Below, one piece after another: positions 1 to 64,000 of a stretch of 64,000 nucleotides of DNA. Source of the DNA: Nitrospirales bacterium (lineage in GTDB: Bacteria > Nitrospirota > Nitrospiria > Nitrospirales > UBA8639); contig CBDCWC010000003.1 of the NCBI GenBank assembly GCA_965223295.1, forward strand, positions 832,001-896,000, read 5' to 3'. A model generated the notes under the pieces. That model saw only the letters and a program-made list of their open reading frames with translations, had not been told where the DNA came from and searched no databases. A program made the translations under genes and the position numbers. The stretch's first letter is position 1. Each line of letters begins with the position of its first letter.

Positions 1-55
1 GAAAGGGAAAAAAGAATGACCGGATCGGGATACGAGGAAAAGATTAACTCAATAA

Positions 56-2536
56 TTATGGGCAAGCCGTCGTAGGCTCACCTGCATGTCCCAGCAGCAG
101 GGGAGCAATGGATGCCGTGAGTGCTATTGAGCTTTGGAGACCGGCGGAAGCATTGGCCTCGGACGAAAGACTTAGCAAAGGACTGGCTAAGAAAACACTA
201 GGTCTCGGGGAAAGGCTATCGGCCTTCGAATCCACAAATGTACTGAAATGCCCACCCTGTCCAGCCGCGCAACGCGCACTATAGAGCGCATTCACCGGAA
301 CAGCTTCCTCTGGCAGTGGAGCTATGGTGCCGCTCAAATTTTGAATAGGGGCTTGAATGTCAACAATGCCATCGCCGCCAAAACGAGAGGTCGCGTCAAT
401 GGTGCTAAGGGAGTCAAAAAGAATGGCTGAACTTGCCACAAAGGTGACATCCCCACCGTCTCCGACATCGGCACTCGTGTCAACCCGACTATTTTGAGCC
501 ACGATAAATTCCGGATCTATGTTAATACTTCCTGCCTCCCCCGAGCCCTCCTGAACACGGCTAGTAACCTGAGTATCTGTCAATTGAATAAGCCTTCCAG
601 CATCGAGTTTAATATTTCCACCCACTGCATTATCAGCTTGTGTCGTCACAGTACTGTCGTCTATGAAAATAGTGCCATTGGCTTTGAGGTCTATGTTTCC
701 GGCATTTCCTGCATCGCTTGCAACCGAAATACTTTCCGCCGTAACAGAGGTTCCATTAGTGAAAGTAAGATTTCCAGCCGAGGCAATGATATTTCCCCCA
801 ACTCCGGATCCTGTAGTACGAGTTACTAAAATTCCTTTATCGACCACCAGACGATCGTCTGCCACGATATTAATATCCCCTCCTGGTCCCCCTTCAGTGC
901 TTGAGGCACCGATACTCGTCTGTCCAGTTGGAAATACCGGATTCGGTACCCCAGTTAGGAATATATCCTTTGCAAAAATGGAAATGTTACCTGCGGCTCC
1001 ACCCCTAAACGTAAAATTATCAATTGAGGCAGTTTCGCGAAGGTCAAAAGTGCCTCGAAGAATAACCGTGATATTCCCTGCATTCCCTTCTCCTATAGCC
1101 GTGACAGCTTGGAGGTTTGCTGGGCCCCTCATCGTAAAATTATTGGCCTGAATTAGGATATCACCAGCATTTCCACTTCCAAAAAGGGCATTGGCTCCGA
1201 TGAACCCACCCCCTTGAGTACGTCCAATAACTGAAATATCGTTCTCGATCATCACATTGATGTTCCCTGCCTGTCCTGTTGCTCGATCAGTAACTGTAGT
1301 CAGCAGACCTCCAAGCATTTGCAAATTATTGGCTTGTAACTGGATATTCCCAGAATTTCCGTCGCCTAAAGTCAGGCTGGAAATTCCAAATATATCACTT
1401 CCTGGTCCAGATCTATCCATGTTAAACAAAACATCATCAGCATGTACTTCTAGGTTGCCGGCATTACCAACTGCGAAAGTTGCGGTACGAAGAACACTGT
1501 TACGAATCTCCAAATTTCCACCAGCCATTACTCTGATATATCTCCCATTTCTTGAACCATTGACATCCGCCGATACCTTTGACTCATTATCTAAAACAAC
1601 ATTCTTAGAAACTTCAATGTCAATACCGTTCTCGGAAAACTCCGCCATGACAGCACTAGAAGATCCAGCGGCATTGGCGGAGATTTGAGAACCCTCCACC
1701 ATGAGGCTACCGCCCCGAACCACAATGGTTCCCCCTGACTCACCGTCAACATTGAGCGAAGCACCACTAGTTAATTCGATCTGTCCGAGTTGTGATGCAT
1801 TTACCTGAATGTTGGTCCCCCCATCCACTAAAACTTCCCCAAGAGAAGTTAGACTCACAAGATTAATGTGTCCGTCAGGACTTTTCAGGCTTCCTCCAGA
1901 AAATTCGATATCCCCACCTACTAGCGATAAGACTTCTCCTTCTCCAACGGACAACATGCTGCGATCGACCATTAGAGAGCCCGAGTTAGACTCTAGAAAT
2001 CCAAAGGCTGCAATAGACGCAACGCTTAACAAGGAATCCTGCGCACTCGGGAGGGCGGCGAACTGAACCCCGTCACTAAGCTGTAAATAATCGGCCGTGG
2101 TGAAATGGGTGGCACCAGCCACATTCAATGTGGAATCCTGCCCAAACATCATCCCGGCCGGATTCATGAGGAACAGGTTGGCCTTCCCAAATCCTTCAGT
2201 TTGAATCGTCCCAAGAATGTTAGAGGGATTACCCCCAGTCACGCGGCTGAGAATATTTGACGTTGGCAAACCAGAATCATTCAAGAAGTTGGCGGTATCC
2301 TCCGTTGGAACGTTAAATTCCCCAAAACTATGGAACAGGTTGGAGCCACCTCCAGGCCTAGTCCCACCAGTGATATTATGCATGTTGCCATTTTGGTTCA
2401 CCTGGGTGCCCATAGACCCATCAGGTACGATGACCATCTGAGCCCTGCCGATAGAAAAGAAAGACCAATATAAGGTTAAGAATAAAATTATCACCCTGCA
2501 AAATGTGAGAATATACTTCCCCATGATGGGTCTCAC
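56..2536 (-). CDS. Filamentous haemagglutinin N-terminal (TPS) domain protein, beta-helix exoprotein
   Basis: Signal peptide, then NLFHSFGEFNV...NILSRVTGGNPSNILG...NLFLMNPAG (haemagglutination-activity domain); repeated G-x-A-G-N-I beta-helix turns; C-terminal Cys-containing tail. Confidence 0.9.
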   Translation of the reverse strand: MRPIMGKYILTFCRVIILFLTLYWSFFSIGRAQMVIVPDGSMGTQVNQNGNMHNITGGTRPGGGSNLFHSFGEFNVPTEDTANFLNDSGLPTSNILSRVTGGNPSNILGTIQTEGFGKANLFLMNPAGMMFGQDSTLNVAGATHFTTADYLQLSDGVQFAALPSAQDSLLSVASIAAFGFLESNSGSLMVDRSMLSVGEGEVLSLVGGDIEFSGGSLKSPDGHINLVSLTSLGEVLVDGGTNIQVNASQLGQIELTSGASLNVDGESGGTIVVRGGSLMVEGSQISANAAGSSSAVMAEFSENGIDIEVSKNVVLDNESKVSADVNGSRNGRYIRVMAGGNLEIRNSVLRTATFAVGNAGNLEVHADDVLFNMDRSGPGSDIFGISSLTLGDGNSGNIQLQANNLQMLGGLLTTVTDRATGQAGNINVMIENDISVIGRTQGGGFIGANALFGSGNAGDILIQANNFTMRGPANLQAVTAIGEGNAGNITVILRGTFDLRETASIDNFTFRGGAAGNISIFAKDIFLTGVPNPVFPTGQTSIGASSTEGGPGGDINIVADDRLVVDKGILVTRTTGSGVGGNIIASAGNLTFTNGTSVTAESISVASDAGNAGNIDLKANGTIFIDDSTVTTQADNAVGGNIKLDAGRLIQLTDTQVTSRVQEGSGEAGSINIDPEFIVAQNSRVDTSADVGDGGDVTFVASSAILFDSLSTIDATSRFGGDGIVDIQAPIQNLSGTIAPLPEEAVPVNALYSARCAAGQGGHFSTFVDSKADSLSPRPSVFLASPLLSLSSEANASAGLQSSIALTASIAPLLLGHAGEPTTACP

Positions 2537-2646
2537 TTTTCTGAATTTATATTCAACCCTGAGGACAAATAATTACAAATACTGACTTTGCTCAGATCTG
2601 AACTCATTTTTAGTTTACAAACCATTGGTAGGTCAGCTGTGGTTAC

Positions 2647-3006
2647 CTATTTTGCCAAAGACCATACGGTGCCCTCTTTCTTAATTTTTACCGAATCACC
2701 TATCTTAACACCTTCATAAGGCGGAGTAGGATTTACTAGTCGAATGAAGTTCCCCTCACCATCCTCCAAAGTGTATACAACTTGGGCCTTTTCAACATGG
2801 AGGATTTTAGCTTCATGGCCGTTACTACTTCTAAACTTCCCTCCCCCTCCACACGTGGGACAAAAACATGGATAAGGGCAGGCACCACCATCTTGTTGCG
2901 GTGCCGAAAAACCATCACTTACTGTAACTTCCACGAAGGGCGTTGTACAGCCGGCAAAAAAGAAAGAGAAAACCAATAATGCCATTTTTGTTTGAAAATT
3001 TCTCAT
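2647..3006 (-). CDS. Small lipoprotein with CPYPCFCPTC motif, function unknown
   Basis: ATG at 3006 follows a GGGGA RBS; lipobox FAG-C; Cys cluster followed by a GGGG linker. Confidence 0.7.
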   Translation of the reverse strand: MRNFQTKMALLVFSFFFAGCTTPFVEVTVSDGFSAPQQDGGACPYPCFCPTCGGGGKFRSSNGHEAKILHVEKAQVVYTLEDGEGNFIRLVNPTPPYEGVKIGDSVKIKKEGTVWSLAK

Positions 3007-3186
3007 AAAGTCCCCCTTTTCAATATTTAAATTAGGCATTTTTTAAAAACGTGAATAGGCATTTGACATATGATATTAAAGCATCTACACGCAAACTCTT
3101 TCGTAGGTTTTCACTCCATCCTGTTTTGTTTTAAAACTAATTAGTTTTTATCGTACATCATTGACAAACAGCACTTTCTGGCTTAT

Positions 3187-4083
3187 TCAGCCACAAAGGC
3201 CATATATCCCAGCAGATTTTTCATAGAGTTTAATAAGTTCTTTGACAAAAGCTTGTCGGGAAGTACCTTCAGCAGAACCTTTCTTTAAGTTTTCTAACAC
3301 CTCTTTAGCTTCACAACTGCCGCTTTTGGCCAAGCTGATTAATCCCCATCGAATTTCATCCCTTTCACTTTGCTTCTTAACATCCCATTCTTTTCGCTTC
3401 TGATCTTCCTGTAGTAATCTACACTGGTCCGTTGTATTCTTCTGCTTACTATGGCCTTGTGGAAGCAAAGATTCTGGTAGACACCTAATAATTTCGCGAG
3501 AAATACTTAACGTTGATGGTGGGGCTGGAGCAAGGGGATATGTCTGTCCTTGAGGGTCAGACCGACTTTGAGATTTTATGCTCGTCACACGTTCTTGCTT
3601 CCGTGTGTTTTCCAAATATCCTAGTGCTAAAAATCCAGCTTTCCTCGCTGACGGGTTAGAGTTGGTATTTTCTTTTAAAAAACTTATGATTAAACCCTTT
3701 GCATTTTCAAGCCCCAGCACACCCAGAGTAAGAACCGCCCGTGAACAAAAAGTATGCCTAGCCTTGGTTATTCTTCTTGCGGCTATGCCTGATTTTCCAC
3801 AATCGGATTGAAACTGTTTTATAAGTTCCCCTACGGTTGCCTTGTCTTTAAATTTTTCCCTTATTTCAGATACAGGCGGATTTCCTCGAAACCCGTTCAA
3901 GTATTTTTCTTGAGAGAAGAATTTTTCAACAATTTTTTGAGGAGAACCATGGCTAGAGTTAGACCGTGTATATGTCTGACTCTCTTTTGGCAGAACCTTA
4001 CTTACAGTCATCCCTAAGATCAAAATTATTATAAAAATTACCAACCTTGATTTTCGTCTATTCATAACTGTTCTACCATCCAA
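3187..4083 (-). CDS. Exported hypothetical protein with HEAT-like helical repeats
   Basis: N-terminal basic plus hydrophobic segment; repeats such as RAVLTLGVLG, RKAGFLALGYL, RWGLISLAKSG. Confidence 0.6.
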   Translation of the reverse strand: MDGRTVMNRRKSRLVIFIIILILGMTVSKVLPKESQTYTRSNSSHGSPQKIVEKFFSQEKYLNGFRGNPPVSEIREKFKDKATVGELIKQFQSDCGKSGIAARRITKARHTFCSRAVLTLGVLGLENAKGLIISFLKENTNSNPSARKAGFLALGYLENTRKQERVTSIKSQSRSDPQGQTYPLAPAPPSTLSISREIIRCLPESLLPQGHSKQKNTTDQCRLLQEDQKRKEWDVKKQSERDEIRWGLISLAKSGSCEAKEVLENLKKGSAEGTSRQAFVKELIKLYEKSAGIYGLCG

Positions 4084-4118
4084 TTAAAAAGTTCTTAATT
4101 TTTCAAATTGCGTCTTTT

Positions 4119-4940
4119 CTATGGACGGCCTCCACGCAATTTGAAACACTCTGGGCCATTTAGTTTTGTTTGTTCCTCCCACACGTAATCTGTCATGACG
4201 GCACTGGGATCCCTATTCAGTGCATTTGGTGTATGGTGCAAACCTTTGGTGTGTCCGAATTCATGAAGCCAGAGAATGCCTTGTAGCTGAGTATCTCTTG
4301 CGTAAGGGTCATTTTTGTCTTCTTCGAGGTTCCTCCTGATAGCAATAGCCTGACCCAACCATGGAAATTGGGCACACGCGACCCAAGTACCTAGGCTATT
4401 TTCACAGAAGTTTATATGTCTAACTAACTTAATCCCATCGTTTGTAGGATTAAGTCCCCATACAGCCTCTAAATCGTTCTGTGAACAAATAACTCCGTCT
4501 GCCAGACAATTGAGTGGATCATCTGAAGCATTTCCACGACTGGATTCTGAAAAACTGAAGGTGGGAGGCCAAGCGTCTCTCGCGTTGGTACTAGGAGCAT
4601 TCCCCAGTTTAAATTCGATTTTACATCCGAAATCCTTGTACATGTCGGTAAATTTTTTGGCACACTGTGAATCAACATTACCTTCACCACATTTGGCTAC
4701 CAATGAAGCGTAGTCTAAAATTTCCGTCGCCTCCTTACTATCAATTTTGGTGTCTTTATCTTTAAACCGACTAAGACTGATTTCCTCCTTAATCAAAGAT
4801 TGTTCCGAATAGGGAAGTGCCTTTGGCGTCACTTCCCCTTTCGGAGATGTCTGAACGTTTACCTTCACACAGCCAACCATACCGATCATGGCTAAAGATA
4901 AAGAAAATAGTATTAAGCCAACCCAGTGATTAGGTTTCAT
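4119..4940 (-). CDS. Lipoprotein zinc metalloprotease (metzincin clan)
   Basis: Lipobox MVG-C; HEFGHTKGLHH matches HExxHxxGxxH; downstream SAVM Met-turn; several Cys. Confidence 0.8.
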   Translation of the reverse strand: MKPNHWVGLILFSLSLAMIGMVGCVKVNVQTSPKGEVTPKALPYSEQSLIKEEISLSRFKDKDTKIDSKEATEILDYASLVAKCGEGNVDSQCAKKFTDMYKDFGCKIEFKLGNAPSTNARDAWPPTFSFSESSRGNASDDPLNCLADGVICSQNDLEAVWGLNPTNDGIKLVRHINFCENSLGTWVACAQFPWLGQAIAIRRNLEEDKNDPYARDTQLQGILWLHEFGHTKGLHHTPNALNRDPSAVMTDYVWEEQTKLNGPECFKLRGGRP

Positions 4941-5101
4941 TAAACTCCCTCTTTTCTTTCTCCTACCACAACAATGAAGTAAATCATTACATAGGACTAA
5001 AACCGACTTAATAGGCCATTATCTAGCCACACCGGTTATATGTAGTAATTCAATCTTGTGTTTTTAGCATTATACTTAGCATTTAATCTTGAGACCTGCC
5101 G

Positions 5102-5293
5102 TCAATCGGAACCAGCCGCATGAGGTATTGTTATGCGACAAGGAATGAACGGTATCAATGAGCCTTGGCATTCCTTTATCACAGGATTACTGTTTCCACG
5201 AGTTAATTGCACCCGTGCCTTGACACAACCAGTTGCACTAAGGCTGATCACGAGTAGAAGAAATAATAAGAGATAGGTGGTGTTGAACTTCAT
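5102..5293 (-). CDS. Small lipoprotein (63 aa)
   Basis: Hydrophobic signal with lipobox ATG-C; mature N-terminus CVKARVQ resembles that of the neighbouring protease (CVKVNVQ). Confidence 0.6.
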   Translation of the reverse strand: MKFNTTYLLLFLLLVISLSATGCVKARVQLTRGNSNPVIKECQGSLIPFIPCRITIPHAAGSD

Positions 5294-5640
5294 AGTGTTT
5301 CCGTTCGATTCTTTTTCTCTACAAGTGGATCATGACTCCTAGTAATAGCCAGACCATTTAGCCTGAAAGTCGGTTCCCATCAGGGATGTTCCATTTTTTC
5401 AAGGCGACCTCTAACCCTAACAAACTGGAGAAAGAGAAATGGGGGATAAACTATGATTCCGTGATGAGCAATACCAGGAATGTAAAAATAACTGATTATT
5501 AGTATTGCTGTGCTTGAACAACTTCTGTTCCCTTTTTTCTCTCACACCCTTTTTCTTTCTCTTCTTTTATAATCCGCCCTCCTTCCCAGGTTATCTTATT
5601 TGGCGGATTATTACTCCACCCATCTAACAATTGCAATTAG

Positions 5641-5656
5641 AGCAATTGTAATGCCG
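5641..5656 (-). promoter_or_regulatory. Sigma54 (-24/-12) promoter
   Basis: Minus strand CGGCAT-TACAA-TTGCT, GG-N10-GC spacing; points into the lipoprotein/FHA cluster. Confidence 0.75.
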
Positions 5657-5752
5657 TCTTAAAGAAACCCTCACTACTTGGCCATAGCCTTTATTCAAAG
5701 GGCTCTGTTGGGCCTGAGAGTTATTGTGGGTGTGATGGGGATACTCTCAATT

Positions 5753-5791
5753 TGTATCTCATTAGATACGTTTTGTATCGAATTGGATACG
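5753..5791. promoter_or_regulatory. Tandem enhancer (UAS) sites for a sigma54 activator
   Basis: Two copies of TGTATC-N6-GATACG, 21 bp apart, about 100-135 bp upstream of the -24 box. Confidence 0.7.
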
Positions 5792-6097
5792 AAAGATGAA
5801 AATTTTTCTGATTTGTGCCTACAAGCGCTTAAAACTGAAGAAAGATCTGAAGAACGAATTTAGAGGGTCACTCGTATGGATCTCCGCTAACTACCTACGG
5901 AGCTGACAAGAGTAGTTCAGGAAAATGACGAGAGGAGGAATTGCAAGAGCAGTGGCTCCGTTTGGAAATTATTGGAAAAGGTTTCTCTCTCATCACAACT
6001 ATTCGGCCCTTTATAGAACGAGCCTTCGAAGGGACGGTGGAGTGTTGCAATGTTCGAGTTAAACGTTTTACGGTCATTTCAACTATGCAGGAAGGCT

Positions 6098-6124
6098 TGG
6101 AGTCCCGTTTTCACGGGAATGATA
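6098..6124 (-). repeat. REP-like palindrome (TCATTCCC...GGGA family)
   Basis: Minus strand TATCATTCCCGTGAAAACGGGACTCCA immediately after a stop codon; related to the copies at 24276 and 63881. Confidence 0.55.
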
Positions 6125-6128
6125 TCTA

Positions 6129-7697
6129 CTAGAGGGATTCGTAAACTTCGTCGCGCAATTCTTTGACGTGGATATGATAGCGATTGATTTTTTTAATGAG
6201 GCCCTGGCGGCTGATGCCCAGTTGCTCGGCTGTCCGGACTTGATTGAATTGGCAGGCCATCAAGGTATCTTTGATGATTTGCTCCTCCAGCTCACCTAAA
6301 ATCTCCGGTAGGCTTTTTCGTTCCTGACCCTCACTCGCTGCAGGGCCCTTCGCCAAACGTTTTTTGATAGCCGGATCAAGAGCCTCTTCGCTGATGCTGG
6401 CCGCCCGTACCATGACTGCTAAGCGCTTCATTTCATTACTAAGCTGGCGCATATTACCAGGCCAATCATACTCCGCAAGACGGCGCATCGCTTCAGACGT
6501 CAGTTTTTTGGGAGGTTTGCCCATGTCCTTACAATGTTGATCCAGAAAAAAGTTGGCCAGCAGAGGAATATCAGTCGGAATCTCTCGTAAGGCTGGTGTC
6601 TGAATATGGACGACTTTTAGTCGAAAGTAGAGATCTTCGCGAAAGGTTCCCTGTTTGATGGCTGCTTCTAGATTCGCATTGGTTGCCGCAACCACACGAA
6701 TGCTAATAGGAATGGGCCTTCGTTCCCCTACCGGCTCGACCACCCGTTCTTGCAACACCCGCAACACCTTGGCTTGTGCTTTGAGGCCTAAGTCTCCGAT
6801 TTCATCCAGAAACAAGGTGCCTTTGTGCGCTTGCTCAAATTTCCCTATTCGCGCTTCCACTCCTGTAGCGGTGCCTCGGCCAATCCCAAACAATTCACTT
6901 TCGATAAGATTTTCTGGCAAGGCTGCACAGTTAATAGCCACGAACGGGTTACGGGCTCTCGGACTCGAATAATGTATGGCCTTGGCCACCAATTCCTTGC
7001 CGGTTCCATTTTCTCCGGTAATCAGGACATCGACCGAACTATCATGGATTTGATCGATCACGCGGACGACCCGCTGGATGGGGAGGCTGTTCCCCATGAG
7101 GTTTTGTGTGGAGAACCGCCCTTCGACTTCTTTCCACAACTGGGCATTTTCCTTTTCTAATTGTGCTCGCTCCTGTTCCAGTTGCTTCATTTGCTGCCGT
7201 TTCTGCAAAGGCATGGCGATTTCATCTACAAAGGCTTGGGCATTACGTTCATCCTTGGGCGAAAAGGTGCGGCCCTTTTTATTGACGGCCTCGAACACAC
7301 CAAAGATTTCTCCTGTAGGCAATTGTAGAGGAAGCGCCAACAATGTCCGAGTGCGCCGTTTGGTGTGCAAATCAATCCCTGAGAAAAACCGGTCATCTGA
7401 TTGTACATCATGGATGTTGAGAGTTTTTCCAGATGAGACGCAATGCCCCGCAATACCTAATCGAGCGTCCAGTCGCAACACCTTCCCATCCTCCTGTAGA
7501 GGAAACCATAACTCTTGTCGGGCCTGATCTAAGAGAAAAACGCTGGCCATTTCGGCGTCTAACCGCCGACACGCTTCGTCCCGTATGAGCTTGAAAAAGA
7601 CTCGACAGCTGGGTTCTTCGTTGAGACGCATGATAAATGGGCTGATAGAGGGTCTGGATTCTGATGAACGCTCTACTGTTTGAGATCTAGTGGGCAT
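6129..7697 (-). CDS. GAF-domain sigma54-interacting (NifA/FhlA-type) transcriptional activator
   Basis: N-terminal GAF, coiled coil, Walker A GENGTGKE, Walker B LFLDEIG, FREDLYFRL, WPGNMRQL, Fis-type HTH; GAFTGA loop reads GTATGV. Confidence 0.92.
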   Translation of the reverse strand: MPTRSQTVERSSESRPSISPFIMRLNEEPSCRVFFKLIRDEACRRLDAEMASVFLLDQARQELWFPLQEDGKVLRLDARLGIAGHCVSSGKTLNIHDVQSDDRFFSGIDLHTKRRTRTLLALPLQLPTGEIFGVFEAVNKKGRTFSPKDERNAQAFVDEIAMPLQKRQQMKQLEQERAQLEKENAQLWKEVEGRFSTQNLMGNSLPIQRVVRVIDQIHDSSVDVLITGENGTGKELVAKAIHYSSPRARNPFVAINCAALPENLIESELFGIGRGTATGVEARIGKFEQAHKGTLFLDEIGDLGLKAQAKVLRVLQERVVEPVGERRPIPISIRVVAATNANLEAAIKQGTFREDLYFRLKVVHIQTPALREIPTDIPLLANFFLDQHCKDMGKPPKKLTSEAMRRLAEYDWPGNMRQLSNEMKRLAVMVRAASISEEALDPAIKKRLAKGPAASEGQERKSLPEILGELEEQIIKDTLMACQFNQVRTAEQLGISRQGLIKKINRYHIHVKELRDEVYESL

Positions 7698-7830
7698 AGG
7701 ACTTTGTCATCTCTTTGTTATGACGAACCATGTATTGCTTAGAACTGAAAATTTGCCTTTTAGCATCTACTAGATTTTTTCAATGATGACGTCAACGACA
7801 TGACCAGTAGTCAGTTACTCAAATTATAGA

Positions 7831-7846
7831 AGCACATATTATGCCA
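7831..7846 (-). promoter_or_regulatory. Possible sigma54 promoter of the activator gene
   Basis: Minus strand TGGCAT-AATAT-GTGCT, GG-N10-GC spacing, about 135 bp upstream of the 7697 start. Confidence 0.45.
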
Positions 7847-7907
7847 CAAAACAGTTTCTTATTTTGCCAATTCTTACGGATAACTTCCACCATAGACAAA
7901 AAAATCT

Positions 7908-9845
7908 TCATTTCATACATTTCTCGCCTGCTGTTGAGTACAGTCGATAGACCGGAAGGTTAGTAGTTTTACCTCTCAACAGGATCGGGCCCATTTCTGT
8001 GAGTTGCCATGGATGCGATCCAAGGCATTGCTTTGTGGTTTCACCGATGAGAATACGACATACCTTGTTGGAATCTTCCGTTTTCCAGGCATCTTTGTCC
8101 AGATTTTCTAAACGAGCAGCAACATTCACCGAATCGCCTATGGTGGTAAATTTCAGGCGTTCTTCACTCCCTAAGCTCCCCACCATGACTGGTCCGGTAC
8201 TAATTCCCACTCGCATCCTTATCAACCCTAAACCCTGTTGTTGCCAGATCTGATTGAGCCGAATCATTTCTTGTTCCATTGCCAAACTACATTGCACCGC
8301 CTGTCTGGCATGATAGTTAATCTGTTCATCTGTTTGGTCCTTGGACAACACTCCGAAACCGGCTTTAATCATATCCCCATAATAGTCATCAATTAAACCC
8401 CCATGGGCGACAATAATCTTCACCATCATATCCAGGTATATATTAAGCCATTCCCATAACTCATGAGAAGGCATCTGTTCCGCCACAGTGGTAAATCCCT
8501 CCAAGTCTGTAAACATCGTTGATACTACCAGTGTGTGTGGGCGCCATCGTCCCTCTTCCAAAAATTGTGCACGTTGTTTCCAAACAGCGGCAGCCACCTG
8601 AGGGGAAACATGCCGTGAAAATAATACCATGAGCGCTCGACGATCTTTTTGCTCTCGATTGGAAATCAAGGCTGTAATAACCATGCCATTCACGACCCAT
8701 CCTAAAGCAGGCGGGACCCACGGAATCCACCAGTGATAGCTCATCGCTACTGCCACGATACTCCCCAGCACCAGTAATCCCAACAGAACTGCTACCGAAA
8801 ACCGCCAGGCACCCCGCACCCAGACCCCGACAATGACACCCCCCAACACCCACAGACCAATCCATCCAGCTTCCTGCCATTCGGTGAGCGTGGCAATAGA
8901 GACCACGCCTGTCCGCACATCACGAATGAGTTGCCACACAATATGGCCATGCAGTTCAGCACCAGAAATGTGTGGGCAACGCATAAGTCGGTCGCATTGT
9001 GAGGTGTAGAAGTAATCTTTGACGCCTTCAGATACGACTCCTAGAATGATAATGTGATCGTGGATGAATTCTGGTTGTACCTTTCCTTCTAACACGGTTT
9101 GCAATGAAAAAGTGGGGAACGTATGGGCTCCGCGATCCAAGTTCAATAAGAACTGATAGCCTCGGGCATCGGCTTGCGCATAACTCCCATCTTGCGATTC
9201 GAAGGGCTGAAAGACTGCCTGCCCCAGCTTCAGCCAAAGAGGGTTGTGTTCGGCAGGTTTTGGCATCACGCCATCATGTTCAAGGTATTTCAACGCAAGC
9301 AGAAAGGACAACGAGCGAGAGGAAGTTGTTCCGTCATCTAAAAATAGTAACCCACGCCTGACAATGCCATCTGGATCCACGACCATATCACTAAAACCCA
9401 GCCGCTCCGTGTCGTGCAAGATAGCCGGCCCAGGAATCCCACCTTGCTCCGGCTTACCAAATTTCTTGACTATCAGAATTTCAGGATACTGCGAGAGAAC
9501 CTGATTCAACACAGACCGACCCGGTGGAACTTCTAAATCGCGATAGATGTCGACACCGATTACTCGCGGGCCATGCTCATGAATTTGAGTGAGTGCCTTG
9601 GCAAGAATTTCATCCGAGATAGGCCAATGGCCTATTCGACGAATATCTTGATCCGTTATTGTCACCAGCGTAATGGGTGGCTTTTCGCGAATTTGGTGAG
9701 GACGAAGTCGCAAAGACCAGTCGTAGGCTTGAAGTTCCAAACTTTCCAGAAGACCTTGGCCTCGCAGACCCATGAGGCCCAGAAAGACTAGAACAGAAAT
9801 AAGGCCTATCTGAAATGCTTGAGAACGAAAAAAAGGATGGTCCAC
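7908..9845 (-). CDS. CHASE2-domain class III adenylate/guanylate cyclase
   Basis: CHASE2 motifs (WPISDE, GVDIYRD, VVDPDGIVRR, GAELHG), three TM helices, cyclase motifs FTDLEGFT, GD, GDSVNVAARLE. Confidence 0.92.
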   Translation of the reverse strand: MDHPFFRSQAFQIGLISVLVFLGLMGLRGQGLLESLELQAYDWSLRLRPHQIREKPPITLVTITDQDIRRIGHWPISDEILAKALTQIHEHGPRVIGVDIYRDLEVPPGRSVLNQVLSQYPEILIVKKFGKPEQGGIPGPAILHDTERLGFSDMVVDPDGIVRRGLLFLDDGTTSSRSLSFLLALKYLEHDGVMPKPAEHNPLWLKLGQAVFQPFESQDGSYAQADARGYQFLLNLDRGAHTFPTFSLQTVLEGKVQPEFIHDHIIILGVVSEGVKDYFYTSQCDRLMRCPHISGAELHGHIVWQLIRDVRTGVVSIATLTEWQEAGWIGLWVLGGVIVGVWVRGAWRFSVAVLLGLLVLGSIVAVAMSYHWWIPWVPPALGWVVNGMVITALISNREQKDRRALMVLFSRHVSPQVAAAVWKQRAQFLEEGRWRPHTLVVSTMFTDLEGFTTVAEQMPSHELWEWLNIYLDMMVKIIVAHGGLIDDYYGDMIKAGFGVLSKDQTDEQINYHARQAVQCSLAMEQEMIRLNQIWQQQGLGLIRMRVGISTGPVMVGSLGSEERLKFTTIGDSVNVAARLENLDKDAWKTEDSNKVCRILIGETTKQCLGSHPWQLTEMGPILLRGKTTNLPVYRLYSTAGEKCMK

Positions 9846-9988
9846 AGGTATCCCCTTAACACTTCCACTGAAAGAGAAGAGGAAGAAACGGGGATAAATC
9901 TTTTGTTATCTTACGATCAACAGTGAGACGGTTTTTCAATTTTGAGACAAGAAGAGGGAACAACCTGTTCAAACCTCAAGACAGAATT

Positions 9989-11269
9989 TCAGGAAGAGAC
10001 CTTTTCCAATGGCAGATCAGCTGACCCCTCCATTGGCAAATGGATATGAAAAATAGCTCCAACATTCAGTTCACTTTCGACCGCAATGACCCCCGAATGG
10101 GCTTCGATCACATCCTTCACAATTTTCGTTCCTAACCCCGTTCCACCCCGCTTTCGACTTCTCACCCTTGAGGTAAATATCGTGTCTCGAATTTCAGCTG
10201 GCATTCCACGTCCGGTATCGCTGACGGACACATGAACCGTCTTTCCTGAGGATTCTATTTCCCCGTTAATCGTAATTGAGCCGCCTGGCGAAACTTCGGC
10301 AATCGCGTTATTGACCAAATTATAAAATGCATTGAACAACCGCGATTCATCAGCATAGATCTCTGGTAATTCCGAAATTCCCTCATGCAGAAGGGTGATA
10401 TCCTTGCCCTGAGCGACCAGCATCAACGTATCAAAAACCGAAGCCACAACATGCTGAAGCTTACAAGGAGCAAACTGTGGTGGACTCGTCAATCCCTTTA
10501 CGCAATCTGCGATTTCTTTGACTCGCTCTTGAATCCGTTTGGTGTTGTTCGCCACCATCCCAATGACCTCTAGGCATGTCTGATGAGTAGCCTGGCCTTT
10601 GTTCGGATCAAACGTTGGAAGATCGGCAAAGACTTCATTGAGCTCATCTTTCAGAAGCGACGTCCCACATAACACCGGCATCAGCATATTTTTCACATCA
10701 TGGCCAATGTTTCCGAGTATTCGTGCAACCTCTGCTAACTTCGCTTCCTGAAATAACCTTGCCTGTTCAATGGAAAGCGCAGTGAAGGCGCCTATGATGG
10801 TGAGAATGGCAACATCGTCATGATTTAACTGGCCATCCCGTTTGTTCATCACCTCCAAGACGCCAATTGAATGTCCCTCCCAACGTTTGAGGGGAACGGC
10901 TATCATGTCCTGAGTATGAAATCCCGTGAGGTGATCGATTTCGGGGAAATGGCGACGATCTGCTTTAGCATCCTTGCTGACAATTGGCATTTCTGTAGCA
11001 AAGACCGTCCCAGCAATGCCATGAGTCCAAGGAAATGCTGTGCCGATTTTAGGTGTTCGATCTCCAATGACATGCGAAAATACTAATTCTTTGGTTTCTG
11101 AATTGGCCAACAACACACACCCGGCTTGGCAATTGAGGACATCTAAAGCAATCTTTAACCCTTGTTCGACCAAATCTTCGACACTCAGGTGTTGAAAAAG
11201 TGCTTCACTAATTTTGCGAGCCGCTTCAAGCTCCCGTTCTTTGCGACTCAATTGGGTGGAAGGATTCAT
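9989..11269 (-). CDS. GAF-sensor histidine kinase (cytoplasmic)
   Basis: GAF domain, H-box IGHDVKNML, N-box NLVNNA, DTGRG and GGTGLG. Confidence 0.9.
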   Translation of the reverse strand: MNPSTQLSRKERELEAARKISEALFQHLSVEDLVEQGLKIALDVLNCQAGCVLLANSETKELVFSHVIGDRTPKIGTAFPWTHGIAGTVFATEMPIVSKDAKADRRHFPEIDHLTGFHTQDMIAVPLKRWEGHSIGVLEVMNKRDGQLNHDDVAILTIIGAFTALSIEQARLFQEAKLAEVARILGNIGHDVKNMLMPVLCGTSLLKDELNEVFADLPTFDPNKGQATHQTCLEVIGMVANNTKRIQERVKEIADCVKGLTSPPQFAPCKLQHVVASVFDTLMLVAQGKDITLLHEGISELPEIYADESRLFNAFYNLVNNAIAEVSPGGSITINGEIESSGKTVHVSVSDTGRGMPAEIRDTIFTSRVRSRKRGGTGLGTKIVKDVIEAHSGVIAVESELNVGAIFHIHLPMEGSADLPLEKVSS

Positions 11270-11417
11270 GTCTCACTCACATATTAGAATCAATCTCCAT
11301 CATGCTTGTATCGTTGGTAAGCCCCTTATGATGATGGAGACTAAAAATGTTAGCAAATAGTTACAATAAAATCCTCCAACAACTTTTATTTGATCATACG
11401 ACAGACAAAAAATAATT

Positions 11418-12212
11418 TCATGAAAATTCTATGTCTTGGCCTTCCTCCAAAACGGTCACTCTTTCAATTTCAAGGGCAGCAATTTCTTCTATAATTTGGG
11501 CTCGTACCGTAGGTTTCATGTGGTAGACAAAAACCGGCAGATCGGGTTTTCCAATTTTTCTGTATTCCTGGGCAAGCAGTTTTGGGGTAAGATGCTTACT
11601 TTGAATGGCAATATCCATCATGGCATCCGGAAAAGAAACTTCAATGAAAATGCCCTGAAGATTAGACGTATGGGCTGCGACCTGCCAGATTTCTTCTGTA
11701 AGATGGGTATCCCCACTATAAATCCAAGCAGCGGTGTCATCACGAATGACATAGCCAACAGTTTCTACGGTGTGATTGACCTGCACCGGAGTCACACGGA
11801 TACCACCTGGCACCGAGATCTCTTTTTGGGCTTCCAACTCTCGAGCATGCAAAATGGCATGACGCGAACCTTGACGATGGAAAAATTTTGGAAAGACCAA
11901 ATCATTAAAAACATGCTTTCGCAACCCGTGAATCACTGAGGGCAAACCTGCTACAACTACTTGATGATCTACCAAGTCCGAAAGATTATCCGCCAACTGT
12001 GGGATTCCCTTAATATGATCGTGGTGAAGGTGGGAAAGGAGAATATGTTTTACCCGTCGCTGTTCCTCGAAGGTAAGACAAGAGGCTAGGGTTCCAGCAT
12101 CCACCATGACCTCTCCATTGACAAGAAATCCCACACTCCGGCAAAGCATTGAGCCAGTCGGTCCCTTCACGCACAAGTCAGACCCATGCGATCCAAGGAC
12201 TCTGATTTTCAC
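11418..12212 (-). CDS. 3',5'-cyclic nucleotide phosphodiesterase class II (metallo-beta-lactamase fold)
   Basis: VDAGT, SHLHHDH, VNHTV, YSGDT, EVSFP, HLTP, YHMKP motifs. Confidence 0.85.
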   Translation of the reverse strand: MKIRVLGSHGSDLCVKGPTGSMLCRSVGFLVNGEVMVDAGTLASCLTFEEQRRVKHILLSHLHHDHIKGIPQLADNLSDLVDHQVVVAGLPSVIHGLRKHVFNDLVFPKFFHRQGSRHAILHARELEAQKEISVPGGIRVTPVQVNHTVETVGYVIRDDTAAWIYSGDTHLTEEIWQVAAHTSNLQGIFIEVSFPDAMMDIAIQSKHLTPKLLAQEYRKIGKPDLPVFVYHMKPTVRAQIIEEIAALEIERVTVLEEGQDIEFS

Positions 12213-12530
12213 GAACTTTGGCTTTCAAGTAATAATATTTGTTTACTCTTAATCATGGAACTTCGCCTTATACTTCTAAAGGTTCGCTACCAAACTTGAC
12301 TGGCCATCAAACAAGACAACAGCAACTCTAAATTGTTGAGTAGGATACATAGAGCAACATTCTCATAAAAACGCCCATGTCTCGGAATTGATAAGCTCAT
12401 TGCTTCTTCGGGGTTATACAAAAATATTGTTTCAACACCACTTGATGAATCTTTCAAAAAACATCATGCAAAAAAAACTGAATAAATACAACTTAGACCA
12501 TCCCTCAGGTTTTCTCTCAACATCAATCTA

Positions 12531-12721
12531 GGGTCTGTTGAAAAAAGCCGCCAGCGGCGTTCTCGCCATTTTCCCGTGCTCACATACTGCCAGTATGCTC
12601 CGCGCGAAAAAATGGCTGTGGCTTTGCTGGACGGACTGTTTTGAACCGACTCGACGCTGCTGATCACCAAGAGCTTCCTGGCGAAATATGGCCATTGATA
12701 TCATCATTATTCAACAGTCCC
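12531..12721 (+). mobile_element. ~190-bp MITE-like repeat, copy 1
   Basis: Ends GGGTCTGTTGAA...TTCAACAGTCCC; body similar to the copies at 33678, 46350 and 55358. Confidence 0.8.
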
Positions 12722-12747
12722 ATCTACTGTACATTTCGCTGAAAATA

Positions 12748-12782
12748 ATAAAAAAGCCTCCTGTCTCATGAGACAGGAGGCT
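12748..12782 (-). terminator. Intrinsic terminator after tRNA-Asn
   Basis: Perfect palindrome AGCCTCCTGTCTCATGAGACAGGAGGCT followed by a U-tract on the minus strand. Confidence 0.85.
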
Positions 12783-12794
12783 CTTAAGAGATAT

Positions 12795-12870
12795 TGGCTC
12801 CCCGGGCAGGACTCGAACCTGCGACCATTCGGTTAACAGCCGAACGCTCTACCAACTGAGCTACCGAGGA
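12795..12870 (-). tRNA. tRNA-Asn (GTT)
   Basis: TCCTCGGTAGCTCAGTTGGTAGAGCG...CTGTTAA...GGTTCGAGTCC...GAGCCA, 76 nt with encoded CCA. Confidence 0.97.
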
Positions 12871-12910
12871 ACAAAGTGTTTATATAAATAAATGGTTCGT
12901 GTTTTTGATG

Positions 12911-12939
12911 ATTCTAGCCCGACTGTCGATTTTCTTCAA
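12911..12939 (-). promoter_or_regulatory. Sigma70-type promoter of tRNA-Asn
   Basis: TTGAAG-17 bp-TAGAAT on the minus strand. Confidence 0.6.
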
Positions 12940-12974
12940 GAACAAAGAAAAGGTTTTTGATTCTTTTTTAGGTA

Positions 12975-13238
12975 CTAAAATTGAAAATCGGCCGAATCTT
13001 CTTCCCCTTCATCTGCTTCTGAGGCCCCTCCTTCTGAGAGGTTCACGTAATGCCGCGCCCATGATAAGTAGATATTGGCACTGTCTTTCATGGCATCAGC
13101 GCCGTTTAGAAGCTTACTGACAACCTCAGGATCTCCACCGCCCATTTCCATTTCTCGAGCCTTAACCTCAAGCGAAGCATGGAAATTCGTCATGTGATCA
13201 GTGAGAGTATCCATTTGCTTACGGAGATCATCATTCAT
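12975..13238 (-). CDS. Small acidic helical hypothetical protein
   Basis: ORF MNDDLRKQ... preceded by an AGGGG RBS; protein-like composition. Confidence 0.7.
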   Translation of the reverse strand: MNDDLRKQMDTLTDHMTNFHASLEVKAREMEMGGGDPEVVSKLLNGADAMKDSANIYLSWARHYVNLSEGGASEADEGEEDSADFQF

Positions 13239-13306
13239 GAGTGCGCCCCTTTGATAAAAAGTATGCAAGGTCCATTATTTGAGATAAGCACGACATGCGC
13301 AACAAT

Positions 13307-13357
13307 AAAAAAAGCCCTGCGATCTACCTCTATTAAGAGACATATCGCAGGGCTTTT
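13307..13357. terminator. Intrinsic terminator after the for operon
   Basis: AAAAGCCCTGCGAT...ATCGCAGGGCTTTT with A/T tracts on both sides. Confidence 0.75.
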
Positions 13358-13370
13358 CAAACAAAACCGT

Positions 13371-13649
13371 TTATCCTTGATAGGCTTGCCCTAGCTCCGC
13401 AGATTCTCCAGCCTGATCCAATAACGTCCCATCAGAATTCACGGCAACCATATCAATAGCCTGATGTTTGGCCGCATCACAGACCACCTTACACAATTCA
13501 CATCCCTTGCACCGATCAATGGCGACTTCCGCCACCATCTTGTCTGAATTCAGATCCAGACAGTTCGCTTCCGGACAATACATGATGCAGAGTCGGCAGC
13601 CTTTTTTCGCAACACATTTGTCATCCGTCACTTGAGCAACATTATACAT
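13371..13649 (-). CDS. forE: 2-oxoacid:ferredoxin oxidoreductase epsilon (ferredoxin-like) subunit
   Basis: CxxxxxCxxCxxxCP and CxxCxxCxxxC Fe-S motifs; last gene of the D-A-B-G-E operon. Confidence 0.8.
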   Translation of the reverse strand: MYNVAQVTDDKCVAKKGCRLCIMYCPEANCLDLNSDKMVAEVAIDRCKGCELCKVVCDAAKHQAIDMVAVNSDGTLLDQAGESAELGQAYQG

Positions 13650-13694
13650 CTATCTTTGTTCCTTTATCTTTGGTCCTTCGCTGAAAACCACTGT

Positions 13695-14399
13695 TTACGC
13701 CGCAGCGGTTTCTCCAACCATCACTTCGACGTTGTTTTTCTCCGCCCATTCAGCTCCCATTTCATAGGCTCGTTTCACAGTCTCCAAATTCTTTTTTAAT
13801 AACATTTCTTTCTTAGCAAATTTTTTCTTAATGGCTTCATCTAACGTTGCGGTTCCACCAGAAGCCACAAATTTTTTCCCAAATCGTTCTTGCAAGGCTA
13901 AATCTAAGCCATTCATTGAGACACACTTGGTAATCCCAGACACCGAACCAATCATGGTCATGTTGGTTGCCAACTCAGTTCCTGCGATGTCCATAGCAAT
14001 GTTTGTCCCAGGAATATTAAAGACCGACACATTCATATCTTTGAGGTGCTTCACATCTTCATCCGCCAACAGAGGCATGTCGGTATTGATAATCACCAAA
14101 CCACCCTCTTTGATACCTGAGTAAAAAGGCATGGTATAGCTCTTCCCCATCGTGATCACTTGAGGATGGAACACTTGAATGACATCGGGAAATACCAGTT
14201 CCCCACGATCGTAGATTTTTCTCAATCCGATTCGGCAATAGCTTTCGGCCGGTGCCATGCGCTTTTCAGCACCAAAGAATGGATTGGAAATAGCAAATTT
14301 ACCATCTTTTGAAGCCGCCATAGCCATGACATGGGCGGCAGTCACCGCACCCTGTCCGCCAAGACCAGACATTCGTATGTTGATTCGACGTAATATCAT
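13695..14399 (-). CDS. forG: 2-oxoacid:ferredoxin oxidoreductase gamma subunit
   Basis: SGLGGQGAVT and PFFGAEKRMAP motifs. Confidence 0.88.
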   Translation of the reverse strand: MILRRINIRMSGLGGQGAVTAAHVMAMAASKDGKFAISNPFFGAEKRMAPAESYCRIGLRKIYDRGELVFPDVIQVFHPQVITMGKSYTMPFYSGIKEGGLVIINTDMPLLADEDVKHLKDMNVSVFNIPGTNIAMDIAGTELATNMTMIGSVSGITKCVSMNGLDLALQERFGKKFVASGGTATLDEAIKKKFAKKEMLLKKNLETVKRAYEMGAEWAEKNNVEVMVGETAAA

Positions 14400-14428
14400 A
14401 ATATTGTTCCTCTCACATATCCGGTTGC

Positions 14429-15337
14429 TTAAGCGTTTTGCGCAGCCAATTGCCTTTTCGCCTCGGCTTTTCGTTCTTTTTCTTTGGCCGCTAATTCTGC
14501 TAACAACTCTTTTGCTGGCTCACTGACAAATTCTTTGTACGCAAACCGTTCAGAAGGCTTTTCAGAGTCCCGCATTTCCTGCAACCCTTCCATACTATTC
14601 TTCCCAATTTCCAAAATACAGGGAGTGTAGAGTTGAAGGTAAGTTGGGCCAATTTCCCGCGCGACATGAATTGCATTCTTAATGACTTTTTCCACAAGGT
14701 TTGGCTTACTCACAGTACAATTCACGACATAGTGACATCCCGATTCACGTGCAATTTCTGGAAGTCGAACTTTTTCAAATGACTTCCCAACAGGAGCCAT
14801 TTTTGCGACAAATCCTTTTTGCATGAGCCCACTTTCCTGCCCCCCAGTATTGGCATACAACTCATTGTCAAAACAAATCGTCGTAAACTTCTCTTGCCTG
14901 AACCAAGCTTGAAGTGTCATGTCCAATCCGATATCCACCGTGGCCCCATCTCCAGCCAACACCACCACATCCTTCGTCCGGTCAGGAAAACGCACACTCA
15001 ACGCTCGCTTCAACCCCGAGGCAATGGCATTCTGGTTGCCAAACAAGGAATGAATGTTATGAACGGCTACATGGGGAAACACTAAACTGGTACAGCCTGT
15101 AGAACCAACCATGACTGTATCTTCAGGGTTAGGGAGCGACGCTAAAATATAACGAAATGCCATGGATTCAGGACAGCCTGCACACAATGAATGCTCTTCA
15201 ATGAGCTCCTTGGCATTTCCGATGTCTTTCCACCCCCGTGTTTCATTACCAAACGTGGCTCGTTTGACAAGATCTTGATATTCGACAGGCATAATATCAA
15301 ACATTTCTTCGGCTATTTTTATGCGTTCTTTGCTCAT
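14429..15337 (-). CDS. forB: 2-oxoacid:ferredoxin oxidoreductase beta subunit (TPP-binding)
   Basis: CAGC, GDG...DNELYANTGGQ TPP motif. Confidence 0.9.
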   Translation of the reverse strand: MSKERIKIAEEMFDIMPVEYQDLVKRATFGNETRGWKDIGNAKELIEEHSLCAGCPESMAFRYILASLPNPEDTVMVGSTGCTSLVFPHVAVHNIHSLFGNQNAIASGLKRALSVRFPDRTKDVVVLAGDGATVDIGLDMTLQAWFRQEKFTTICFDNELYANTGGQESGLMQKGFVAKMAPVGKSFEKVRLPEIARESGCHYVVNCTVSKPNLVEKVIKNAIHVAREIGPTYLQLYTPCILEIGKNSMEGLQEMRDSEKPSERFAYKEFVSEPAKELLAELAAKEKERKAEAKRQLAAQNA

Positions 15338-15389
15338 AATCGATCTCCTTACGAAGAGGTTAGGCAGACAGGCTCAATGCAACACCCTC

Positions 15390-16601
15390 TCAGCTCCCAC
15401 GAGCCGACAACGTTTCCACTTTCATTCCCATTAACGTCTTGATTTCACTAGCAATAATTTCAGGCGGCATCGTCATCCCGCCGCATACATGTGGGCCGGC
15501 ATGCACCCGTTCATTATGTGGGATGGTGGCACAGACTTCTCGGGCCAACCAGCCCGTGACATTGAATTCTGGAACAATAATATGTTTCGCATGTTTCGTG
15601 GCTTCCCGGATTTCTTCCCCAGGCCATGGCCGTAAGGTCTTGACCTTCACAAGCCCAACCGTAATGCCTTCGTCTTCTAACATCGCAATGGCTTCACGGC
15701 TCTGTGATACGGCCGTTCCCGAGGCAACGACGAGAACATCCGCATCGATATTTTCTGTGTCAATCAACCCATCCATCCAACGAATGGTATGCTTTCGTGA
15801 CCGTTCAACCGCAGCCCACACCTCTTGCTGCCAGCTTGCATGAGTCGCATAACTAATATAGTTGCTTTTCATGACAAACGGGTCTCTCATCATCCGTACA
15901 GGAGGGCATTCCATATCCATACATGGAACCGGAGACCGATAGGGATCATACGGTGGCAAACACATATCGGCGGGAGTCAAATCAACCATATCCTTGGTAT
16001 GCGTGACAAAAAACCCATCACAGCATAAGGCCAAGGGCAAATGAACGTCGGGCTCTTCTGAGACCATGTACCCTTTCAGGATCCAGTCATAGAAATCTTG
16101 GGCAGTTTCCGCATGCCATACCAGCATACCGGTTTGCATGAGATAGGAAATTTCCAAGGTATCTGGCTGAATCGAGAGCGGCGAATTAATGCCACGGCAG
16201 GTCACAATCATCTGAATAGGCAATCGAGCTCCAGCCCACATGGGAAAGTTTTCCATCGCCCGCATCGTCCCTGGGCCAGCTGTCGTCGTAAAGACTCTCG
16301 CCCCCCCAAAAGCTGCCCCCGCACATTGCGACATCACCGCGAATTCGCTCTCGCCTCGGAAATAATCGCCAATATATCCCTCGCCAAAAAGTTCCCCGAT
16401 TAAGGCTGCTGCTTCACTTTGCGGGGTAATGGGATAGGCAATCATGACATCACAAGAAGCTCGGCGAATAGCCTCTTTAATCACTTCACTGCCAGTAAAA
16501 AAGGAGGGTGTTCTCTCCGCCTCATACATCATCTTCCAAGGATCAGTGTAAACCTGTCCTTTTTTATTCTTTTGTCCTATGAACGAAGCTTGAGTGGCCA
16601 T
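15390..16601 (-). CDS. forA: 2-oxoacid:ferredoxin oxidoreductase alpha subunit
   Basis: AYPITPQSE, ESEF, TTTAGPG motifs. The for (rather than por) assignment rests on the D-A-B-G-E gene order. Confidence 0.9.
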   Translation of the reverse strand: MATQASFIGQKNKKGQVYTDPWKMMYEAERTPSFFTGSEVIKEAIRRASCDVMIAYPITPQSEAAALIGELFGEGYIGDYFRGESEFAVMSQCAGAAFGGARVFTTTAGPGTMRAMENFPMWAGARLPIQMIVTCRGINSPLSIQPDTLEISYLMQTGMLVWHAETAQDFYDWILKGYMVSEEPDVHLPLALCCDGFFVTHTKDMVDLTPADMCLPPYDPYRSPVPCMDMECPPVRMMRDPFVMKSNYISYATHASWQQEVWAAVERSRKHTIRWMDGLIDTENIDADVLVVASGTAVSQSREAIAMLEDEGITVGLVKVKTLRPWPGEEIREATKHAKHIIVPEFNVTGWLAREVCATIPHNERVHAGPHVCGGMTMPPEIIASEIKTLMGMKVETLSARGS

Positions 16602-16714
16602 GTCAAGACCTCCTTCTTTAATGCTTCAGGTGAATGATGCTCAAAAGTATTTTCTCATATTCTAATCTATCGCTCTTTCTTGCGATAGTAGGCGGAAGAA
16701 CCATTGCTTCCCGA

Positions 16715-17332
16715 TCAGGGAGCCGGCGGAGGCACTGTGCCCTTCAACTTTTTCACCCAATCAGCCAATCTCCCTATCTTTTCGGCCGTAGCGTCCCGAA
16801 ACGAGAGCATAGCATCCTCATGACCTGCCTGCGCACACATCGCCACCGTATAACAACTCGTTCCCCCTCGAATAATCTTGAGGGAAAGATTGGCTTGGTG
16901 ACAATGCACGCCTACAAACATGCAGGCATCGATTTTATTATGCCAAATGGTGAGATTGGGGTGATTTGGGTTGATTTCAATTTCAGGATTAATCTTGGGG
17001 TATTTCGGTCGGTAATCAGGCATCGGGATCAACATGGCCTGTTGGAGTTTAGGGTCTACACATTCCTTAATAGTTTCATAGAGATGACGAACGGCTTTCG
17101 CCTTTTTTGCAGCTTTTTCATTCCACGCCCATAGCACCAAGGGGCCTGGGAACACGGTTGGAACTTTAGCCGCAAGAAATTCCTTGGCTGCCTGCTCCAT
17201 GGCCTCTTCCTCAGAAACAATGGCCCCATGGATATGTGCTTGCCCGGGGTCCGGCAACCGAACGCCCATTGAAGATGCCGCCGGAGGCAAAAAATGCTCG
17301 GGGCCAGGCATCACCTTATAAGTAGTCGTCAT
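16715..17332 (-). CDS. forD: Five-subunit 2-oxoacid:ferredoxin oxidoreductase delta subunit
   Basis: PMPDYRPKYPKINPEIEINPNHPNLTIWHNKID motif; first gene of the operon. Confidence 0.82.
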   Translation of the reverse strand: MTTTYKVMPGPEHFLPPAASSMGVRLPDPGQAHIHGAIVSEEEAMEQAAKEFLAAKVPTVFPGPLVLWAWNEKAAKKAKAVRHLYETIKECVDPKLQQAMLIPMPDYRPKYPKINPEIEINPNHPNLTIWHNKIDACMFVGVHCHQANLSLKIIRGGTSCYTVAMCAQAGHEDAMLSFRDATAEKIGRLADWVKKLKGTVPPPAP

Positions 17333-17527
17333 TGTGCTACAAATCTCCATTCTTTATAAAATGACACAAAATACCCGTGATTACTTTTGGAGGGCATATG
17401 GTAAAGAGGTCTGGGGAATTTCTCAATACTGAAAAAGACCCAGCTACCAGTAATCTTAGACTTTTCGGCAAGGGATTGATGAGTCTTTGGCCCTACAGCC
17501 TCTGAATACGACGCAAAGAGCATAAAA

Positions 17528-17557
17528 AGTATATGAAGCCCTAGTAAACATTGTCAA
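17528..17557 (-). promoter_or_regulatory. Sigma70-type promoter of the for operon
   Basis: TTGACA-18 bp-TATACT on the minus strand. Confidence 0.65.
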
Positions 17558-17581
17558 TTTCATACACGAATCGCAAGGAGA

Positions 17582-18064
17582 TTACCGAGCCCGAACTTTT
17601 AATATCTCATAGTCCCAAACTGGATCGGTTTGTACTTGAGGCGCAACCGAAAACGGAATCGTCACAGAAAAATCTCGGGATTGGCCCGGAGGGATTTCTA
17701 TAGGAAACGTCCTCTGTTCTTGTCCTACGGTTTCACAGGTCCCAGACTCACAGTCTTTGACTGTCGCCTGAAGCATAACCGACAGTATGGTATAGTCAGT
17801 TGCTAAGTTCTGAATACGGCCCCCTACGACAAATGATCGAGAATTTAACCCTGATCGAACCCTCATTTGTGAAAGTTGGGCCTGGTTTACAGAAATCCGT
17901 TCAAACTCTAAACTGCGTTCCTCGGTATCCTGCCAAATAATGACACCAATCGCCCCAATTAAGAGGACCACCGTCATTCCCAAAACTCGACGAAACTTGG
18001 GGAAACTGACCGCTGTGAGAATGAGGATCGCTAGTAATAAGAACAGGGCAATACGAAGCATCAC
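17582..18064 (-). CDS. Membrane-anchored hypothetical protein with a beta-rich periplasmic domain
   Basis: Two N-terminal TM helices; GRIQN...IPPGQSRDF; CxxxxC pair. Confidence 0.75.
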   Translation of the reverse strand: MMLRIALFLLLAILILTAVSFPKFRRVLGMTVVLLIGAIGVIIWQDTEERSLEFERISVNQAQLSQMRVRSGLNSRSFVVGGRIQNLATDYTILSVMLQATVKDCESGTCETVGQEQRTFPIEIPPGQSRDFSVTIPFSVAPQVQTDPVWDYEILKVRAR

Positions 18065-18175
18065 ATTTCAGGCTCACATCTGAAAACTATTTTCCACTTC
18101 CCAGAAAGACCATTTCTCATTTTTTTATATCGGACGGGACCAAAGAATTCTTTCAATTTTTCACGAGGATAGATC

Positions 18176-19000
18176 ATGATAGATTGGTCGCATGAAGTCG
18201 AGATCGCTTCAACGTTAGCGAAAGAAGCAGGACAAGTCATTATGAACATTTACGAACAAGATTTTGCCATATCCTATAAAGGAACCAATGATCCGGTCAC
18301 AGAGGCTGACCAACTAGCCAATACCCTTATTGTTCAGCGACTGGCCAAGCATTTCCCTCAAGACAGAATTATAGCTGAAGAAAGTCCCTTGCCAACTGGC
18401 ACACAACAATTAGATCGCGTGTGGTATGTCGATCCGCTGGACGGAACAAAGGAATTTATTGCCCGTAATGGTGAGTTTTCCATCATGATTGGTTTGACAG
18501 TCAATGGAAGAACGCAGTTGGGCGTTGTCTATCGCCCCACAGAAGACCAGCTCTTCGCAGGCATTGCAGATCAAGAAGCTTGGATGGAGCATCAAGGAAC
18601 CCGCCTGCCTTTAAAAGCCACACACGCTAAATCTTTGTCAGCTCTCACTCTTGTGGCCTCTCGATCTCATCGTTCTCCAAAACTTTCTGGCATCAAACAA
18701 ACCTTGAATATTCAAGAGGAACATCCCATGGGAAGCGTGGGACTCAAGATTGGGTTCATTGCTCGAGGAGGAGCCGACCTTTATATGGAACCAGGACCTT
18801 ATACAAAATCCTGGGATGCCTGTGCCCCGGAAGCCATATTACGAGGAGCCGGCGGCTGCTTCACCGATGTGCATGGAAACCCTATCCAATACGATGGCAG
18901 AGAAATTCGCAATGTGCATGGTATAGTCGGAAGTACAAAAGATTGTCATCAACAAGTCATTGACGCCTTGACGGGCTCATGTGTCTCATGTGAAGGTTGA
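18176..19000 (+). CDS. cysQ: 3'(2'),5'-bisphosphate nucleotidase
   Basis: PVTEAD, AEE, VDPLDGTKEFI, SRSH, GSVGLK, WDACA motifs. Confidence 0.9.
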   Translation: MIDWSHEVEIASTLAKEAGQVIMNIYEQDFAISYKGTNDPVTEADQLANTLIVQRLAKHFPQDRIIAEESPLPTGTQQLDRVWYVDPLDGTKEFIARNGEFSIMIGLTVNGRTQLGVVYRPTEDQLFAGIADQEAWMEHQGTRLPLKATHAKSLSALTLVASRSHRSPKLSGIKQTLNIQEEHPMGSVGLKIGFIARGGADLYMEPGPYTKSWDACAPEAILRGAGGCFTDVHGNPIQYDGREIRNVHGIVGSTKDCHQQVIDALTGSCVSCEG

Positions 19001-19026
19001 CACCTTTTTTTGGCGATTCTTAGAAT
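18997..19026 (+). promoter_or_regulatory. Sigma70-type promoter of trmFO-xerC-hslVU
   Basis: TTGACA-18 bp-TAGAAT. Confidence 0.6.
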
Positions 19027-19074
19027 CGACCTGCCTGTTTCCCAGACTTAAGTAATTGCTCAAGAGTCCATTCC

Positions 19075-20394
19075 ATGCGTGAGGATTTAGTTATCATTGG
19101 AGGCGGCTTGGCCGGCTCCGAAGCTGCGTGGCACGCCGCAAACTTAGGTGCAAAGGTGACCCTCTATGAAATGCGCCCGAAAACTGAAACCGCCGCTCAT
19201 AAGACCGAACATCTTGCGGAAATCGTTTGTTCCAATTCGCTAGGATCCAATGATCCGCTCAGTGCACCTGGCATCCTCAAACAAGAAATGAGACAGCTTG
19301 GGTCTCTCATCATTAAGGTCGCTGATGATGTCGCGGTCCCCGCCGGGGCAGCCTTAGCCGTTGACCGAGAACAATTTGCTCAAAAAATTACACAGGCTCT
19401 GACAGAACATCCCAATGTGCGAATCCTACGAGAAGAAATTCATGACATTCCTGAAGACGCCGTATGTATCATCGCAACAGGCCCTCTCACTTCCCCCAAA
19501 CTCTCTGAAGCCATTACCCAGCTCACACGGTCCAAAAATCTCTACTTCTTTGATGCCATTTCCCCCATCGTGGATACCGACTCATTGAATATGAACAAAA
19601 TTTTCCGTGCTTCCCGCTATGATAAAGGCACGGCCGATTACCTCAACTGCCCGATGGACGAAGAACGTTATAATCAATTCTATGATGCCCTCACCCAAGC
19701 CGAACGCGTCCAACCCAAAGCCTTTGAAAATATTCCATACTTTGAGGGCTGTCTTCCTATTGAAGTCATGGCGGATCGAGGTCGAAAAACGTTGGCCTTC
19801 GGCCCTCTCAAGCCAGTTGGGCTAATCGACCCCAAAACCGGGACACAACCCTATGCCGTGTTACAATTACGAGCAGAGAATCATCATGGATCCTGTTATA
19901 ACCTTGTGGGCTTCCAAACCAAACTGACGTATCCTGAACAGCGACGTGTGTTTCGCATGATTCCAGGGCTGGAGGAAGCCGAATTCCTTCGCTGCGGCAG
20001 CATCCACCGAAATACTTTTATTAATGTCCCCATTCTCCTGAATAAGACATTGCAATTAAAGAAACATCCGAACATTTTATTTGCCGGGCAATTAGTTGGC
20101 GTCGAAGGCTACGTGGAAGCTGCTGCGAGTGGAGGTCTTGCTGGGCTCAATGCAGCTCGAATGTTATCAGAGCAGAAACTCTTCACACCTCCGCCAACCA
20201 CCGCTCATGGAGCTCTTCTTGAATACATCACAACCTGTGAGCCCAAACATTTCCAACCCATCAATACCAATTTTGGCCTGTTTCCACCACTTGATACACC
20301 AATTCGAGAAAAACAGAAAAAACGGCAGGCCATTCAAGAACGGGCGCTGTCGGATTTTCAATCTTGGACCACACAATCCGGACTTTCAACATGA
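19075..20394 (+). CDS. trmFO: tRNA (uracil-54)-methyltransferase, FAD/folate-dependent
   Basis: GGGLAGSEAA, EMRP, VCSNSLG, FFDAISPI, YFEGCLPIE, AGQLVGVEGY motifs. Confidence 0.96.
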   Translation: MREDLVIIGGGLAGSEAAWHAANLGAKVTLYEMRPKTETAAHKTEHLAEIVCSNSLGSNDPLSAPGILKQEMRQLGSLIIKVADDVAVPAGAALAVDREQFAQKITQALTEHPNVRILREEIHDIPEDAVCIIATGPLTSPKLSEAITQLTRSKNLYFFDAISPIVDTDSLNMNKIFRASRYDKGTADYLNCPMDEERYNQFYDALTQAERVQPKAFENIPYFEGCLPIEVMADRGRKTLAFGPLKPVGLIDPKTGTQPYAVLQLRAENHHGSCYNLVGFQTKLTYPEQRRVFRMIPGLEEAEFLRCGSIHRNTFINVPILLNKTLQLKKHPNILFAGQLVGVEGYVEAAASGGLAGLNAARMLSEQKLFTPPPTTAHGALLEYITTCEPKHFQPINTNFGLFPPLDTPIREKQKKRQAIQERALSDFQSWTTQSGLST

Positions 20395-21368
20395 ATGACG
20401 CAATCCAAGATTTTCTCCTCCATTTACAATTAGAACGTGGCGTGTCGACAGATACGCATCATAGTTACCAGTCTGATCTTCAACAGTTCTTGGGACATCT
20501 CCAAGCGCAGTACTTTCGGGACAACGTAGCCCCGCAACCTAAGGATATTGATATATTCCATATCAGATCCTTCCTAAAACATTTGAGCGACCAGGGCTTA
20601 GCCAAAACATCGCTGGCTCGCAAGCTGGCCTGCCTGAAAAGTTTTTTTCGATTCTTGGTAGAGGAAGGCCAGATTAAACAGAATCCAGCCGCAGCTGTCC
20701 GCTCCCCTCGTTTGGGTACACGCTTGCCTACGGTGTTGACAAAAGACGAAGCCACCACGTTATTAGATAGCCCTCCCGCAGCGACGTGGATTGAGGCCAG
20801 AAATCATGCAATTTTGGAAACTCTTTATTCCAGTGGGGCACGAGTTTCAGAGTTGGTCGGTCTAAACTGGGATCATGTAGACCTTGACGCCCAACTCATT
20901 CGATTACGGGGAAAAGGCAAAAAAGAACGCAGGGTCCCAATAGGAGGCGTGGCCATAGAGGCCCTCCTCCACTATCAGCAACTCTTGCCTGCTGTCACTA
21001 AATCCACACGGAAGAACGTGCAGCACGGGCATTCCTCCTCTTCAAGGTCGCAACCTCTATTTTTAAACACACGAGGAGGCCGCTTAACAACACGAAGCAT
21101 TGAACGCATGGTCAAGCAACAATCTAGCACCCGATTTTCTCAGTCGGTTACCCCTCATACGCTACGCCATTCGTTCGCCACTCACTTACTCGATGAGGGC
21201 GCCGATTTACGAGCAATCCAAGAATTACTCGGGCATGCCTCATTAGCCACCACACAAAAATATACACATGTGGCGACGGATCAACTGATGGCCGTGTATG
21301 ATCAAGCTCACCCGAGATCAGGGTCCTCTCTTAACACATCATCAGAAGGAGATCACCGCAAATCATGA
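20391..21368 (+). CDS. xerC: Tyrosine recombinase XerC
   Basis: [35 protein letters not shown]; conserved position between trmFO and hslV. Confidence 0.92.
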
Positions 21369-21901
21369 TCATCCGTTCCACGACCATTCTCTGCGTGCGG
21401 AAGGGGCCAGTGGTGGCCATGGGCTCTGACGGTCAGGTTACAGTCGGTACAACCGTGATGAAAAGTAATGCACGGAAGCTCCGCCGAATGCATCAAGGCC
21501 AAGTGTTGGCAGGGTTTGCTGGAGCCACAGCCGACGCTTTTACCCTGTTTGAAAAATTCGAGGCTAAGCTGGAAGAATATCGGGGAAAGCTCACCCGTGC
21601 GGCGGTGGAACTGGCAAAAGACTGGCGAACCGATCGCGTGCTTCGACGACTCGAAGCCCTGCTCGCCGTGGCCAACCACGAACAGTCTTTTATCATTTCT
21701 GGCACCGGCGATGTCATCGAACCCGAAGATGGTATTTTGGCCATTGGCTCAGGTGGATCCTATGCATTAGCTGCAGCACGTGCTCTTCTTGCCCAAACAA
21801 CACTTGATCCCAAACACATCGTAGAACAAAGTATGCAAATCGCTGGCAGTATTGATATCTACACCAATCACCAAATTGTTATTGAGGAGTTGCCGAAATA
21901 A
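21365..21901 (+). CDS. hslV: ATP-dependent protease subunit HslV
   Basis: TTI N-terminus, [20 protein letters not shown]. Confidence 0.97.
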
Positions 21902-21904
21902 CCA

Positions 21905-23323
21905 ATGGAACAGTTATCAGAGCCTTCAACACCAACACTTGATTCCCTCACCCCACGCCAAATCGTGGAAGAACTTGACCGCTATGTCATTGGGCAAAAG
22001 GATGCGAAACGGATGGTGGCCATCGCCCTCCGCAATCGATGGCGCCGCCAACAACTCAGCCCAGAGCTCCGTGAGGAAATTGTGCCGAAAAATATCATTA
22101 TGATTGGTCCCACTGGCGTTGGGAAAACCGAAGTCTCCCGTCGTGTCTCAAAACTTGCTGATGCTCCATTTATCAAAGTGGAAGCGTCCAAATTTACCGA
22201 GGTAGGCTATGTCGGACGAGATGTGGAGTCCCTCATACGGGATCTGACTGATATTTCTATTAATCAAGTGAAATCAGCCTATCTCGAACAAGTTCAACAC
22301 AAAGCAGAAGAAATGGCTGAGGAACGAGTGTTGGATATTCTGCTCCCACCCTCTCCCTCGACTTCACTAACGAATTCCAGCAACACCGAGACAGAGGGAG
22401 AAAATTCTGACACTCCATCCCTCAAAAAACCTGACTCGCAGGACTCTACCCGCGCCAAACTTCGGGTTCAGCTGAAGGAAGGCAAGCTCGATAATCGTCT
22501 GGTAGAAGTTGAGGTGAAAGATAAGGGTGGAATCCCCGTCGGGATCATCTCAAACATGGGCGGGATGGAAGATATGGAACACAACATCCGCGAAATGCTT
22601 GGTGGCCTGATGCCAGGAAAAAAGAAAGACCGCCGGATGAAAATTTCCGAGGCCTTAAAGTTTCTAACCCAGGAAGAAGCCCAAAAACTCATTGATATGG
22701 ATGAGGTAACCAAGGAAGCTATCTCACGCACGGAACAGTCAGGCATCGTGTTTCTGGATGAAATTGATAAAATTGCGGGAAAAGAAAAACATCAAGGCCC
22801 AGATATTTCCCGGGAAGGCGTGCAGCGTGATTTGTTACCCATTGTGGAAGGCTGCACTGTCAACACCAAACATGGGTTGGTCAAGACAGATCATATTTTA
22901 TTTATCGCCGCCGGGGCCTTTCATGTCTCCAAACCGGCCGATATGATCCCAGAATTACAAGGCCGGTTTCCCATTCGCGTTGAGCTGGAACCCCTGACCA
23001 AAGATGATCTTATCCGAATTCTCACCGAACCTAAAAATGCACTGATTAAACAATATCATGCTCTCCTTGAAACAGAAGGCATCAACCTGGATTTCACGAC
23101 GGATGGCATCGAAGAGATTGCCGCAACCGCAGTAGAGGTTAATGACCGCACCGAAAATATCGGCGCTCGTCGTCTCTTCACGATTGTTGAACGACTCTTA
23201 GAGGAAGTGTCATTTGAAGCTCAAGATCTTCCAGAAAAACATGTGGTCGTGAATGCTCAATATGTCAAAGATCATTTACAAAACATTGTCAAAGACCAAG
23301 ACCTCAGCCGGTTTATTTTATAA
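21905..23323 (+). CDS. hslU: ATP-dependent protease ATPase subunit HslU
   Basis: [39 protein letters not shown]-terminus. Confidence 0.97.
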
Positions 23324-23346
23324 ACCTTCGGAATTTCGCAACACTC

Positions 23347-24240
23347 GTGGACACACTTATTAAAAAAGCCAATATCCTGATTGAGGCCCTTCCCTACATT
23401 CGTAATTTTGCGGGAAAGACCATCGTCATTAAATACGGCGGCCATGCCATGACTGATGAACACCTCAAAGAAGGTTTTGCAGAAGATGTGGTGTTGCTAA
23501 AATATGTTGGACTCAACCCAATCATCGTCCATGGAGGTGGCCCACAAATTAATAAAATGCTCGACACCCTCGGGATTGAAGCCAAGTTCATTCATGGCGT
23601 TCGGATCACCGACGAACCCACGATGGAAGTAGTCGAGATGATTTTAGGTGGCCGGATTAACAAAGAGATTGTGGCACTACTCAATCAACATGGGGGAAAA
23701 GCCGTCGGACTCACAGGAAAAGACGGTCGGTTATTCACCACCAAAGCATTTAATCCCAAGAGTCTTATCCATCGCTACAGCGGATCGACGGAAGCCCTTC
23801 AATCAGAAAATTATGGCCTAGTCGGGGAAATCAGTAAGGTGAATAGTGAATTATTATTCACCCTTCAAAATGCCAATTACATTCCCGTCATTGCCCCAAT
23901 TGGAGTCGATGCAAAAGGGAACACCCATAATATTAACGCCGATCTCGTGGCGGGAAGTTTAGCGGCAGCTATCCGAGCCGAGAAACTGCTCATGTTAAGT
24001 GATGTGAAAGGCATCCGGAATGCCAAAGGAACACATGTGTCGACATTGTCACGAAAAGACATGGAGCGAATGGTCAAGAAAAAAGTGATTAACGAAGGCA
24101 TGCTCCCAAAAGTGCATGCCTGCCTCACGGCCTTGCAAGGCGGCGTAGAAAAAGCTCATATCATTGATGGACGAGTTCCTCACGCAGTCTTACTAGAAAT
24201 CTTCACCGACAAAGGTATCGGCACGGAAATCGTCGCCTAA
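23347..24240 (+). CDS. argB: Acetylglutamate kinase
   Basis: KYGGHAM, VHGGGPQI, GVRIT, NINAD, GMLPK motifs. Confidence 0.96.
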   Translation: MDTLIKKANILIEALPYIRNFAGKTIVIKYGGHAMTDEHLKEGFAEDVVLLKYVGLNPIIVHGGGPQINKMLDTLGIEAKFIHGVRITDEPTMEVVEMILGGRINKEIVALLNQHGGKAVGLTGKDGRLFTTKAFNPKSLIHRYSGSTEALQSENYGLVGEISKVNSELLFTLQNANYIPVIAPIGVDAKGNTHNINADLVAGSLAAAIRAEKLLMLSDVKGIRNAKGTHVSTLSRKDMERMVKKKVINEGMLPKVHACLTALQGGVEKAHIIDGRVPHAVLLEIFTDKGIGTEIVA

Positions 24241-24275
24241 GCTCTTTATGTAGACGTAGGAGAGAATTTTTTGCC

Positions 24276-24312
24276 TCCGTCATTCCCGGCATCTTTAATC
24301 GGGAATCCATCT
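24276..24312 (+). repeat. REP-like palindrome
   Basis: TCCGTCATTCCCGGCATCTTTAATCGGGAATCCATCT; 34/37 identical to 63881-63917. Confidence 0.75.
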
Positions 24313-24358
24313 GAGCCTTGTGGGTTTGGGATTTCCCCATCACCAAACCTTACACAAC

Positions 24359-24967
24359 ATGAAACTCACCAAAGACGAGTCTTCTGAACGGAGATCCATC
24401 CCCCAACCTGATCGTCGATCAGCGCTGCTCCTTGTGGATCCCCAAAACGATTTTTTCCCGGGTGGTACGATGAGTCCACGAGAAGGCACAAGTCTCATTC
24501 CAGTTATCAATAGCTACATTCAACATTTCAGCCGAAACGGCTGGCCGATCTTGGCCACACGAGATTGGCATCCACCCAATCATTGTTCTTTTACTGACCA
24601 AGGTGGACCCCATCCAACCCATTGCGTTCAAGGATCACGCGGCGCACAGTTTCACTCGGATCTGGTCATGCCTCCCGGCATGATGGTCATTTCCAAAGGC
24701 ACAGATGCTAAGAAGGATTCGGGATCGGGCTTCGAAGGAAGCAGTTTGGCAGATCGACTAGAAGACCTAGATGTAAAAACAGTGTTTGTATTAGGGCCAG
24801 CAACGCATCGTTGCCTCAAGCAGACGATTGTGGATGCATGCAAACTCAGCCTCCAAGTCATCATTCTAAAAGATGCCGTTGGAATCACAGAAGGTCTCTT
24901 CAAAGAAATCGATCAGACAGGAGGCCTCCAAGCGACAGCAGCCGACTTAGGAATCAAACTCACCTAG
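24359..24967 (+). CDS. pncA: Nicotinamidase/isochorismatase family hydrolase
   Basis: VDPQNDF, DWHPPNHCSF, HCVQG, SKG and a Cys at the catalytic position (ATHRC). Confidence 0.78.
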   Translation: MKLTKDESSERRSIPQPDRRSALLLVDPQNDFFPGGTMSPREGTSLIPVINSYIQHFSRNGWPILATRDWHPPNHCSFTDQGGPHPTHCVQGSRGAQFHSDLVMPPGMMVISKGTDAKKDSGSGFEGSSLADRLEDLDVKTVFVLGPATHRCLKQTIVDACKLSLQVIILKDAVGITEGLFKEIDQTGGLQATAADLGIKLT

Positions 24968-25133
24968 CTCAGAGCATGCATCCTCCTCTTTTTCTTCTCC
25001 ATCAATCCACCAAGAATTCAACTACAGAGTCAATCATTTATCTCTCAAATAGGGTATACCCTAAATGAGAGGATGGGAGGCAGGATAAAATCTCATAAAA
25101 ACAATAGGGTTAAACCGCAATTTTGGAGGGACC

Positions 25134-25820
25134 CTATTTGAGAGGAGTTGTTTCCTTCATTCGGGGGGTGGAGATTTTTCCAGTTGAAGGCGAACGGACC
25201 TTGAGGACATCGGCGACTTCTTGGCTGAAGGCGGCGAGCATGCGGCTCATGGCTTCAACAAGAGCTTCATAGTCGACCCCTCGCGGAATTTCGGAGAACT
25301 GACTGGTCTTTTTATACAATACGTTTTTCCTCTCCCCTTTCGCTAATGCCCACCGAACCTTAAAGACCGCTTCTTGGTTGTTCATCCCATCAAATTGAAT
25401 GACATCCAAGGACAATTGGTAGTCAGGCATTTTGGAACGATTCCAAGGATACGTGACAATTTTTTCAGTGTCCAACAACTCTGAAAGGTTTTCTTCCAGA
25501 ACATGACTCACATTCTCTTTGAGGGGAGCACCCCATTTATGAAATTCTGCCAGCTCGATTTCATGTGGACTAACTCTGGTCACAATCTGAGGACGTTCCA
25601 AATATTTCGGAATACTGATCGGTCCCAGCCCTAAAGACATTCCGGGCTGTCCAGCATCTCCTATCGAAGCACCAACAGGCACTTCCATCGCTCGCAGCAG
25701 GTAAAAATGGGTGGGGTCAGTCGTACCACATCCCCAAAGATTTACAAGACAGACCGTCACAATCCAACAACCCAGAAACTTTCGCATGCCCATGTTTTCC
25801 CCCTCACTCTTCCTTTCCAT
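25134..25820 (-). CDS. pqiC: PqiC-family lipoprotein
   Basis: Lipobox-like WGC, YLL, PKYLERPQIV, HKWGAPL; follows pqiB. Confidence 0.88.
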   Translation of the reverse strand: MERKSEGENMGMRKFLGCWIVTVCLVNLWGCGTTDPTHFYLLRAMEVPVGASIGDAGQPGMSLGLGPISIPKYLERPQIVTRVSPHEIELAEFHKWGAPLKENVSHVLEENLSELLDTEKIVTYPWNRSKMPDYQLSLDVIQFDGMNNQEAVFKVRWALAKGERKNVLYKKTSQFSEIPRGVDYEALVEAMSRMLAAFSQEVADVLKVRSPSTGKISTPRMKETTPLK

Positions 25821-27480
25821 GTACCAAAGATTCCGGGTGCTGCTCGAGATAATCGGCTAACACCCGAATGGATCGAGCGGCAGCAGCCAACTCTTCTAAA
25901 GTATTAGTCAGATTCACCGCGGTTGGAGAGTTTGGGTCGGCAATTTCTAAGGCTTCCCTGGCAGCCGCCAACGTTTTTTCAGTGCTGGTTGCCAAGGATT
26001 GAACGGTCTGGTCTACATCGTAGGTGAGTTTTTGCACATCCTCGAGCGTGGCACTTAATGATTCCACGGCTTGGGTTAGACTTGGCGAATTAGCCAGTCT
26101 CTTGGTTCCTTTCAACGTCTCCAACAATTCATGGGCAATCTTGTCTAATGGCAATTTTCGCAATTCCTCTAAGACACTAGTGGCGGTTCGTCGAAACTCA
26201 TCCAACGTAGAAGGCACCGTTGGAATTTCGGGATATTTACCGGTCATCACAAGTGTGGTTTTAGGAAGTTCCGGATAGAAATCCAGATCCACAAATAATT
26301 GTCCAGTTAAGAGGCTGCCAGTTTGTAATTGTGCCCGCATTCCATGATTCTCCACTAACAGACGACCAACTGAGTAGGGCTCTTCGGCATTAATTTGGTC
26401 CAAGGCTTCCAACACATCTGGTGTCAACATACGGTCTGGCTGGATTTCAATCGCGACCGGTACCTCAAAATTCAACGTCTTGGGATCCAATTCCATCGCA
26501 ATATCTGTGACGATTCCAATTTTGATGCCTTTCAATTCAACGGGAGCTCCAATACTCAACCCACGTACCGATCCATCAAAATGCAGTAAAAATGGAACCT
26601 TACGAACATATTTGGCTTCCCCAATACTCCCGAAACTATCAAAAAGCTCAAACATCGTTCCCGGCCTGCTTGGCTTGCCCGTTCCACCTGCCGTAGTCGG
26701 CGTATCAAACGCCACCCCTCCTGCCACTATTGAAGCAAGCGATTCCATTTTCACGTCAATGCCTTCGGCCCCTATCGAGGCCTCAATGCCCGCCCTCTGC
26801 CAAAATCGACTGGTATCCTGAACCAGCAAATGATAGGGGGCTTGTATAAAAATATCGATAAACACACTTTGATTATCTTTCGACAACTCATGACCTAAAA
26901 TACGCCCGACTTTGATCCCGCGTAAAAATACTGGTGCCCCGGGATAGCAGGAACCAAGCTGCTCAGCAATTAATTGAAACTGGCTTCCATCCTCAAAGGC
27001 CGTAACCCCAGGAGGATTTTCCAGCCCAATAAACTCTAGGGTTGGGTCGCCTGGCCTAGGATCGGCATCAATGTAAGCACCCGACACTAAGGTCTCTAAT
27101 CCTGAAATGCCGCTCAATCCAATCTGAGGTCTGACTACCCAAAACTGAGTATTTGTTGTCAGATGAGTCTCCGTTTCTTTGTCCATTTTGGCCGTCACGA
27201 CTACTTGGGAGAGATTTTCACTAATTCGAACGGTCTCAACGGTCCCAATCTCAACCGACTTATATTTGACCTTCGTTTTCCCAGCTTCCAATCCTTCCCC
27301 ATTATTAAATGTAATCGTGATGCTCGGACCCGCCTCTGAAATAGTCTTATAGGCTAACCACCCACCGACTAATGCAGCCACCAAGGGGATAATCCATACG
27401 ATGGAAAATCCCTCGCGAGAAGTGACCGCTACTTCAGGCAGCTCCTCAAGCGGTATGTGAGCAACTGGTTTATCAGACAT
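25804..27480 (-). CDS. pqiB: PqiB multi-MCE-domain lipid transport protein
   Basis: WIIPLVA, GLEAGKT, GLETLVSGAYI, SVRGLSIGAPV, LEQHPESL. Confidence 0.93.
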   Translation of the reverse strand: MSDKPVAHIPLEELPEVAVTSREGFSIVWIIPLVAALVGGWLAYKTISEAGPSITITFNNGEGLEAGKTKVKYKSVEIGTVETVRISENLSQVVVTAKMDKETETHLTTNTQFWVVRPQIGLSGISGLETLVSGAYIDADPRPGDPTLEFIGLENPPGVTAFEDGSQFQLIAEQLGSCYPGAPVFLRGIKVGRILGHELSKDNQSVFIDIFIQAPYHLLVQDTSRFWQRAGIEASIGAEGIDVKMESLASIVAGGVAFDTPTTAGGTGKPSRPGTMFELFDSFGSIGEAKYVRKVPFLLHFDGSVRGLSIGAPVELKGIKIGIVTDIAMELDPKTLNFEVPVAIEIQPDRMLTPDVLEALDQINAEEPYSVGRLLVENHGMRAQLQTGSLLTGQLFVDLDFYPELPKTTLVMTGKYPEIPTVPSTLDEFRRTATSVLEELRKLPLDKIAHELLETLKGTKRLANSPSLTQAVESLSATLEDVQKLTYDVDQTVQSLATSTEKTLAAAREALEIADPNSPTAVNLTNTLEELAAAARSIRVLADYLEQHPESLVHGKEE

Positions 27481-28111
27481 CAGAAGTTTTTAGAGCATCC
27501 CAAATTAATCGTGGATCAAAACTCATCGCCGCAAACATGGTCAAGATGACCACCGCAGCAAACGAGGTAGCGGCAGGACCTGGTTCAATCGTCGCAATGG
27601 CTTCCAGTCTCACCAAGGCCACCAAAATTGAAATCATGAAAATATCGATCATGGACCATCGGCCGACCGCTTCGGTCACTCGATAGATAACCGTTCGCGC
27701 CCTCGGACGCCACTGCCATTTTCTCTGGACGGACACCAAGAGAAACGTTAAACCAAAAAGTTTAATCAATGGAACGGTAATACTGGCAAAGAATACCAGA
27801 ACGGCCAATGGCCAAAGACCGCTCTCCCACAGTGATTGCACGCCACTCAAAATCGTATCAGGATCTCCTGCTCCAAAGGAAATAACGGTCATGATTGGAT
27901 ACACGTTTGCAGGAATATATAGAATATAAGCCGCAAGAATCAGCGCCCAGGTGCGAGCTAAGCTATTCGGTTTCCGGCGAGTGAGCCGTGTTCCACATCG
28001 CCGACACGTTGCATAGGCCTTTGGAGGTAACGCCTGAAGACGATTCACAAGGTGGCACGTTCCACAACTCACCAGAGCCGCTTGGCTGACATCACCAGTG
28101 CGACGACTCAT
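27473..28111 (-). CDS. pqiA: Paraquat-inducible protein A (C-terminal half type)
   Basis: CxxC...CxxC, YIPANVYP, GRWSMIDIF, FDPRLIWD. Confidence 0.92.
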   Translation of the reverse strand: MSRRTGDVSQAALVSCGTCHLVNRLQALPPKAYATCRRCGTRLTRRKPNSLARTWALILAAYILYIPANVYPIMTVISFGAGDPDTILSGVQSLWESGLWPLAVLVFFASITVPLIKLFGLTFLLVSVQRKWQWRPRARTVIYRVTEAVGRWSMIDIFMISILVALVRLEAIATIEPGPAATSFAAVVILTMFAAMSFDPRLIWDALKTSDV

Positions 28112-28731
28112 TCACCCGTCTCCAATCGTTCCCACACTTGCCGGGGATCTAGTGCCGCTCCTGCGGCGGCCATTGAAAGTAACAAGGCCGCAAAAGAGTA
28201 AAGAGCCGTTCCAGGAACAATGGTGGCAAAATCATTGATTTTGACGATGGCCACGATCACCCCTAACATATAGACATCAACCATCGCCCATGGACGCAGC
28301 GCCTCCACAATCCGAAAGATTTTCGCGGCATGCCAGGAACGCTGTTTCAGTTTTATCGGAATCAGCACATATAACAACCCTAAAATTTTGAGAAGCGGGA
28401 TCACGATACTGACTAGCAAGACCAAGGTCGCCACGGCCCACATATTTTGACTAAACAAGGCGTTGACCCCCGAAAACAGGACGCTATCCTGCACACGCCC
28501 CTCATATTTAAATGTCATAAAGGGAAAAACATTGGCGAGAATAAAGAAAATCACTGCCGTCAGTGAAAAAATGAGTGTGTGGTCCAAGCTATCGGACCTC
28601 TTTCGATAGAGTACCGCTCCGCATCGAGAGCAAAGAGCTCGTTGGCCACTTCGCAGGATCCGCTGTCGATGCAACAAATCACAATCCTGACAGGCAATAA
28701 TCAAATGTCGAGGCAGGTTATCCATTCCCAT
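28108..28731 (-). CDS. pqiA: Paraquat-inducible protein A (N-terminal half type)
   Basis: CQDCD...CSRCG, ANVFPF, PWAMVDVY. Confidence 0.92.
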   Translation of the reverse strand: MGMDNLPRHLIIACQDCDLLHRQRILRSGQRALCSRCGAVLYRKRSDSLDHTLIFSLTAVIFFILANVFPFMTFKYEGRVQDSVLFSGVNALFSQNMWAVATLVLLVSIVIPLLKILGLLYVLIPIKLKQRSWHAAKIFRIVEALRPWAMVDVYMLGVIVAIVKINDFATIVPGTALYSFAALLLSMAAAGAALDPRQVWERLETGE

Positions 28732-28945
28732 GATATTTTAATAATTCTTTGGCTTGAAGCAAGGGAAATGCTGATCGAGAAGAGCTGAATCGCCAACTGC
28801 CTAGGCTGATACGCTGTATAAATTCTTTGCCTAGGAGCTACGCATATCTTTTTAAACGAACAGTTCCCCCATTTATTTTGGATAAATATCTAGAAATTTG
28901 CTTATTGCCCCACAAAAAACGTCGCCCCCTACTGCACCCGTGGGC

Positions 28946-28973
28946 TTGTTACACTTTGTTACAAAGTTTTACG
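28946..28973. promoter_or_regulatory. CpxR/OmpR-type tandem binding site
   Basis: Minus strand GTAAA-N5-GTAAC-N5-GTAAC upstream of the spy/cpxP-like gene. Confidence 0.65.
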
Positions 28974-29063
28974 ATTGTGAGAAGATCTCCAATTTGGTGA
29001 ATGGTAGCGTGTGTGATGACAGATCACAATGATTTATTCATCATCACACAAAGGAGAGATCTC

Positions 29064-29564
29064 ATGAAAAAACGAATTCTCATTTTCAGCATCGCGGGCT
29101 TGATGTTACTTGGTACCGTTATTGCCGTTGGTGCATCGAAAAGCCATTCCGGGTGGTGCGACTCACATGACGGAGGCTTCATGTCGTCTCACTGGGGAAA
29201 ACGTCACGATGGTCAACGTAAGATTGATCGCATCACAGAAAAACTGGATTTAAACGAGACACAGAAGGCCAAACTTGAGGGGGTGCAAGAGTCTTTGCAG
29301 GAGGCCCGTCAAGTCATGTCCCAGGCCAGGGTTCAAACCTTCGATGAGGTTCTCGATCTGATTTCCAGTGACACGCTCGACCAGAGCCGCGTCCAAGGCA
29401 TCGTGAAACGGCATCAAGCGATTGTGGAGGACTTCACCCCAGAGGTAACCGCCAAGATTGCTGACTTTCACGCCGTCTTAACTCCGGAACAAAAGTCCAA
29501 AGCGGCAGAATTCTTACAGAAATGGAAGGACCGCTTTGAGAATCGGAGAAAGTCTCAAACTTAA
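29064..29564 (+). CDS. Spy/CpxP-family periplasmic chaperone
   Basis: AAGGAG RBS, signal peptide, LDLNETQ and LTPEQK (LTxxQ) motifs. Confidence 0.85.
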   Translation: MKKRILIFSIAGLMLLGTVIAVGASKSHSGWCDSHDGGFMSSHWGKRHDGQRKIDRITEKLDLNETQKAKLEGVQESLQEARQVMSQARVQTFDEVLDLISSDTLDQSRVQGIVKRHQAIVEDFTPEVTAKIADFHAVLTPEQKSKAAEFLQKWKDRFENRRKSQT

Positions 29565-29575
29565 TGCCAAAGAAG

Positions 29576-29609
29576 GATGGGGAAGGCTGAAGCCTTCCCC
29601 ATCATTTTT
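29576..29609 (+). terminator. Intrinsic terminator between the cpxP-like gene and the regulator
   Basis: GATGGGGAAGGCT-GA-AGCCTTCCCCATC-ATTTTT. Confidence 0.75.
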
Positions 29610-29625
29610 GTAGCCCTAAGCTCTT

Positions 29626-30365
29626 ATGCCCATCACCGTTTTAATCATTGATGATGATCACAAGCTTAATGAGTTGCTGAAAGACTACCTCAGTCCCTTT
29701 GGAATGAGGGTATTGACCTCAGAACATCCTAATCAAGGCCTGACCCTGTTCCGGCAAAAGAACCCATCGCTGATTATTCTGGATCTGATGCTTCCGGAAA
29801 AAGATGGCTTTACCGTTTGTCGGGAAATCCGGAAAGAAAGCACCGTGCCGATCATCATGCTGACGGCCCGCGGCGATCTTCCCGACCGTATCGTGGGACT
29901 CGAAATTGGGGCTGACGACTATCTCGCCAAGCCCTTTGAACCACGAGAGCTCGTCGCAAGAATCCAAAGTGTGTTGCGACGGAGCGATGTCGAAGTGAGC
30001 CATCATTCGACGGCTGGTCGGATCCAAGTTGACGAATTGACTGTCGATCTTCGTAAGCAGACAGTCTTACTAAAGGGCCATCCTCTGGATCTGACTACCA
30101 TGGAATTTGAATCCTAGCCCTGTTCCTCAAGAATCCTGAGGCCGTACTAAGCCGAGAAGAAATGATGGACCGCATCCGTGGGATCGACTGGGAAGCTTAT
30201 AACCGTTCTATCGATGTGGCGATCAGTCGTCTACGCCAAAAGTTGCAAGATGACCCCAAACGACCACGCTATATCAAAACCATCTGGGGTGCTGGCTATC
30301 AATTTCTGCCGATCCCACGTCCTGTGGATATGGAGTTCCCGCCTGGCTCGGTTCATGAAAAGTGA
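29626..30365 (+). pseudogene. OmpR/CpxR-family response regulator, frameshifted near 30110
   Basis: Receiver domain ends TTMEFES*; adding one A gives MEFEILALFLKNPEAVLSREEMMDR, joining the winged-helix ORF (RSIDVAISRLR...IKTIWGAGY). Confidence 0.88.
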
Positions 30366-31690
30366 TGAGACTCCTTCGCCAACGTTCCATTTTCGTCAAA
30401 CTCCTTCTCATTTTTCTGGCTACCGCTGTTGCCCTCGTTCTCGTCATCCGCGGGTTTTTTTTCATTGGACTTGATCAAAGTCAGAGTTTCAAAGTGGACT
30501 TGTTCAGAAACTTGTCTAAATACTCCCTTCAACTCGTCCAAGAAATCGGGACTCCGCCGGATGAGAAGCGGGCAAGAGCTCTAGCCAATGAATTGGGCGT
30601 CCAGTTTCGCATGAAGAGCAGTACAGAAACATGGTCAACGGATCCAACCCTTCCTCCTATGTCAGCATTGACGATTGAGGAGAGCTTTTCCAATTCCACC
30701 ACACAGGTTGGACGCTATCGTCGACATCCTTTCGTGCTCATCAACCAAGATAGCATCCAGTATGCCTTATTTTTTCTTCACCGCCCCTTTGGAGAACTCC
30801 CAGCTTGGAGCTTCTTAGGGTTAGCGGGTGTGGTCGGACTCATTATTGGAGCCTGCTATATGGCAGTTCATCGCCTGTTTCGACCACTCCGTTGGCTGAA
30901 CGAAGGGGTGGAGAAAATTGCCAAGGGACAATTCGAACATCAGGTCCCCGTAGGATCAGCTGATGAACTTGGCCGACTAACACAGGCATTCAATGAAATG
31001 GCACAACACGTGAACGAGATGATTCAAGCGCGTGACCGGCTGTTACTGGATGTGAGCCATGAACTCCGTTCGCCCTTAACACGGATGAAGCTGGCGATTG
31101 AAATGCTAGAAGATCAATCTGCCAAGGGGAACCTTCAGCTGGAGATTCGAGAATTAGAAGCCATGGTGACTGAGTTATTGGAATCAGAACGGCTTAACAG
31201 TGAGCTTGGCGGACTTACGTTAACTCCGATAGATCTTGTCCCTATCGTGAAAGAATTGGCTGAATCCTACGCCTCAGTTGGACCAGGTGCTCAGCTTGTG
31301 TCAGCACCACAGAATGTCCGCCTACCACTCGATCCTCATCGTGTCCAGATCGCCATACGAAATGTCATCGACAACGCCCTGAAATATTCTCGTCCTGAGT
31401 TAGGTCCTGTCAGACTTCGACTTGACGTCAACAGAGACGAGGCTCTTGTCTCGGTAGAAGACCACGGCATAGGAATACCAGTAGAGGATCAGTCGCGCAT
31501 TTTCGAACCCTTTTACCGGATAGACCCGTCGCGAACTAGAAACACGGGCGGGTATGGTCTGGGGCTAAGTCTTGTGAAGAAAATTATGGTTGCGCATGGA
31601 GGCGAGGTTGCCGTACAAAGCCAATCTGGACGCGGGAGCACATTCACGCTCAGATTCCCGATTGTCTCCACAGAAGTTCCTCGCCAATAA
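30362..31690 (+). CDS. HAMP-domain sensor histidine kinase (CpxA-like)
   Basis: Two TM helices, HAMP DELGRL, SHELRSPLTR, NALKY, GGYGLGL. Confidence 0.92.
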   Translation: MMRLLRQRSIFVKLLLIFLATAVALVLVIRGFFFIGLDQSQSFKVDLFRNLSKYSLQLVQEIGTPPDEKRARALANELGVQFRMKSSTETWSTDPTLPPMSALTIEESFSNSTTQVGRYRRHPFVLINQDSIQYALFFLHRPFGELPAWSFLGLAGVVGLIIGACYMAVHRLFRPLRWLNEGVEKIAKGQFEHQVPVGSADELGRLTQAFNEMAQHVNEMIQARDRLLLDVSHELRSPLTRMKLAIEMLEDQSAKGNLQLEIRELEAMVTELLESERLNSELGGLTLTPIDLVPIVKELAESYASVGPGAQLVSAPQNVRLPLDPHRVQIAIRNVIDNALKYSRPELGPVRLRLDVNRDEALVSVEDHGIGIPVEDQSRIFEPFYRIDPSRTRNTGGYGLGLSLVKKIMVAHGGEVAVQSQSGRGSTFTLRFPIVSTEVPRQ

Positions 31691-31994
31691 ATTAGACGAA
31701 TGGTTCTTTCATGGTCGATGCGTACCACGTTGCAGAGGTTTGTGGAGAGAGATAAGACCACGCATCGCAAAATTGAGTATAGAGAGACACACTACTCGAC
31801 AGTCAGAGGACATAGGGGGGAAAATCTTTCACGGCGCAAATTTTTGATTGATGGTCGTGTGGGAGAAATTTGTTTTTAAAACGTGTTTAGAATGGGAGAT
31901 CATGGAAAGCTAAGAAAGTCAGATAAGTTTTTTGACTATACGGGCCAACAAAATTCAGATGTGTAAAGGGAAACTATTTGAAGATGGGGTAGAA

Positions 31995-32762
31995 CTACGC
32001 ACCTTCTGTTTCAATATGGATGGTTCTCCCGCAGTGCTTGCAATGCACGGCATCGGGGTCATGTCGTTTCAGTCCGCAATCGGGACAACCATATTCCACT
32101 TTAGCCGGTCGAAAGACGGCCTGGAGGAGATGGAGAAATAATGCAACGCCCAATACCATGATCACGACTGCTAATAATCGCCCGATGTCTCCCGTCAGGG
32201 TAATATCGCCAAAGCCAGTGGTCGTCAAGGTTGTCACCGTAAAATACAGGGCGTCCGTATACGTGCTAATTTGCGAATTCACATCATGCTGAAACACATA
32301 AACCAGCGCTGTGACCACAAAAATAAACACAAAGAGGTTAATAACGCTGTGTATCACTTCTTCATTTCGGGCAAAAAACCGATACTGACTTCGGAGATCT
32401 CTAAGAAGATGATACGACCGCAATAACCGGAGGGACCGAAACACTCGTAAGAATGCAAGGTTTTCAATGAATGCCGCAGCTAGCAACGCAAGGATGACCA
32501 CGATATCCAGAAGGGAAATCGGCTGAATAAGGAAATTGAGGCGATTGCCAGAAAGAAACAATCTCGCAAGAAAATCTAAGCTCAGAACAATCGCGATCGT
32601 AACGTCAATGGTGATAATCCAGGCAGATAACTCCACCATGGAGGTCACAATAAAAAAACTGATGGTAATGATATCGAACGCAATCAGCCCAAAACGAAAG
32701 TAGACCGATGTCTTACTCGTTCCATAGTAGAGGTTATATAAGGAGTCTCTGAACGCAGACAT
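31995..32762 (-). CDS. Potassium channel family protein (6-TM)
   Basis: S4-like LRVFRSLRLLR; pore TTTGFGDI; C-terminal CPDCG...HCKHCG. Confidence 0.9.
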   Translation of the reverse strand: MSAFRDSLYNLYYGTSKTSVYFRFGLIAFDIITISFFIVTSMVELSAWIITIDVTIAIVLSLDFLARLFLSGNRLNFLIQPISLLDIVVILALLAAAFIENLAFLRVFRSLRLLRSYHLLRDLRSQYRFFARNEEVIHSVINLFVFIFVVTALVYVFQHDVNSQISTYTDALYFTVTTLTTTGFGDITLTGDIGRLLAVVIMVLGVALFLHLLQAVFRPAKVEYGCPDCGLKRHDPDAVHCKHCGRTIHIETEGA

Positions 32763-32894
32763 GCTGAAGATATTAAAAATCTAACGACAGGAGAACGCTA
32801 AACAGTCAGCTATTGATTCACCAAGGATTAGCTTTCCATGCATAGATCGAGACCAATTTTGACTTGGGCAAAATAACAAGAACGCAAGAGCCTT

Positions 32895-33428
32895 CTACGA
32901 TCTATTGGTATTTTTCAAAGTGATATCAACCATCATCTCGTCGGCGAGGCGCTCCAGAATAGTGCGGACCTGTTCGGAATCAGTCTGGGTAGGGAGGACG
33001 AGCTCTGTCTCGGCTCGAAAAATTCGTTCTCCTGACATAGGAGCACTTTCGACAACAGTCCGAAGATCTTGCATGCTGACGCCAAGAGCCGCCAACTTAC
33101 TCGAGATCTCTCGTACAATCCCAGGGCGGTCTTGTCCAACTAACTCCAGCTGTAACGAATTGTGATGATCGACACTGGCCAATGACCAGTCGCTGTCCAC
33201 CACACTCACGGAAAGCCCGCGGTCAGCCAGCATGGGAAGAGCCGCCATGAAGCTCTCCGTCTGATTTTCAGGTAGATGAATCTGGACGACTCCCGCGAAA
33301 TGTCCGGCCAAGCGCGCCATACGACTTTCGTCCCAACTCCCTTCATATTGCGCGATGACATCCGCCAGAGATTCAACCAGTCCAGGCCGATCTTTACCGA
33401 TGACTGTGAGAACTAATGCCCGAGTCAT
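32895..33428 (-). CDS. gcvR: ACT-domain glycine cleavage repressor-like protein
   Basis: Two ACT domains: GKDRPGLV and GQDRPGIV. Confidence 0.85.
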   Translation of the reverse strand: MTRALVLTVIGKDRPGLVESLADVIAQYEGSWDESRMARLAGHFAGVVQIHLPENQTESFMAALPMLADRGLSVSVVDSDWSLASVDHHNSLQLELVGQDRPGIVREISSKLAALGVSMQDLRTVVESAPMSGERIFRAETELVLPTQTDSEQVRTILERLADEMMVDITLKNTNRS

Positions 33429-33677
33429 AGGGGCAGTCTAGACATTCACCCTGTCGCATTACAAGATCTAACCAAAAACCTGGTGCCACATCCGAATGTC
33501 TCTGTATAAGGAAGAACGAGAAGTCAAAGCGGCATGAACTCGACCTTGAAAGTGATGTAGCCCACAAAGAGGCTATTTTGGTGTGAGGATAAAAAGAAAC
33601 CTGTTTTTAGAAGATAGGGAATCGGGAAATGAGGGAATGACAAGAAAGTCACATGATTTTTTCGACCCTTCTTTCTT

Positions 33678-33865
33678 GGTCTGTTGAATAATTCAATTTC
33701 AAGTTACGTAAAGGCCTTCAGAGCATGGTGACTTCAATGCGACGGGAATGGTCAAAAAAGTCCGCCCAGCAAGGCCACAGCCCTTTATGCACGCGGAGCG
33801 TACTGGTTCCACGTGAGCACGGAACAATGGCGAGAACGCCGCTGGCGGCTTTTTTCAACATTCCC
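33678..33865 (-). mobile_element. ~190-bp MITE-like repeat, copy 2 (inverted)
   Basis: Reverse complement matches 12531-12721 (...GTGAGCACGG...GAGAACGCCGCTGGCGGCTTTTTTCAACA). Confidence 0.78.
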
Positions 33866-33973
33866 TTTCTCAAACCTGGAATAGCTCACAATTCCTGTCA
33901 CCTGTTGAACGCATAGCCAATTCCACACCTTTGCTTTTCATCTCAGAATGGAGAAAACATCGCTCAACTCTGG

Positions 33974-34720
33974 CTATCGCGTCGGTACGTCAAACACGAG
34001 GAATTCACAGCCATGAGAAATATCCAGGGAGAATTCTCGACTGTCTCGTATCCCAAAACCATCGCCTTTTACCAATTGCTGGCCCAAGACGGTCATTTGC
34101 CCATCGATGATATACACAAAGGCATGGTTTTCCGCTAACTTGGGTTGGTAGCTCAGGCTCTTGGAGTCTTGAAAATTTCCATAACTGATATACGCGTCCT
34201 GCTGGACAACCAAACTTCCGTCAACGCCATCAGGGGAAAGGACGCATACGAGATGGGACTCGTAGTCGCTTGGCTCAAAGTGTTTGCGATTAAAATTTGG
34301 TGGGAGATTTTTCGCTCGCGGTATCAACCATATTTGCAGCGCGCGCATCGTTTCGGTTTCGGAATTATTTTCTTCGTTATGAACAATGCCGCTTCCCGCT
34401 GTAATAATTTGTATACCTTTGGCTTGGAGGCATCCGTTATGAGACGCGTCATTGGGGTCAATGTGGTTAACTTCCCCTGACACCATGAAGGTCACGACCT
34501 CAACATCGTGATGCGGATGAAATCCGAATCCTTTTGCGGCGGGCTGCAAAACGCCATCATCAATGGTGATCAGTGCGCCGAATCTCTGTCGTTCTGGCGC
34601 GAAATTCGGCTTAAAACAGAGGTGTGCCTGCATAAACCCAAAATCTTCAAATTTCCTGGTGTTTGCTGGCAAAAAAATCGTATCGCGTTTCAAGTCAATG
34701 CTCCTGTTAATGGCCACCAC
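33974..34720 (-). CDS. Pirin-family protein (YhhW-like)
   Basis: GFGFHPHHDVEVVT, TAGSGIVHNE, LQIW motifs. Confidence 0.88.
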   Translation of the reverse strand: MVAINRSIDLKRDTIFLPANTRKFEDFGFMQAHLCFKPNFAPERQRFGALITIDDGVLQPAAKGFGFHPHHDVEVVTFMVSGEVNHIDPNDASHNGCLQAKGIQIITAGSGIVHNEENNSETETMRALQIWLIPRAKNLPPNFNRKHFEPSDYESHLVCVLSPDGVDGSLVVQQDAYISYGNFQDSKSLSYQPKLAENHAFVYIIDGQMTVLGQQLVKGDGFGIRDSREFSLDISHGCEFLVFDVPTR

Positions 34721-35294
34721 CTAATATTTCTTCGCCCAGAATTTTCATGAGCTTGCCACCATCTTCACTCGCCCAATTGACCGCGAGGTCGGCAATGATG
34801 GCACTCGTCGTCGTCAATTCCACGCCAGAACGTTCCATACGACGAAAGGCCATTTCATCGGTCAACGTGGTCGGAGAACCGGAGGCATCAACAACACCGT
34901 AGACTTCAAATCCCTCATCAGCGGCACTGATCGCTGGCGGGTCCAGACAGACGTCGGTGGTCACGCCGGCCATGAGCAATTGCTTACGGCCCGTGTCGCG
35001 GCACGCCCGCGCAAATCGCTCATCATCCCAACAATTGACGACACCGGGTCGTTTAATCCGAGCGCCAAACGCGTCGGGTGCGATCGTTTCAAGAGCAGGC
35101 ATTAACGGCCCCTGCATGTGATCTTCCTGACTGCTGGTGAAAACCAGCGGCATGTTCAGAGCCACCGCCACCTTCGCTAATGCTCGTGTGTTGGCTTCCA
35201 CAATTGATTTTTCGATTGATCCGATCCAGTTCATGGTGCCAATTTGATGATCGATCAGAATCATTGCCGCATCACTCGCTTTGGCCTTTTTCAT
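34707..35294 (-). CDS. Isochorismatase-family hydrolase (YcaC-like)
   Basis: IDHQ, GPLMP, NCWDD, TGRKQL, AGVTTDVC. Confidence 0.88.
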   Translation of the reverse strand: MKKAKASDAAMILIDHQIGTMNWIGSIEKSIVEANTRALAKVAVALNMPLVFTSSQEDHMQGPLMPALETIAPDAFGARIKRPGVVNCWDDERFARACRDTGRKQLLMAGVTTDVCLDPPAISAADEGFEVYGVVDASGSPTTLTDEMAFRRMERSGVELTTTSAIIADLAVNWASEDGGKLMKILGEEILGGGH

Positions 35295-35381
35295 AGTCCT
35301 ATCTCCTCAAGAGGTTGATGTGTAAAATAGGATTGTTACATAGGGTTGAACACATTCGTAAGTAGGTACATTATGGGAACC

Positions 35382-35738
35382 ATGAAAAAAACAGCGAGAG
35401 CCCACATCCGATCAAAATTGCCTTCGGCAACAAACTGTCCGGTCGAAACCACTATTGAGGTGATTGGAGGGCGTTGGAAGTGCCCGATCATTGATCAGTT
35501 ACTGAAAGGGACGAAACGTTTTCAAGAGCTGCGGCGAGCGATTCCAGACGCCTCGCAACGAATGCTCACGAAACATCTGCGTGAGCTTGAACACGATGGG
35601 CTCATTTATAGGGAAGTCTATACCGAAGTACCACCACGGACAGAGTACTCGCTCACCCCGATGGGTCGATCGCTAAAACCGGTATTGAGGGCGATGGCAG
35701 AGTGGTCAATGACGAATATGGGCGCAAAGCTGGAGTGA
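35382..35738 (+). CDS. HxlR-family transcriptional regulator
   Basis: CPVETTIEVIGGRWK, LRELEHDGL, VPPRTEYSLT; divergent from the hydrolase/pirin pair. Confidence 0.9.
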   Translation: MKKTARAHIRSKLPSATNCPVETTIEVIGGRWKCPIIDQLLKGTKRFQELRRAIPDASQRMLTKHLRELEHDGLIYREVYTEVPPRTEYSLTPMGRSLKPVLRAMAEWSMTNMGAKLE

Positions 35739-35784
35739 GCGTCCAGCCAGAGCGCCTGTTGACCGACGGTAATTTTTTCGGCTA

Positions 35785-35814
35785 TTCGTCACAGTTCGGC
35801 CAGAAGCAGCCATT
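35785..35814 (+). repeat. Island junction palindrome A (degenerate left arm)
   Basis: TTCGTCACAGTTCGGCCAGAAGCAGCCATT; core and right arm resemble sites B and C. Confidence 0.45.
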
Positions 35815-35980
35815 GCTCTTGTTTGATACGAAGGCAAAACAGACAATCATTGTTCACAACAGAAACTGCCGTAAAGCAGTCCCGGTTGCTTGTACTGAGT
35901 ATGAGACATTATTTTCCGCAGAATTGTCGTCATATCTATGTCAGTACTTACTTTGATAAAGTCAGTAACCATCGTTCTTC

Positions 35981-36924
35981 CTACTCGTGTGTCAGATTTT
36001 TGCATACCTGCTCAATATGTCGATAATCGGTTCCACAACAGCCTCCCAATACGGTTATATGTGGGGCGAGGGATTTTAAGTTGGCAAGCTCTGCACCAAA
36101 TTGTGTTGGTTTCCCTCATCAAGGGTTTCTGATTCAATCAATTCCGCATGACTAGGGCAGGAGGCATTGCCCCGCAATCCTTTGACACGATTTAACCAAC
36201 TATCTTGTGCGTTAAAAAGATACGAAAAATGTGTGGGGTGCGCACAGTTAATCATATAGTAAGCCGGACCACGATCAGTAGCCTGGTCGACGGCATGTAT
36301 TGCCTGTTCTAGTGATTCACCTGTTGGAAGCTTGCCGTTGGTTTCGACGGTAAATGAAATGCACACGGGTAAGCCATATTCTTGAGCGGCTAGGGTAATG
36401 CCAATGGCCTCTTCAACGTAATTCAGCGTGAGGGCAGCTATCATGTCCGCATTAGATTTGGCGAACGTAGCGATTTGTGCTGAATGATAGTCTTGTGCTT
36501 TAGCCACCGTCATTTTTTGTGAGGGAATGTAGCCATCACCACGTGGGCCGAGGCAGCCACTGATCACAATCGGTGTATCCCCATTTTCATATCCCTCTCG
36601 AATATCTTCAATCAGTTTGACGGATTGAAGATTAAAGCTCTCGAGGACTTGTGGGGAATCGCCAATTTTATAGCTCCAATCTTTATTTGCCCTCCAGGTT
36701 GGTGTCTCAAGGATAAGCCCTAGTTGATAGCTCTGAGCCATTTCAGCGTAAGTTTTGTAGTAGTTAGATAGGGTTTTATAACCCTGTTGATGGCGCAATA
36801 AATCATAAGCAGCGAGTTCGGGTAAATCTAGTTGGTGGTGAAAAACTAGATCGGTTTTCATTCCGCCATCGGTAATACAGATTTTGTCATCTAGCTGCGG
36901 TAATTGTTGTGTGGTGATTCCCAT
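35981..36924 (-). pseudogene. Homocysteine S-methyltransferase family, frameshifted near 36108
   Basis: TPTWRAN, GPRGDGY, INCAHP; the missing C-terminus PTQFGAELANL...LGGCCGTDYRHI...HE* lies in another frame. Confidence 0.88.
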
Positions 36925-37143
36925 ATCATTGTCCTTCTTTTGAGTAGATGGTGTGCATAGAGTGAATAATTCAATGTGATCAGATTAGTCTTAGGACTGA
37001 ATTTTTCTAGTGAACTGCCGTTACTTTTTTTCATATTTTTAATAAACTACACTAAAGACGAGGGGATAGAGACTTGATAAGTAGGCACGTAAACCACTAA
37101 GGACCTCGGTGCTGCTAGAAACTTGACTCGGGGTAAAGTAAAT

Positions 37144-37752
37144 ATGGCCACAAAAGGTGAAGCGACCAAAGATCGATTACTGGATATAGCCGAGCGGCAT
37201 ATCCTTCAGAATGGTTTCGCTGCCACTTCAATAGATAATTTGATTAAGGAAGCCGGTATCACAAAGGGAGGGTTCTTCTATCACTTTAATGGGAAAAATG
37301 CCCTGGCCTATGCGTTGATGCAACGATACCGAGAGCGAGACGCGTTTTTATTCAGTGGCCTGTTCAAACGTGCCGAAGAACTGACCGACGATCCACTCCA
37401 GCAAATACTGGTGTTTGTCAAATTACTGGCTGAAATGATGGAGAATCTTGAGGGGCTTCAACCCCGGCTGCCTTGTGGTCTCGTTTACTACGAAAGTCAT
37501 CAAGTGAACGACGAAGTTCACAAGATCACAGCAGACAGTGTGATGGATTGGCGAAGATTATTCAGAGAGCAACTTGATAAAATCAATGCAAGATATACAG
37601 CAAATAGCGACACCACCAGTGATGATCTAGCCGATATGCTTTCAACGATCATCGAAGGTGGTATCGTCGTCTCGAGAGCGCTCAATGATCCTTCGATTTT
37701 GATAAAACAGCTACTGGAATACCGATCATTTGTTAACTTGTTGTATTCCTAA
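37144..37752 (+). CDS. TetR-family regulator (contains a locally frameshifted segment)
   Basis: GFAATSID...GITKGGFFYHF HTH; divergent from the methyltransferase. Confidence 0.88.
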   Translation: MATKGEATKDRLLDIAERHILQNGFAATSIDNLIKEAGITKGGFFYHFNGKNALAYALMQRYRERDAFLFSGLFKRAEELTDDPLQQILVFVKLLAEMMENLEGLQPRLPCGLVYYESHQVNDEVHKITADSVMDWRRLFREQLDKINARYTANSDTTSDDLADMLSTIIEGGIVVSRALNDPSILIKQLLEYRSFVNLLYS

Positions 37753-37865
37753 TATCAGCAATGAGGCACGCCGTTGTTCAGCCAGTAATCGCGAATGATC
37801 TACTTGAATGAGCCGTTATGCTTTCAGGTCTTGTTCCCTTATTTCTTTGCACACAGAATTCACCC

Positions 37866-37893
37866 TGGCCGCTTTGGGTCGAATAGCGAACAT
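37866..37893 (+). repeat. Island junction palindrome B
   Basis: TGGCCGCT-TTGGGTCGAAT-AGCGAACAT, 50 bp upstream of the recombinase start. Confidence 0.65.
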
Positions 37894-37942
37894 CTCCCAG
37901 CTCGATCCTAATCATTCCCCACTTAAAAAGGGGGCTATAATT

Positions 37943-38568
37943 ATGATTAGTTTCTCTCAAGCCGCACCAGCGTCAGCGCCTTGAAATAAAGGCCAACTCA
38001 TTGGGCAAAAACCGACCTTAAAACTCCGGGAGATCAGGGCAATCCGCATCAGACTGCAGCTCAAGAACGATCCACGAGAATTGGCCATGTTTAACTTGGC
38101 CATCGACGGTAAGTTACGCAGTTGTGATCTCGTGCACCTCAGGGTGCGAGATGTCTTTCATGGCCATAGGATTGCTCCGCGAGCCATGGTGCTACAGCAG
38201 AAAACCCACCAGCCGGTTCAATTTGAGATCACGGAACAAACCAGAGAGGCTCTCACCAACTGGTTGGGCTCCCATCATTATCGACCAGACGACTATCTGT
38301 TTCCGAGTCGCATCAATCGTTCGCATCATCTTTTCACCCGACAATAGGCCCGAATCGTTCACAAGTGGGTCGAAATGATGGGCCTTGATTCCGCACTCTA
38401 TGGCACACATTCATTGCGAAGGACAAAAGCCACGCTCATCTACCGGCGAACGAAAAATCTTCGAGCGGTGCAGCTCTTATTAGGCCACACCAAACTAGAA
38501 AGTACCCTTCGTTATCTGGGGATAGAAGTGGAGATGCACCGGAAATGGCGGAACAGACCGAGGTTTGA
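37943..38568 (+). pseudogene. Small catalytic-domain-only tyrosine recombinase (PWNKG-type), inactivated
   Basis: P*NKGQLIGQKPTLK...LAMFNLAIDGKLRSCD...QQKT...TRQ*ARIV...GTHSLRRTKA...LLGHTKLESTLRYLG; stops at 37982 and 38345 plus a frameshift near the 3' end. Confidence 0.88.
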
Positions 38569-38614
38569 ACAAAAGGATGACTAGCGGCCTTGGATACAAG
38601 GTCGCTATCCGGCC

Positions 38615-40279
38615 CAGGCTGTGTAAAAACTTATCTCCCCCTCCCATTGCCACGCGCTAGGAGGCGCGTCAGCCCATCTCCTCTTGAGTGGTGCGTTGAG
38701 ACGAGCGTTTTTGCTTTGTGCCACTACGAGCCACCTGATGCATTACCCGTGGCCCTCATGTGCCAATTTTTGTGTGATAGGAGGGTGGCTCTCACATCTG
38801 GAATGCCTGAAGGAGCGGGGTCACACCGAATATCGCCAGCACCCGTTTGAAGTTGTACGCCAAGACATGCAAGCTCATCTCGGTGCGCACCTGCTTGAGG
38901 GTTTTGGTTTGAAAGTGGGTATATCCTATCCACGCTTTTAAGGTGCCAAATGGATGCTCGACCGTTTGTCGTCGCGTGCGCATCCGCTCCGGTTCTCGAT
39001 CCAGGCGGGCTTCTGGGGCTTCCAGTACGGCTTCATGTTCCCAGCGTGTTATTCGCCGGTACTGACTGGTCGTGCATTGCGACTTGATAGGGCAGGTCGG
39101 ACAGTGGGATGACCAGTATTTGTGGAGCGTTAAGCCTTTCTCCTCTGTCTCGAATCGCCAGACCAAGCGTTTACCAGCCGGGCATGCATATTCATTTTCG
39201 TCTGCGTGGTACATGAAGTCGCGTTTGCTGAACAAGCCTTTTTTGGTGCTTCCCGATGTTTGAGGTTTGGGGAGATACGTCGTGATCTGGGACTGCTCAC
39301 AGGCCAGGAGTTCTTCACTGGTGAGGTATCCTCGATCAGCGACCACCTCAAGCGTTTCCGCTCCGATGGCCTCCTTCGCGTGTTGTGCCATGGGGTGCAA
39401 CTGGTGACGATCGCTGCCGGCATTGGTCACCTCATGCGCCACAATCATATGGTGCTCCACATCCACGGCCGTTTGGACGTTATACCCGACGATGCCGGTG
39501 CCCCGCGCTTTCATTGATCGAGCATCCGGGTCCGTTAATGAAATCTGTTGATCTGGCGCGTGATGTAGCTGGACTTCGAGTTTCTTGAGGCGGGCCATTT
39601 CTGTCTTCAGGGCCGTGATCTTGTCCTCGAGCCGTTGAGTCTTTTCATTGGCCACAGTCGCTTCTTGGCGATCCGCACTGGCGATCTGGCTCAGATACCG
39701 GGCAATGCTTTCATCAATCTGTTGCAACCGACATTTCATCTTGGCGGCGGTGAAGTTCTTGTCTCGGTTATTGACGGCCTTGAACTTACTGCCGTCAATG
39801 GCGACGAAGACGTCGGCAAACAGATTGAGCTTCTTGCACAGCAGAATGAACTCGCGACAGACCAAGCGGATGGCGGCGCCATTGTTCTTACGAAAATCAG
39901 CGATGGTCCTAAAGTCTGGGGCTAAGCGGCCAGTGAGCCACATGAGCTCCACGTTGCGGTGGGCTTCGCGTTCCAGGCAACGACTGGACTGCACTCGGTT
40001 GAGATACCCGTAGACATAGAGCTTGAGCAGGGTCCTTGGATGGTAGCCTGGGCGACCCGTGTCTTTCGAATGGGTTTCGAAGCCCAGCCCGGAGAGATCG
40101 AGGTCGTCAATGAAGACATCGATCACTCGAACGGCGTTGTCTTCAGCAATGTACTCATCCAATCGTTCGGGAAACAAGGTCGCTTGATGCCGATCGGTCC
40201 CTTGAACAAATCCGCTCATTCATGACACCTCCGTAGGAAAACCCTATTATACTCTCCCACCGAGTTTTCACACAGTCTG
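38615..40279 (-). mobile_element. IS1182-family insertion sequence
   Basis: TIRs CAGGCTGTGTAAAAACT / CAGACTGTGTGAAAACT (15/17); GGCC on both flanks; single transposase gene. Confidence 0.92.
38792..40219 (-). CDS. IS1182-family transposase
   Basis: GRPGYHP, SSRCLERE, PDFRTIADFR, IDGSKF, TDPDARSM, GYNVQ, ADRGY, VEHPFGTLK. Confidence 0.93.
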   Translation of the reverse strand: MSGFVQGTDRHQATLFPERLDEYIAEDNAVRVIDVFIDDLDLSGLGFETHSKDTGRPGYHPRTLLKLYVYGYLNRVQSSRCLEREAHRNVELMWLTGRLAPDFRTIADFRKNNGAAIRLVCREFILLCKKLNLFADVFVAIDGSKFKAVNNRDKNFTAAKMKCRLQQIDESIARYLSQIASADRQEATVANEKTQRLEDKITALKTEMARLKKLEVQLHHAPDQQISLTDPDARSMKARGTGIVGYNVQTAVDVEHHMIVAHEVTNAGSDRHQLHPMAQHAKEAIGAETLEVVADRGYLTSEELLACEQSQITTYLPKPQTSGSTKKGLFSKRDFMYHADENEYACPAGKRLVWRFETEEKGLTLHKYWSSHCPTCPIKSQCTTSQYRRITRWEHEAVLEAPEARLDREPERMRTRRQTVEHPFGTLKAWIGYTHFQTKTLKQVRTEMSLHVLAYNFKRVLAIFGVTPLLQAFQM

Positions 40280-40347
40280 GGCCAATAGCGGACATGTTAA
40301 TTTGTGCTTCTTACTGACACTGTCGGTATGGGGGAATTAGTTGTGGC

Positions 40348-41348
40348 TCATTCTGCCCTTGTGCTGGAATGTAGGAGTGGCTTGGAAGATCGATATTCAT
40401 AAGGGGCTTTCCCTGTGTGTCGTCGAATGAGTTGACGAAGTGCCGCTGGATGTGAATAACCAACCTGATTGGAGATTATTTCAAAGTTAAGATTGGTTGT
40501 CTGAAGAAGTTGGATTGCACGTTCCACGCGAATACGTTGGATAAACTTATTGCAAGATATTCCAGTTGCCTCAATCATGCGCCGAGCCAACGTTCTTGGA
40601 CTCACACCAACTCCCCTCGCTATTTGAGCTACCGTTATTGGCTGTTCTACATGCTGTCTTATCCAAATTTCTGCTCTTCGCGTCTCGTCGTTACTTCTGG
40701 CCAAAAAATGAGAAACCCCAAAGCGTGCTTGAGAGTTTCGCCCGTCAAGAAGCAAGAACTTTGCGACCGCATCACTTAGGTTGGGGCCAGATAAAAGTCC
40801 TAATAACGTTAGAGCCAAGTCCATATGGGCCATGGCCGCGCCCCCACAAATAAGCGAGTCTTCCTGTGTCACCATGGTCTCAAGCTGGAGTCGAACATTG
40901 GGGTATTGATCTCGAAAATCTTTTGCCAACCACCAAGACGTGGTTGCTAAGCGATGATCTAGAAGACCAGTTTCGGCCAGAATAAATGTAGAAGTGCAGG
41001 AGGCAGCAATGCTGCTCCCGTTTTCATATTGGTGCAGTAGCCACCTAATAGCAGCGCGCGTATTTTTTCCCCAAGAGAAGCATTCATCGATTGCCCATCA
41101 AATAACTCCAAGCCCGGTATAACAATAACGTCTGCGAGCAATCCGTCCTGAATCGTTATGTCTGCTAAAATCTGTTGGCCACTACCAGTCGTAATGCGTT
41201 TTTTCCCAACACAAATTATTTGTAGAGTAAATGGCAAAAACCCGGAGTCTCCTTTAGCCATTTGGGCACCCATGCGAAGAACATCATGGGTTAAGGAAAA
41301 AGCCGAATCGAACACTTGATCTAAGACTAAAATCCCAACAGTTTTCAC
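40348..41348 (-). pseudogene. GlxA-family (DJ-1 + AraC) regulator, frameshifted near 41065
   Basis: After the GGGGAAAAAA run another frame reads AAIRWLLHQYENGSSIAASCTSTFILAETGLLDHRLATTSWWLA and continues into the AraC HTH ORF. Confidence 0.85.
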
Positions 41349-41607
41349 AAAAAACAAACTACCTAACCTCATGGGAAATAACAATAACTCCTCGAGACTT
41401 TACGGTGCGTTTACTCCAATATTTTGGCTAATTGACAATATTAATCGGATTTTGTCCATTTTGAATTCTTGCAAAAGGAGCCTCGTTTTCTAATAATAAT
41501 TTCAAGAGGTTTACGTAAGATTGGCAACAGAAATTCTGTTCTACCCATGAACATATTTGAAAGAAATTTTAATCGTCTTAGCCATTTTATTTGTCCTGCC
41601 ATTTTGA

Positions 41608-41955
41608 ATGTTTGAAATAAATAAATTCGTTTACAAAGACCTCTCAATTGAACTGTCTCTGATCGGACGTCTTGATCGGAATGCTAAACAAGATTTTCAA
41701 AAGGAGATACAAAAATCTCAATGCATGAGACCCCAGAAAATTTATATCAACCTTGTCGAAGTTTCTTCCATTGATTGCGTGGGCGTGGGTATGTTGGCAT
41801 CAGCGCACACTAGCTCAAGGCAACTTCAGATTGCCATTGTACTTATCGTGACTAAGGGACATGTTCTGCAAACCCTAGAGATAGCTGGAATTAAGAGAAT
41901 ATTGCCTGTGATTTACGGCGATCATCACAATAACTTCCCCTTGAACCTACTTTGA
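41608..41955 (+). CDS. STAS-domain protein (anti-sigma antagonist-like)
   Basis: LIGRLD, INLVEVSSIDCVGVGML, LEIAGI; Cys sits at the usual phospho-Ser position. Confidence 0.75.
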   Translation: MFEINKFVYKDLSIELSLIGRLDRNAKQDFQKEIQKSQCMRPQKIYINLVEVSSIDCVGVGMLASAHTSSRQLQIAIVLIVTKGHVLQTLEIAGIKRILPVIYGDHHNNFPLNLL

Positions 41956-42133
41956 ATTTTTATCTTAATCCTCTCTCTTTCATATGAACTCAACGAATGG
42001 ACTATCGTTTTGGGACGTATGTCTTTTGAATTTTCTGACCGCATAGATAGCGAATTATGTAATCCCTGTTGATCAATAAATGGCCAATTCGATGGGATTT
42101 GAGCCATGTGTTGGCTTTTTACGGAAACTTTTG

Positions 42134-42304
42134 ATGACTGAAGAGGATGCTGTGAAGTTAAGAGAAAAATGGAAAAAGATCTATAAGGGCAGGACGTGTC
42201 AACATAGGCAATTGGTAAATAGTTTAAAATCAAATGAAGGAAAATCGCTAGATGTTTGGATTTGTATGGAATGTGGAAAAATTCTAGAAAACTCTCAATC
42301 ATGA
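42134..42304 (+). CDS. Small putative Zn-binding protein
   Basis: MTEEDAVKLREKWK...CQH...CMECG. Confidence 0.55.
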   Translation: MTEEDAVKLREKWKKIYKGRTCQHRQLVNSLKSNEGKSLDVWICMECGKILENSQS

Positions 42305-42380
42305 ATTTCAGTGATCATAGTCAAAAGCTAAGACGGAGGAATTTGGTGAATAAACTAATTAAGCTGGATCAAGCTTTCCT

Positions 42381-42408
42381 AATGTCCACTGTGGGTCGAG
42401 AGCCGGCC
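42381..42408 (+). repeat. Island junction palindrome D
   Basis: AATGTCCACT-GTGGGTCGAG-AGCCGGCC. Confidence 0.6.
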
Positions 42409-42611
42409 AAAAGCGAGCACAATAGAATGAACTGTTGAGCGTTTTAAAAGACCTGTTAGATTACTTATTGGGAGTACCATGTAACCGAATCCCATATTCG
42501 GTTACATTTTATACAAAAAGAACGAGCCTCTTATCCGTGTCGTACAAAAGGCCCGGTTCCAAGAAAATAGTTTAGTGTGTGGGTTGATTCTCTGTCGCCC
42601 TGATGCTCCGG

Positions 42612-43070
42612 TTATTTTTCTACTAAATGGAGATTCTCGATAATTCCCCCATCAAACCGAATAAACTGGTCTTTGGAGCCAAACCTAAAGATGCCGGAGG
42701 AATACATCACGTTATTCGTAAAATTGAAAATTAAGGTGGTATAGTCAGGATGTGACTCTTCTAACCAACTGACCATATACAGCCTTTCACCAATTTTTCG
42801 AGATTGATAGGGCAGATCTTGATTCTTATGCCCTGTTCTTGGTCCCACAATCCATTCATATTTCAGCATTCCATCATAGAGCTCTAGATGAATTCCTCCC
42901 CCATTTTGATAATAATAGTTCATGGAGGTCCCATCTAATAAATGTTCGGCTTGCCTTGCCTCCGCCTCTTGCCTGGCTTCTGCTAACGACGTATCTCCTG
43001 GTGTTTCCTCCGCGAACACGTGACTCGTACATGCAAATGTAATCAAACTGGCGACAATTATTGTTTTCAT
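42612..43070 (-). CDS. Secreted MoaF/phenolic-acid-decarboxylase-like beta-barrel protein
   Basis: GGAG RBS, signal peptide, YYYQNG...GP...LYMVSWLE...TLIFNF. Confidence 0.7.
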   Translation of the reverse strand: MKTIIVASLITFACTSHVFAEETPGDTSLAEARQEAEARQAEHLLDGTSMNYYYQNGGGIHLELYDGMLKYEWIVGPRTGHKNQDLPYQSRKIGERLYMVSWLEESHPDYTTLIFNFTNNVMYSSGIFRFGSKDQFIRFDGGIIENLHLVEK

Positions 43071-43282
43071 ACGACACTCCTAGTTGGGCTTGTAGTGAAT
43101 GCAGGAAAAACGGTCTCTCTAAATATTGTAACCTTGGGCAGAAGGCCCGAGTTCTTTGCGGCTAAGCGACGCTCTGAATCATGCATCCGCCGCAAGCCCC
43201 CAACGTTGTCTCAGGAAAAAATCTCTGGATTGCGGATAAATAGTTTACATGATGTGGGATGTAGTAACGCACTGTCGTGAAA

Positions 43283-44059
43283 TCAGAATTTTCCACTGTT
43301 GTTCCAAGTCTCTTTTGGACCGATTTTCTCCTGCACGTCCCAGTGCTCAACAAACCTGCCGTCTTTCAACCGAAAGATATCAAAGAAGGCCCAGTCTTCA
43401 GCACTTACTAGCGTATGGCTCAAGGCCACCACAAAATTGCCCTGGCCGATCAAGTGGTGGACTTTGAGGTATCTCGCACCCTTGTCGCGAACCTCTTGTA
43501 GATGCTTATTAATCCCCTCCAGCCCATCCCCAATTTCGGGGTTGTGTTGGTGGCATTGTTCGCTAGAGATGTAATCCGTCACCTTGTCAAACTTGCCACC
43601 CATCAGCACGTCATCGAAAAAGGCCCGGACGATCGCCTTGTTCCCATCGGTCTTATCGAGGTCTTCAACCTCGGTCGGCCCATCAACCATCGTGCGGCCT
43701 GAAACTGTCTCCTCAACGTAAGGTGCGAGCACATCCCAATGTTCGATCATCCGGTCTTCATCATCAGTATCAAACAGATCGGCGGTGACCCATTTGGTTT
43801 CGCCCTTATTCAAGCTCTGATAGACATGGACGAAAACTTTTCGGCCATCTTCGATGGCACGGACCACCTGAATGTCACGCACGGGGTTGCGCGCGAGAAA
43901 TGGTCGAAAGAATTCCATGAACCCTGCCTTCCCATCAGCGACACCTGTGGAATGTTGGGTGTAGCGGTCGCCTATGTATTTCTCAAGCGCCTCGCGCAGG
44001 TTCCCGTCTCGAATGCCTTCGAGGTACAGGCCGATCGCGTGTTCCTTTTTGCGACTCAT
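43283..44059 (-). CDS. Tandem SnoaL-like (NTF2-fold) protein
   Basis: Two repeats: YTQHS...DG...IEHWDV and HQHNP...DG...VEHWDV. Confidence 0.88.
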   Translation of the reverse strand: MSRKKEHAIGLYLEGIRDGNLREALEKYIGDRYTQHSTGVADGKAGFMEFFRPFLARNPVRDIQVVRAIEDGRKVFVHVYQSLNKGETKWVTADLFDTDDEDRMIEHWDVLAPYVEETVSGRTMVDGPTEVEDLDKTDGNKAIVRAFFDDVLMGGKFDKVTDYISSEQCHQHNPEIGDGLEGINKHLQEVRDKGARYLKVHHLIGQGNFVVALSHTLVSAEDWAFFDIFRLKDGRFVEHWDVQEKIGPKETWNNSGKF

Positions 44060-44134
44060 TGGGTCTCCCTCCTCTCCTTCGTCTGCTAGGTGAACAAGTT
44101 GGGATCTCTCACTCGCAGTGCTAAGATAAAAGGC

Positions 44135-44551
44135 ATGAAAACCAATAGCAATGATAGTTCCGGATCCGGCATTACTCCTTTGGAAATCATTGAGTACGGC
44201 GCTGAATTAACCCGCAGGTTTTCAGAGAAGTATGGCGGACAAACGACCATCAACCAGTTACGAGTCATTCACTCGGTCTTGACCTGCCTTTATCGGAACG
44301 GCCCTGACTACTCGTGTACCGTGAAGTGGATACATGAGGACACCGGCATACCTTTGAGCACCATAAGCCGTGCCCTGGCTGGTCTTGTCGAGACAGGTAG
44401 GATAGCCGAAGAGTCGAATCCAGATGATGGCCGTAGCCGGCTCATAAGACTCGGCCCAAAGTCGAAAAGGACTCCTGCGGACCTCAGATTTCTCGGTGAG
44501 TGGATACTAGATCGGCAGAAAAATATCCCGCCGACAAAACGGCCACCCTAA
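44135..44551 (+). CDS. MarR-like winged-helix regulator
   Basis: TGIPLSTISRALAGL...NPDDGRSRLIRL. Confidence 0.75.
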   Translation: MKTNSNDSSGSGITPLEIIEYGAELTRRFSEKYGGQTTINQLRVIHSVLTCLYRNGPDYSCTVKWIHEDTGIPLSTISRALAGLVETGRIAEESNPDDGRSRLIRLGPKSKRTPADLRFLGEWILDRQKNIPPTKRPP

Positions 44552-44568
44552 CCTGATAGTCGAGGTGG

Positions 44569-44592
44569 GCGACGGCTCTGGATCGCAACCTA
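44569..44592 (+). repeat. Island junction palindrome F (degenerate)
   Basis: GCGACGGCT-CTGGATCGC-AACCTA between convergent genes. Confidence 0.4.
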
Positions 44593-44607
44593 CTGAAATC
44601 GGAGTCT

Positions 44608-45135
44608 TCACGGAATCCACAACGTCGGTTGAAGCCACTGTCGGGGCACAGATAGTCTTCCTGCACACGGCGTGATACTTTTTCCCAAATTTTGTGACTG
44701 CCATGCGCCCTCCCATTCAACTGACAAGGGAAATGGCGGCCTCACTAAAGACTCTGGAAGAAACCCGAGACGGCCGTAAAAAGCAGGATCCCCAAGCACA
44801 TAGACCCAATTTACGTCCTTGTCTTCTAGCCGTCGTAAGCCTGCGCGCACGATCGCACTCCCGATACTCTGCCTTTGCCACGCTGGCGCGACAGCGAGTG
44901 GCCCGAGTAGCGCAGCACTGCCATTAGTCCCATCCACGCCACATTTCGTAAAGATCACGTGCCCTATAATCTGCTTGTCAATCGTTCCGACGAGCGATAA
45001 GGCAACGGCTGCCTCGCTCAAAAGATTTCGCACAAGGGGAAGCAGATTTTCATCAGGAAACGCGTTCGGATAAAGTGACTCAATCGCCACCGAATCGCCC
45101 TGTCTGCTTTCACGGATTTCAAGCTTTTCCGACAT
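44608..45135 (-). CDS. GNAT acetyltransferase (YhbS-like)
   Basis: LLGPLAVAPAWQRQSIGSAIV, VLGDPAFYGRLGF. Confidence 0.88.
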   Translation of the reverse strand: MSEKLEIRESRQGDSVAIESLYPNAFPDENLLPLVRNLLSEAAVALSLVGTIDKQIIGHVIFTKCGVDGTNGSAALLGPLAVAPAWQRQSIGSAIVRAGLRRLEDKDVNWVYVLGDPAFYGRLGFLPESLVRPPFPLSVEWEGAWQSQNLGKSITPCAGRLSVPRQWLQPTLWIP

Positions 45136-45183
45136 TGCGGTATCCGAATACCGTCGATTGTTCATGCAGAGCACCAACCGTCA

Positions 45184-45212
45184 TAGGGCACTATGGACCA
45201 ATTATCGTCCTT
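45184..45212 (-). repeat. Island junction palindrome G (inverted)
   Basis: Minus strand AAGGACGATAATTGGTCCATAGTGCCCTA aligns without gaps (17/27) to reconstituted site C. Confidence 0.5.
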
Positions 45213-45215
45213 TGC

Positions 45216-45599
45216 TCACTCGTACTTCGAGACTTCGATTAGATTCAGATCCGGATCTCTAAAATAGAGTGATGTTGTTTTCCCAACCGCTCCGGTTCGT
45301 GCTACAGGCCCATCTATAATTGCGACCCCACATAGCTCAAGATGTTTTTTAGCTTCCTCTATAGGCGTTTTTAAAATAAAACATAGATCAGCACTACCCG
45401 CCCCTACCTTCCCAGCTTTTGGCTCAAATTCTTTGCCAAGTTGATGTACGTTAATTTTCTGATTCCCAAATGATAAGGCTATGCGGCCTTCACCAAATGA
45501 AACTCGCTTCATCCCTAAAACCATTTCGTAAAAAGCTACGGTCTTTTCAATATCAGCAACCGTTAGGACTAAATGATCCAAGCGATCAATTTCTATCAT
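45216..45599 (-). CDS. VOC/glyoxalase family protein (YaeR/GLOD5-like)
   Basis: LDHLVLTV, QKINVH, GSADLC, SLYFRDPDLNLIE. Confidence 0.92.
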   Translation of the reverse strand: MIEIDRLDHLVLTVADIEKTVAFYEMVLGMKRVSFGEGRIALSFGNQKINVHQLGKEFEPKAGKVGAGSADLCFILKTPIEEAKKHLELCGVAIIDGPVARTGAVGKTTSLYFRDPDLNLIEVSKYE

Positions 45600-45683
45600 G
45601 GATAGATCCTCTGAATAATAAAGTTCATATTATGCTTGAGGTCATGAAGATTCGGGAAGACTATCACAAACCAAAACCATCTT

Positions 45684-45713
45684 TAGTCCGCTTTTGGATC
45701 AGGTTGGGACCAT
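45684..45713 (+). repeat. Island junction palindrome H
   Basis: TAGTCCGCTT-TTGGATCAGGTT-GGGACCAT. Confidence 0.55.
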
Positions 45714-45844
45714 CGAAGCCCTAGAATTCATTTCCATTGGCGAACAGATATTCTCGGCGAGTTCGCAGTCATTGAGTTGTGCTAAAAATAATGAGAACAT
45801 GCTTAGAAAGTTCGGCCGTCTATCTTAATAAGGAGTATGGTGAA

Positions 45845-46210
45845 ATGATCAAATTTGTGATGTGTTTGCGCCGGCATCCAGGTATGACTCGTGAGCAGTT
45901 TCAAGATTATTGGACGAACAAACATGGCCCTTTCTTCATGAAAAATGCTGACGCGATGCGAGCAAAAAAATATGTGCAATCTCTTACGATCGATACCCCT
46001 ATAAACGAAGGATTGAGAAATTCTAGAGGCATGTTGCCAGAATATGATGGTGTCGCAGAGGTGTGGTTTGAATCAGAAAACGATCTCATGGAGGCAATGA
46101 GTTCACCGGAGGGGCAAAAACTAGGTGCCGCACTACTAGAAGATGAGGGGAATTTTATTGATCACACTCAATCTTCGGCATTCATTGTTAAGGAGCATGA
46201 ACTTAAGTAG
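45845..46210 (+). CDS. EthD-domain protein
   Basis: AAGGAG RBS; RRHPGMTREQFQDYW...H, YDGVAEVWF, DEGNFID. Confidence 0.88.
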   Translation: MIKFVMCLRRHPGMTREQFQDYWTNKHGPFFMKNADAMRAKKYVQSLTIDTPINEGLRNSRGMLPEYDGVAEVWFESENDLMEAMSSPEGQKLGAALLEDEGNFIDHTQSSAFIVKEHELK

Positions 46211-46349
46211 TTGAAGACGGTTCCCAAAGTTTCACTATGAGCACTAGTTGCCATGGAATTGAGCGTCTAGTGGGACGTTAGCAGAAGAATAGGCCAGGCC
46301 GTAGATCCTCACTTTTCTCTCCCTCTAAATTGCTACTAGGAGCTACCCC

Positions 46350-46580
46350 GCCCCCCAGCAGCATTATCTCTAGATTTCCATGCTCACGTACATAGGGTAG
46401 GCCCCGCGGATAAAACTGTCTGTGGCCTTACTGGACCTGGCTTCGCCGAAGCGGCTTCGCGCAGGCGAGCCGACCCTTCAATCAACTCAGGGCAGGCTTT
46501 TTCGAACTGACCTGCTACTTCTGACTGCAACTCCCTTCCTGGCCCAATATGTCCTCCTTAACCTCTGATTCAACAACTCC
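46350..46580 (+). mobile_element. Degenerate MITE copy with an internal ~60-bp REP-like insertion
   Basis: TGCTCACGTAC...TGTGGCCTTACTGGAC[insert]CTTTTTCGAAC...CTTCCTGGCCCAATATG...ATTCAACAACTCC aligns to copy 1; left end is decayed. Confidence 0.6.
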
Positions 46581-46590
46581 ATTATGCATA

Positions 46591-46626
46591 TTGACAGCAT
46601 ACTGTCTTTATGACATATTACTTTCA
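46591..46626 (+). promoter_or_regulatory. Promoter with overlapping MarR operator
   Basis: TTGACA-17 bp-CATATT overlapped by the inverted repeat GACAG-CATA-CTGTC. Confidence 0.65.
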
Positions 46627-46628
46627 TA

Positions 46629-47111
46629 ATGGCACAGACCAAAGGAGTACATTTCGGACGACACCATACACCGGGCGGAGCAGCCTTTACCGAACTTCTC
46701 CTCGAAACCTTCAAACTGAATGGATTACTACTCCTCGAAGGTGATCGCCTGGTTCATCATCTGAATTTGACGAGTGCGCGGTGGCAAGTGATGGGAGCCA
46801 TTGATCTGGCACTGGTTCCGCTGACAGTGGCTCAGATCGCTCGCAACATGGGCTTACAGCGCCAAAGTGTTCAACGGCTTGCCAACGTTCTTGCCTCTGA
46901 AGGGCTTGTTCAGTATGTCGAGAATCCCCATCATCGACGAGCGAAACTTGTGCAACTGACCCAACGTGGCCACACAACCTTGAACAAGGTCAAACAGATA
47001 CAAGTCGAATGGGCAAATCAGATTTCGGCGGGAATACCAAAACGTGACTTGCGGCAAGCCGTAGACGTGCTGCGAACACTCAGCAAGCGGTTGAAAGGAA
47101 AGCGGTCATGA
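46629..47111 (+). CDS. MarR-family regulator
   Basis: LTSARWQVMG, TVAQIARNMGLQRQSVQR, NPHHRRAKLV. Confidence 0.9.
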   Translation: MAQTKGVHFGRHHTPGGAAFTELLLETFKLNGLLLLEGDRLVHHLNLTSARWQVMGAIDLALVPLTVAQIARNMGLQRQSVQRLANVLASEGLVQYVENPHHRRAKLVQLTQRGHTTLNKVKQIQVEWANQISAGIPKRDLRQAVDVLRTLSKRLKGKRS

Positions 47112-47557
47112 AAACTGGAATGATCATTCAACGCGTTCACGCCATCGCGGGTATCCTAGGCTTTCTCACTATTCTGACGTTCTGGATCTCCACAGCATGG
47201 TCAGAATTATTTGGGACTCAAGAAATGATTGCTACCGTCAAGCGCAATATCCTGTGGGGCATGCTGATCCTCGTTCCAGCGATGGCGGCCGTGGGGGGAA
47301 GTGGGTTCCGTCTCATGAGAAAGGAAAATGATCCTCTTATTTCGGCAAAAAAACGTCGCATGATGATCATTGGTCCAAACGGGCTATTCGTACTCCTTCC
47401 CGCAGCCATCTACCTCAATGCCCTAGCCTCTCAGGGCATGTTCGGGACTTCTTTCTACGCAGTACAAACCATCGAGTTGATTGCGGGCGCGGGCAATCTC
47501 ACCTTGATAGGACTCAATATGCGTGACGGTCTTCGAGCGACCGGGCGCCTCAATTAG
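47108..47557 (+). CDS. Four-TM membrane protein, function unknown
   Basis: Four hydrophobic helices; ATGA overlap with marR; LNMRDG C-terminal motif. Confidence 0.8.
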   Translation: MKTGMIIQRVHAIAGILGFLTILTFWISTAWSELFGTQEMIATVKRNILWGMLILVPAMAAVGGSGFRLMRKENDPLISAKKRRMMIIGPNGLFVLLPAAIYLNALASQGMFGTSFYAVQTIELIAGAGNLTLIGLNMRDGLRATGRLN

Positions 47558-47874
47558 GGGTACCAGTATCCTATGCATCTAGCGAGAACATACACATCTC
47601 TCAAACAGAATTGCTATCTACACAGAGGCGCTGGAGCAACTTTGCGGAAATGGATACGGACCTGACAATATTCAATACCAATCAGAGTAAGCCAACTGTC
47701 GAAAATTGAGTTTGAGGCCAGTTGCCTTCCCATGCTGGGCTAGGAGTGCTACTATTTTCTCTCGACTACAAGTCATTGCAACAAGATAAAGAGTGTCTGA
47801 GTATCCTAATTACCCTGATAAGAAAATTCGCTGCTCCATTCCTTTTTCTACCCCTTCGGGAAAACTCAACCAAC

Positions 47875-50343
47875 ATGTCAATCCAGACTAATAACCCTAG
47901 AACACTCAGTTGGCGTCGGGTGAAAAGTCATGAACTTGCCACGTTCGTTCTTGTCTGGACCTTATCTCTGTTCGCGTCGTCCACATCCATTGCTAGCTCG
48001 TTGCCAGTTGTGAGAATTGCCGTGTTGTATGATGGACCACATTCCGATTTAGGGATGGGGAAATTTATTCGGCAGGGCCTTATCCAAAAAGAAATTCTTT
48101 CACTGACCAGGGGAGAATTTGATGTCCAGTTTCCTAAAAAATATCAAATTCATGCCGGATGGTCGGTCAAAAAAGTCGATCAAGCTCTGACAGCGTTGGT
48201 AAAGGAACCCTCTGTCGATATGGTTCTGACCTTAGGCCTCCTTGGCACGAATGCCGCACTCCACCGAAAAGGATTTTCGAAGCCAGTCATTGCCCCTTTT
48301 GTCATCGATGCGGAACTCCAAGGCGTATCTTTGGCCACAGGGAAAAGTCGTATTCCTAATCTCACGTACCTCACTTCATTTAAAAGTTTTGAACGAGACT
48401 TGAAAGCATTTATGGAACTCGTGTCATTCAAGCATCTCGCACTGATTGAAGATGCCGTGATCCCAGAAGCGATTCCGCAGATATTGGAAAAAATTAACCG
48501 CGCGGCCCGCGCCAATGATATCAGGATTTATCCCATTCGAGTGACCAGTTCTACCAAACCTCTTTGGGAACAATTACCACCAGAAACCGATGCCGTATTT
48601 GTCGTCCCCCTCTTTCGACTCCCAAGCAAAGAATTTGATTCCATGGTCCAAGGCTTTATCGAGAGAGGGCTTCCTAGTTTTTCCCTCACCGGACGAAGTG
48701 AAGTGGAGCGTGGAATATTCTCTGGCCTTGCACCCGAAACTGATTCTATCCGTATGGCTCGACGGATTGCGTTGAACGTGCACCGAATTTTACTGGGGGA
48801 ACCAGCTGAGGATCTTCCTGTTACGTTTTCCGATGGCGAACAACTCACCATCAACATGGCCACTGCTCGAGCCATTAACATCTGGCCTAGCTTCCGTATC
48901 CTGACCGAAGCCACTCTGTTGAACGAGGAATCGCAAGGGATTCCGAGGAAACTCTCTCTCTATAGCGTTGTGCGAGAAGCAGCCCATGTGAATTTAGATT
49001 TGGCTGCAGCCGATAGGCAGGTGGCTGCTGGCATTGGAGCGGTGCAGAATGCCCGTTCGGCCTTGCTCCCACAAATTTCCATCGGGAGTTCGGCCAATCT
49101 CATAGACGAGGATCGGGCCACAGGAGGGTTTGGGAATAACCCCGAAAAAGCTGCCTTTGCCCAAGGCTCCTTCGAGCAATTGCTGTATTCAGATACAGCC
49201 TGGACGAATTATACCGTCGAACAACGCAACCAAGATTCTCGAAAGGCGAACCGTCGACAAGTCGAACTGGATGTGACACAAGAAGCCGCCCTCGCCTATT
49301 TAGACGTTCTCAGGACCAAAACCATTGAATCCATTCGAAAAGAAAACCTCAAGTTAACACGATCCAATTTGGAGTTAGCGCGCATTCGAGAACAGGTTGG
49401 AGCAGCCGCACGTGATGAAGTGTTTCGATGGGAAAGTGAAATTGCCAACGGTCGCATTGACGTGCTGAATGCCCAAGCCCAACGTCAACAAGCCGCGATC
49501 AGTCTGAATCGCACCTTGTATCGTCCCCTCGAGGAGCTCTTTGAAACCACGGAGGCCGGTCTCGAAGACCCTATCTTATTTCATGATGTCGAACGAATTT
49601 TTGTCTATGTGAATAATCCGAGAAATTTTCAGATATTTCGAGACTTTCAGGTCCGCGAAGGCCTGCGATTATCTCCTGAACTCCATGGATTAGAAGCCAG
49701 CATCGCCGCACAACAACGGAGACTATTGAATGCCGAACGAGGCTTTTGGGCACCCGACCTGGTGCTGCAGAGTGATGTGAATCAGCGAATTGCTCAAGCT
49801 GGTGCTGGACAGAGCATACCTCCCGGGGTGCCGGCTCAAGATCGAACAACATGGAATCTTCAACTGGGTCTCTCCTTTCCCTTATTTTCCGGAGGGGCGA
49901 AAGATGCGACTCAGAGCCAGGCCCTTGAAACTCTTCGCCAATTGCAACTTGAACGCGAGGCCGCAGTTGGGAGAATTGAAGAACGAATTCGATCCGCCAA
50001 TATAGAAGCCGGAGCGTCTTCGGCCACTATTCGCCTCGCCCGGGAAGCTTCTCATGCTGCCCAACAAAATTTACAACTCGTACGCGATCAATATTCTCGG
50101 GGAGCCGTGGATATCATTAAACTTCTCGATTCTCAGAATGCGGCTCTTACGGCTAACCTTAACGCCGCCAACGCTGTGTACGAATTTCTCATTGATATCA
50201 TTAATATTCATCGTGCGGCAGGTTCTTTCCCATTTTTTGACTCATCAGAAGAACTCGAATCTTGGCACAACCGATTAGAAACCTATTTTCTAGAACAGGG
50301 TATCGACACCAAAACCGAGATAGTCAGGAGTCCTTTTCGATGA
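47875..50343 (+). CDS. TolC-family outer-membrane protein fused to an N-terminal periplasmic-binding-like domain
   Basis: N-half resembles ABC substrate-binding proteins (LPSFSL...VERG, LTINMATARAI); C-half has outer-membrane efflux motifs (ARSALLPQI, AYLDVL, LSFPLFSGG). Start uncertain. Confidence 0.82.
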   Translation: MSIQTNNPRTLSWRRVKSHELATFVLVWTLSLFASSTSIASSLPVVRIAVLYDGPHSDLGMGKFIRQGLIQKEILSLTRGEFDVQFPKKYQIHAGWSVKKVDQALTALVKEPSVDMVLTLGLLGTNAALHRKGFSKPVIAPFVIDAELQGVSLATGKSRIPNLTYLTSFKSFERDLKAFMELVSFKHLALIEDAVIPEAIPQILEKINRAARANDIRIYPIRVTSSTKPLWEQLPPETDAVFVVPLFRLPSKEFDSMVQGFIERGLPSFSLTGRSEVERGIFSGLAPETDSIRMARRIALNVHRILLGEPAEDLPVTFSDGEQLTINMATARAINIWPSFRILTEATLLNEESQGIPRKLSLYSVVREAAHVNLDLAAADRQVAAGIGAVQNARSALLPQISIGSSANLIDEDRATGGFGNNPEKAAFAQGSFEQLLYSDTAWTNYTVEQRNQDSRKANRRQVELDVTQEAALAYLDVLRTKTIESIRKENLKLTRSNLELARIREQVGAAARDEVFRWESEIANGRIDVLNAQAQRQQAAISLNRTLYRPLEELFETTEAGLEDPILFHDVERIFVYVNNPRNFQIFRDFQVREGLRLSPELHGLEASIAAQQRRLLNAERGFWAPDLVLQSDVNQRIAQAGAGQSIPPGVPAQDRTTWNLQLGLSFPLFSGGAKDATQSQALETLRQLQLEREAAVGRIEERIRSANIEAGASSATIRLAREASHAAQQNLQLVRDQYSRGAVDIIKLLDSQNAALTANLNAANAVYEFLIDIINIHRAAGSFPFFDSSEELESWHNRLETYFLEQGIDTKTEIVRSPFR

Positions 50344-51476
50344 ACACACTACTGAGTCAGTCCTTTAGATGCATTCACGCTTATTATCTGGTGAGCTCAC
50401 TTGGGATTATGCTCAGTGTTGCCTCATGCCAAGGCGAAGATCCAGTCATACCAGACGTTCTCCGCCCAGTTCGCTCCCAAACGGTCTTCTTTTCCAATGC
50501 AGAACAGATCCGAACGTTTTCCGGTGTATCAAAGTCAGGATTAGAGGCTAGCCTAAGCTTTAAAGTTTCCGGAACGATGAAACATTTGCCGGTGAAAGTT
50601 GGCGACAAAGTCAAAAAAAATCAACGTTTGGCCGAAATTGACCCTAAAGATTTTCGCTTGGAGGTTCAGCGGGCGGAAGCTGCGTTAGCGAGTGCCAAGG
50701 CAGCTTCAAGAAATGCCAGAGCCGAATATGCTCGGGTCCGTGCATTGTATGAAAACCGAAACGCTTCTAGAAATGACCTGGATCAAGCTCGTGCGACGGC
50801 AGAATCCTCAAATGCTCAAGTGCAATCAGAACAAAAGAGTCTAGAGTTAGCCAAGCTTCAATTAACCTATACTCGCTTACTGTCTCCCGCAAATTGCTCA
50901 GTTGCCTCTGTTCCCACTGAAGTCAACGAAAACGTACAAGCTGGCCAAACGATTGTGGAAGTCGTCTGTGGCTCTCATCTTGAAGTCGAGGTCGGCGTCC
51001 CAGAAATCTTTATCGCCAAGATTACACCTCAAATGCCTGTCACGGTGGCGTTTGATGCCATCAAGGGCAATCGCTTTCCTGCTGTCGTCACAAAAGTGAG
51101 CGTGAGCGCGGGAAAAAATAGAACGACATTTCCTGTTACGGTTCAGCTGCAAACAGACGTACCTGGCTTTCGATCGGGTCTTGCCTCTGACGTACAATTC
51201 ACCTTTGAAGGGAGAAAGGGGGAGCCTCGAATCTTGGTCCCGTCCGTGGCTGTGGGGGAAGATCAGGAGGGACCATTTGTGTACCTTCTAGAAGACCAAA
51301 AGGATGGAACGGGAATTGTTCGACGTCAGGCAGTTCACGTGGGTGAACTCACACCCGAAGGACTAGAAATTGTTGATGGTCTTCAAAATGGAGCTCACAT
51401 TGTGACAGGTGGAGTACGACGACTTCACGATAGTCAACCCGTTCGAATCATGACGACGTCCCCTCATCAGTCATGA
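50340..51476 (+). CDS. RND efflux membrane-fusion lipoprotein
   Basis: Lipobox VAS-C, RPVR, LSFKVSG, VKVGDKVKK; ATGA overlap with the TolC gene. Confidence 0.92.
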   Translation: MNTLLSQSFRCIHAYYLVSSLGIMLSVASCQGEDPVIPDVLRPVRSQTVFFSNAEQIRTFSGVSKSGLEASLSFKVSGTMKHLPVKVGDKVKKNQRLAEIDPKDFRLEVQRAEAALASAKAASRNARAEYARVRALYENRNASRNDLDQARATAESSNAQVQSEQKSLELAKLQLTYTRLLSPANCSVASVPTEVNENVQAGQTIVEVVCGSHLEVEVGVPEIFIAKITPQMPVTVAFDAIKGNRFPAVVTKVSVSAGKNRTTFPVTVQLQTDVPGFRSGLASDVQFTFEGRKGEPRILVPSVAVGEDQEGPFVYLLEDQKDGTGIVRRQAVHVGELTPEGLEIVDGLQNGAHIVTGGVRRLHDSQPVRIMTTSPHQS

Positions 51477-54400
51477 ACGTCACCCAATCGGCGATCCAAA
51501 ACAGCCGCATTACGGCGGTTGCCCTTCTCATTATTCTGTTCGCAGGCATCTCATCCTACCAAGGCCTGCCTCGCAATGAAGATCCCGGATTCATCATTCG
51601 GACCGCTCTGGTCCTGACCTATTTCCCAGGAGCCAGTCCAGAACGAGTCGAGCAACTCGTCACCGACAAACTCGAAAAGACGATTCAAGAAATTCCGGAA
51701 TTAGATTTTGTGAAGAGTGAATCAAAAACAGGCGTCTCACTTATCTACGTCAATATTTTAGAAAAATTCAAGAAGATGAGGCCCATTTGGGACAATCTCC
51801 GTCGAAAGATTGATAAGGCCACGCCTGATCTTCCCGACGGGACTGTTGGCCCCTTTGTGAATGATGAGTTCGGTGATGTATTTGGCATTATTGTGAACAT
51901 CACGGGTGACGGCTTTACCTACCGTGAGATTAAGGATGTCGCCGATGATGTTCGAGACGAACTTTTACGGCAAAGTGAAATAGCGAAAGTCGAAATTTAT
52001 GGAGATCAGGAAGAACGCGTCTTCATTGAATTTAATAACGCGAGATTATCAGAACTTGGGCTCTCTCCCAGCCAACTCAGCACACTCCTCGAATCACAAA
52101 ATATCGTGATGCCCGGGGGAGACATTCGAACCCAGGATGAAAAAATCGTCTTAGAGCCATCCGGTAATTTTGAGTCAGTTGATGAAGTCCGTAGAACAGT
52201 GGTTCGTGTGCCCGAGACCCAAGAAGTATTATTTTTGGAAGACCTGGTTGATATCACTCGAGGCTATATAGATCCACCTGATGCTCTCTTACGGTCCACC
52301 GGTGAACCAGCCGTAGGTCTCGGCGTTTCCATGCAGACAGGAGGCAACATTATCACGCTAGGAGAACAAGTACGGGGCGTCCTTCATCAGGCTCTTCAAG
52401 AATTTCCCATCGGTATCGATTTTGAGGTGATTCAATTTCAACCGGATGTGGTGGATCGAAAAATCAAAAATTTTACCAATAGTCTGTTTCAAGCTGTCGT
52501 CATTGTCACGGGAGTCATGCTGCTCTTTCTCGGTGTCCGAACAGGTTTAATTGTGGCGAGCCTTATACCCATGGCCATCTTCATGGCCCTCCTTCTCATG
52601 TCCTTACTTCACATTGGATTAGATCAAATGTCCCTGGCTGCCCTCATTATCGCCCTTGGGCTTCTCGTAGATAACGCCATCGTTATGTCCGAGTCGACCA
52701 TGGTTCAAATGAATGCCGGCAAACCAGCCCTCCAAGCCGCGATTCAATCGGCCAATGAACTAAAAATTCCTCTGCTCACATCCTCGCTCACAACGGCGGC
52801 GGCCTTTTTGCCAATCTATCTAGCTGAATCGAGTGTTGGAGAATATACCGCTCCCATTTTTCAAGTCGTGACCATCACGCTCCTCTGTTCATGGCTCTTG
52901 GCCTTAACCATGATTCCCTGGTTTTGCGTACTCTTTTTACGCGTCCTTCCCATGGCCTCTGGTGATCCCTTTCAATCTCATTTCTATACAATCTATCGAG
53001 ATCTCTTAGTGTCCTTAGTCCAGCGGCCATGGCTCACCATGGGAATTGTTGCCATTATGTTCGTGAGTGCGCTCTATGGATTTGGGAAATTGCCTGTGTA
53101 TTTCTTTCCAGCCAACGACAAACCCACATTTACGGCAAAGTTAGAATTCCCGAATGGAACACCTATTGAAAAGACTGACGCCATGGTGACTCATGTCGAA
53201 CGTTTCATTCAGACGAACCTCAAAACTAATCAAACCCGTGATCAAGGCATTGTGAATTGGAGTAGTTTTATTGGAGAAAGTGCACCGCGTTTTGATTTGC
53301 CTTTTTCTCCGGTTCAAGCCAGCCCTAACTTTGCCTATCTCCTGGTCAACACGACTTCTCGAGAAATTTTCTCTGACGTCATACCCCAACTCGAGTCCTT
53401 TTGTTTAGAAAACTTTCCGGACCTCAAGGCCACGATTCGTCCATTGGAAACCGGCCCGCCCACTTATCCCCCCGTTGAAATCCGTGTGACCGGGCGGGAT
53501 ACAGATATCTTATTCGACATTATGGAAAAGGTGAAAGCTAAACTTCGGTCCATACCAGGCACCAAACTCATCGACGATAATTGGGGAGCGAGATCCAAGA
53601 AACTTATGGTAAAAATCAATCAACCACGAGCGCTCCGTGCCGGCGTCTCCAGTCAAGATATTGCCATTTCCCTACAAACATACCTTACAGGTTTAGATAT
53701 CACCCAATACCGGGAAGATGATGAACTCATCCCAGTAATCCTTCGCTCGGTTGGCGCCGAGCGGCAGGATATGAGTAAACTCGAAAGCATCAATGTCTAT
53801 GCTCAGTCTTCCGGACAGTCAGTTCCGCTCAGGCAGGTCGCTGACCTGGAGGTCGTGTGGGAGCCAGCACAAATCCATCGACGCGATCGACTCCCCACCA
53901 TCACAGTGGAAGCCGGCCTCCAAGCTGGCACCACCGCCATGGAAGTCAACGCTCTGCTTGAACCTTGGCTAGAGGAACAAGAGAAAGATTGGAGTCTTGG
54001 CTACTTTTGGGAATTTGGCGGAGAAGCCGAAACGTCTGGAAAAGGCAACAAATCTATTGGGGCCAAACTTCCGGTGGCTGGGCTCATTATCCTGTTTCTG
54101 CTAGTTGCCCAATTTAATTCCCTTCGTAAACCCATCATCATCTTGATGACCATTCCGTTAGGCTTAATTGGCGTGGTGATAGGCCTTCACCTCACTCAAC
54201 TCTACTTTGGTTTCATGCCCATGCTAGGCGTACTCTCATTGGCAGGCATTATCATTAACAACGCCATAGTGCTCATTGATCGGATCAACATTGAAGCCAC
54301 GGAAAATGGTGGAGATTTGGCCAGCGCCATTATCATGTCAGCCCAACATCGTCTCCGTCCCATTCTTCTCACGACCATCACCACAATCGGCGGGCTCATT

Positions 54401-54577
54401 CCTCTCTATACCGGCGGCGGCCCCATGTGGGAACCCATGGCCATTGCCATTATGTTTGGATTACTCTTTGCTACCGTACTCACACTTGGCGTAGTGCCAG
54501 TTCTGTATACCCTCTTGTTCCGAGTGAACTTTCAGAATTTTCACTATGTAGCACAGGTTTCGGCAAATCCTGTATAA
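51473..54577 (+). CDS. RND efflux permease (AcrB family)
   Basis: EDP, PGASPERVEQLVT, DEFGDV, LGLLVDNAIV, NNAIVLID, RLRPILLTT. Confidence 0.95.
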   Translation: MNVTQSAIQNSRITAVALLIILFAGISSYQGLPRNEDPGFIIRTALVLTYFPGASPERVEQLVTDKLEKTIQEIPELDFVKSESKTGVSLIYVNILEKFKKMRPIWDNLRRKIDKATPDLPDGTVGPFVNDEFGDVFGIIVNITGDGFTYREIKDVADDVRDELLRQSEIAKVEIYGDQEERVFIEFNNARLSELGLSPSQLSTLLESQNIVMPGGDIRTQDEKIVLEPSGNFESVDEVRRTVVRVPETQEVLFLEDLVDITRGYIDPPDALLRSTGEPAVGLGVSMQTGGNIITLGEQVRGVLHQALQEFPIGIDFEVIQFQPDVVDRKIKNFTNSLFQAVVIVTGVMLLFLGVRTGLIVASLIPMAIFMALLLMSLLHIGLDQMSLAALIIALGLLVDNAIVMSESTMVQMNAGKPALQAAIQSANELKIPLLTSSLTTAAAFLPIYLAESSVGEYTAPIFQVVTITLLCSWLLALTMIPWFCVLFLRVLPMASGDPFQSHFYTIYRDLLVSLVQRPWLTMGIVAIMFVSALYGFGKLPVYFFPANDKPTFTAKLEFPNGTPIEKTDAMVTHVERFIQTNLKTNQTRDQGIVNWSSFIGESAPRFDLPFSPVQASPNFAYLLVNTTSREIFSDVIPQLESFCLENFPDLKATIRPLETGPPTYPPVEIRVTGRDTDILFDIMEKVKAKLRSIPGTKLIDDNWGARSKKLMVKINQPRALRAGVSSQDIAISLQTYLTGLDITQYREDDELIPVILRSVGAERQDMSKLESINVYAQSSGQSVPLRQVADLEVVWEPAQIHRRDRLPTITVEAGLQAGTTAMEVNALLEPWLEEQEKDWSLGYFWEFGGEAETSGKGNKSIGAKLPVAGLIILFLLVAQFNSLRKPIIILMTIPLGLIGVVIGLHLTQLYFGFMPMLGVLSLAGIIINNAIVLIDRINIEATENGGDLASAIIMSAQHRLRPILLTTITTIGGLIPLYTGGGPMWEPMAIAIMFGLLFATVLTLGVVPVLYTLLFRVNFQNFHYVAQVSANPV

Positions 54578-54748
54578 CTATCCAAGATAGATACACCTCT
54601 TGAGATGTTTTAAAATAAGATCCTAGTAGAACTGGAGCATCAGATACTTCTCTTCATGCATTCCCAATTCTTGAATGGTCTTCTTATGACATTTGATGGT
54701 ACCAAAATAGATTCCAACGAGTGGTGCACAAAACAAGGGTACGCCAAT

Positions 54749-55267
54749 ATGCCTAAACATCCTTTTTCTGCTTGGATAAGAATACTGCCTATTTTCTGTC
54801 TGGTTCTCACAAATTGTGTGAACACCCATCATCAGTTCTCTGGATCCTTGCTGCAGCTTCAGTCTTCCCATACCGCCCCAACACAACAACTGGGTTCAAT
54901 ACAGATAGGTATCACAACAAAACAAGAAATCATCAGAAGATTTGGAAATCCTACGGACCAGCAAATGTCTACTCGAGAAGGAGTTCCAATAGAATCTCTG
55001 AGCTATGCCGACTCTGAAATCGAGATCAGACCTTACCAGTACATTCCTTTTTTCGGAGCATTTGCATTTTGGCGCACTCCAACTCACCAAAACTCGTCGG
55101 CTGCCATCAGTTTTTCTTCTGATGAAAAGGTTTCCGGATTGACGATCTCAACAGTCAATGCCTATAGCGACATCCGTTCTTCAGAAATTTTCTCTAGAGC
55201 AGACTCCACCACTTCTTTTTACGGCATGAACAATCCAGAGGTTTCTCATACCCCGACTAGTGACTAA
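54749..55267 (+). CDS. Putative lipoprotein with a SmpA/BamE-like domain
   Basis: LTN-C lipobox-like; IQIGITTKQEIIRRFGNP. Confidence 0.6.
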   Translation: MPKHPFSAWIRILPIFCLVLTNCVNTHHQFSGSLLQLQSSHTAPTQQLGSIQIGITTKQEIIRRFGNPTDQQMSTREGVPIESLSYADSEIEIRPYQYIPFFGAFAFWRTPTHQNSSAAISFSSDEKVSGLTISTVNAYSDIRSSEIFSRADSTTSFYGMNNPEVSHTPTSD

Positions 55268-55357
55268 ATCCGTCCCAATCCTGAGACTCTCTCTACATTT
55301 TTGCTCTTCTCTTTTTTTGGGGACCTATTTCTTTCAAGATAGTTTCAGAAAAATATA

Positions 55358-55546
55358 GGGTCTGTTGAAAAAGCCGTCAGCGGCGTTCTCGCTATTTTTC
55401 CGTGCTCACATACTGCCAGTATGCTCCGCGCACAAAAAGAGCTGCGCCCTTGCTGAACGGACTTTTTTGAACAAACCCGCGGTCTCTGACATGTTATGTC
55501 TCAGACACGAAATGTGGCTATTGATATCAGCATTATTCAACAGTCC
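55358..55546 (+). mobile_element. ~190-bp MITE-like repeat, copy 3
   Basis: GGGTCTGTTGAAAAAGCC...ATTATTCAACAGTCC flanked by TATA on both sides. Confidence 0.8.
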
Positions 55547-55724
55547 TATATAGAAAGCTGATGCGTTTCAAGCAGTTGAATCAGGCAAAACCCGGAAAGA
55601 AAATTATGCCGTTTGGTTGCAAAACCATGTTCTTTATTCAAAATATCGGGTAAGATATACGATTGTAAGCTGGTAACCTCTTTAAAATTTTCCTCCTATC
55701 CTATTCAGGCGAAAGGGTAACGCA

Positions 55725-57572
55725 TTGAAATCCATCCTTGGCATTTCAGCGTATTATCATGATAGTGCGGCATGTCTGGTGCAAGATGGACAAATTGTGG
55801 CCGCGGCTCAGGAGGAACGGTTTACCCGGAAAAAACATGATGCAGGATTTCCCTACCACGCCGTTGAGTTTTGCTTAAACCATCGAGGATTAACTATTGG
55901 CAATGTGGATTATCTTGTTTTTTATGACAAACCTCTGATCAAATTTGAACGACTCCTCGAGACGTACTTGTCGTATGCCCCTCAAGGCATACGGTCCTTT
56001 CTCACTGCCATTCCTGTCTGGATCAAAGAAAAACTATTTTTGCGCAATTTACTGGATAAAGCTTTTCGCCAGATTGGGGGTCTTGAGAAAACGGACTCGC
56101 TCCCTCCTCTGCTCTTTGGAGAGCACCATGAATCGCATGCGGCATCGGCCTTTTTCCCCTCCCCTTTTCAGGAAGCCGTCGTTCTGTGCATGGATGGCGT
56201 CGGAGAATGGGCAACCACATCTGCTTGGATCGGACGTGATAACAAACTGACTCCTTTGTGGGAGATCCCTTTTCCCCATTCTATAGGACTGCTCTATTCG
56301 GCCTTCACTTATTACACCGGCTTCAAAGTCAATTCAGGGGAATATAAAGTCATGGGCCTGGCGCCCTATGGTGAACCCAAGTATGTCAAAACGATTTTAG
56401 ATAACCTGGTCGATGTCAAACCGGACGGCACGTTCCGCTTAAACATGGAGTATTTTGCCTATTGCACCGGTCTTCGTATGACCAGTGATAAATTTGACGA
56501 ATTGTTTGGCGCCCCTCCTCGTGAAGCGGAAAGTGAATTAACTCAGCGAGAAATGGATTTGGCCCGTTCCGTACAGGAAGTGACCGAGATTGTCATGTTG
56601 CGCTTGGCTAATAGTCTTCACAAAGAAACGGGTATCAAAAACCTATGTTTATCAGGAGGAGTAGCTTTGAATTGCGTCGGCAATGGTCGTGTTCTACGCG
56701 AAGGCCCATTCGACAAGCTGTGGATCCAGCCTGCCGCTGGCGATGCGGGGAGCGCGCTCGGAGCTGCGCTCACTGTTCATTATCACTACCTGGATCAACC
56801 AAGAACTTGTCAAGACACCGAAGATTCGATGCGCGGCAGTTATCTCGGACCTTCGTGGAGCAATGAAGAGATTGAAGCGGTTTTACGGAAGCTGGACGCA
56901 CCCTATGAACGCCTGGAAGATTCGCTCTTTTACGATCGAGTGGCAACTTACTTGGCAGAAGAAAAAGTCATCGGATGGGTCCAAGGGCGAATGGAATTTG
57001 GACCTCGGGCTTTGGGCGGCCGCAGTATTCTAGGTGATCCTCGCAGCGAGAAGATGCAGTCGGTCATGAACTTGAAAATAAAGTATCGGGAATCTTTTCG
57101 GCCCTTTGCGCCATCGGTTTTACGCGAACGTGTCGCAGACTATTTCGAGATGGATACCGATAGCCCCTATATGTTGCTGGTTGCACCGGTAGCCGAACAG
57201 CGGCGGGTTGCCTTAAAAGCCGACGAAGCAAAACTTTGGGGCATTGATCTCTTGAACGTGCCCAAGTCAGATATTCCCGCTGTGACCCACGTGGATTATT
57301 CCGCCAGAGTGCAAACCGTGACGGCCTCCACCAATCCTCGGTATTATCAACTCTTGCAATCATTCGAAAAGAAAACCGGTTGCGGAGTATTGATCAATAC
57401 CTCATTCAATGTTCGAGGCGAACCCATTGTCTGTACTCCGGAAGATGCCTATCGTTGTTTTATGCGTACCGAAATGGACGTGCTCGTCTTAGAAAATTGC
57501 GTATTGGTTAAAGAACAACAAAAACCAGTTCCGAAAGACACGGAATGGATGAAAGAGTTTGAATTGGATTAA
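55725..57572 (+). CDS. NodU/CmcH-family carbamoyltransferase
   Basis: ILGISAYYHDSAA, QEERFTR, HHESHAASAF, DGVGE, GEYKVMGLA, RMEFGPRALG, NTSFNVRGEP. Confidence 0.95.
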   Translation: MKSILGISAYYHDSAACLVQDGQIVAAAQEERFTRKKHDAGFPYHAVEFCLNHRGLTIGNVDYLVFYDKPLIKFERLLETYLSYAPQGIRSFLTAIPVWIKEKLFLRNLLDKAFRQIGGLEKTDSLPPLLFGEHHESHAASAFFPSPFQEAVVLCMDGVGEWATTSAWIGRDNKLTPLWEIPFPHSIGLLYSAFTYYTGFKVNSGEYKVMGLAPYGEPKYVKTILDNLVDVKPDGTFRLNMEYFAYCTGLRMTSDKFDELFGAPPREAESELTQREMDLARSVQEVTEIVMLRLANSLHKETGIKNLCLSGGVALNCVGNGRVLREGPFDKLWIQPAAGDAGSALGAALTVHYHYLDQPRTCQDTEDSMRGSYLGPSWSNEEIEAVLRKLDAPYERLEDSLFYDRVATYLAEEKVIGWVQGRMEFGPRALGGRSILGDPRSEKMQSVMNLKIKYRESFRPFAPSVLRERVADYFEMDTDSPYMLLVAPVAEQRRVALKADEAKLWGIDLLNVPKSDIPAVTHVDYSARVQTVTASTNPRYYQLLQSFEKKTGCGVLINTSFNVRGEPIVCTPEDAYRCFMRTEMDVLVLENCVLVKEQQKPVPKDTEWMKEFELD

Positions 57573-57589
57573 CTCAAGAGTTTTTCAAT

Positions 57590-58000
57590 ATGAATACCTC
57601 GACACCACATAAAGATATTCCTGTCAAACAACTCCGCCACTTTGGATGGCTGATGGGTGGGTTCTTTGCCATCATTAGCTTGTGGCCATTAGTGTTTCGC
57701 GGCGAAGGCATCCGTCTGTGGGCTGGTATCATTGCTGGCGCTTTTGCGGTGTTAGGAATGGTGTTCCCCACTGGCCTTACGCCCATCTATCGAGGCTGGA
57801 TGTTCTTCGGAGAAAAAATTGGATGGCTCAATTCACGCATCTTATTGGGTCTGGTATTCTATGCCCTGCTCACCCCCATCTCTTTTCTCATGGTGGTACT
57901 GGGAAAACGCCCTTTACAATTGAAGTTTGATCCCAATGCAGAGACGTATCGAGTGCCTAAAGAAGCGCGTGCGGCCAATCATGTCTTGAAAGCCTTTTAA
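57590..58000 (+). CDS. SxtJ-family membrane protein
   Basis: LRHFG, YRGWM..G..IGW.NSRI.L...FY..LTP; directly follows the carbamoyltransferase. Confidence 0.85.
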   Translation: MNTSTPHKDIPVKQLRHFGWLMGGFFAIISLWPLVFRGEGIRLWAGIIAGAFAVLGMVFPTGLTPIYRGWMFFGEKIGWLNSRILLGLVFYALLTPISFLMVVLGKRPLQLKFDPNAETYRVPKEARAANHVLKAF

Positions 58001-58014
58001 AGGAGGAATCGTTG

Positions 58015-58167
58015 ATGTCAGGTTTTCTCGGAGAGCTGTGGGAGTTTATGCGAGAACGAAAAAAGTTCTGGCTAGCCCCAATCATTATTATGCTCTTACT
58101 CTTAGGCGGTCTTATTATTTTGAGCGAAGGCTCTGCCGTGGCTCCCTTTATCTATACGCTGTTTTGA
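58015..58167 (+). CDS. SxtK/DUF5989-like small membrane protein (below the ORF-track cutoff)
   Basis: AGGAGG RBS; MSGFLGELWEFMRERKKFWLAPIIIMLLLLGGLIILSEGSAVAPFIYTLF*. Confidence 0.9.
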   Translation: MSGFLGELWEFMRERKKFWLAPIIIMLLLLGGLIILSEGSAVAPFIYTLF

Positions 58168-58412
58168 GAAGTCATGGGCATTCATGCCTTTAAGGGATGA
58201 TGAGACAAGAAATGAAAGAGTATTTTGGATTCAATCCTCTTGACTCTCAAAATTGGCGAATTACTATGTAATAAGAGGTGGGAAGGTCTTTGTCCTTGAT
58301 ACTTTTCGAGGAACGAGATTGGTACTCCCACCAACTAACCTGTTCGCTTTTAGGAAAACCACTTAATTTTTGACCCGTATCACTCATCGGGTTCATTTCA
58401 AGACCTTGGTAT

Positions 58413-59387
58413 ATGTCTGGATCTGAACACGAACAGATCTCTCAGCTTCGGGCCTACCTGAATCACCAGGTTATCGGCCAAGAAGGTCTCACCCTCAGAC
58501 TCATCATTGCCCTGTTAGCAGATGGGCATCTTCTGGTAGAGGGAGCACCGGGCCTCGCCAAAACCACCGCGATAAAAACACTCGCCACGGGCCTAGAGGC
58601 TGATTTTCACCGAGTTCAATTCACGCCTGATCTGCTGCCAGCTGATATCACCGGTACAGATATTTACCGCCCGCAAGACAGCTCCTTTCGCTTTCAACAT
58701 GGGCCCATTTTTCACAACCTTGTGCTTGCAGACGAAATCAACCGTGCGCCAGCGAAAGTCCAAGCGGCCTTGCTGGAAGCTATGGGCGAACATCAAGTCA
58801 CGATTGGCCGGAGCAGTTATCCTCTTCCAGAATTATTCTTGGTTATGGCCACACAAAATCCCATTGAACAGGAAGGCACCTACCCGCTTCCTGAGGCCCA
58901 ATTGGATCGATTCCTGCTTTATGTCCGCGTTCAATATCCAACTGTGGAAAGCGAACGACGCATTGCCAAACTGGTTCGGAACCAAGCCAAGGCTACTCCA
59001 TTGGATGCAGTTGGTCAGGTCTCGCCCATTCCTCAAAAAGTCTTGTTCGCCGCGCGCCAGGACATTTGGAATGTCCATTTTGCCCCAACCTTAGAAGAAT
59101 ATCTCGTCCAACTGGTGGTCGCGACACGGGATCCAGCTCCCTACAGTAACACCTTGAAACGATGGGTGCGCTTCGGAGCCAGTCCACGAGCCACCATTGG
59201 CTTAGAACGATGTGCGAGAGCTCATGCCTGGCTGGAGGGGCGAGACTATGTATCGCCCGAAGATATTCAAGCCATGGCCCATGATGTGCTCCGCCACAGA
59301 ATTTTATTGACCTTCGAAGCCGAAGCCGAAGGCATCACCCCTGATTATGTGGTGTCTGAAATATTAAACCATGTGGCCGTTCCGTAA
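58413..59387 (+). CDS. moxR: MoxR-family AAA+ ATPase
   Basis: EGAPGLAKT, FTPDLLPAD, ADEINRA, ATQNPIEQEGTYPLPEAQLDRF. Confidence 0.95.
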   Translation: MSGSEHEQISQLRAYLNHQVIGQEGLTLRLIIALLADGHLLVEGAPGLAKTTAIKTLATGLEADFHRVQFTPDLLPADITGTDIYRPQDSSFRFQHGPIFHNLVLADEINRAPAKVQAALLEAMGEHQVTIGRSSYPLPELFLVMATQNPIEQEGTYPLPEAQLDRFLLYVRVQYPTVESERRIAKLVRNQAKATPLDAVGQVSPIPQKVLFAARQDIWNVHFAPTLEEYLVQLVVATRDPAPYSNTLKRWVRFGASPRATIGLERCARAHAWLEGRDYVSPEDIQAMAHDVLRHRILLTFEAEAEGITPDYVVSEILNHVAVP

Positions 59388-60414
59388 CCGCGCACAAGCG
59401 CCTTTCACCGTTGCCAGCCCATCGGATTCAAGCCCCTTCCGAGGAGTTCATGTACACCTCAACGACCTTATTCAGGCGCGCCATCACATTTCTGGGTTAG
59501 CCGTCAAGCGTCAAACCCGGTCTCATGCCCTACTCGCTGGTGGGGAACGGTCGCCATTCAAAGGACGCGGAATCGACTTCGAAGAATCCCGCCGGTACCA
59601 GCCCGGAGATGATGTCCGGTTAATGGATTGGCGTGTCACGGCTCGGACGAATACACCCTATCTGAAAGTTTTTCGAGAAGAACGCGAGCGTCCGGTCTTT
59701 CTGGTGGTGGATGATCGACAGGCTATGCATTTCGGAACCAAAGTGGCTTTTAAATCAGTCGTGGCTGCACAGGCCGCAGCTCTATTGGGATGGGCATCCC
59801 ACGACAGGGGTGATCGAGTTGGCGGCATTGTATTTTCGGAAACGGATCATGTGGAACTCCGTCCTAAAGGTGGAAGATCAGGAATCCTTCAATTGCTGAA
59901 TGTCCTCGCTACTCGTACTGGCCAACCCTCCGGACATCGGCTTGAACCAGATTCTTCAACGACAGCTTTGCGATCAGCGCTCAATAGAGTCCTCAAGGCT
60001 GCTCGCCCAGGAAGTCTTATCTTTATTTTGAGTGATTTCCGCGAATGGGATCAGCAATCCCGAATAGCTTTGCGCCGACTTGGAGCACATCATGAAGTTG
60101 TGTCTCTGTTTATCTATGATCAGATCGAACAAGTGGCGCCACCTCCGGGTTCCTATCCTATTACAGATGGTCAATCCTACGGCCTCCTGCAAACATACTC
60201 GGCACAAACAATTGAAGCGTACAGACAGGCATTTAGTCGGCGGTATGAAGATGTTCGCCATCTGTGCTATTCACGGGGAATTGGGTTTGTTCCTTTAGTT
60301 ACACATCAAGATATTTTCACCCAACTCACAAAAGGATTCCAGACATTAGCAGATGGTCGAAGTGCAAACCGTTCAGGGATAGTAGAATTGCCTGAGAGAG
60401 AGGGAGTCGCCTGA
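59371..60414 (+). CDS. DUF58-domain protein
   Basis: GRGIDFEESRRYQPGDDVRLMDWRVTAR, EERER, SDF. Confidence 0.92.
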   Translation: MWPFRNRAQAPFTVASPSDSSPFRGVHVHLNDLIQARHHISGLAVKRQTRSHALLAGGERSPFKGRGIDFEESRRYQPGDDVRLMDWRVTARTNTPYLKVFREERERPVFLVVDDRQAMHFGTKVAFKSVVAAQAAALLGWASHDRGDRVGGIVFSETDHVELRPKGGRSGILQLLNVLATRTGQPSGHRLEPDSSTTALRSALNRVLKAARPGSLIFILSDFREWDQQSRIALRRLGAHHEVVSLFIYDQIEQVAPPPGSYPITDGQSYGLLQTYSAQTIEAYRQAFSRRYEDVRHLCYSRGIGFVPLVTHQDIFTQLTKGFQTLADGRSANRSGIVELPEREGVA

Positions 60415-60415
60415 T

Positions 60416-60913
60416 ATGCCTAACGTTCCTGATCCGTTACAAGACCTGCGGGATGTGCATCTGCCAGATCCGATTTCCTGGTGGCCTCCCGCATTTGGAT
60501 GGTGGATGATTCTGGTTCTGATCATCATTGCGGTGAGTTTGCTTCTGTGGGCCAAGGCCTATTACCGACGTACTCGACCTCGACGATTTGCGCTCGCACA
60601 ACTTAAAAGCGTGAAACAACAATATGCGCGAGATTCAGATGACCAATGGACAATCAGAGAAGTCTCCCATCTTCTGAGGCGCTATGCCCTTTCGGTGTTT
60701 TCCCGATCTGATGTGGCTGGGTTATCGGGGAAAGCCTGGCTGAAATTTTTGGATGATACGGGCTGCACGAACCAATTTTCTGAAGGCCCCGGACAATCAT
60801 TGCAGTCTGGCCCCTACCAAGCCCAGGTATCCACCTCAGCATCTGAACTCCTTCCCCTGGTGGAACAATGGATTCAACAGGTTCGCATCGACAAAGGGAA
60901 ACTTGTGTCATGA
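60416..60913 (+). CDS. DUF4381-family membrane protein
   Basis: LRDVHLPDPISWWPPAFGWW, LSGKAWLKFLD. Confidence 0.88.
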   Translation: MPNVPDPLQDLRDVHLPDPISWWPPAFGWWMILVLIIIAVSLLLWAKAYYRRTRPRRFALAQLKSVKQQYARDSDDQWTIREVSHLLRRYALSVFSRSDVAGLSGKAWLKFLDDTGCTNQFSEGPGQSLQSGPYQAQVSTSASELLPLVEQWIQQVRIDKGKLVS

Positions 60914-61965
60914 TCTCGCTACTCTGGCCATGGATACTTGCAGTCGGTCCATTGCCGTGGCTTGTGAGACGCTGGGCTCCTCCGGCTCCGGAACAAGCCA
61001 AAGCCGCCTTGCGTGTCCCCCATTTTCGAGACTTGATCGGATTTCAATCCGGAAAACCTATTGGAACGAAACAACCTGGACCCTCTACCATGTTTTGGTT
61101 CAGCATTGTGATCTGGCTCCTATTAGTGTTAGCTGCCGCTCGGCCTCAGTGGATTGGAGAACCTGTGGGTTTGCCTACCAGCGGACGGGATTTGATGTTA
61201 GCCGTAGATATTTCTGGCAGCATGGCCATCCCAGATTTTGCCATCAATGGGCAAGAAGTGACGCGTCTAGAAGTGGTGAAACGCGCAGCCAGTGAGTTTA
61301 TTACACGCCGAACAGGCGATCGGATCGGCCTCATTGTGTTTGGGTCCCAAGCTTATGTGCAGACACCCCTCACTTTTGATCGTGAGACGGTTGCCACCAT
61401 GCTACGCGAAATGGAAATTGGTCTGGCCGGAAAAGAAACAGCCCTTGGTGATGCGATTGGGTTAGCTGTCAAGCGACTCAAAGAACAACCAGCCGGCAAT
61501 CGTGTCTTGGTGTTACTTACAGACGGAGCCAACACGGCTGGGGAAGTTTCACCTAAACAGGCAGGTGAGTTAGCCAAAGAGCAAGGCCTTCGGATCTATA
61601 CAATCGGCGTGGGGGCAGACCGCATGGAAGTGGATTCGTTATTCGGGTCTCGAACGGTCAATCCCTCGCGTGATTTAGATGAAAATACGCTCCGAGAGCT
61701 GGCGCAAGCAACTGGAGGGTTGTATCTCCGGGCCAAGAATACCGAGGCGTTGGCCAACGTGTATCGCGAACTGGATCGCCTGGAGCCAGCTTCAACGGAT
61801 GTTGAACTCTTTCGTCCCAGGACAGAACTCTTCATCTGGCCGTTGGGACTGGCTCTGGGATGCTCTGTGTTTATGTCACTGTTCTTTTTGGTGAGGAATA
61901 GTGCGGGCATTGGAGTGAGGCGGCCCACACAACCCATGACGACAGAAACTCTGGTGAGATCATAA
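60910..61965 (+). CDS. VWA-domain protein (BatA-like)
   Basis: ARPQW, DISGSM MIDAS motif, PLTFD, LLTDG. Confidence 0.92.
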   Translation: MISLLWPWILAVGPLPWLVRRWAPPAPEQAKAALRVPHFRDLIGFQSGKPIGTKQPGPSTMFWFSIVIWLLLVLAAARPQWIGEPVGLPTSGRDLMLAVDISGSMAIPDFAINGQEVTRLEVVKRAASEFITRRTGDRIGLIVFGSQAYVQTPLTFDRETVATMLREMEIGLAGKETALGDAIGLAVKRLKEQPAGNRVLVLLTDGANTAGEVSPKQAGELAKEQGLRIYTIGVGADRMEVDSLFGSRTVNPSRDLDENTLRELAQATGGLYLRAKNTEALANVYRELDRLEPASTDVELFRPRTELFIWPLGLALGCSVFMSLFFLVRNSAGIGVRRPTQPMTTETLVRS

Positions 61966-61967
61966 AG

Positions 61968-63851
61968 ATGGCCACATTCCATTTTCTTCGGCCTGAATGG
62001 TTGTGGGGATTTTTGCCATTAACGGGTCTGTTAATTGTCCTCACGAAACACAAAGCCACGGCCCAGTTGTGGGAGTCGGTGTGTGATGCACATTTATTAC
62101 CACATGTGCTGATGGGCACTCCCGGAAAACAATCCAGCGGTCCTGTCGTTCTTCTCGGACTGGGATGGACGTTGGCCCTCGTGGCATTAGCCGGTCCCGT
62201 ATGGTCGAAGTTGCCGCAGCCCGTGTTTCGTACTGAATCGGCATTGGTCATCATCTTAGATGTCTCACGCTCAATGGACGCACAAGATGTCGCCCCATCA
62301 CGACTCACCCGTGCCAAACATAAGATCTTGGATATTCTGCAAACTCGAAAAGAAGGACAGACGGCACTGGTCGTATTTGCAGGGGACGCATTTGTCGTGT
62401 CCCCACTGACCGATGATGCCCGGACCATGAAAACACTGGTGCAAACCCTCGAAACCAGTCTGATGCCAGTGCAAGGAAGTCGGCCTGACTTAGCTCTCAC
62501 TATCGGTCATGACTTACTGGTACAAGCTGGAATTCCGGGCGGCAACCTCTTGCTCATCACAGATGGGAAAGTAGATTCCGCTGCCATACACATCATGAAA
62601 CAAGTAGCTCAGAAAGATAGAACGATTGCTATTCTGGGCGTGGGCACAGAGGATGGAGCCCCGATCCCCGACCAGGGCGGATTCGTCAAAGATGAAACCG
62701 GAACGATTGTCGTCCCAAAATTAGATCCTGATTCCTTGCATGAGGTGGCTCGGACGGTCGGTGGCCGATATGCCACCGTCACGCTGAATGATGAGGATCT
62801 GGATCATGTTGTCCCCACAACAAATGTTTCAACGCTGTCTACCTCAACAAAGGAGGATCAACGAACCACCGACATCTGGCGGGAGGAGGGGCCTTGGTTG
62901 ATAGGAATTCTCCTCCTAGTCACCCTTCCCGCGTTTCGTCGTGGATGGATTGGCGCCCTGCTGATCTTTGTATTTCTGCCACAAGTGAGTCAGGCATTTT
63001 CATGGGAGAGTATCTGGGAACGTTCTGATCAACGGGCCATGAAGGCTTTAGAACAACACGATGCTCAAAAAGCTGCGGCGCTGTTTGAACAACCTGACTG
63101 GAAGGGCATCGCCCATTATCGTGCCGGTGAGTACGATCAGGCGGAGCAAGTATTTTCGGGTATGGATTCACCAGATGGACACTATAATCGAGGCAATGCT
63201 TTAGCCAAACTGGGAAAGTACCAGGAAGCCATCGCTTCTTATCAAACCGCCTTAAAGCAACAACCTGACCATGCAGATGCACAACATAACTTAGACCTTC
63301 TCAAAAAGATGTTGGAGAATCAACAGTCACAAAATTCTCAAGAAAACAATTCCAAGCCATCTGATTCTTCTTCGGAAGAGCAGCAACAACATGACGAAGG
63401 AGAAGGATCTGCTCAACAGAGTCAGGAAGGGGAATCTGAGAAAAGCGAGCAAGAAAACAAGCAAGAACAGACCGCTTCTCAAAATGATACAAGCCAAGAT
63501 GAGGCAGGAGCATCAGAACCACGTCAAGATTCTTCAGACGACTCCAACAAATCTGAAGAATCTCAAGCACAGTCCCCTGCTCAAGATATGGAAGAGAATA
63601 AGGCCCAATCGGATATCGCTCAAGCCAATCAGGGAGAAAGCACAGAAGATAATGATTTCCAGAAGCAGCAGGCTTCGGCTTCTGAGTCAGAAGAGACGCA
63701 GGAGGATCAGAAATCCCAACAGGCTCTTCAACAATGGCTTCGTCGCATTCCCGATGACCCTGGAGGGTTGTTGCGGCGCAAATTTCTTTTGGAACATCGG
63801 CGACGTATGGAGGCAGGGACGGCAGTGGATAGTATAGGGAGGGCATGGTGA
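61968..63851 (+). CDS. VWA + TPR protein (BatB/BatC-like)
   Basis: DVSRSM, ITDG, TPR YNRGNALA, Q/E/S-rich linker, WLRRIPDDPGGLLRRKF. Confidence 0.92.
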   Translation: MATFHFLRPEWLWGFLPLTGLLIVLTKHKATAQLWESVCDAHLLPHVLMGTPGKQSSGPVVLLGLGWTLALVALAGPVWSKLPQPVFRTESALVIILDVSRSMDAQDVAPSRLTRAKHKILDILQTRKEGQTALVVFAGDAFVVSPLTDDARTMKTLVQTLETSLMPVQGSRPDLALTIGHDLLVQAGIPGGNLLLITDGKVDSAAIHIMKQVAQKDRTIAILGVGTEDGAPIPDQGGFVKDETGTIVVPKLDPDSLHEVARTVGGRYATVTLNDEDLDHVVPTTNVSTLSTSTKEDQRTTDIWREEGPWLIGILLLVTLPAFRRGWIGALLIFVFLPQVSQAFSWESIWERSDQRAMKALEQHDAQKAAALFEQPDWKGIAHYRAGEYDQAEQVFSGMDSPDGHYNRGNALAKLGKYQEAIASYQTALKQQPDHADAQHNLDLLKKMLENQQSQNSQENNSKPSDSSSEEQQQHDEGEGSAQQSQEGESEKSEQENKQEQTASQNDTSQDEAGASEPRQDSSDDSNKSEESQAQSPAQDMEENKAQSDIAQANQGESTEDNDFQKQQASASESEETQEDQKSQQALQQWLRRIPDDPGGLLRRKFLLEHRRRMEAGTAVDSIGRAW

Positions 63852-63880
63852 AAAAACAAGATTATGCTTTTTCCTCTGCT

Positions 63881-63917
63881 TCCGTCATTCCCGACATTTT
63901 TTATCGGGAATCCATCT
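63881..63917 (+). repeat. REP-like palindrome
   Basis: TCCGTCATTCCCGACATTTTTTATCGGGAATCCATCT; near-identical to 24276-24312. Confidence 0.75.
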
Positions 63918-64000
63918 TATTTATTGGCAATCAAAGCGTTTGTAGATGAAACACATCAAATGCCTCTACACAACAATAATGTCTACTCGTTTTTCTGTGC

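Follow-up and report, generated by a model that had tools for sequence, protein, structure and literature searches.

A pdif site consists of an XerC arm and an XerD arm around a 6-bp centre and resembles chromosomal dif. Such sites bound the pdif (dif) modules of Acinetobacter plasmids, on which XerC/XerD act (PMC7399989, PMC6449649, PMC13141974, PMC10132070), and the portions of these papers drawn on here describe dyads of ~25–28 bp that delimit discrete accessory-gene modules, flank them in inverted orientation and are common to neighbouring modules. In those portions, C and D modules are distinguished as two classes by their inward-facing arm (PMC13141974), the IS1202 family of insertion sequences (IS) inserts next to or in pdif sites (PMC10132070), and the way in which a single module moves is unsettled. 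As far as these sources go, the locus described below shares the dyads, their inverted and shared arrangement and the unsettled mode of movement, has a dedicated site-associated IS family of its own, and would parallel C and D modules with 'outer-arm' and 'inner-arm' modules, and the Acinetobacter pdif module system is its closest analogue. It differs in that its sites accompany a 208-residue recombinase encoded by the unit itself and devoid of a core-binding domain, not host XerC/XerD, in having one core in both arms and a 7-bp G+C-rich spacer, and in being chromosomal as well as plasmid-borne in many phyla.

Other described systems share parts of this design. Integrons likewise join a tyrosine recombinase to arrays of small accessory-gene units, and orphan arrays without the enzyme are found in both (compare CALINs); here, however, there is no IntI-specific domain, attI or attC hairpin, and each unit brings its own regulators, may face either way and has sites in common with its neighbours. 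The FimB/FimE-type tyrosine DNA invertases are also ~200 residues long, have no separate core-binding domain and act on short inverted repeats, but they stand outside a fixed promoter switch, whereas the present gene is enclosed by its own repeats as a mobile unit and the sites recur in arrays; the profile NF007371 gives a weak match (E 1e-4 to 2e-3, 17–22 bits vs a cut-off of 222). IS elements with MITE derivatives offer a similar size (~770 bp), terminal inverted repeats, a single gene and short gene-less derivatives, but with a DDE or HUH transposase in place of a tyrosine recombinase, and no target duplication was seen here. The Z/fun locus of P2-like coliphages has flanking inverted repeats (Nilsson, Karlsson and Haggard-Ljungquist 2004, cited in PMC9122126 and PMC6379469) and, going by the title of that paper, shares site-specific recombination at short repeats. 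No description of the recombinase–site system was found in the literature searched.

The window analysed here is a 64,000-nt stretch of the 3.78-Mb genome of a Nitrospirales bacterium, in which 7.57 million positions were scored for sites. Its 13.8-kb island had been proposed to be a cassette array made of ten modules cut by some ten palindromic sites. Annotation of 23 ORFs with Pfam agrees with the gene list first drawn up, giving, block by block, pirin, isochorismatase and HxlR; homocysteine S-methyltransferase and TetR; Phage_integrase fragments; an IS transposase; AraC, orf141, STAS and orf125; a MoaF-like protein; a double SnoaL and MarR; GNAT; VOC; EthD; MarR and orf149; and OEP, with GNAT, VOC and EthD as small accessory genes. 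The gene list and Pfam place divergent regulator–enzyme pairs on both strands inside modules, the modules lie in either orientation, and block GC ranges from 0.41 to 0.54 (0.474 for the window), in line with the claimed differences in base composition. The original observation is partly confirmed and its interpretation partly supported: the locus has the look of a defunct example of a gene-shuffling system that is widespread, seems to be undescribed and is not an integron, and it is probably the decayed remnant of a module system based on site-specific recombination, a fossil in the host genome.

The recombinase of the window, a tyrosine recombinase pseudogene of 208 residues (37943..38568, + strand), is bracketed by sites B and C as had been claimed, and matches Pfam Phage_integrase in both halves. 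It is 81% identical to family member P0026 and is broken by one TGA, at the W codon of the PWNKG motif, by one TAG, at a conserved Y codon, and by a frameshift that precedes the final ~12 codons. Because this is the only recombinase copy in the host genome, the system cannot be active there. The catalytic residues R, K, HxxR, H and Y, invariant in all 28 aligned homologues, are encoded by the window copy as well, although that copy is interrupted. Family members match PF00589 and were aligned to the XerA and XerD structures; residues 41–199 match the XerA, XerC and XerD catalytic domains, with the alignment beginning at residue ~41 of 208, which corresponds to Xer profile positions 109–126 onward and to residue 120–130 of solved Xer chains. 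Only ~40 residues precede the catalytic domain, in place of a ~100-residue N-terminal core-binding domain. That the window copy is inactivated had gone unstated in the original description, which gave a catalytic-only protein of about 208 codons. Genome stretches with relatives of the recombinase number at least 563, across many groups, and databases contain over 5,600 proteins of the family, whose sole annotation is 'tyrosine-type recombinase/integrase'; the family occurs on chromosomes and plasmids in many phyla, and many of its members lie on contigs of ~1 kb.

In other species the gene recurs as a unit of ~750–770 bp, consisting only of inverted sites and the recombinase gene, in unrelated contexts. 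A weight matrix was built from 69 repeat copies, all from other species, and applied to all proposed sites, together with an nhmmer profile from the same copies (reporting limit E<=50). Their alignment gives a site of two arms with a common CGCT core around a 7-bp spacer, forming a dyad of ~25 bp, the spacer being G+C-rich with GGCC or GGTC at its centre; the two arms of a site differ in kind, the 'inner' arm being on the side of the recombinase unit and the 'outer' arm on the side of the neighbouring DNA. The same alignment revealed no direct repeat or target duplication outside the unit ends, where the outer bases extend the inverted symmetry. By the weight matrix the motif stands at a fixed place beside the gene in 54 of 80 other-species loci and on both sides in 36, the remaining 26 being without a repeat, while a stricter first criterion gave 44 and 25 of 80; the motif is tied to this recombinase family. 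Closely related Pseudomonas units have constant inner arms and interiors and variable outer arms. Within the 3-kb flanks, 29 extra sites of >=17 bits occur in 23 of the 80 loci over 384 kb, against none in shuffled flanks, and of 25 segments bounded by sites 23 contain cargo and not remains of the recombinase. Accessory genes seen in the window and in these loci include detoxification enzymes, GNAT acetyltransferases, and toxin–antitoxin-type and defence-type genes. Sites lay in opposite orientation in 21 cases and in the same orientation in 11, which is not significant (p=0.11). Gene-less derivatives also exist, as empty pairs of repeats spaced 35 bp apart. Within the genus, the only part of the G009 locus common to other genomes among the 50 searched is the 770-bp unit, from repeat outer edge to repeat outer edge; it is matched whole or mostly in five of them (G046, G000, G057, G020, G015), partly in G062 and as remnants in G004, always in a different context.

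Measured against this foreign-species model, the eleven proposed sites of the window fare as follows. Site B (37863..37893, + strand) forms the left-hand inverted end of the unit; it scores 28.2 bits and ranks first of the 7.57 million positions (nhmmer E=7e-4), lying ~70–80 nt ahead of the recombinase start codon, a placement also seen in other species. Site A (35785..35815, − strand), a full dyad with its inner arm toward hxlR and its outer arm toward the methyltransferase, ranks second at 23.5 bits (E=0.035). Site C (− strand) is split by an IS into an inner arm with half the spacer (38584..38614; E=0.75) and a second copy of a 4-bp duplication with the outer arm (40280..40296; E=15); its inner half is preceded by a small hairpin, as is usual at that end of the unit, its placement 3' of the recombinase stop codon is that of other species, and when rejoined in silico by removal of the IS and one duplication copy it scores 35.3 bits, exceeding every position in the genome. 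Between A and B lies the module of homocysteine S-methyltransferase and TetR (35816..37862, GC 0.436; genes at 36076–36924, − strand, and 37123–37752, + strand, by Pfam). On the other side, a candidate module from C to D contains an AraC-type regulator, orf141, a STAS protein and orf125 (40297..42379, GC 0.412; Pfam) and has no counterpart in relatives among the 150 matches listed. Site D (42380..42422, no strand assigned) is a 'double site' of two facing outer-type arms ~16 bp apart, with overlapping weak matches of 11.7 bits (+) and 11.8 bits (−) and an nhmmer E of 12; these matches are among the top 28 genome positions, with ~0.1 expected in the island, and the site is borderline and not individually significant. 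Its layout resembles the sequence that stands in G006 where the window has B, recombinase and C.

The other proposals fare worse, and none of H, F, G, I, 43127 and 47704 has an nhmmer match at E<=50. Site H (45682..45715, + strand; weak) has an exact 12-base outer arm, a degenerate spacer and a second arm with indels (gapped score 4.3, rank ~500); it is kept in G016 and missing upstream of four other ethD copies. Site G (45182..45213, no strand assigned; weak), directly upstream of the GNAT start codon, has a gapped score of 2.9 (rank ~800); a site-like sequence occupies this position in the GNAT copies of G006, G019 and G020, though not in two G009 copies, and homology of the VOC region with G016 and with its own paralogue begins there. 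Site F (44567..44592, no strand assigned; very weak), directly past the GNAT stop codon, scores −0.7 (rank ~2,900), and relatives offer a positional parallel only. The ranks of H, G and F are each at chance level for an island of this size, the candidate at 43127 ranks ~5,100, and I and 47704 score no differently from random positions; the last three are noise. The strict palindrome as first written has no match in the window, and the sites are not palindromic hairpins: none of seven sites folded as single-stranded DNA beats its own shuffles (z −0.54 to +1.16); they are dyads of the recombinase type instead. In place of ten modules cut by some ten sites, the window has three statistically solid sites (A, B and C), two weak ones (D and H) and two with positional parallels in relatives only (F and G), and three to five junctions are assignable.

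The IS in site C (38615..40279, − strand; 1,665 bp) has 16-bp inverted ends, a 4-bp target duplication at the centre of the site, and a DDE transposase of 475 aa (38792–40219; Pfam). It is multi-copy in relatives, and 20 of the 21 insertions inspected have hit the middle of such a site, a pattern that singles the site out as something recognised.

Comparison with the genus relatives places breaks at the same three sites, as the original prediction required of module borders. G016, G024 and G006 each have a homology boundary inside site A, breaks occur at B in G004, G009, G020 and G015 and also at C, and the G006 alignment runs from the spacer of A to beyond that of B. The methyltransferase–TetR block is 75–82% identical and flanked by site-like sequences in G024, G006, G004 and G014, the sites in G006 and G024 having no adjoining recombinase; in G009 one weak site only is nearby. 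Sites number 0–10 per genome in 31 genus genomes and are clustered, with seven of nine in G014 within 17.2 kb, all ten in G041 on two contigs, and three in G009 at its own recombinase. For the arrays of 9–10 sites in G014 and G041 no close recombinase was found with the query used, so another enzyme may act on them, or they may be relics. Some differences between strains have no detectable site, for example at the pirin gene (33509>34653), and in G016 28 kb of other DNA with two weak sites only separates the hxlR and VOC genes.

In the mechanism we propose, the enzyme would be the 208-residue tyrosine recombinase, with its Xer-like catalytic domain, ~40 residues ahead of it and no core-binding domain, and the 25-bp dyad would give room for two monomers, with crossover presumably in the spacer. 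The inner arm would stay with the recombinase unit and the outer arm with whatever adjoins it, so that one site would serve two neighbouring blocks, as happens in the pdif arrays of Acinetobacter plasmids. The window would then read as the segment ending in hxlR, A, methyltransferase–TetR, B, recombinase, C, AraC to orf125, D, MoaF to VOC, H, and the segment beginning with EthD, with orientations alternating along it and the last two junctions weak. A(−), B(+) and C(−) do lie on alternating strands and, as in pdif, bound modules as shared inverted sites with breakpoints at spacers. Blocks might undergo inversion, leave as a pair with an adjoining block, or be swapped between replicons through two crossovers. 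Site C has been split by an IS that hunts these sites. An inverted pair of sites permits inversion only, so the movement of a single block is not explained by simple excision. The idea of a cassette-capture system distinct from integrons stands as regards the distinction (no IntI, no attC), while capture is something we infer: no excision or integration event was seen, nor any recombination product (circle, inversion or empty site) in assembled contigs from one study. More tentatively, and somewhat short of what we would call probable, this may be a third phylum-spanning module-exchange system alongside integrons and pdif, in which a minimal self-encoded recombinase with 25-bp sites inverts, pair-wise excises and exchanges modules among chromosomes, plasmids and phages, with its own mini-derivatives, orphan arrays and site-hunting IS.

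An alternative is that there is only a selfish mini-element, an IS-like unit of 750–770 bp with ~30-bp terminal inverted repeats; the other sites would be its preferred targets, internally deleted MITE-like copies or solo ends, and the gene blocks would vary by homologous recombination or other mobile DNA and not be moved by this enzyme. What recurs in other contexts is indeed the unit with both complete repeats, empty repeat pairs and 'double sites' exist, the only solid sites in the window are A, B and C, and the islands differ at places without sites. Site A, however, lies 2 kb away from the unit at a place where three relatives have breakpoints, and this explanation, which we think unlikely though deserving of serious attention, fits poorly with the site-flanked methyltransferase–TetR block beside which G006 and G024 have no recombinase, with the G014 and G041 arrays that have no close recombinase gene, and with the predominance of cargo in site-bounded segments. 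It is very unlikely that the sites are substrates of host XerC/XerD in a true pdif-like system with the small recombinase as accessory or competitor: the catalytic domain is Xer-like, a host xerC lies in the window with a second Xer-type gene elsewhere in the genome, and some genomes keep arrays though they lack the small recombinase, but the fixed distances between site and gene across phyla are the signature of an enzyme with its own site, both arms are built on a single CGCT core, unlike a pair of distinct Xer arms, and the 7-bp G+C-rich spacer is unlike that of dif as generally described.

Chance similarity, terminators or a REP-like repeat unrelated to recombination would account for the failure of single sites to fold better than their shuffles and for the six of eleven proposals at or near chance level, and would suffice for I, 43127 and 47704. 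This reading is contradicted for A, B and C, with their top genome ranks under a model from other species, and for the locus as a whole we judge it highly improbable. At >=20 bits the host genome has three matches against none in a Markov null, and the motif keeps its position beside the recombinase. The even spread of a REP is not what was found: three of the best five genome matches (nhmmer) lie inside 3 kb, arm pairs genome-wide show no enrichment (243 vs 218 in a Markov null), and the few clustered sites of the genus genomes are unlike the hundreds of dispersed palindromes of REP/RAYT systems. A degenerate classical integron or CALIN is scarcely credible. GNAT, VOC and EthD are typical cassette cargo, and the inner arm may loosely resemble the integron core site, but none of eight IntI matches in the host genome is above the cut-off (best TIGR02249 score 82.9 vs 265 bits; NF011946 was also used), and family members P0026 and P0001 score 27–33 bits against the IntI profile. 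Instead of 60–140-bp attC hairpins with RYYYAAC and GTTRRRY ends, one to a cassette and in direct orientation, there are ~25-bp dyads, common to neighbours and in both orientations, and instead of promoterless single-gene cassettes with one Pc promoter there are modules with their own regulators in divergent regulator–enzyme pairs.

Taken alone, the window carries modest weight, being a dead copy with so few assignable junctions. Should these sites prove to be the route by which modules move, cassette exchange would be driven by a recombinase that is very common yet still without a name, and the trade in accessory genes would gain a mechanism; the very small recombinase and its short site would be a candidate tool, and the sites would account for some of the mosaic islands and assembly breaks met in annotation.

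The island (33.9-47.7 kb) lies on a contig of 1.94 Mb in a genome of 3.78 Mb with 47% G+C, and is chromosomal, a trmFO-xerC-hslV housekeeping cluster being found 13 kb upstream. The host xerC of this cluster (20364-21368) scores 333.5 bits against the TIGR02224 cut-off of 335.15 and lies above the cut-off for NF001399. The ORF content agrees with the original prediction of small accessory genes: a first block of pirin, isochorismatase and HxlR, a second in which homocysteine S-methyltransferase and TetR diverge, the remains of a tyrosine recombinase between sites B and C, an insertion sequence (IS; 38615-40279) inside site C, then a group of AraC regulator, orf141, STAS protein and orf125, followed by genes for MoaF-like and double-SnoaL proteins (the latter with MarR), for GNAT, VOC and EthD proteins, for a second MarR with orf149 and, at the end, for an outer-membrane efflux protein. 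G+C differs among these blocks, from 0.41 to 0.54. The VOC gene has a paralogue on contig C2 of the same genome (G000:C2:370370-370776; 82.5% protein identity, 86% DNA identity), with homology extending barely past the gene. A 198-bp MITE-like repeat at 33677-33874 occurs several times in this genome, is matched well over a hundred times across the genus genomes, and is exactly absent from contigs of a related strain (joint 33676>33875); a G+C-rich repeat near 46380-46500 is, by eye only, possibly related to it.

The recombinase gene (37943-38568) is a pseudogene, in which TGA replaces the W of the invariant PWNKG motif, TAG replaces a conserved Y and the final dozen codons are out of frame. 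It is the sole copy in the genome, and since it is broken nothing can happen there unless the enzyme is supplied in trans. The family to which it belongs comprises 5,607 proteins at E<=1e-3, the best 120 of which are nearly all 208 residues long and 72-89% identical, and relatives are encoded in at least 563 stretches when one genome per species is counted. Hosts include Pseudomonas, Burkholderiales, Halomonas, methanotrophs, MAGs labelled as Nitrospirales and others, and there are plasmid-borne copies, for example on pMOL30 and a P. aeruginosa megaplasmid, annotated merely as 'tyrosine-type recombinase/integrase'; none of the NCBIfam models reaches its cut-off for the family. The catalytic domains of XerA, XerC, XerD and solved Xer structures can be aligned to residues ~41-199, and just ~40 residues occupy the place of the Xer core-binding domain; Fim-type invertases are likewise small. 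An AlphaFold2 model based on a shallow set of 28 aligned sequences with 78-89% identity to the first of them had a mean pLDDT of 45.7 and was unusable. In most family members the stretch separating the left repeat from the start codon (37894-37942 in the window, and the corresponding place in loci L009-L040) forms a short stem-loop containing the ribosome-binding site, which may control translation. The genus genomes G018, G044, G012, G016 and G015 also encode another family of recombinases, ~200 residues long and sharing 38-40% identity with the intact protein of G009 (P0026).

In 80 loci from other species the recombinase gene is flanked by inverted copies of one ~27-30-bp sequence, placed ~70-80 nt ahead of the start and ~20-60 nt past the stop, and it is these repeats at fixed places which tie the motif to the recombinase family, as had been supposed. 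A strict first criterion found 31 left and 38 right copies, with both in 25 of the 80 loci and at least one in 44. A weight matrix at 13 bits found the left copy in 47 of 79 and the right in 43 of 78, both in 36 loci and one or both in 54 of the 80, a locus count that is partly circular because the matrix was derived from 69 of those copies; in the 26 loci with no copy by the matrix, the sites may have diverged. Each copy is a dyad in which an outer arm (facing the neighbouring DNA) and an inner arm (facing the recombinase unit) enclose a 7-bp spacer with GGCC or GGTC at its centre, a CGCT core being common to both arms. Pseudomonas units that are closely related agree in their inner arms and interior and differ in their outer arms. 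At the G009 locus the only part that recurs in the genus is the 770 bp between the outer edges of the repeats, and of the 50 genomes searched five others have all or most of it and two have a part, in other contexts in all seven. No empty site was seen for this unit, its flanks being absent from all 50 genomes.

The sites in the window were scored with models made from other species alone so as to avoid circularity, replacing a fixed-length fuzzy consensus from the window's own sites that was noisy and circular. By the weight matrix, site B (37863) is the top match of the whole genome at 28.2 bits and site A (35785, minus strand) the second at 23.5 bits, and site C (38584/40280), rejoined in script by removing the IS and one copy of its 4-bp duplication, scores 35.3 bits, exceeding all genome positions; the genome scan suggested as a check on the original prediction hence places these three ahead of everything else. 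Against a Markov null the genome holds three matches versus none at >=20 bits, eight versus two at 14 bits and 26 versus 25 at 10 bits. An nhmmer search gives the order B (E=7e-4), C2:29998 (E=0.03), A (E=0.035) and C2:875177 (E=0.07), followed by the inner half of C (E=0.75). Site D (42380) consists of two overlapping weak matches within the top 28 genome positions, of which ~0.1 would be expected in the island. H (45682), G (45182), F (44567) and the candidate at 43127 rank ~500, ~800, ~2,900 and ~5,100, and those at 46263 (I) and 47704 are random by matrix score. Of the sites first proposed, then, A, B and C are solid, D is borderline, H, G and F are weak, and 43127, I and 47704 are not sites. 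The best two outside the island both lie on C2, with no recombinase near either: G000:C2:29998-30019 has an AraC regulator on one side and a DUF4198 gene on the other, with SnoaL and LigB genes adjoining, and G000:C2:875177-875198 is among small ORFs without Pfam families.

As for the nature of the sites, an exact search of the window with the palindrome as first given finds no copy. A hairpin, or attC-like, reading of single sites was abandoned because single-strand DNA folds of seven of them were none more stable than their own shuffles; what the better sites have in common is a directional ~25-bp dyad rather than a hairpin. Nor do they resemble a REP-like repeat, since arm pairs are not enriched across the genome (243 versus 218 in the null). 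That the repeats are simply the ends of a mini-element consisting of the recombinase unit would fit the recurring 770 bp of G009, but four lines of sequence comparison argue for more than this, namely extra sites, breakpoints, clustering and the lack of REP-like enrichment. Extra sites of >=17 bits around the gene number 29 in 23 of the 80 loci (384 kb of flank) versus none in shuffled flanks, and at 15 bits 39 versus two. In other species they bound 25 segments of 0.5-2.9 kb, only two of which are further recombinase copies. Of 45 segment ORFs, 41 were scanned with Pfam (the four shortest were left out), and 25 of the 41 have no Pfam family, the remainder including tautomerase, CMD, two GNATs, DarT, an AbiEii-like ATPase, cpYpsA, LysR, LysE, DJ-1 and a histidine kinase.

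Breakpoints in relatives, which the original prediction had proposed to align, coincide with A, B and C. In G016, the closest relative (~91% identical), homology stops inside A and resumes beside G, at the VOC gene. Copies of the methyltransferase-TetR block are found at 75-82% identity in G024, G006, G004, G009 and G014, ending at A and just ahead of B in the first two, and B and C are the limits of the recombinase block in G009, G020, G015 and G004. The G006 alignment begins at the spacer of A and finishes past that of B, and in place of B-recombinase-C this genome has two facing outer arms, the layout of site D. The 31 genus genomes hold 0-10 sites each at E<=0.1, and these are clustered, with seven of nine inside 17.2 kb in G014, all ten on two contigs in G041, and three of six inside 2.6 kb, at the recombinase, in G009. 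G009, G046, G020 and G015 have intact close homologues of the recombinase, and those of G004 and of the window's own genome are broken; as a search with the family query found none in G014 and G041, these two hold orphan arrays.

The IS that splits site C is bounded by inverted ends of 16 bp, is accompanied by a 4-bp duplication and encodes a 475-aa DDE transposase (DUF772, DDE_Tnp_1_6 and DDE_Tnp_1). Several genus genomes contain multiple copies of its family, and this one a single copy. We inspected 21 insertions, comprising the window copy, six copies at loci of G004, G014 and G024, one from Pseudomonas and 13 of 14 further copies (the other was excluded, only one end being found); L096, L100, L093, L069 and L115-L128 are among those examined. 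In twenty the IS occupies the 4-bp centre of a site, one or both arms of which can be recognised, and one is unclear. IS1202-family elements are reported to target pdif sites (PMC10132070), a parallel to the IS in recombinase sites here. Among contigs from four public runs that belong to one study and probably include the source sample, none spans an IS-free site C; a joint at 38631>40258 was discounted as such, having 23 letters on its shorter side and lying inside the IS ends.

Several observations weigh against the wider module reading. The alternative 28-kb segment of G016 has just two weak sites. Related-strain contigs from four public runs of one study (joints in X1, X2 and X4) join 33509>34653, so that pirin is missing, and 44555>45790, with GNAT and VOC missing or replaced; these blocks are hence variable in the sampled population. 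The former joint has no detectable site, the latter only weak F and H close by. H is kept in G016 and missing upstream of four other ethD copies, and site-like sequences occupy the G and F places of GNAT in three relatives and in neither of two G009 copies. Neighbouring sites in other species are opposite in 21 cases and the same in 11, an alternation that is not significant (p=0.11). Of the junctions in the array originally proposed, three are established and two more are plausible, the remainder not being demonstrated; the original observation is confirmed in part, and the interpretation built on it is likewise supported in part.

Mechanistically, the two arms would be bound by two monomers, and strands would be exchanged within the 7-bp spacer. 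Since the blocks on either side of a site have it in common, each keeping its own arm, the array would act as a pdif-like array with two module classes. The window may be parsed as A(-), B(+), C(-), D(+/-) and H(+), a perfect alternation that rests on two weak sites. Inverted sites would allow inversion; every second site, in direct orientation, would allow excision of two blocks and one site, and one block would be exchanged between replicons by two crossovers.

The rejection of an integron in the original prediction stands, as IntI and attC-type hairpins are absent and the modules carry regulators on both strands. The closest working likeness is to pdif modules, the XerC/XerD site modules of Acinetobacter plasmids, from which this system differs in having a minimal recombinase of its own. 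No description was found in the literature searched, which was mostly outside subscription journals, so that novelty is provisional. On balance we lean towards the island being a dead, IS-hit relic of a recombinase-and-site module system, one that is widespread and, it appears, undescribed.
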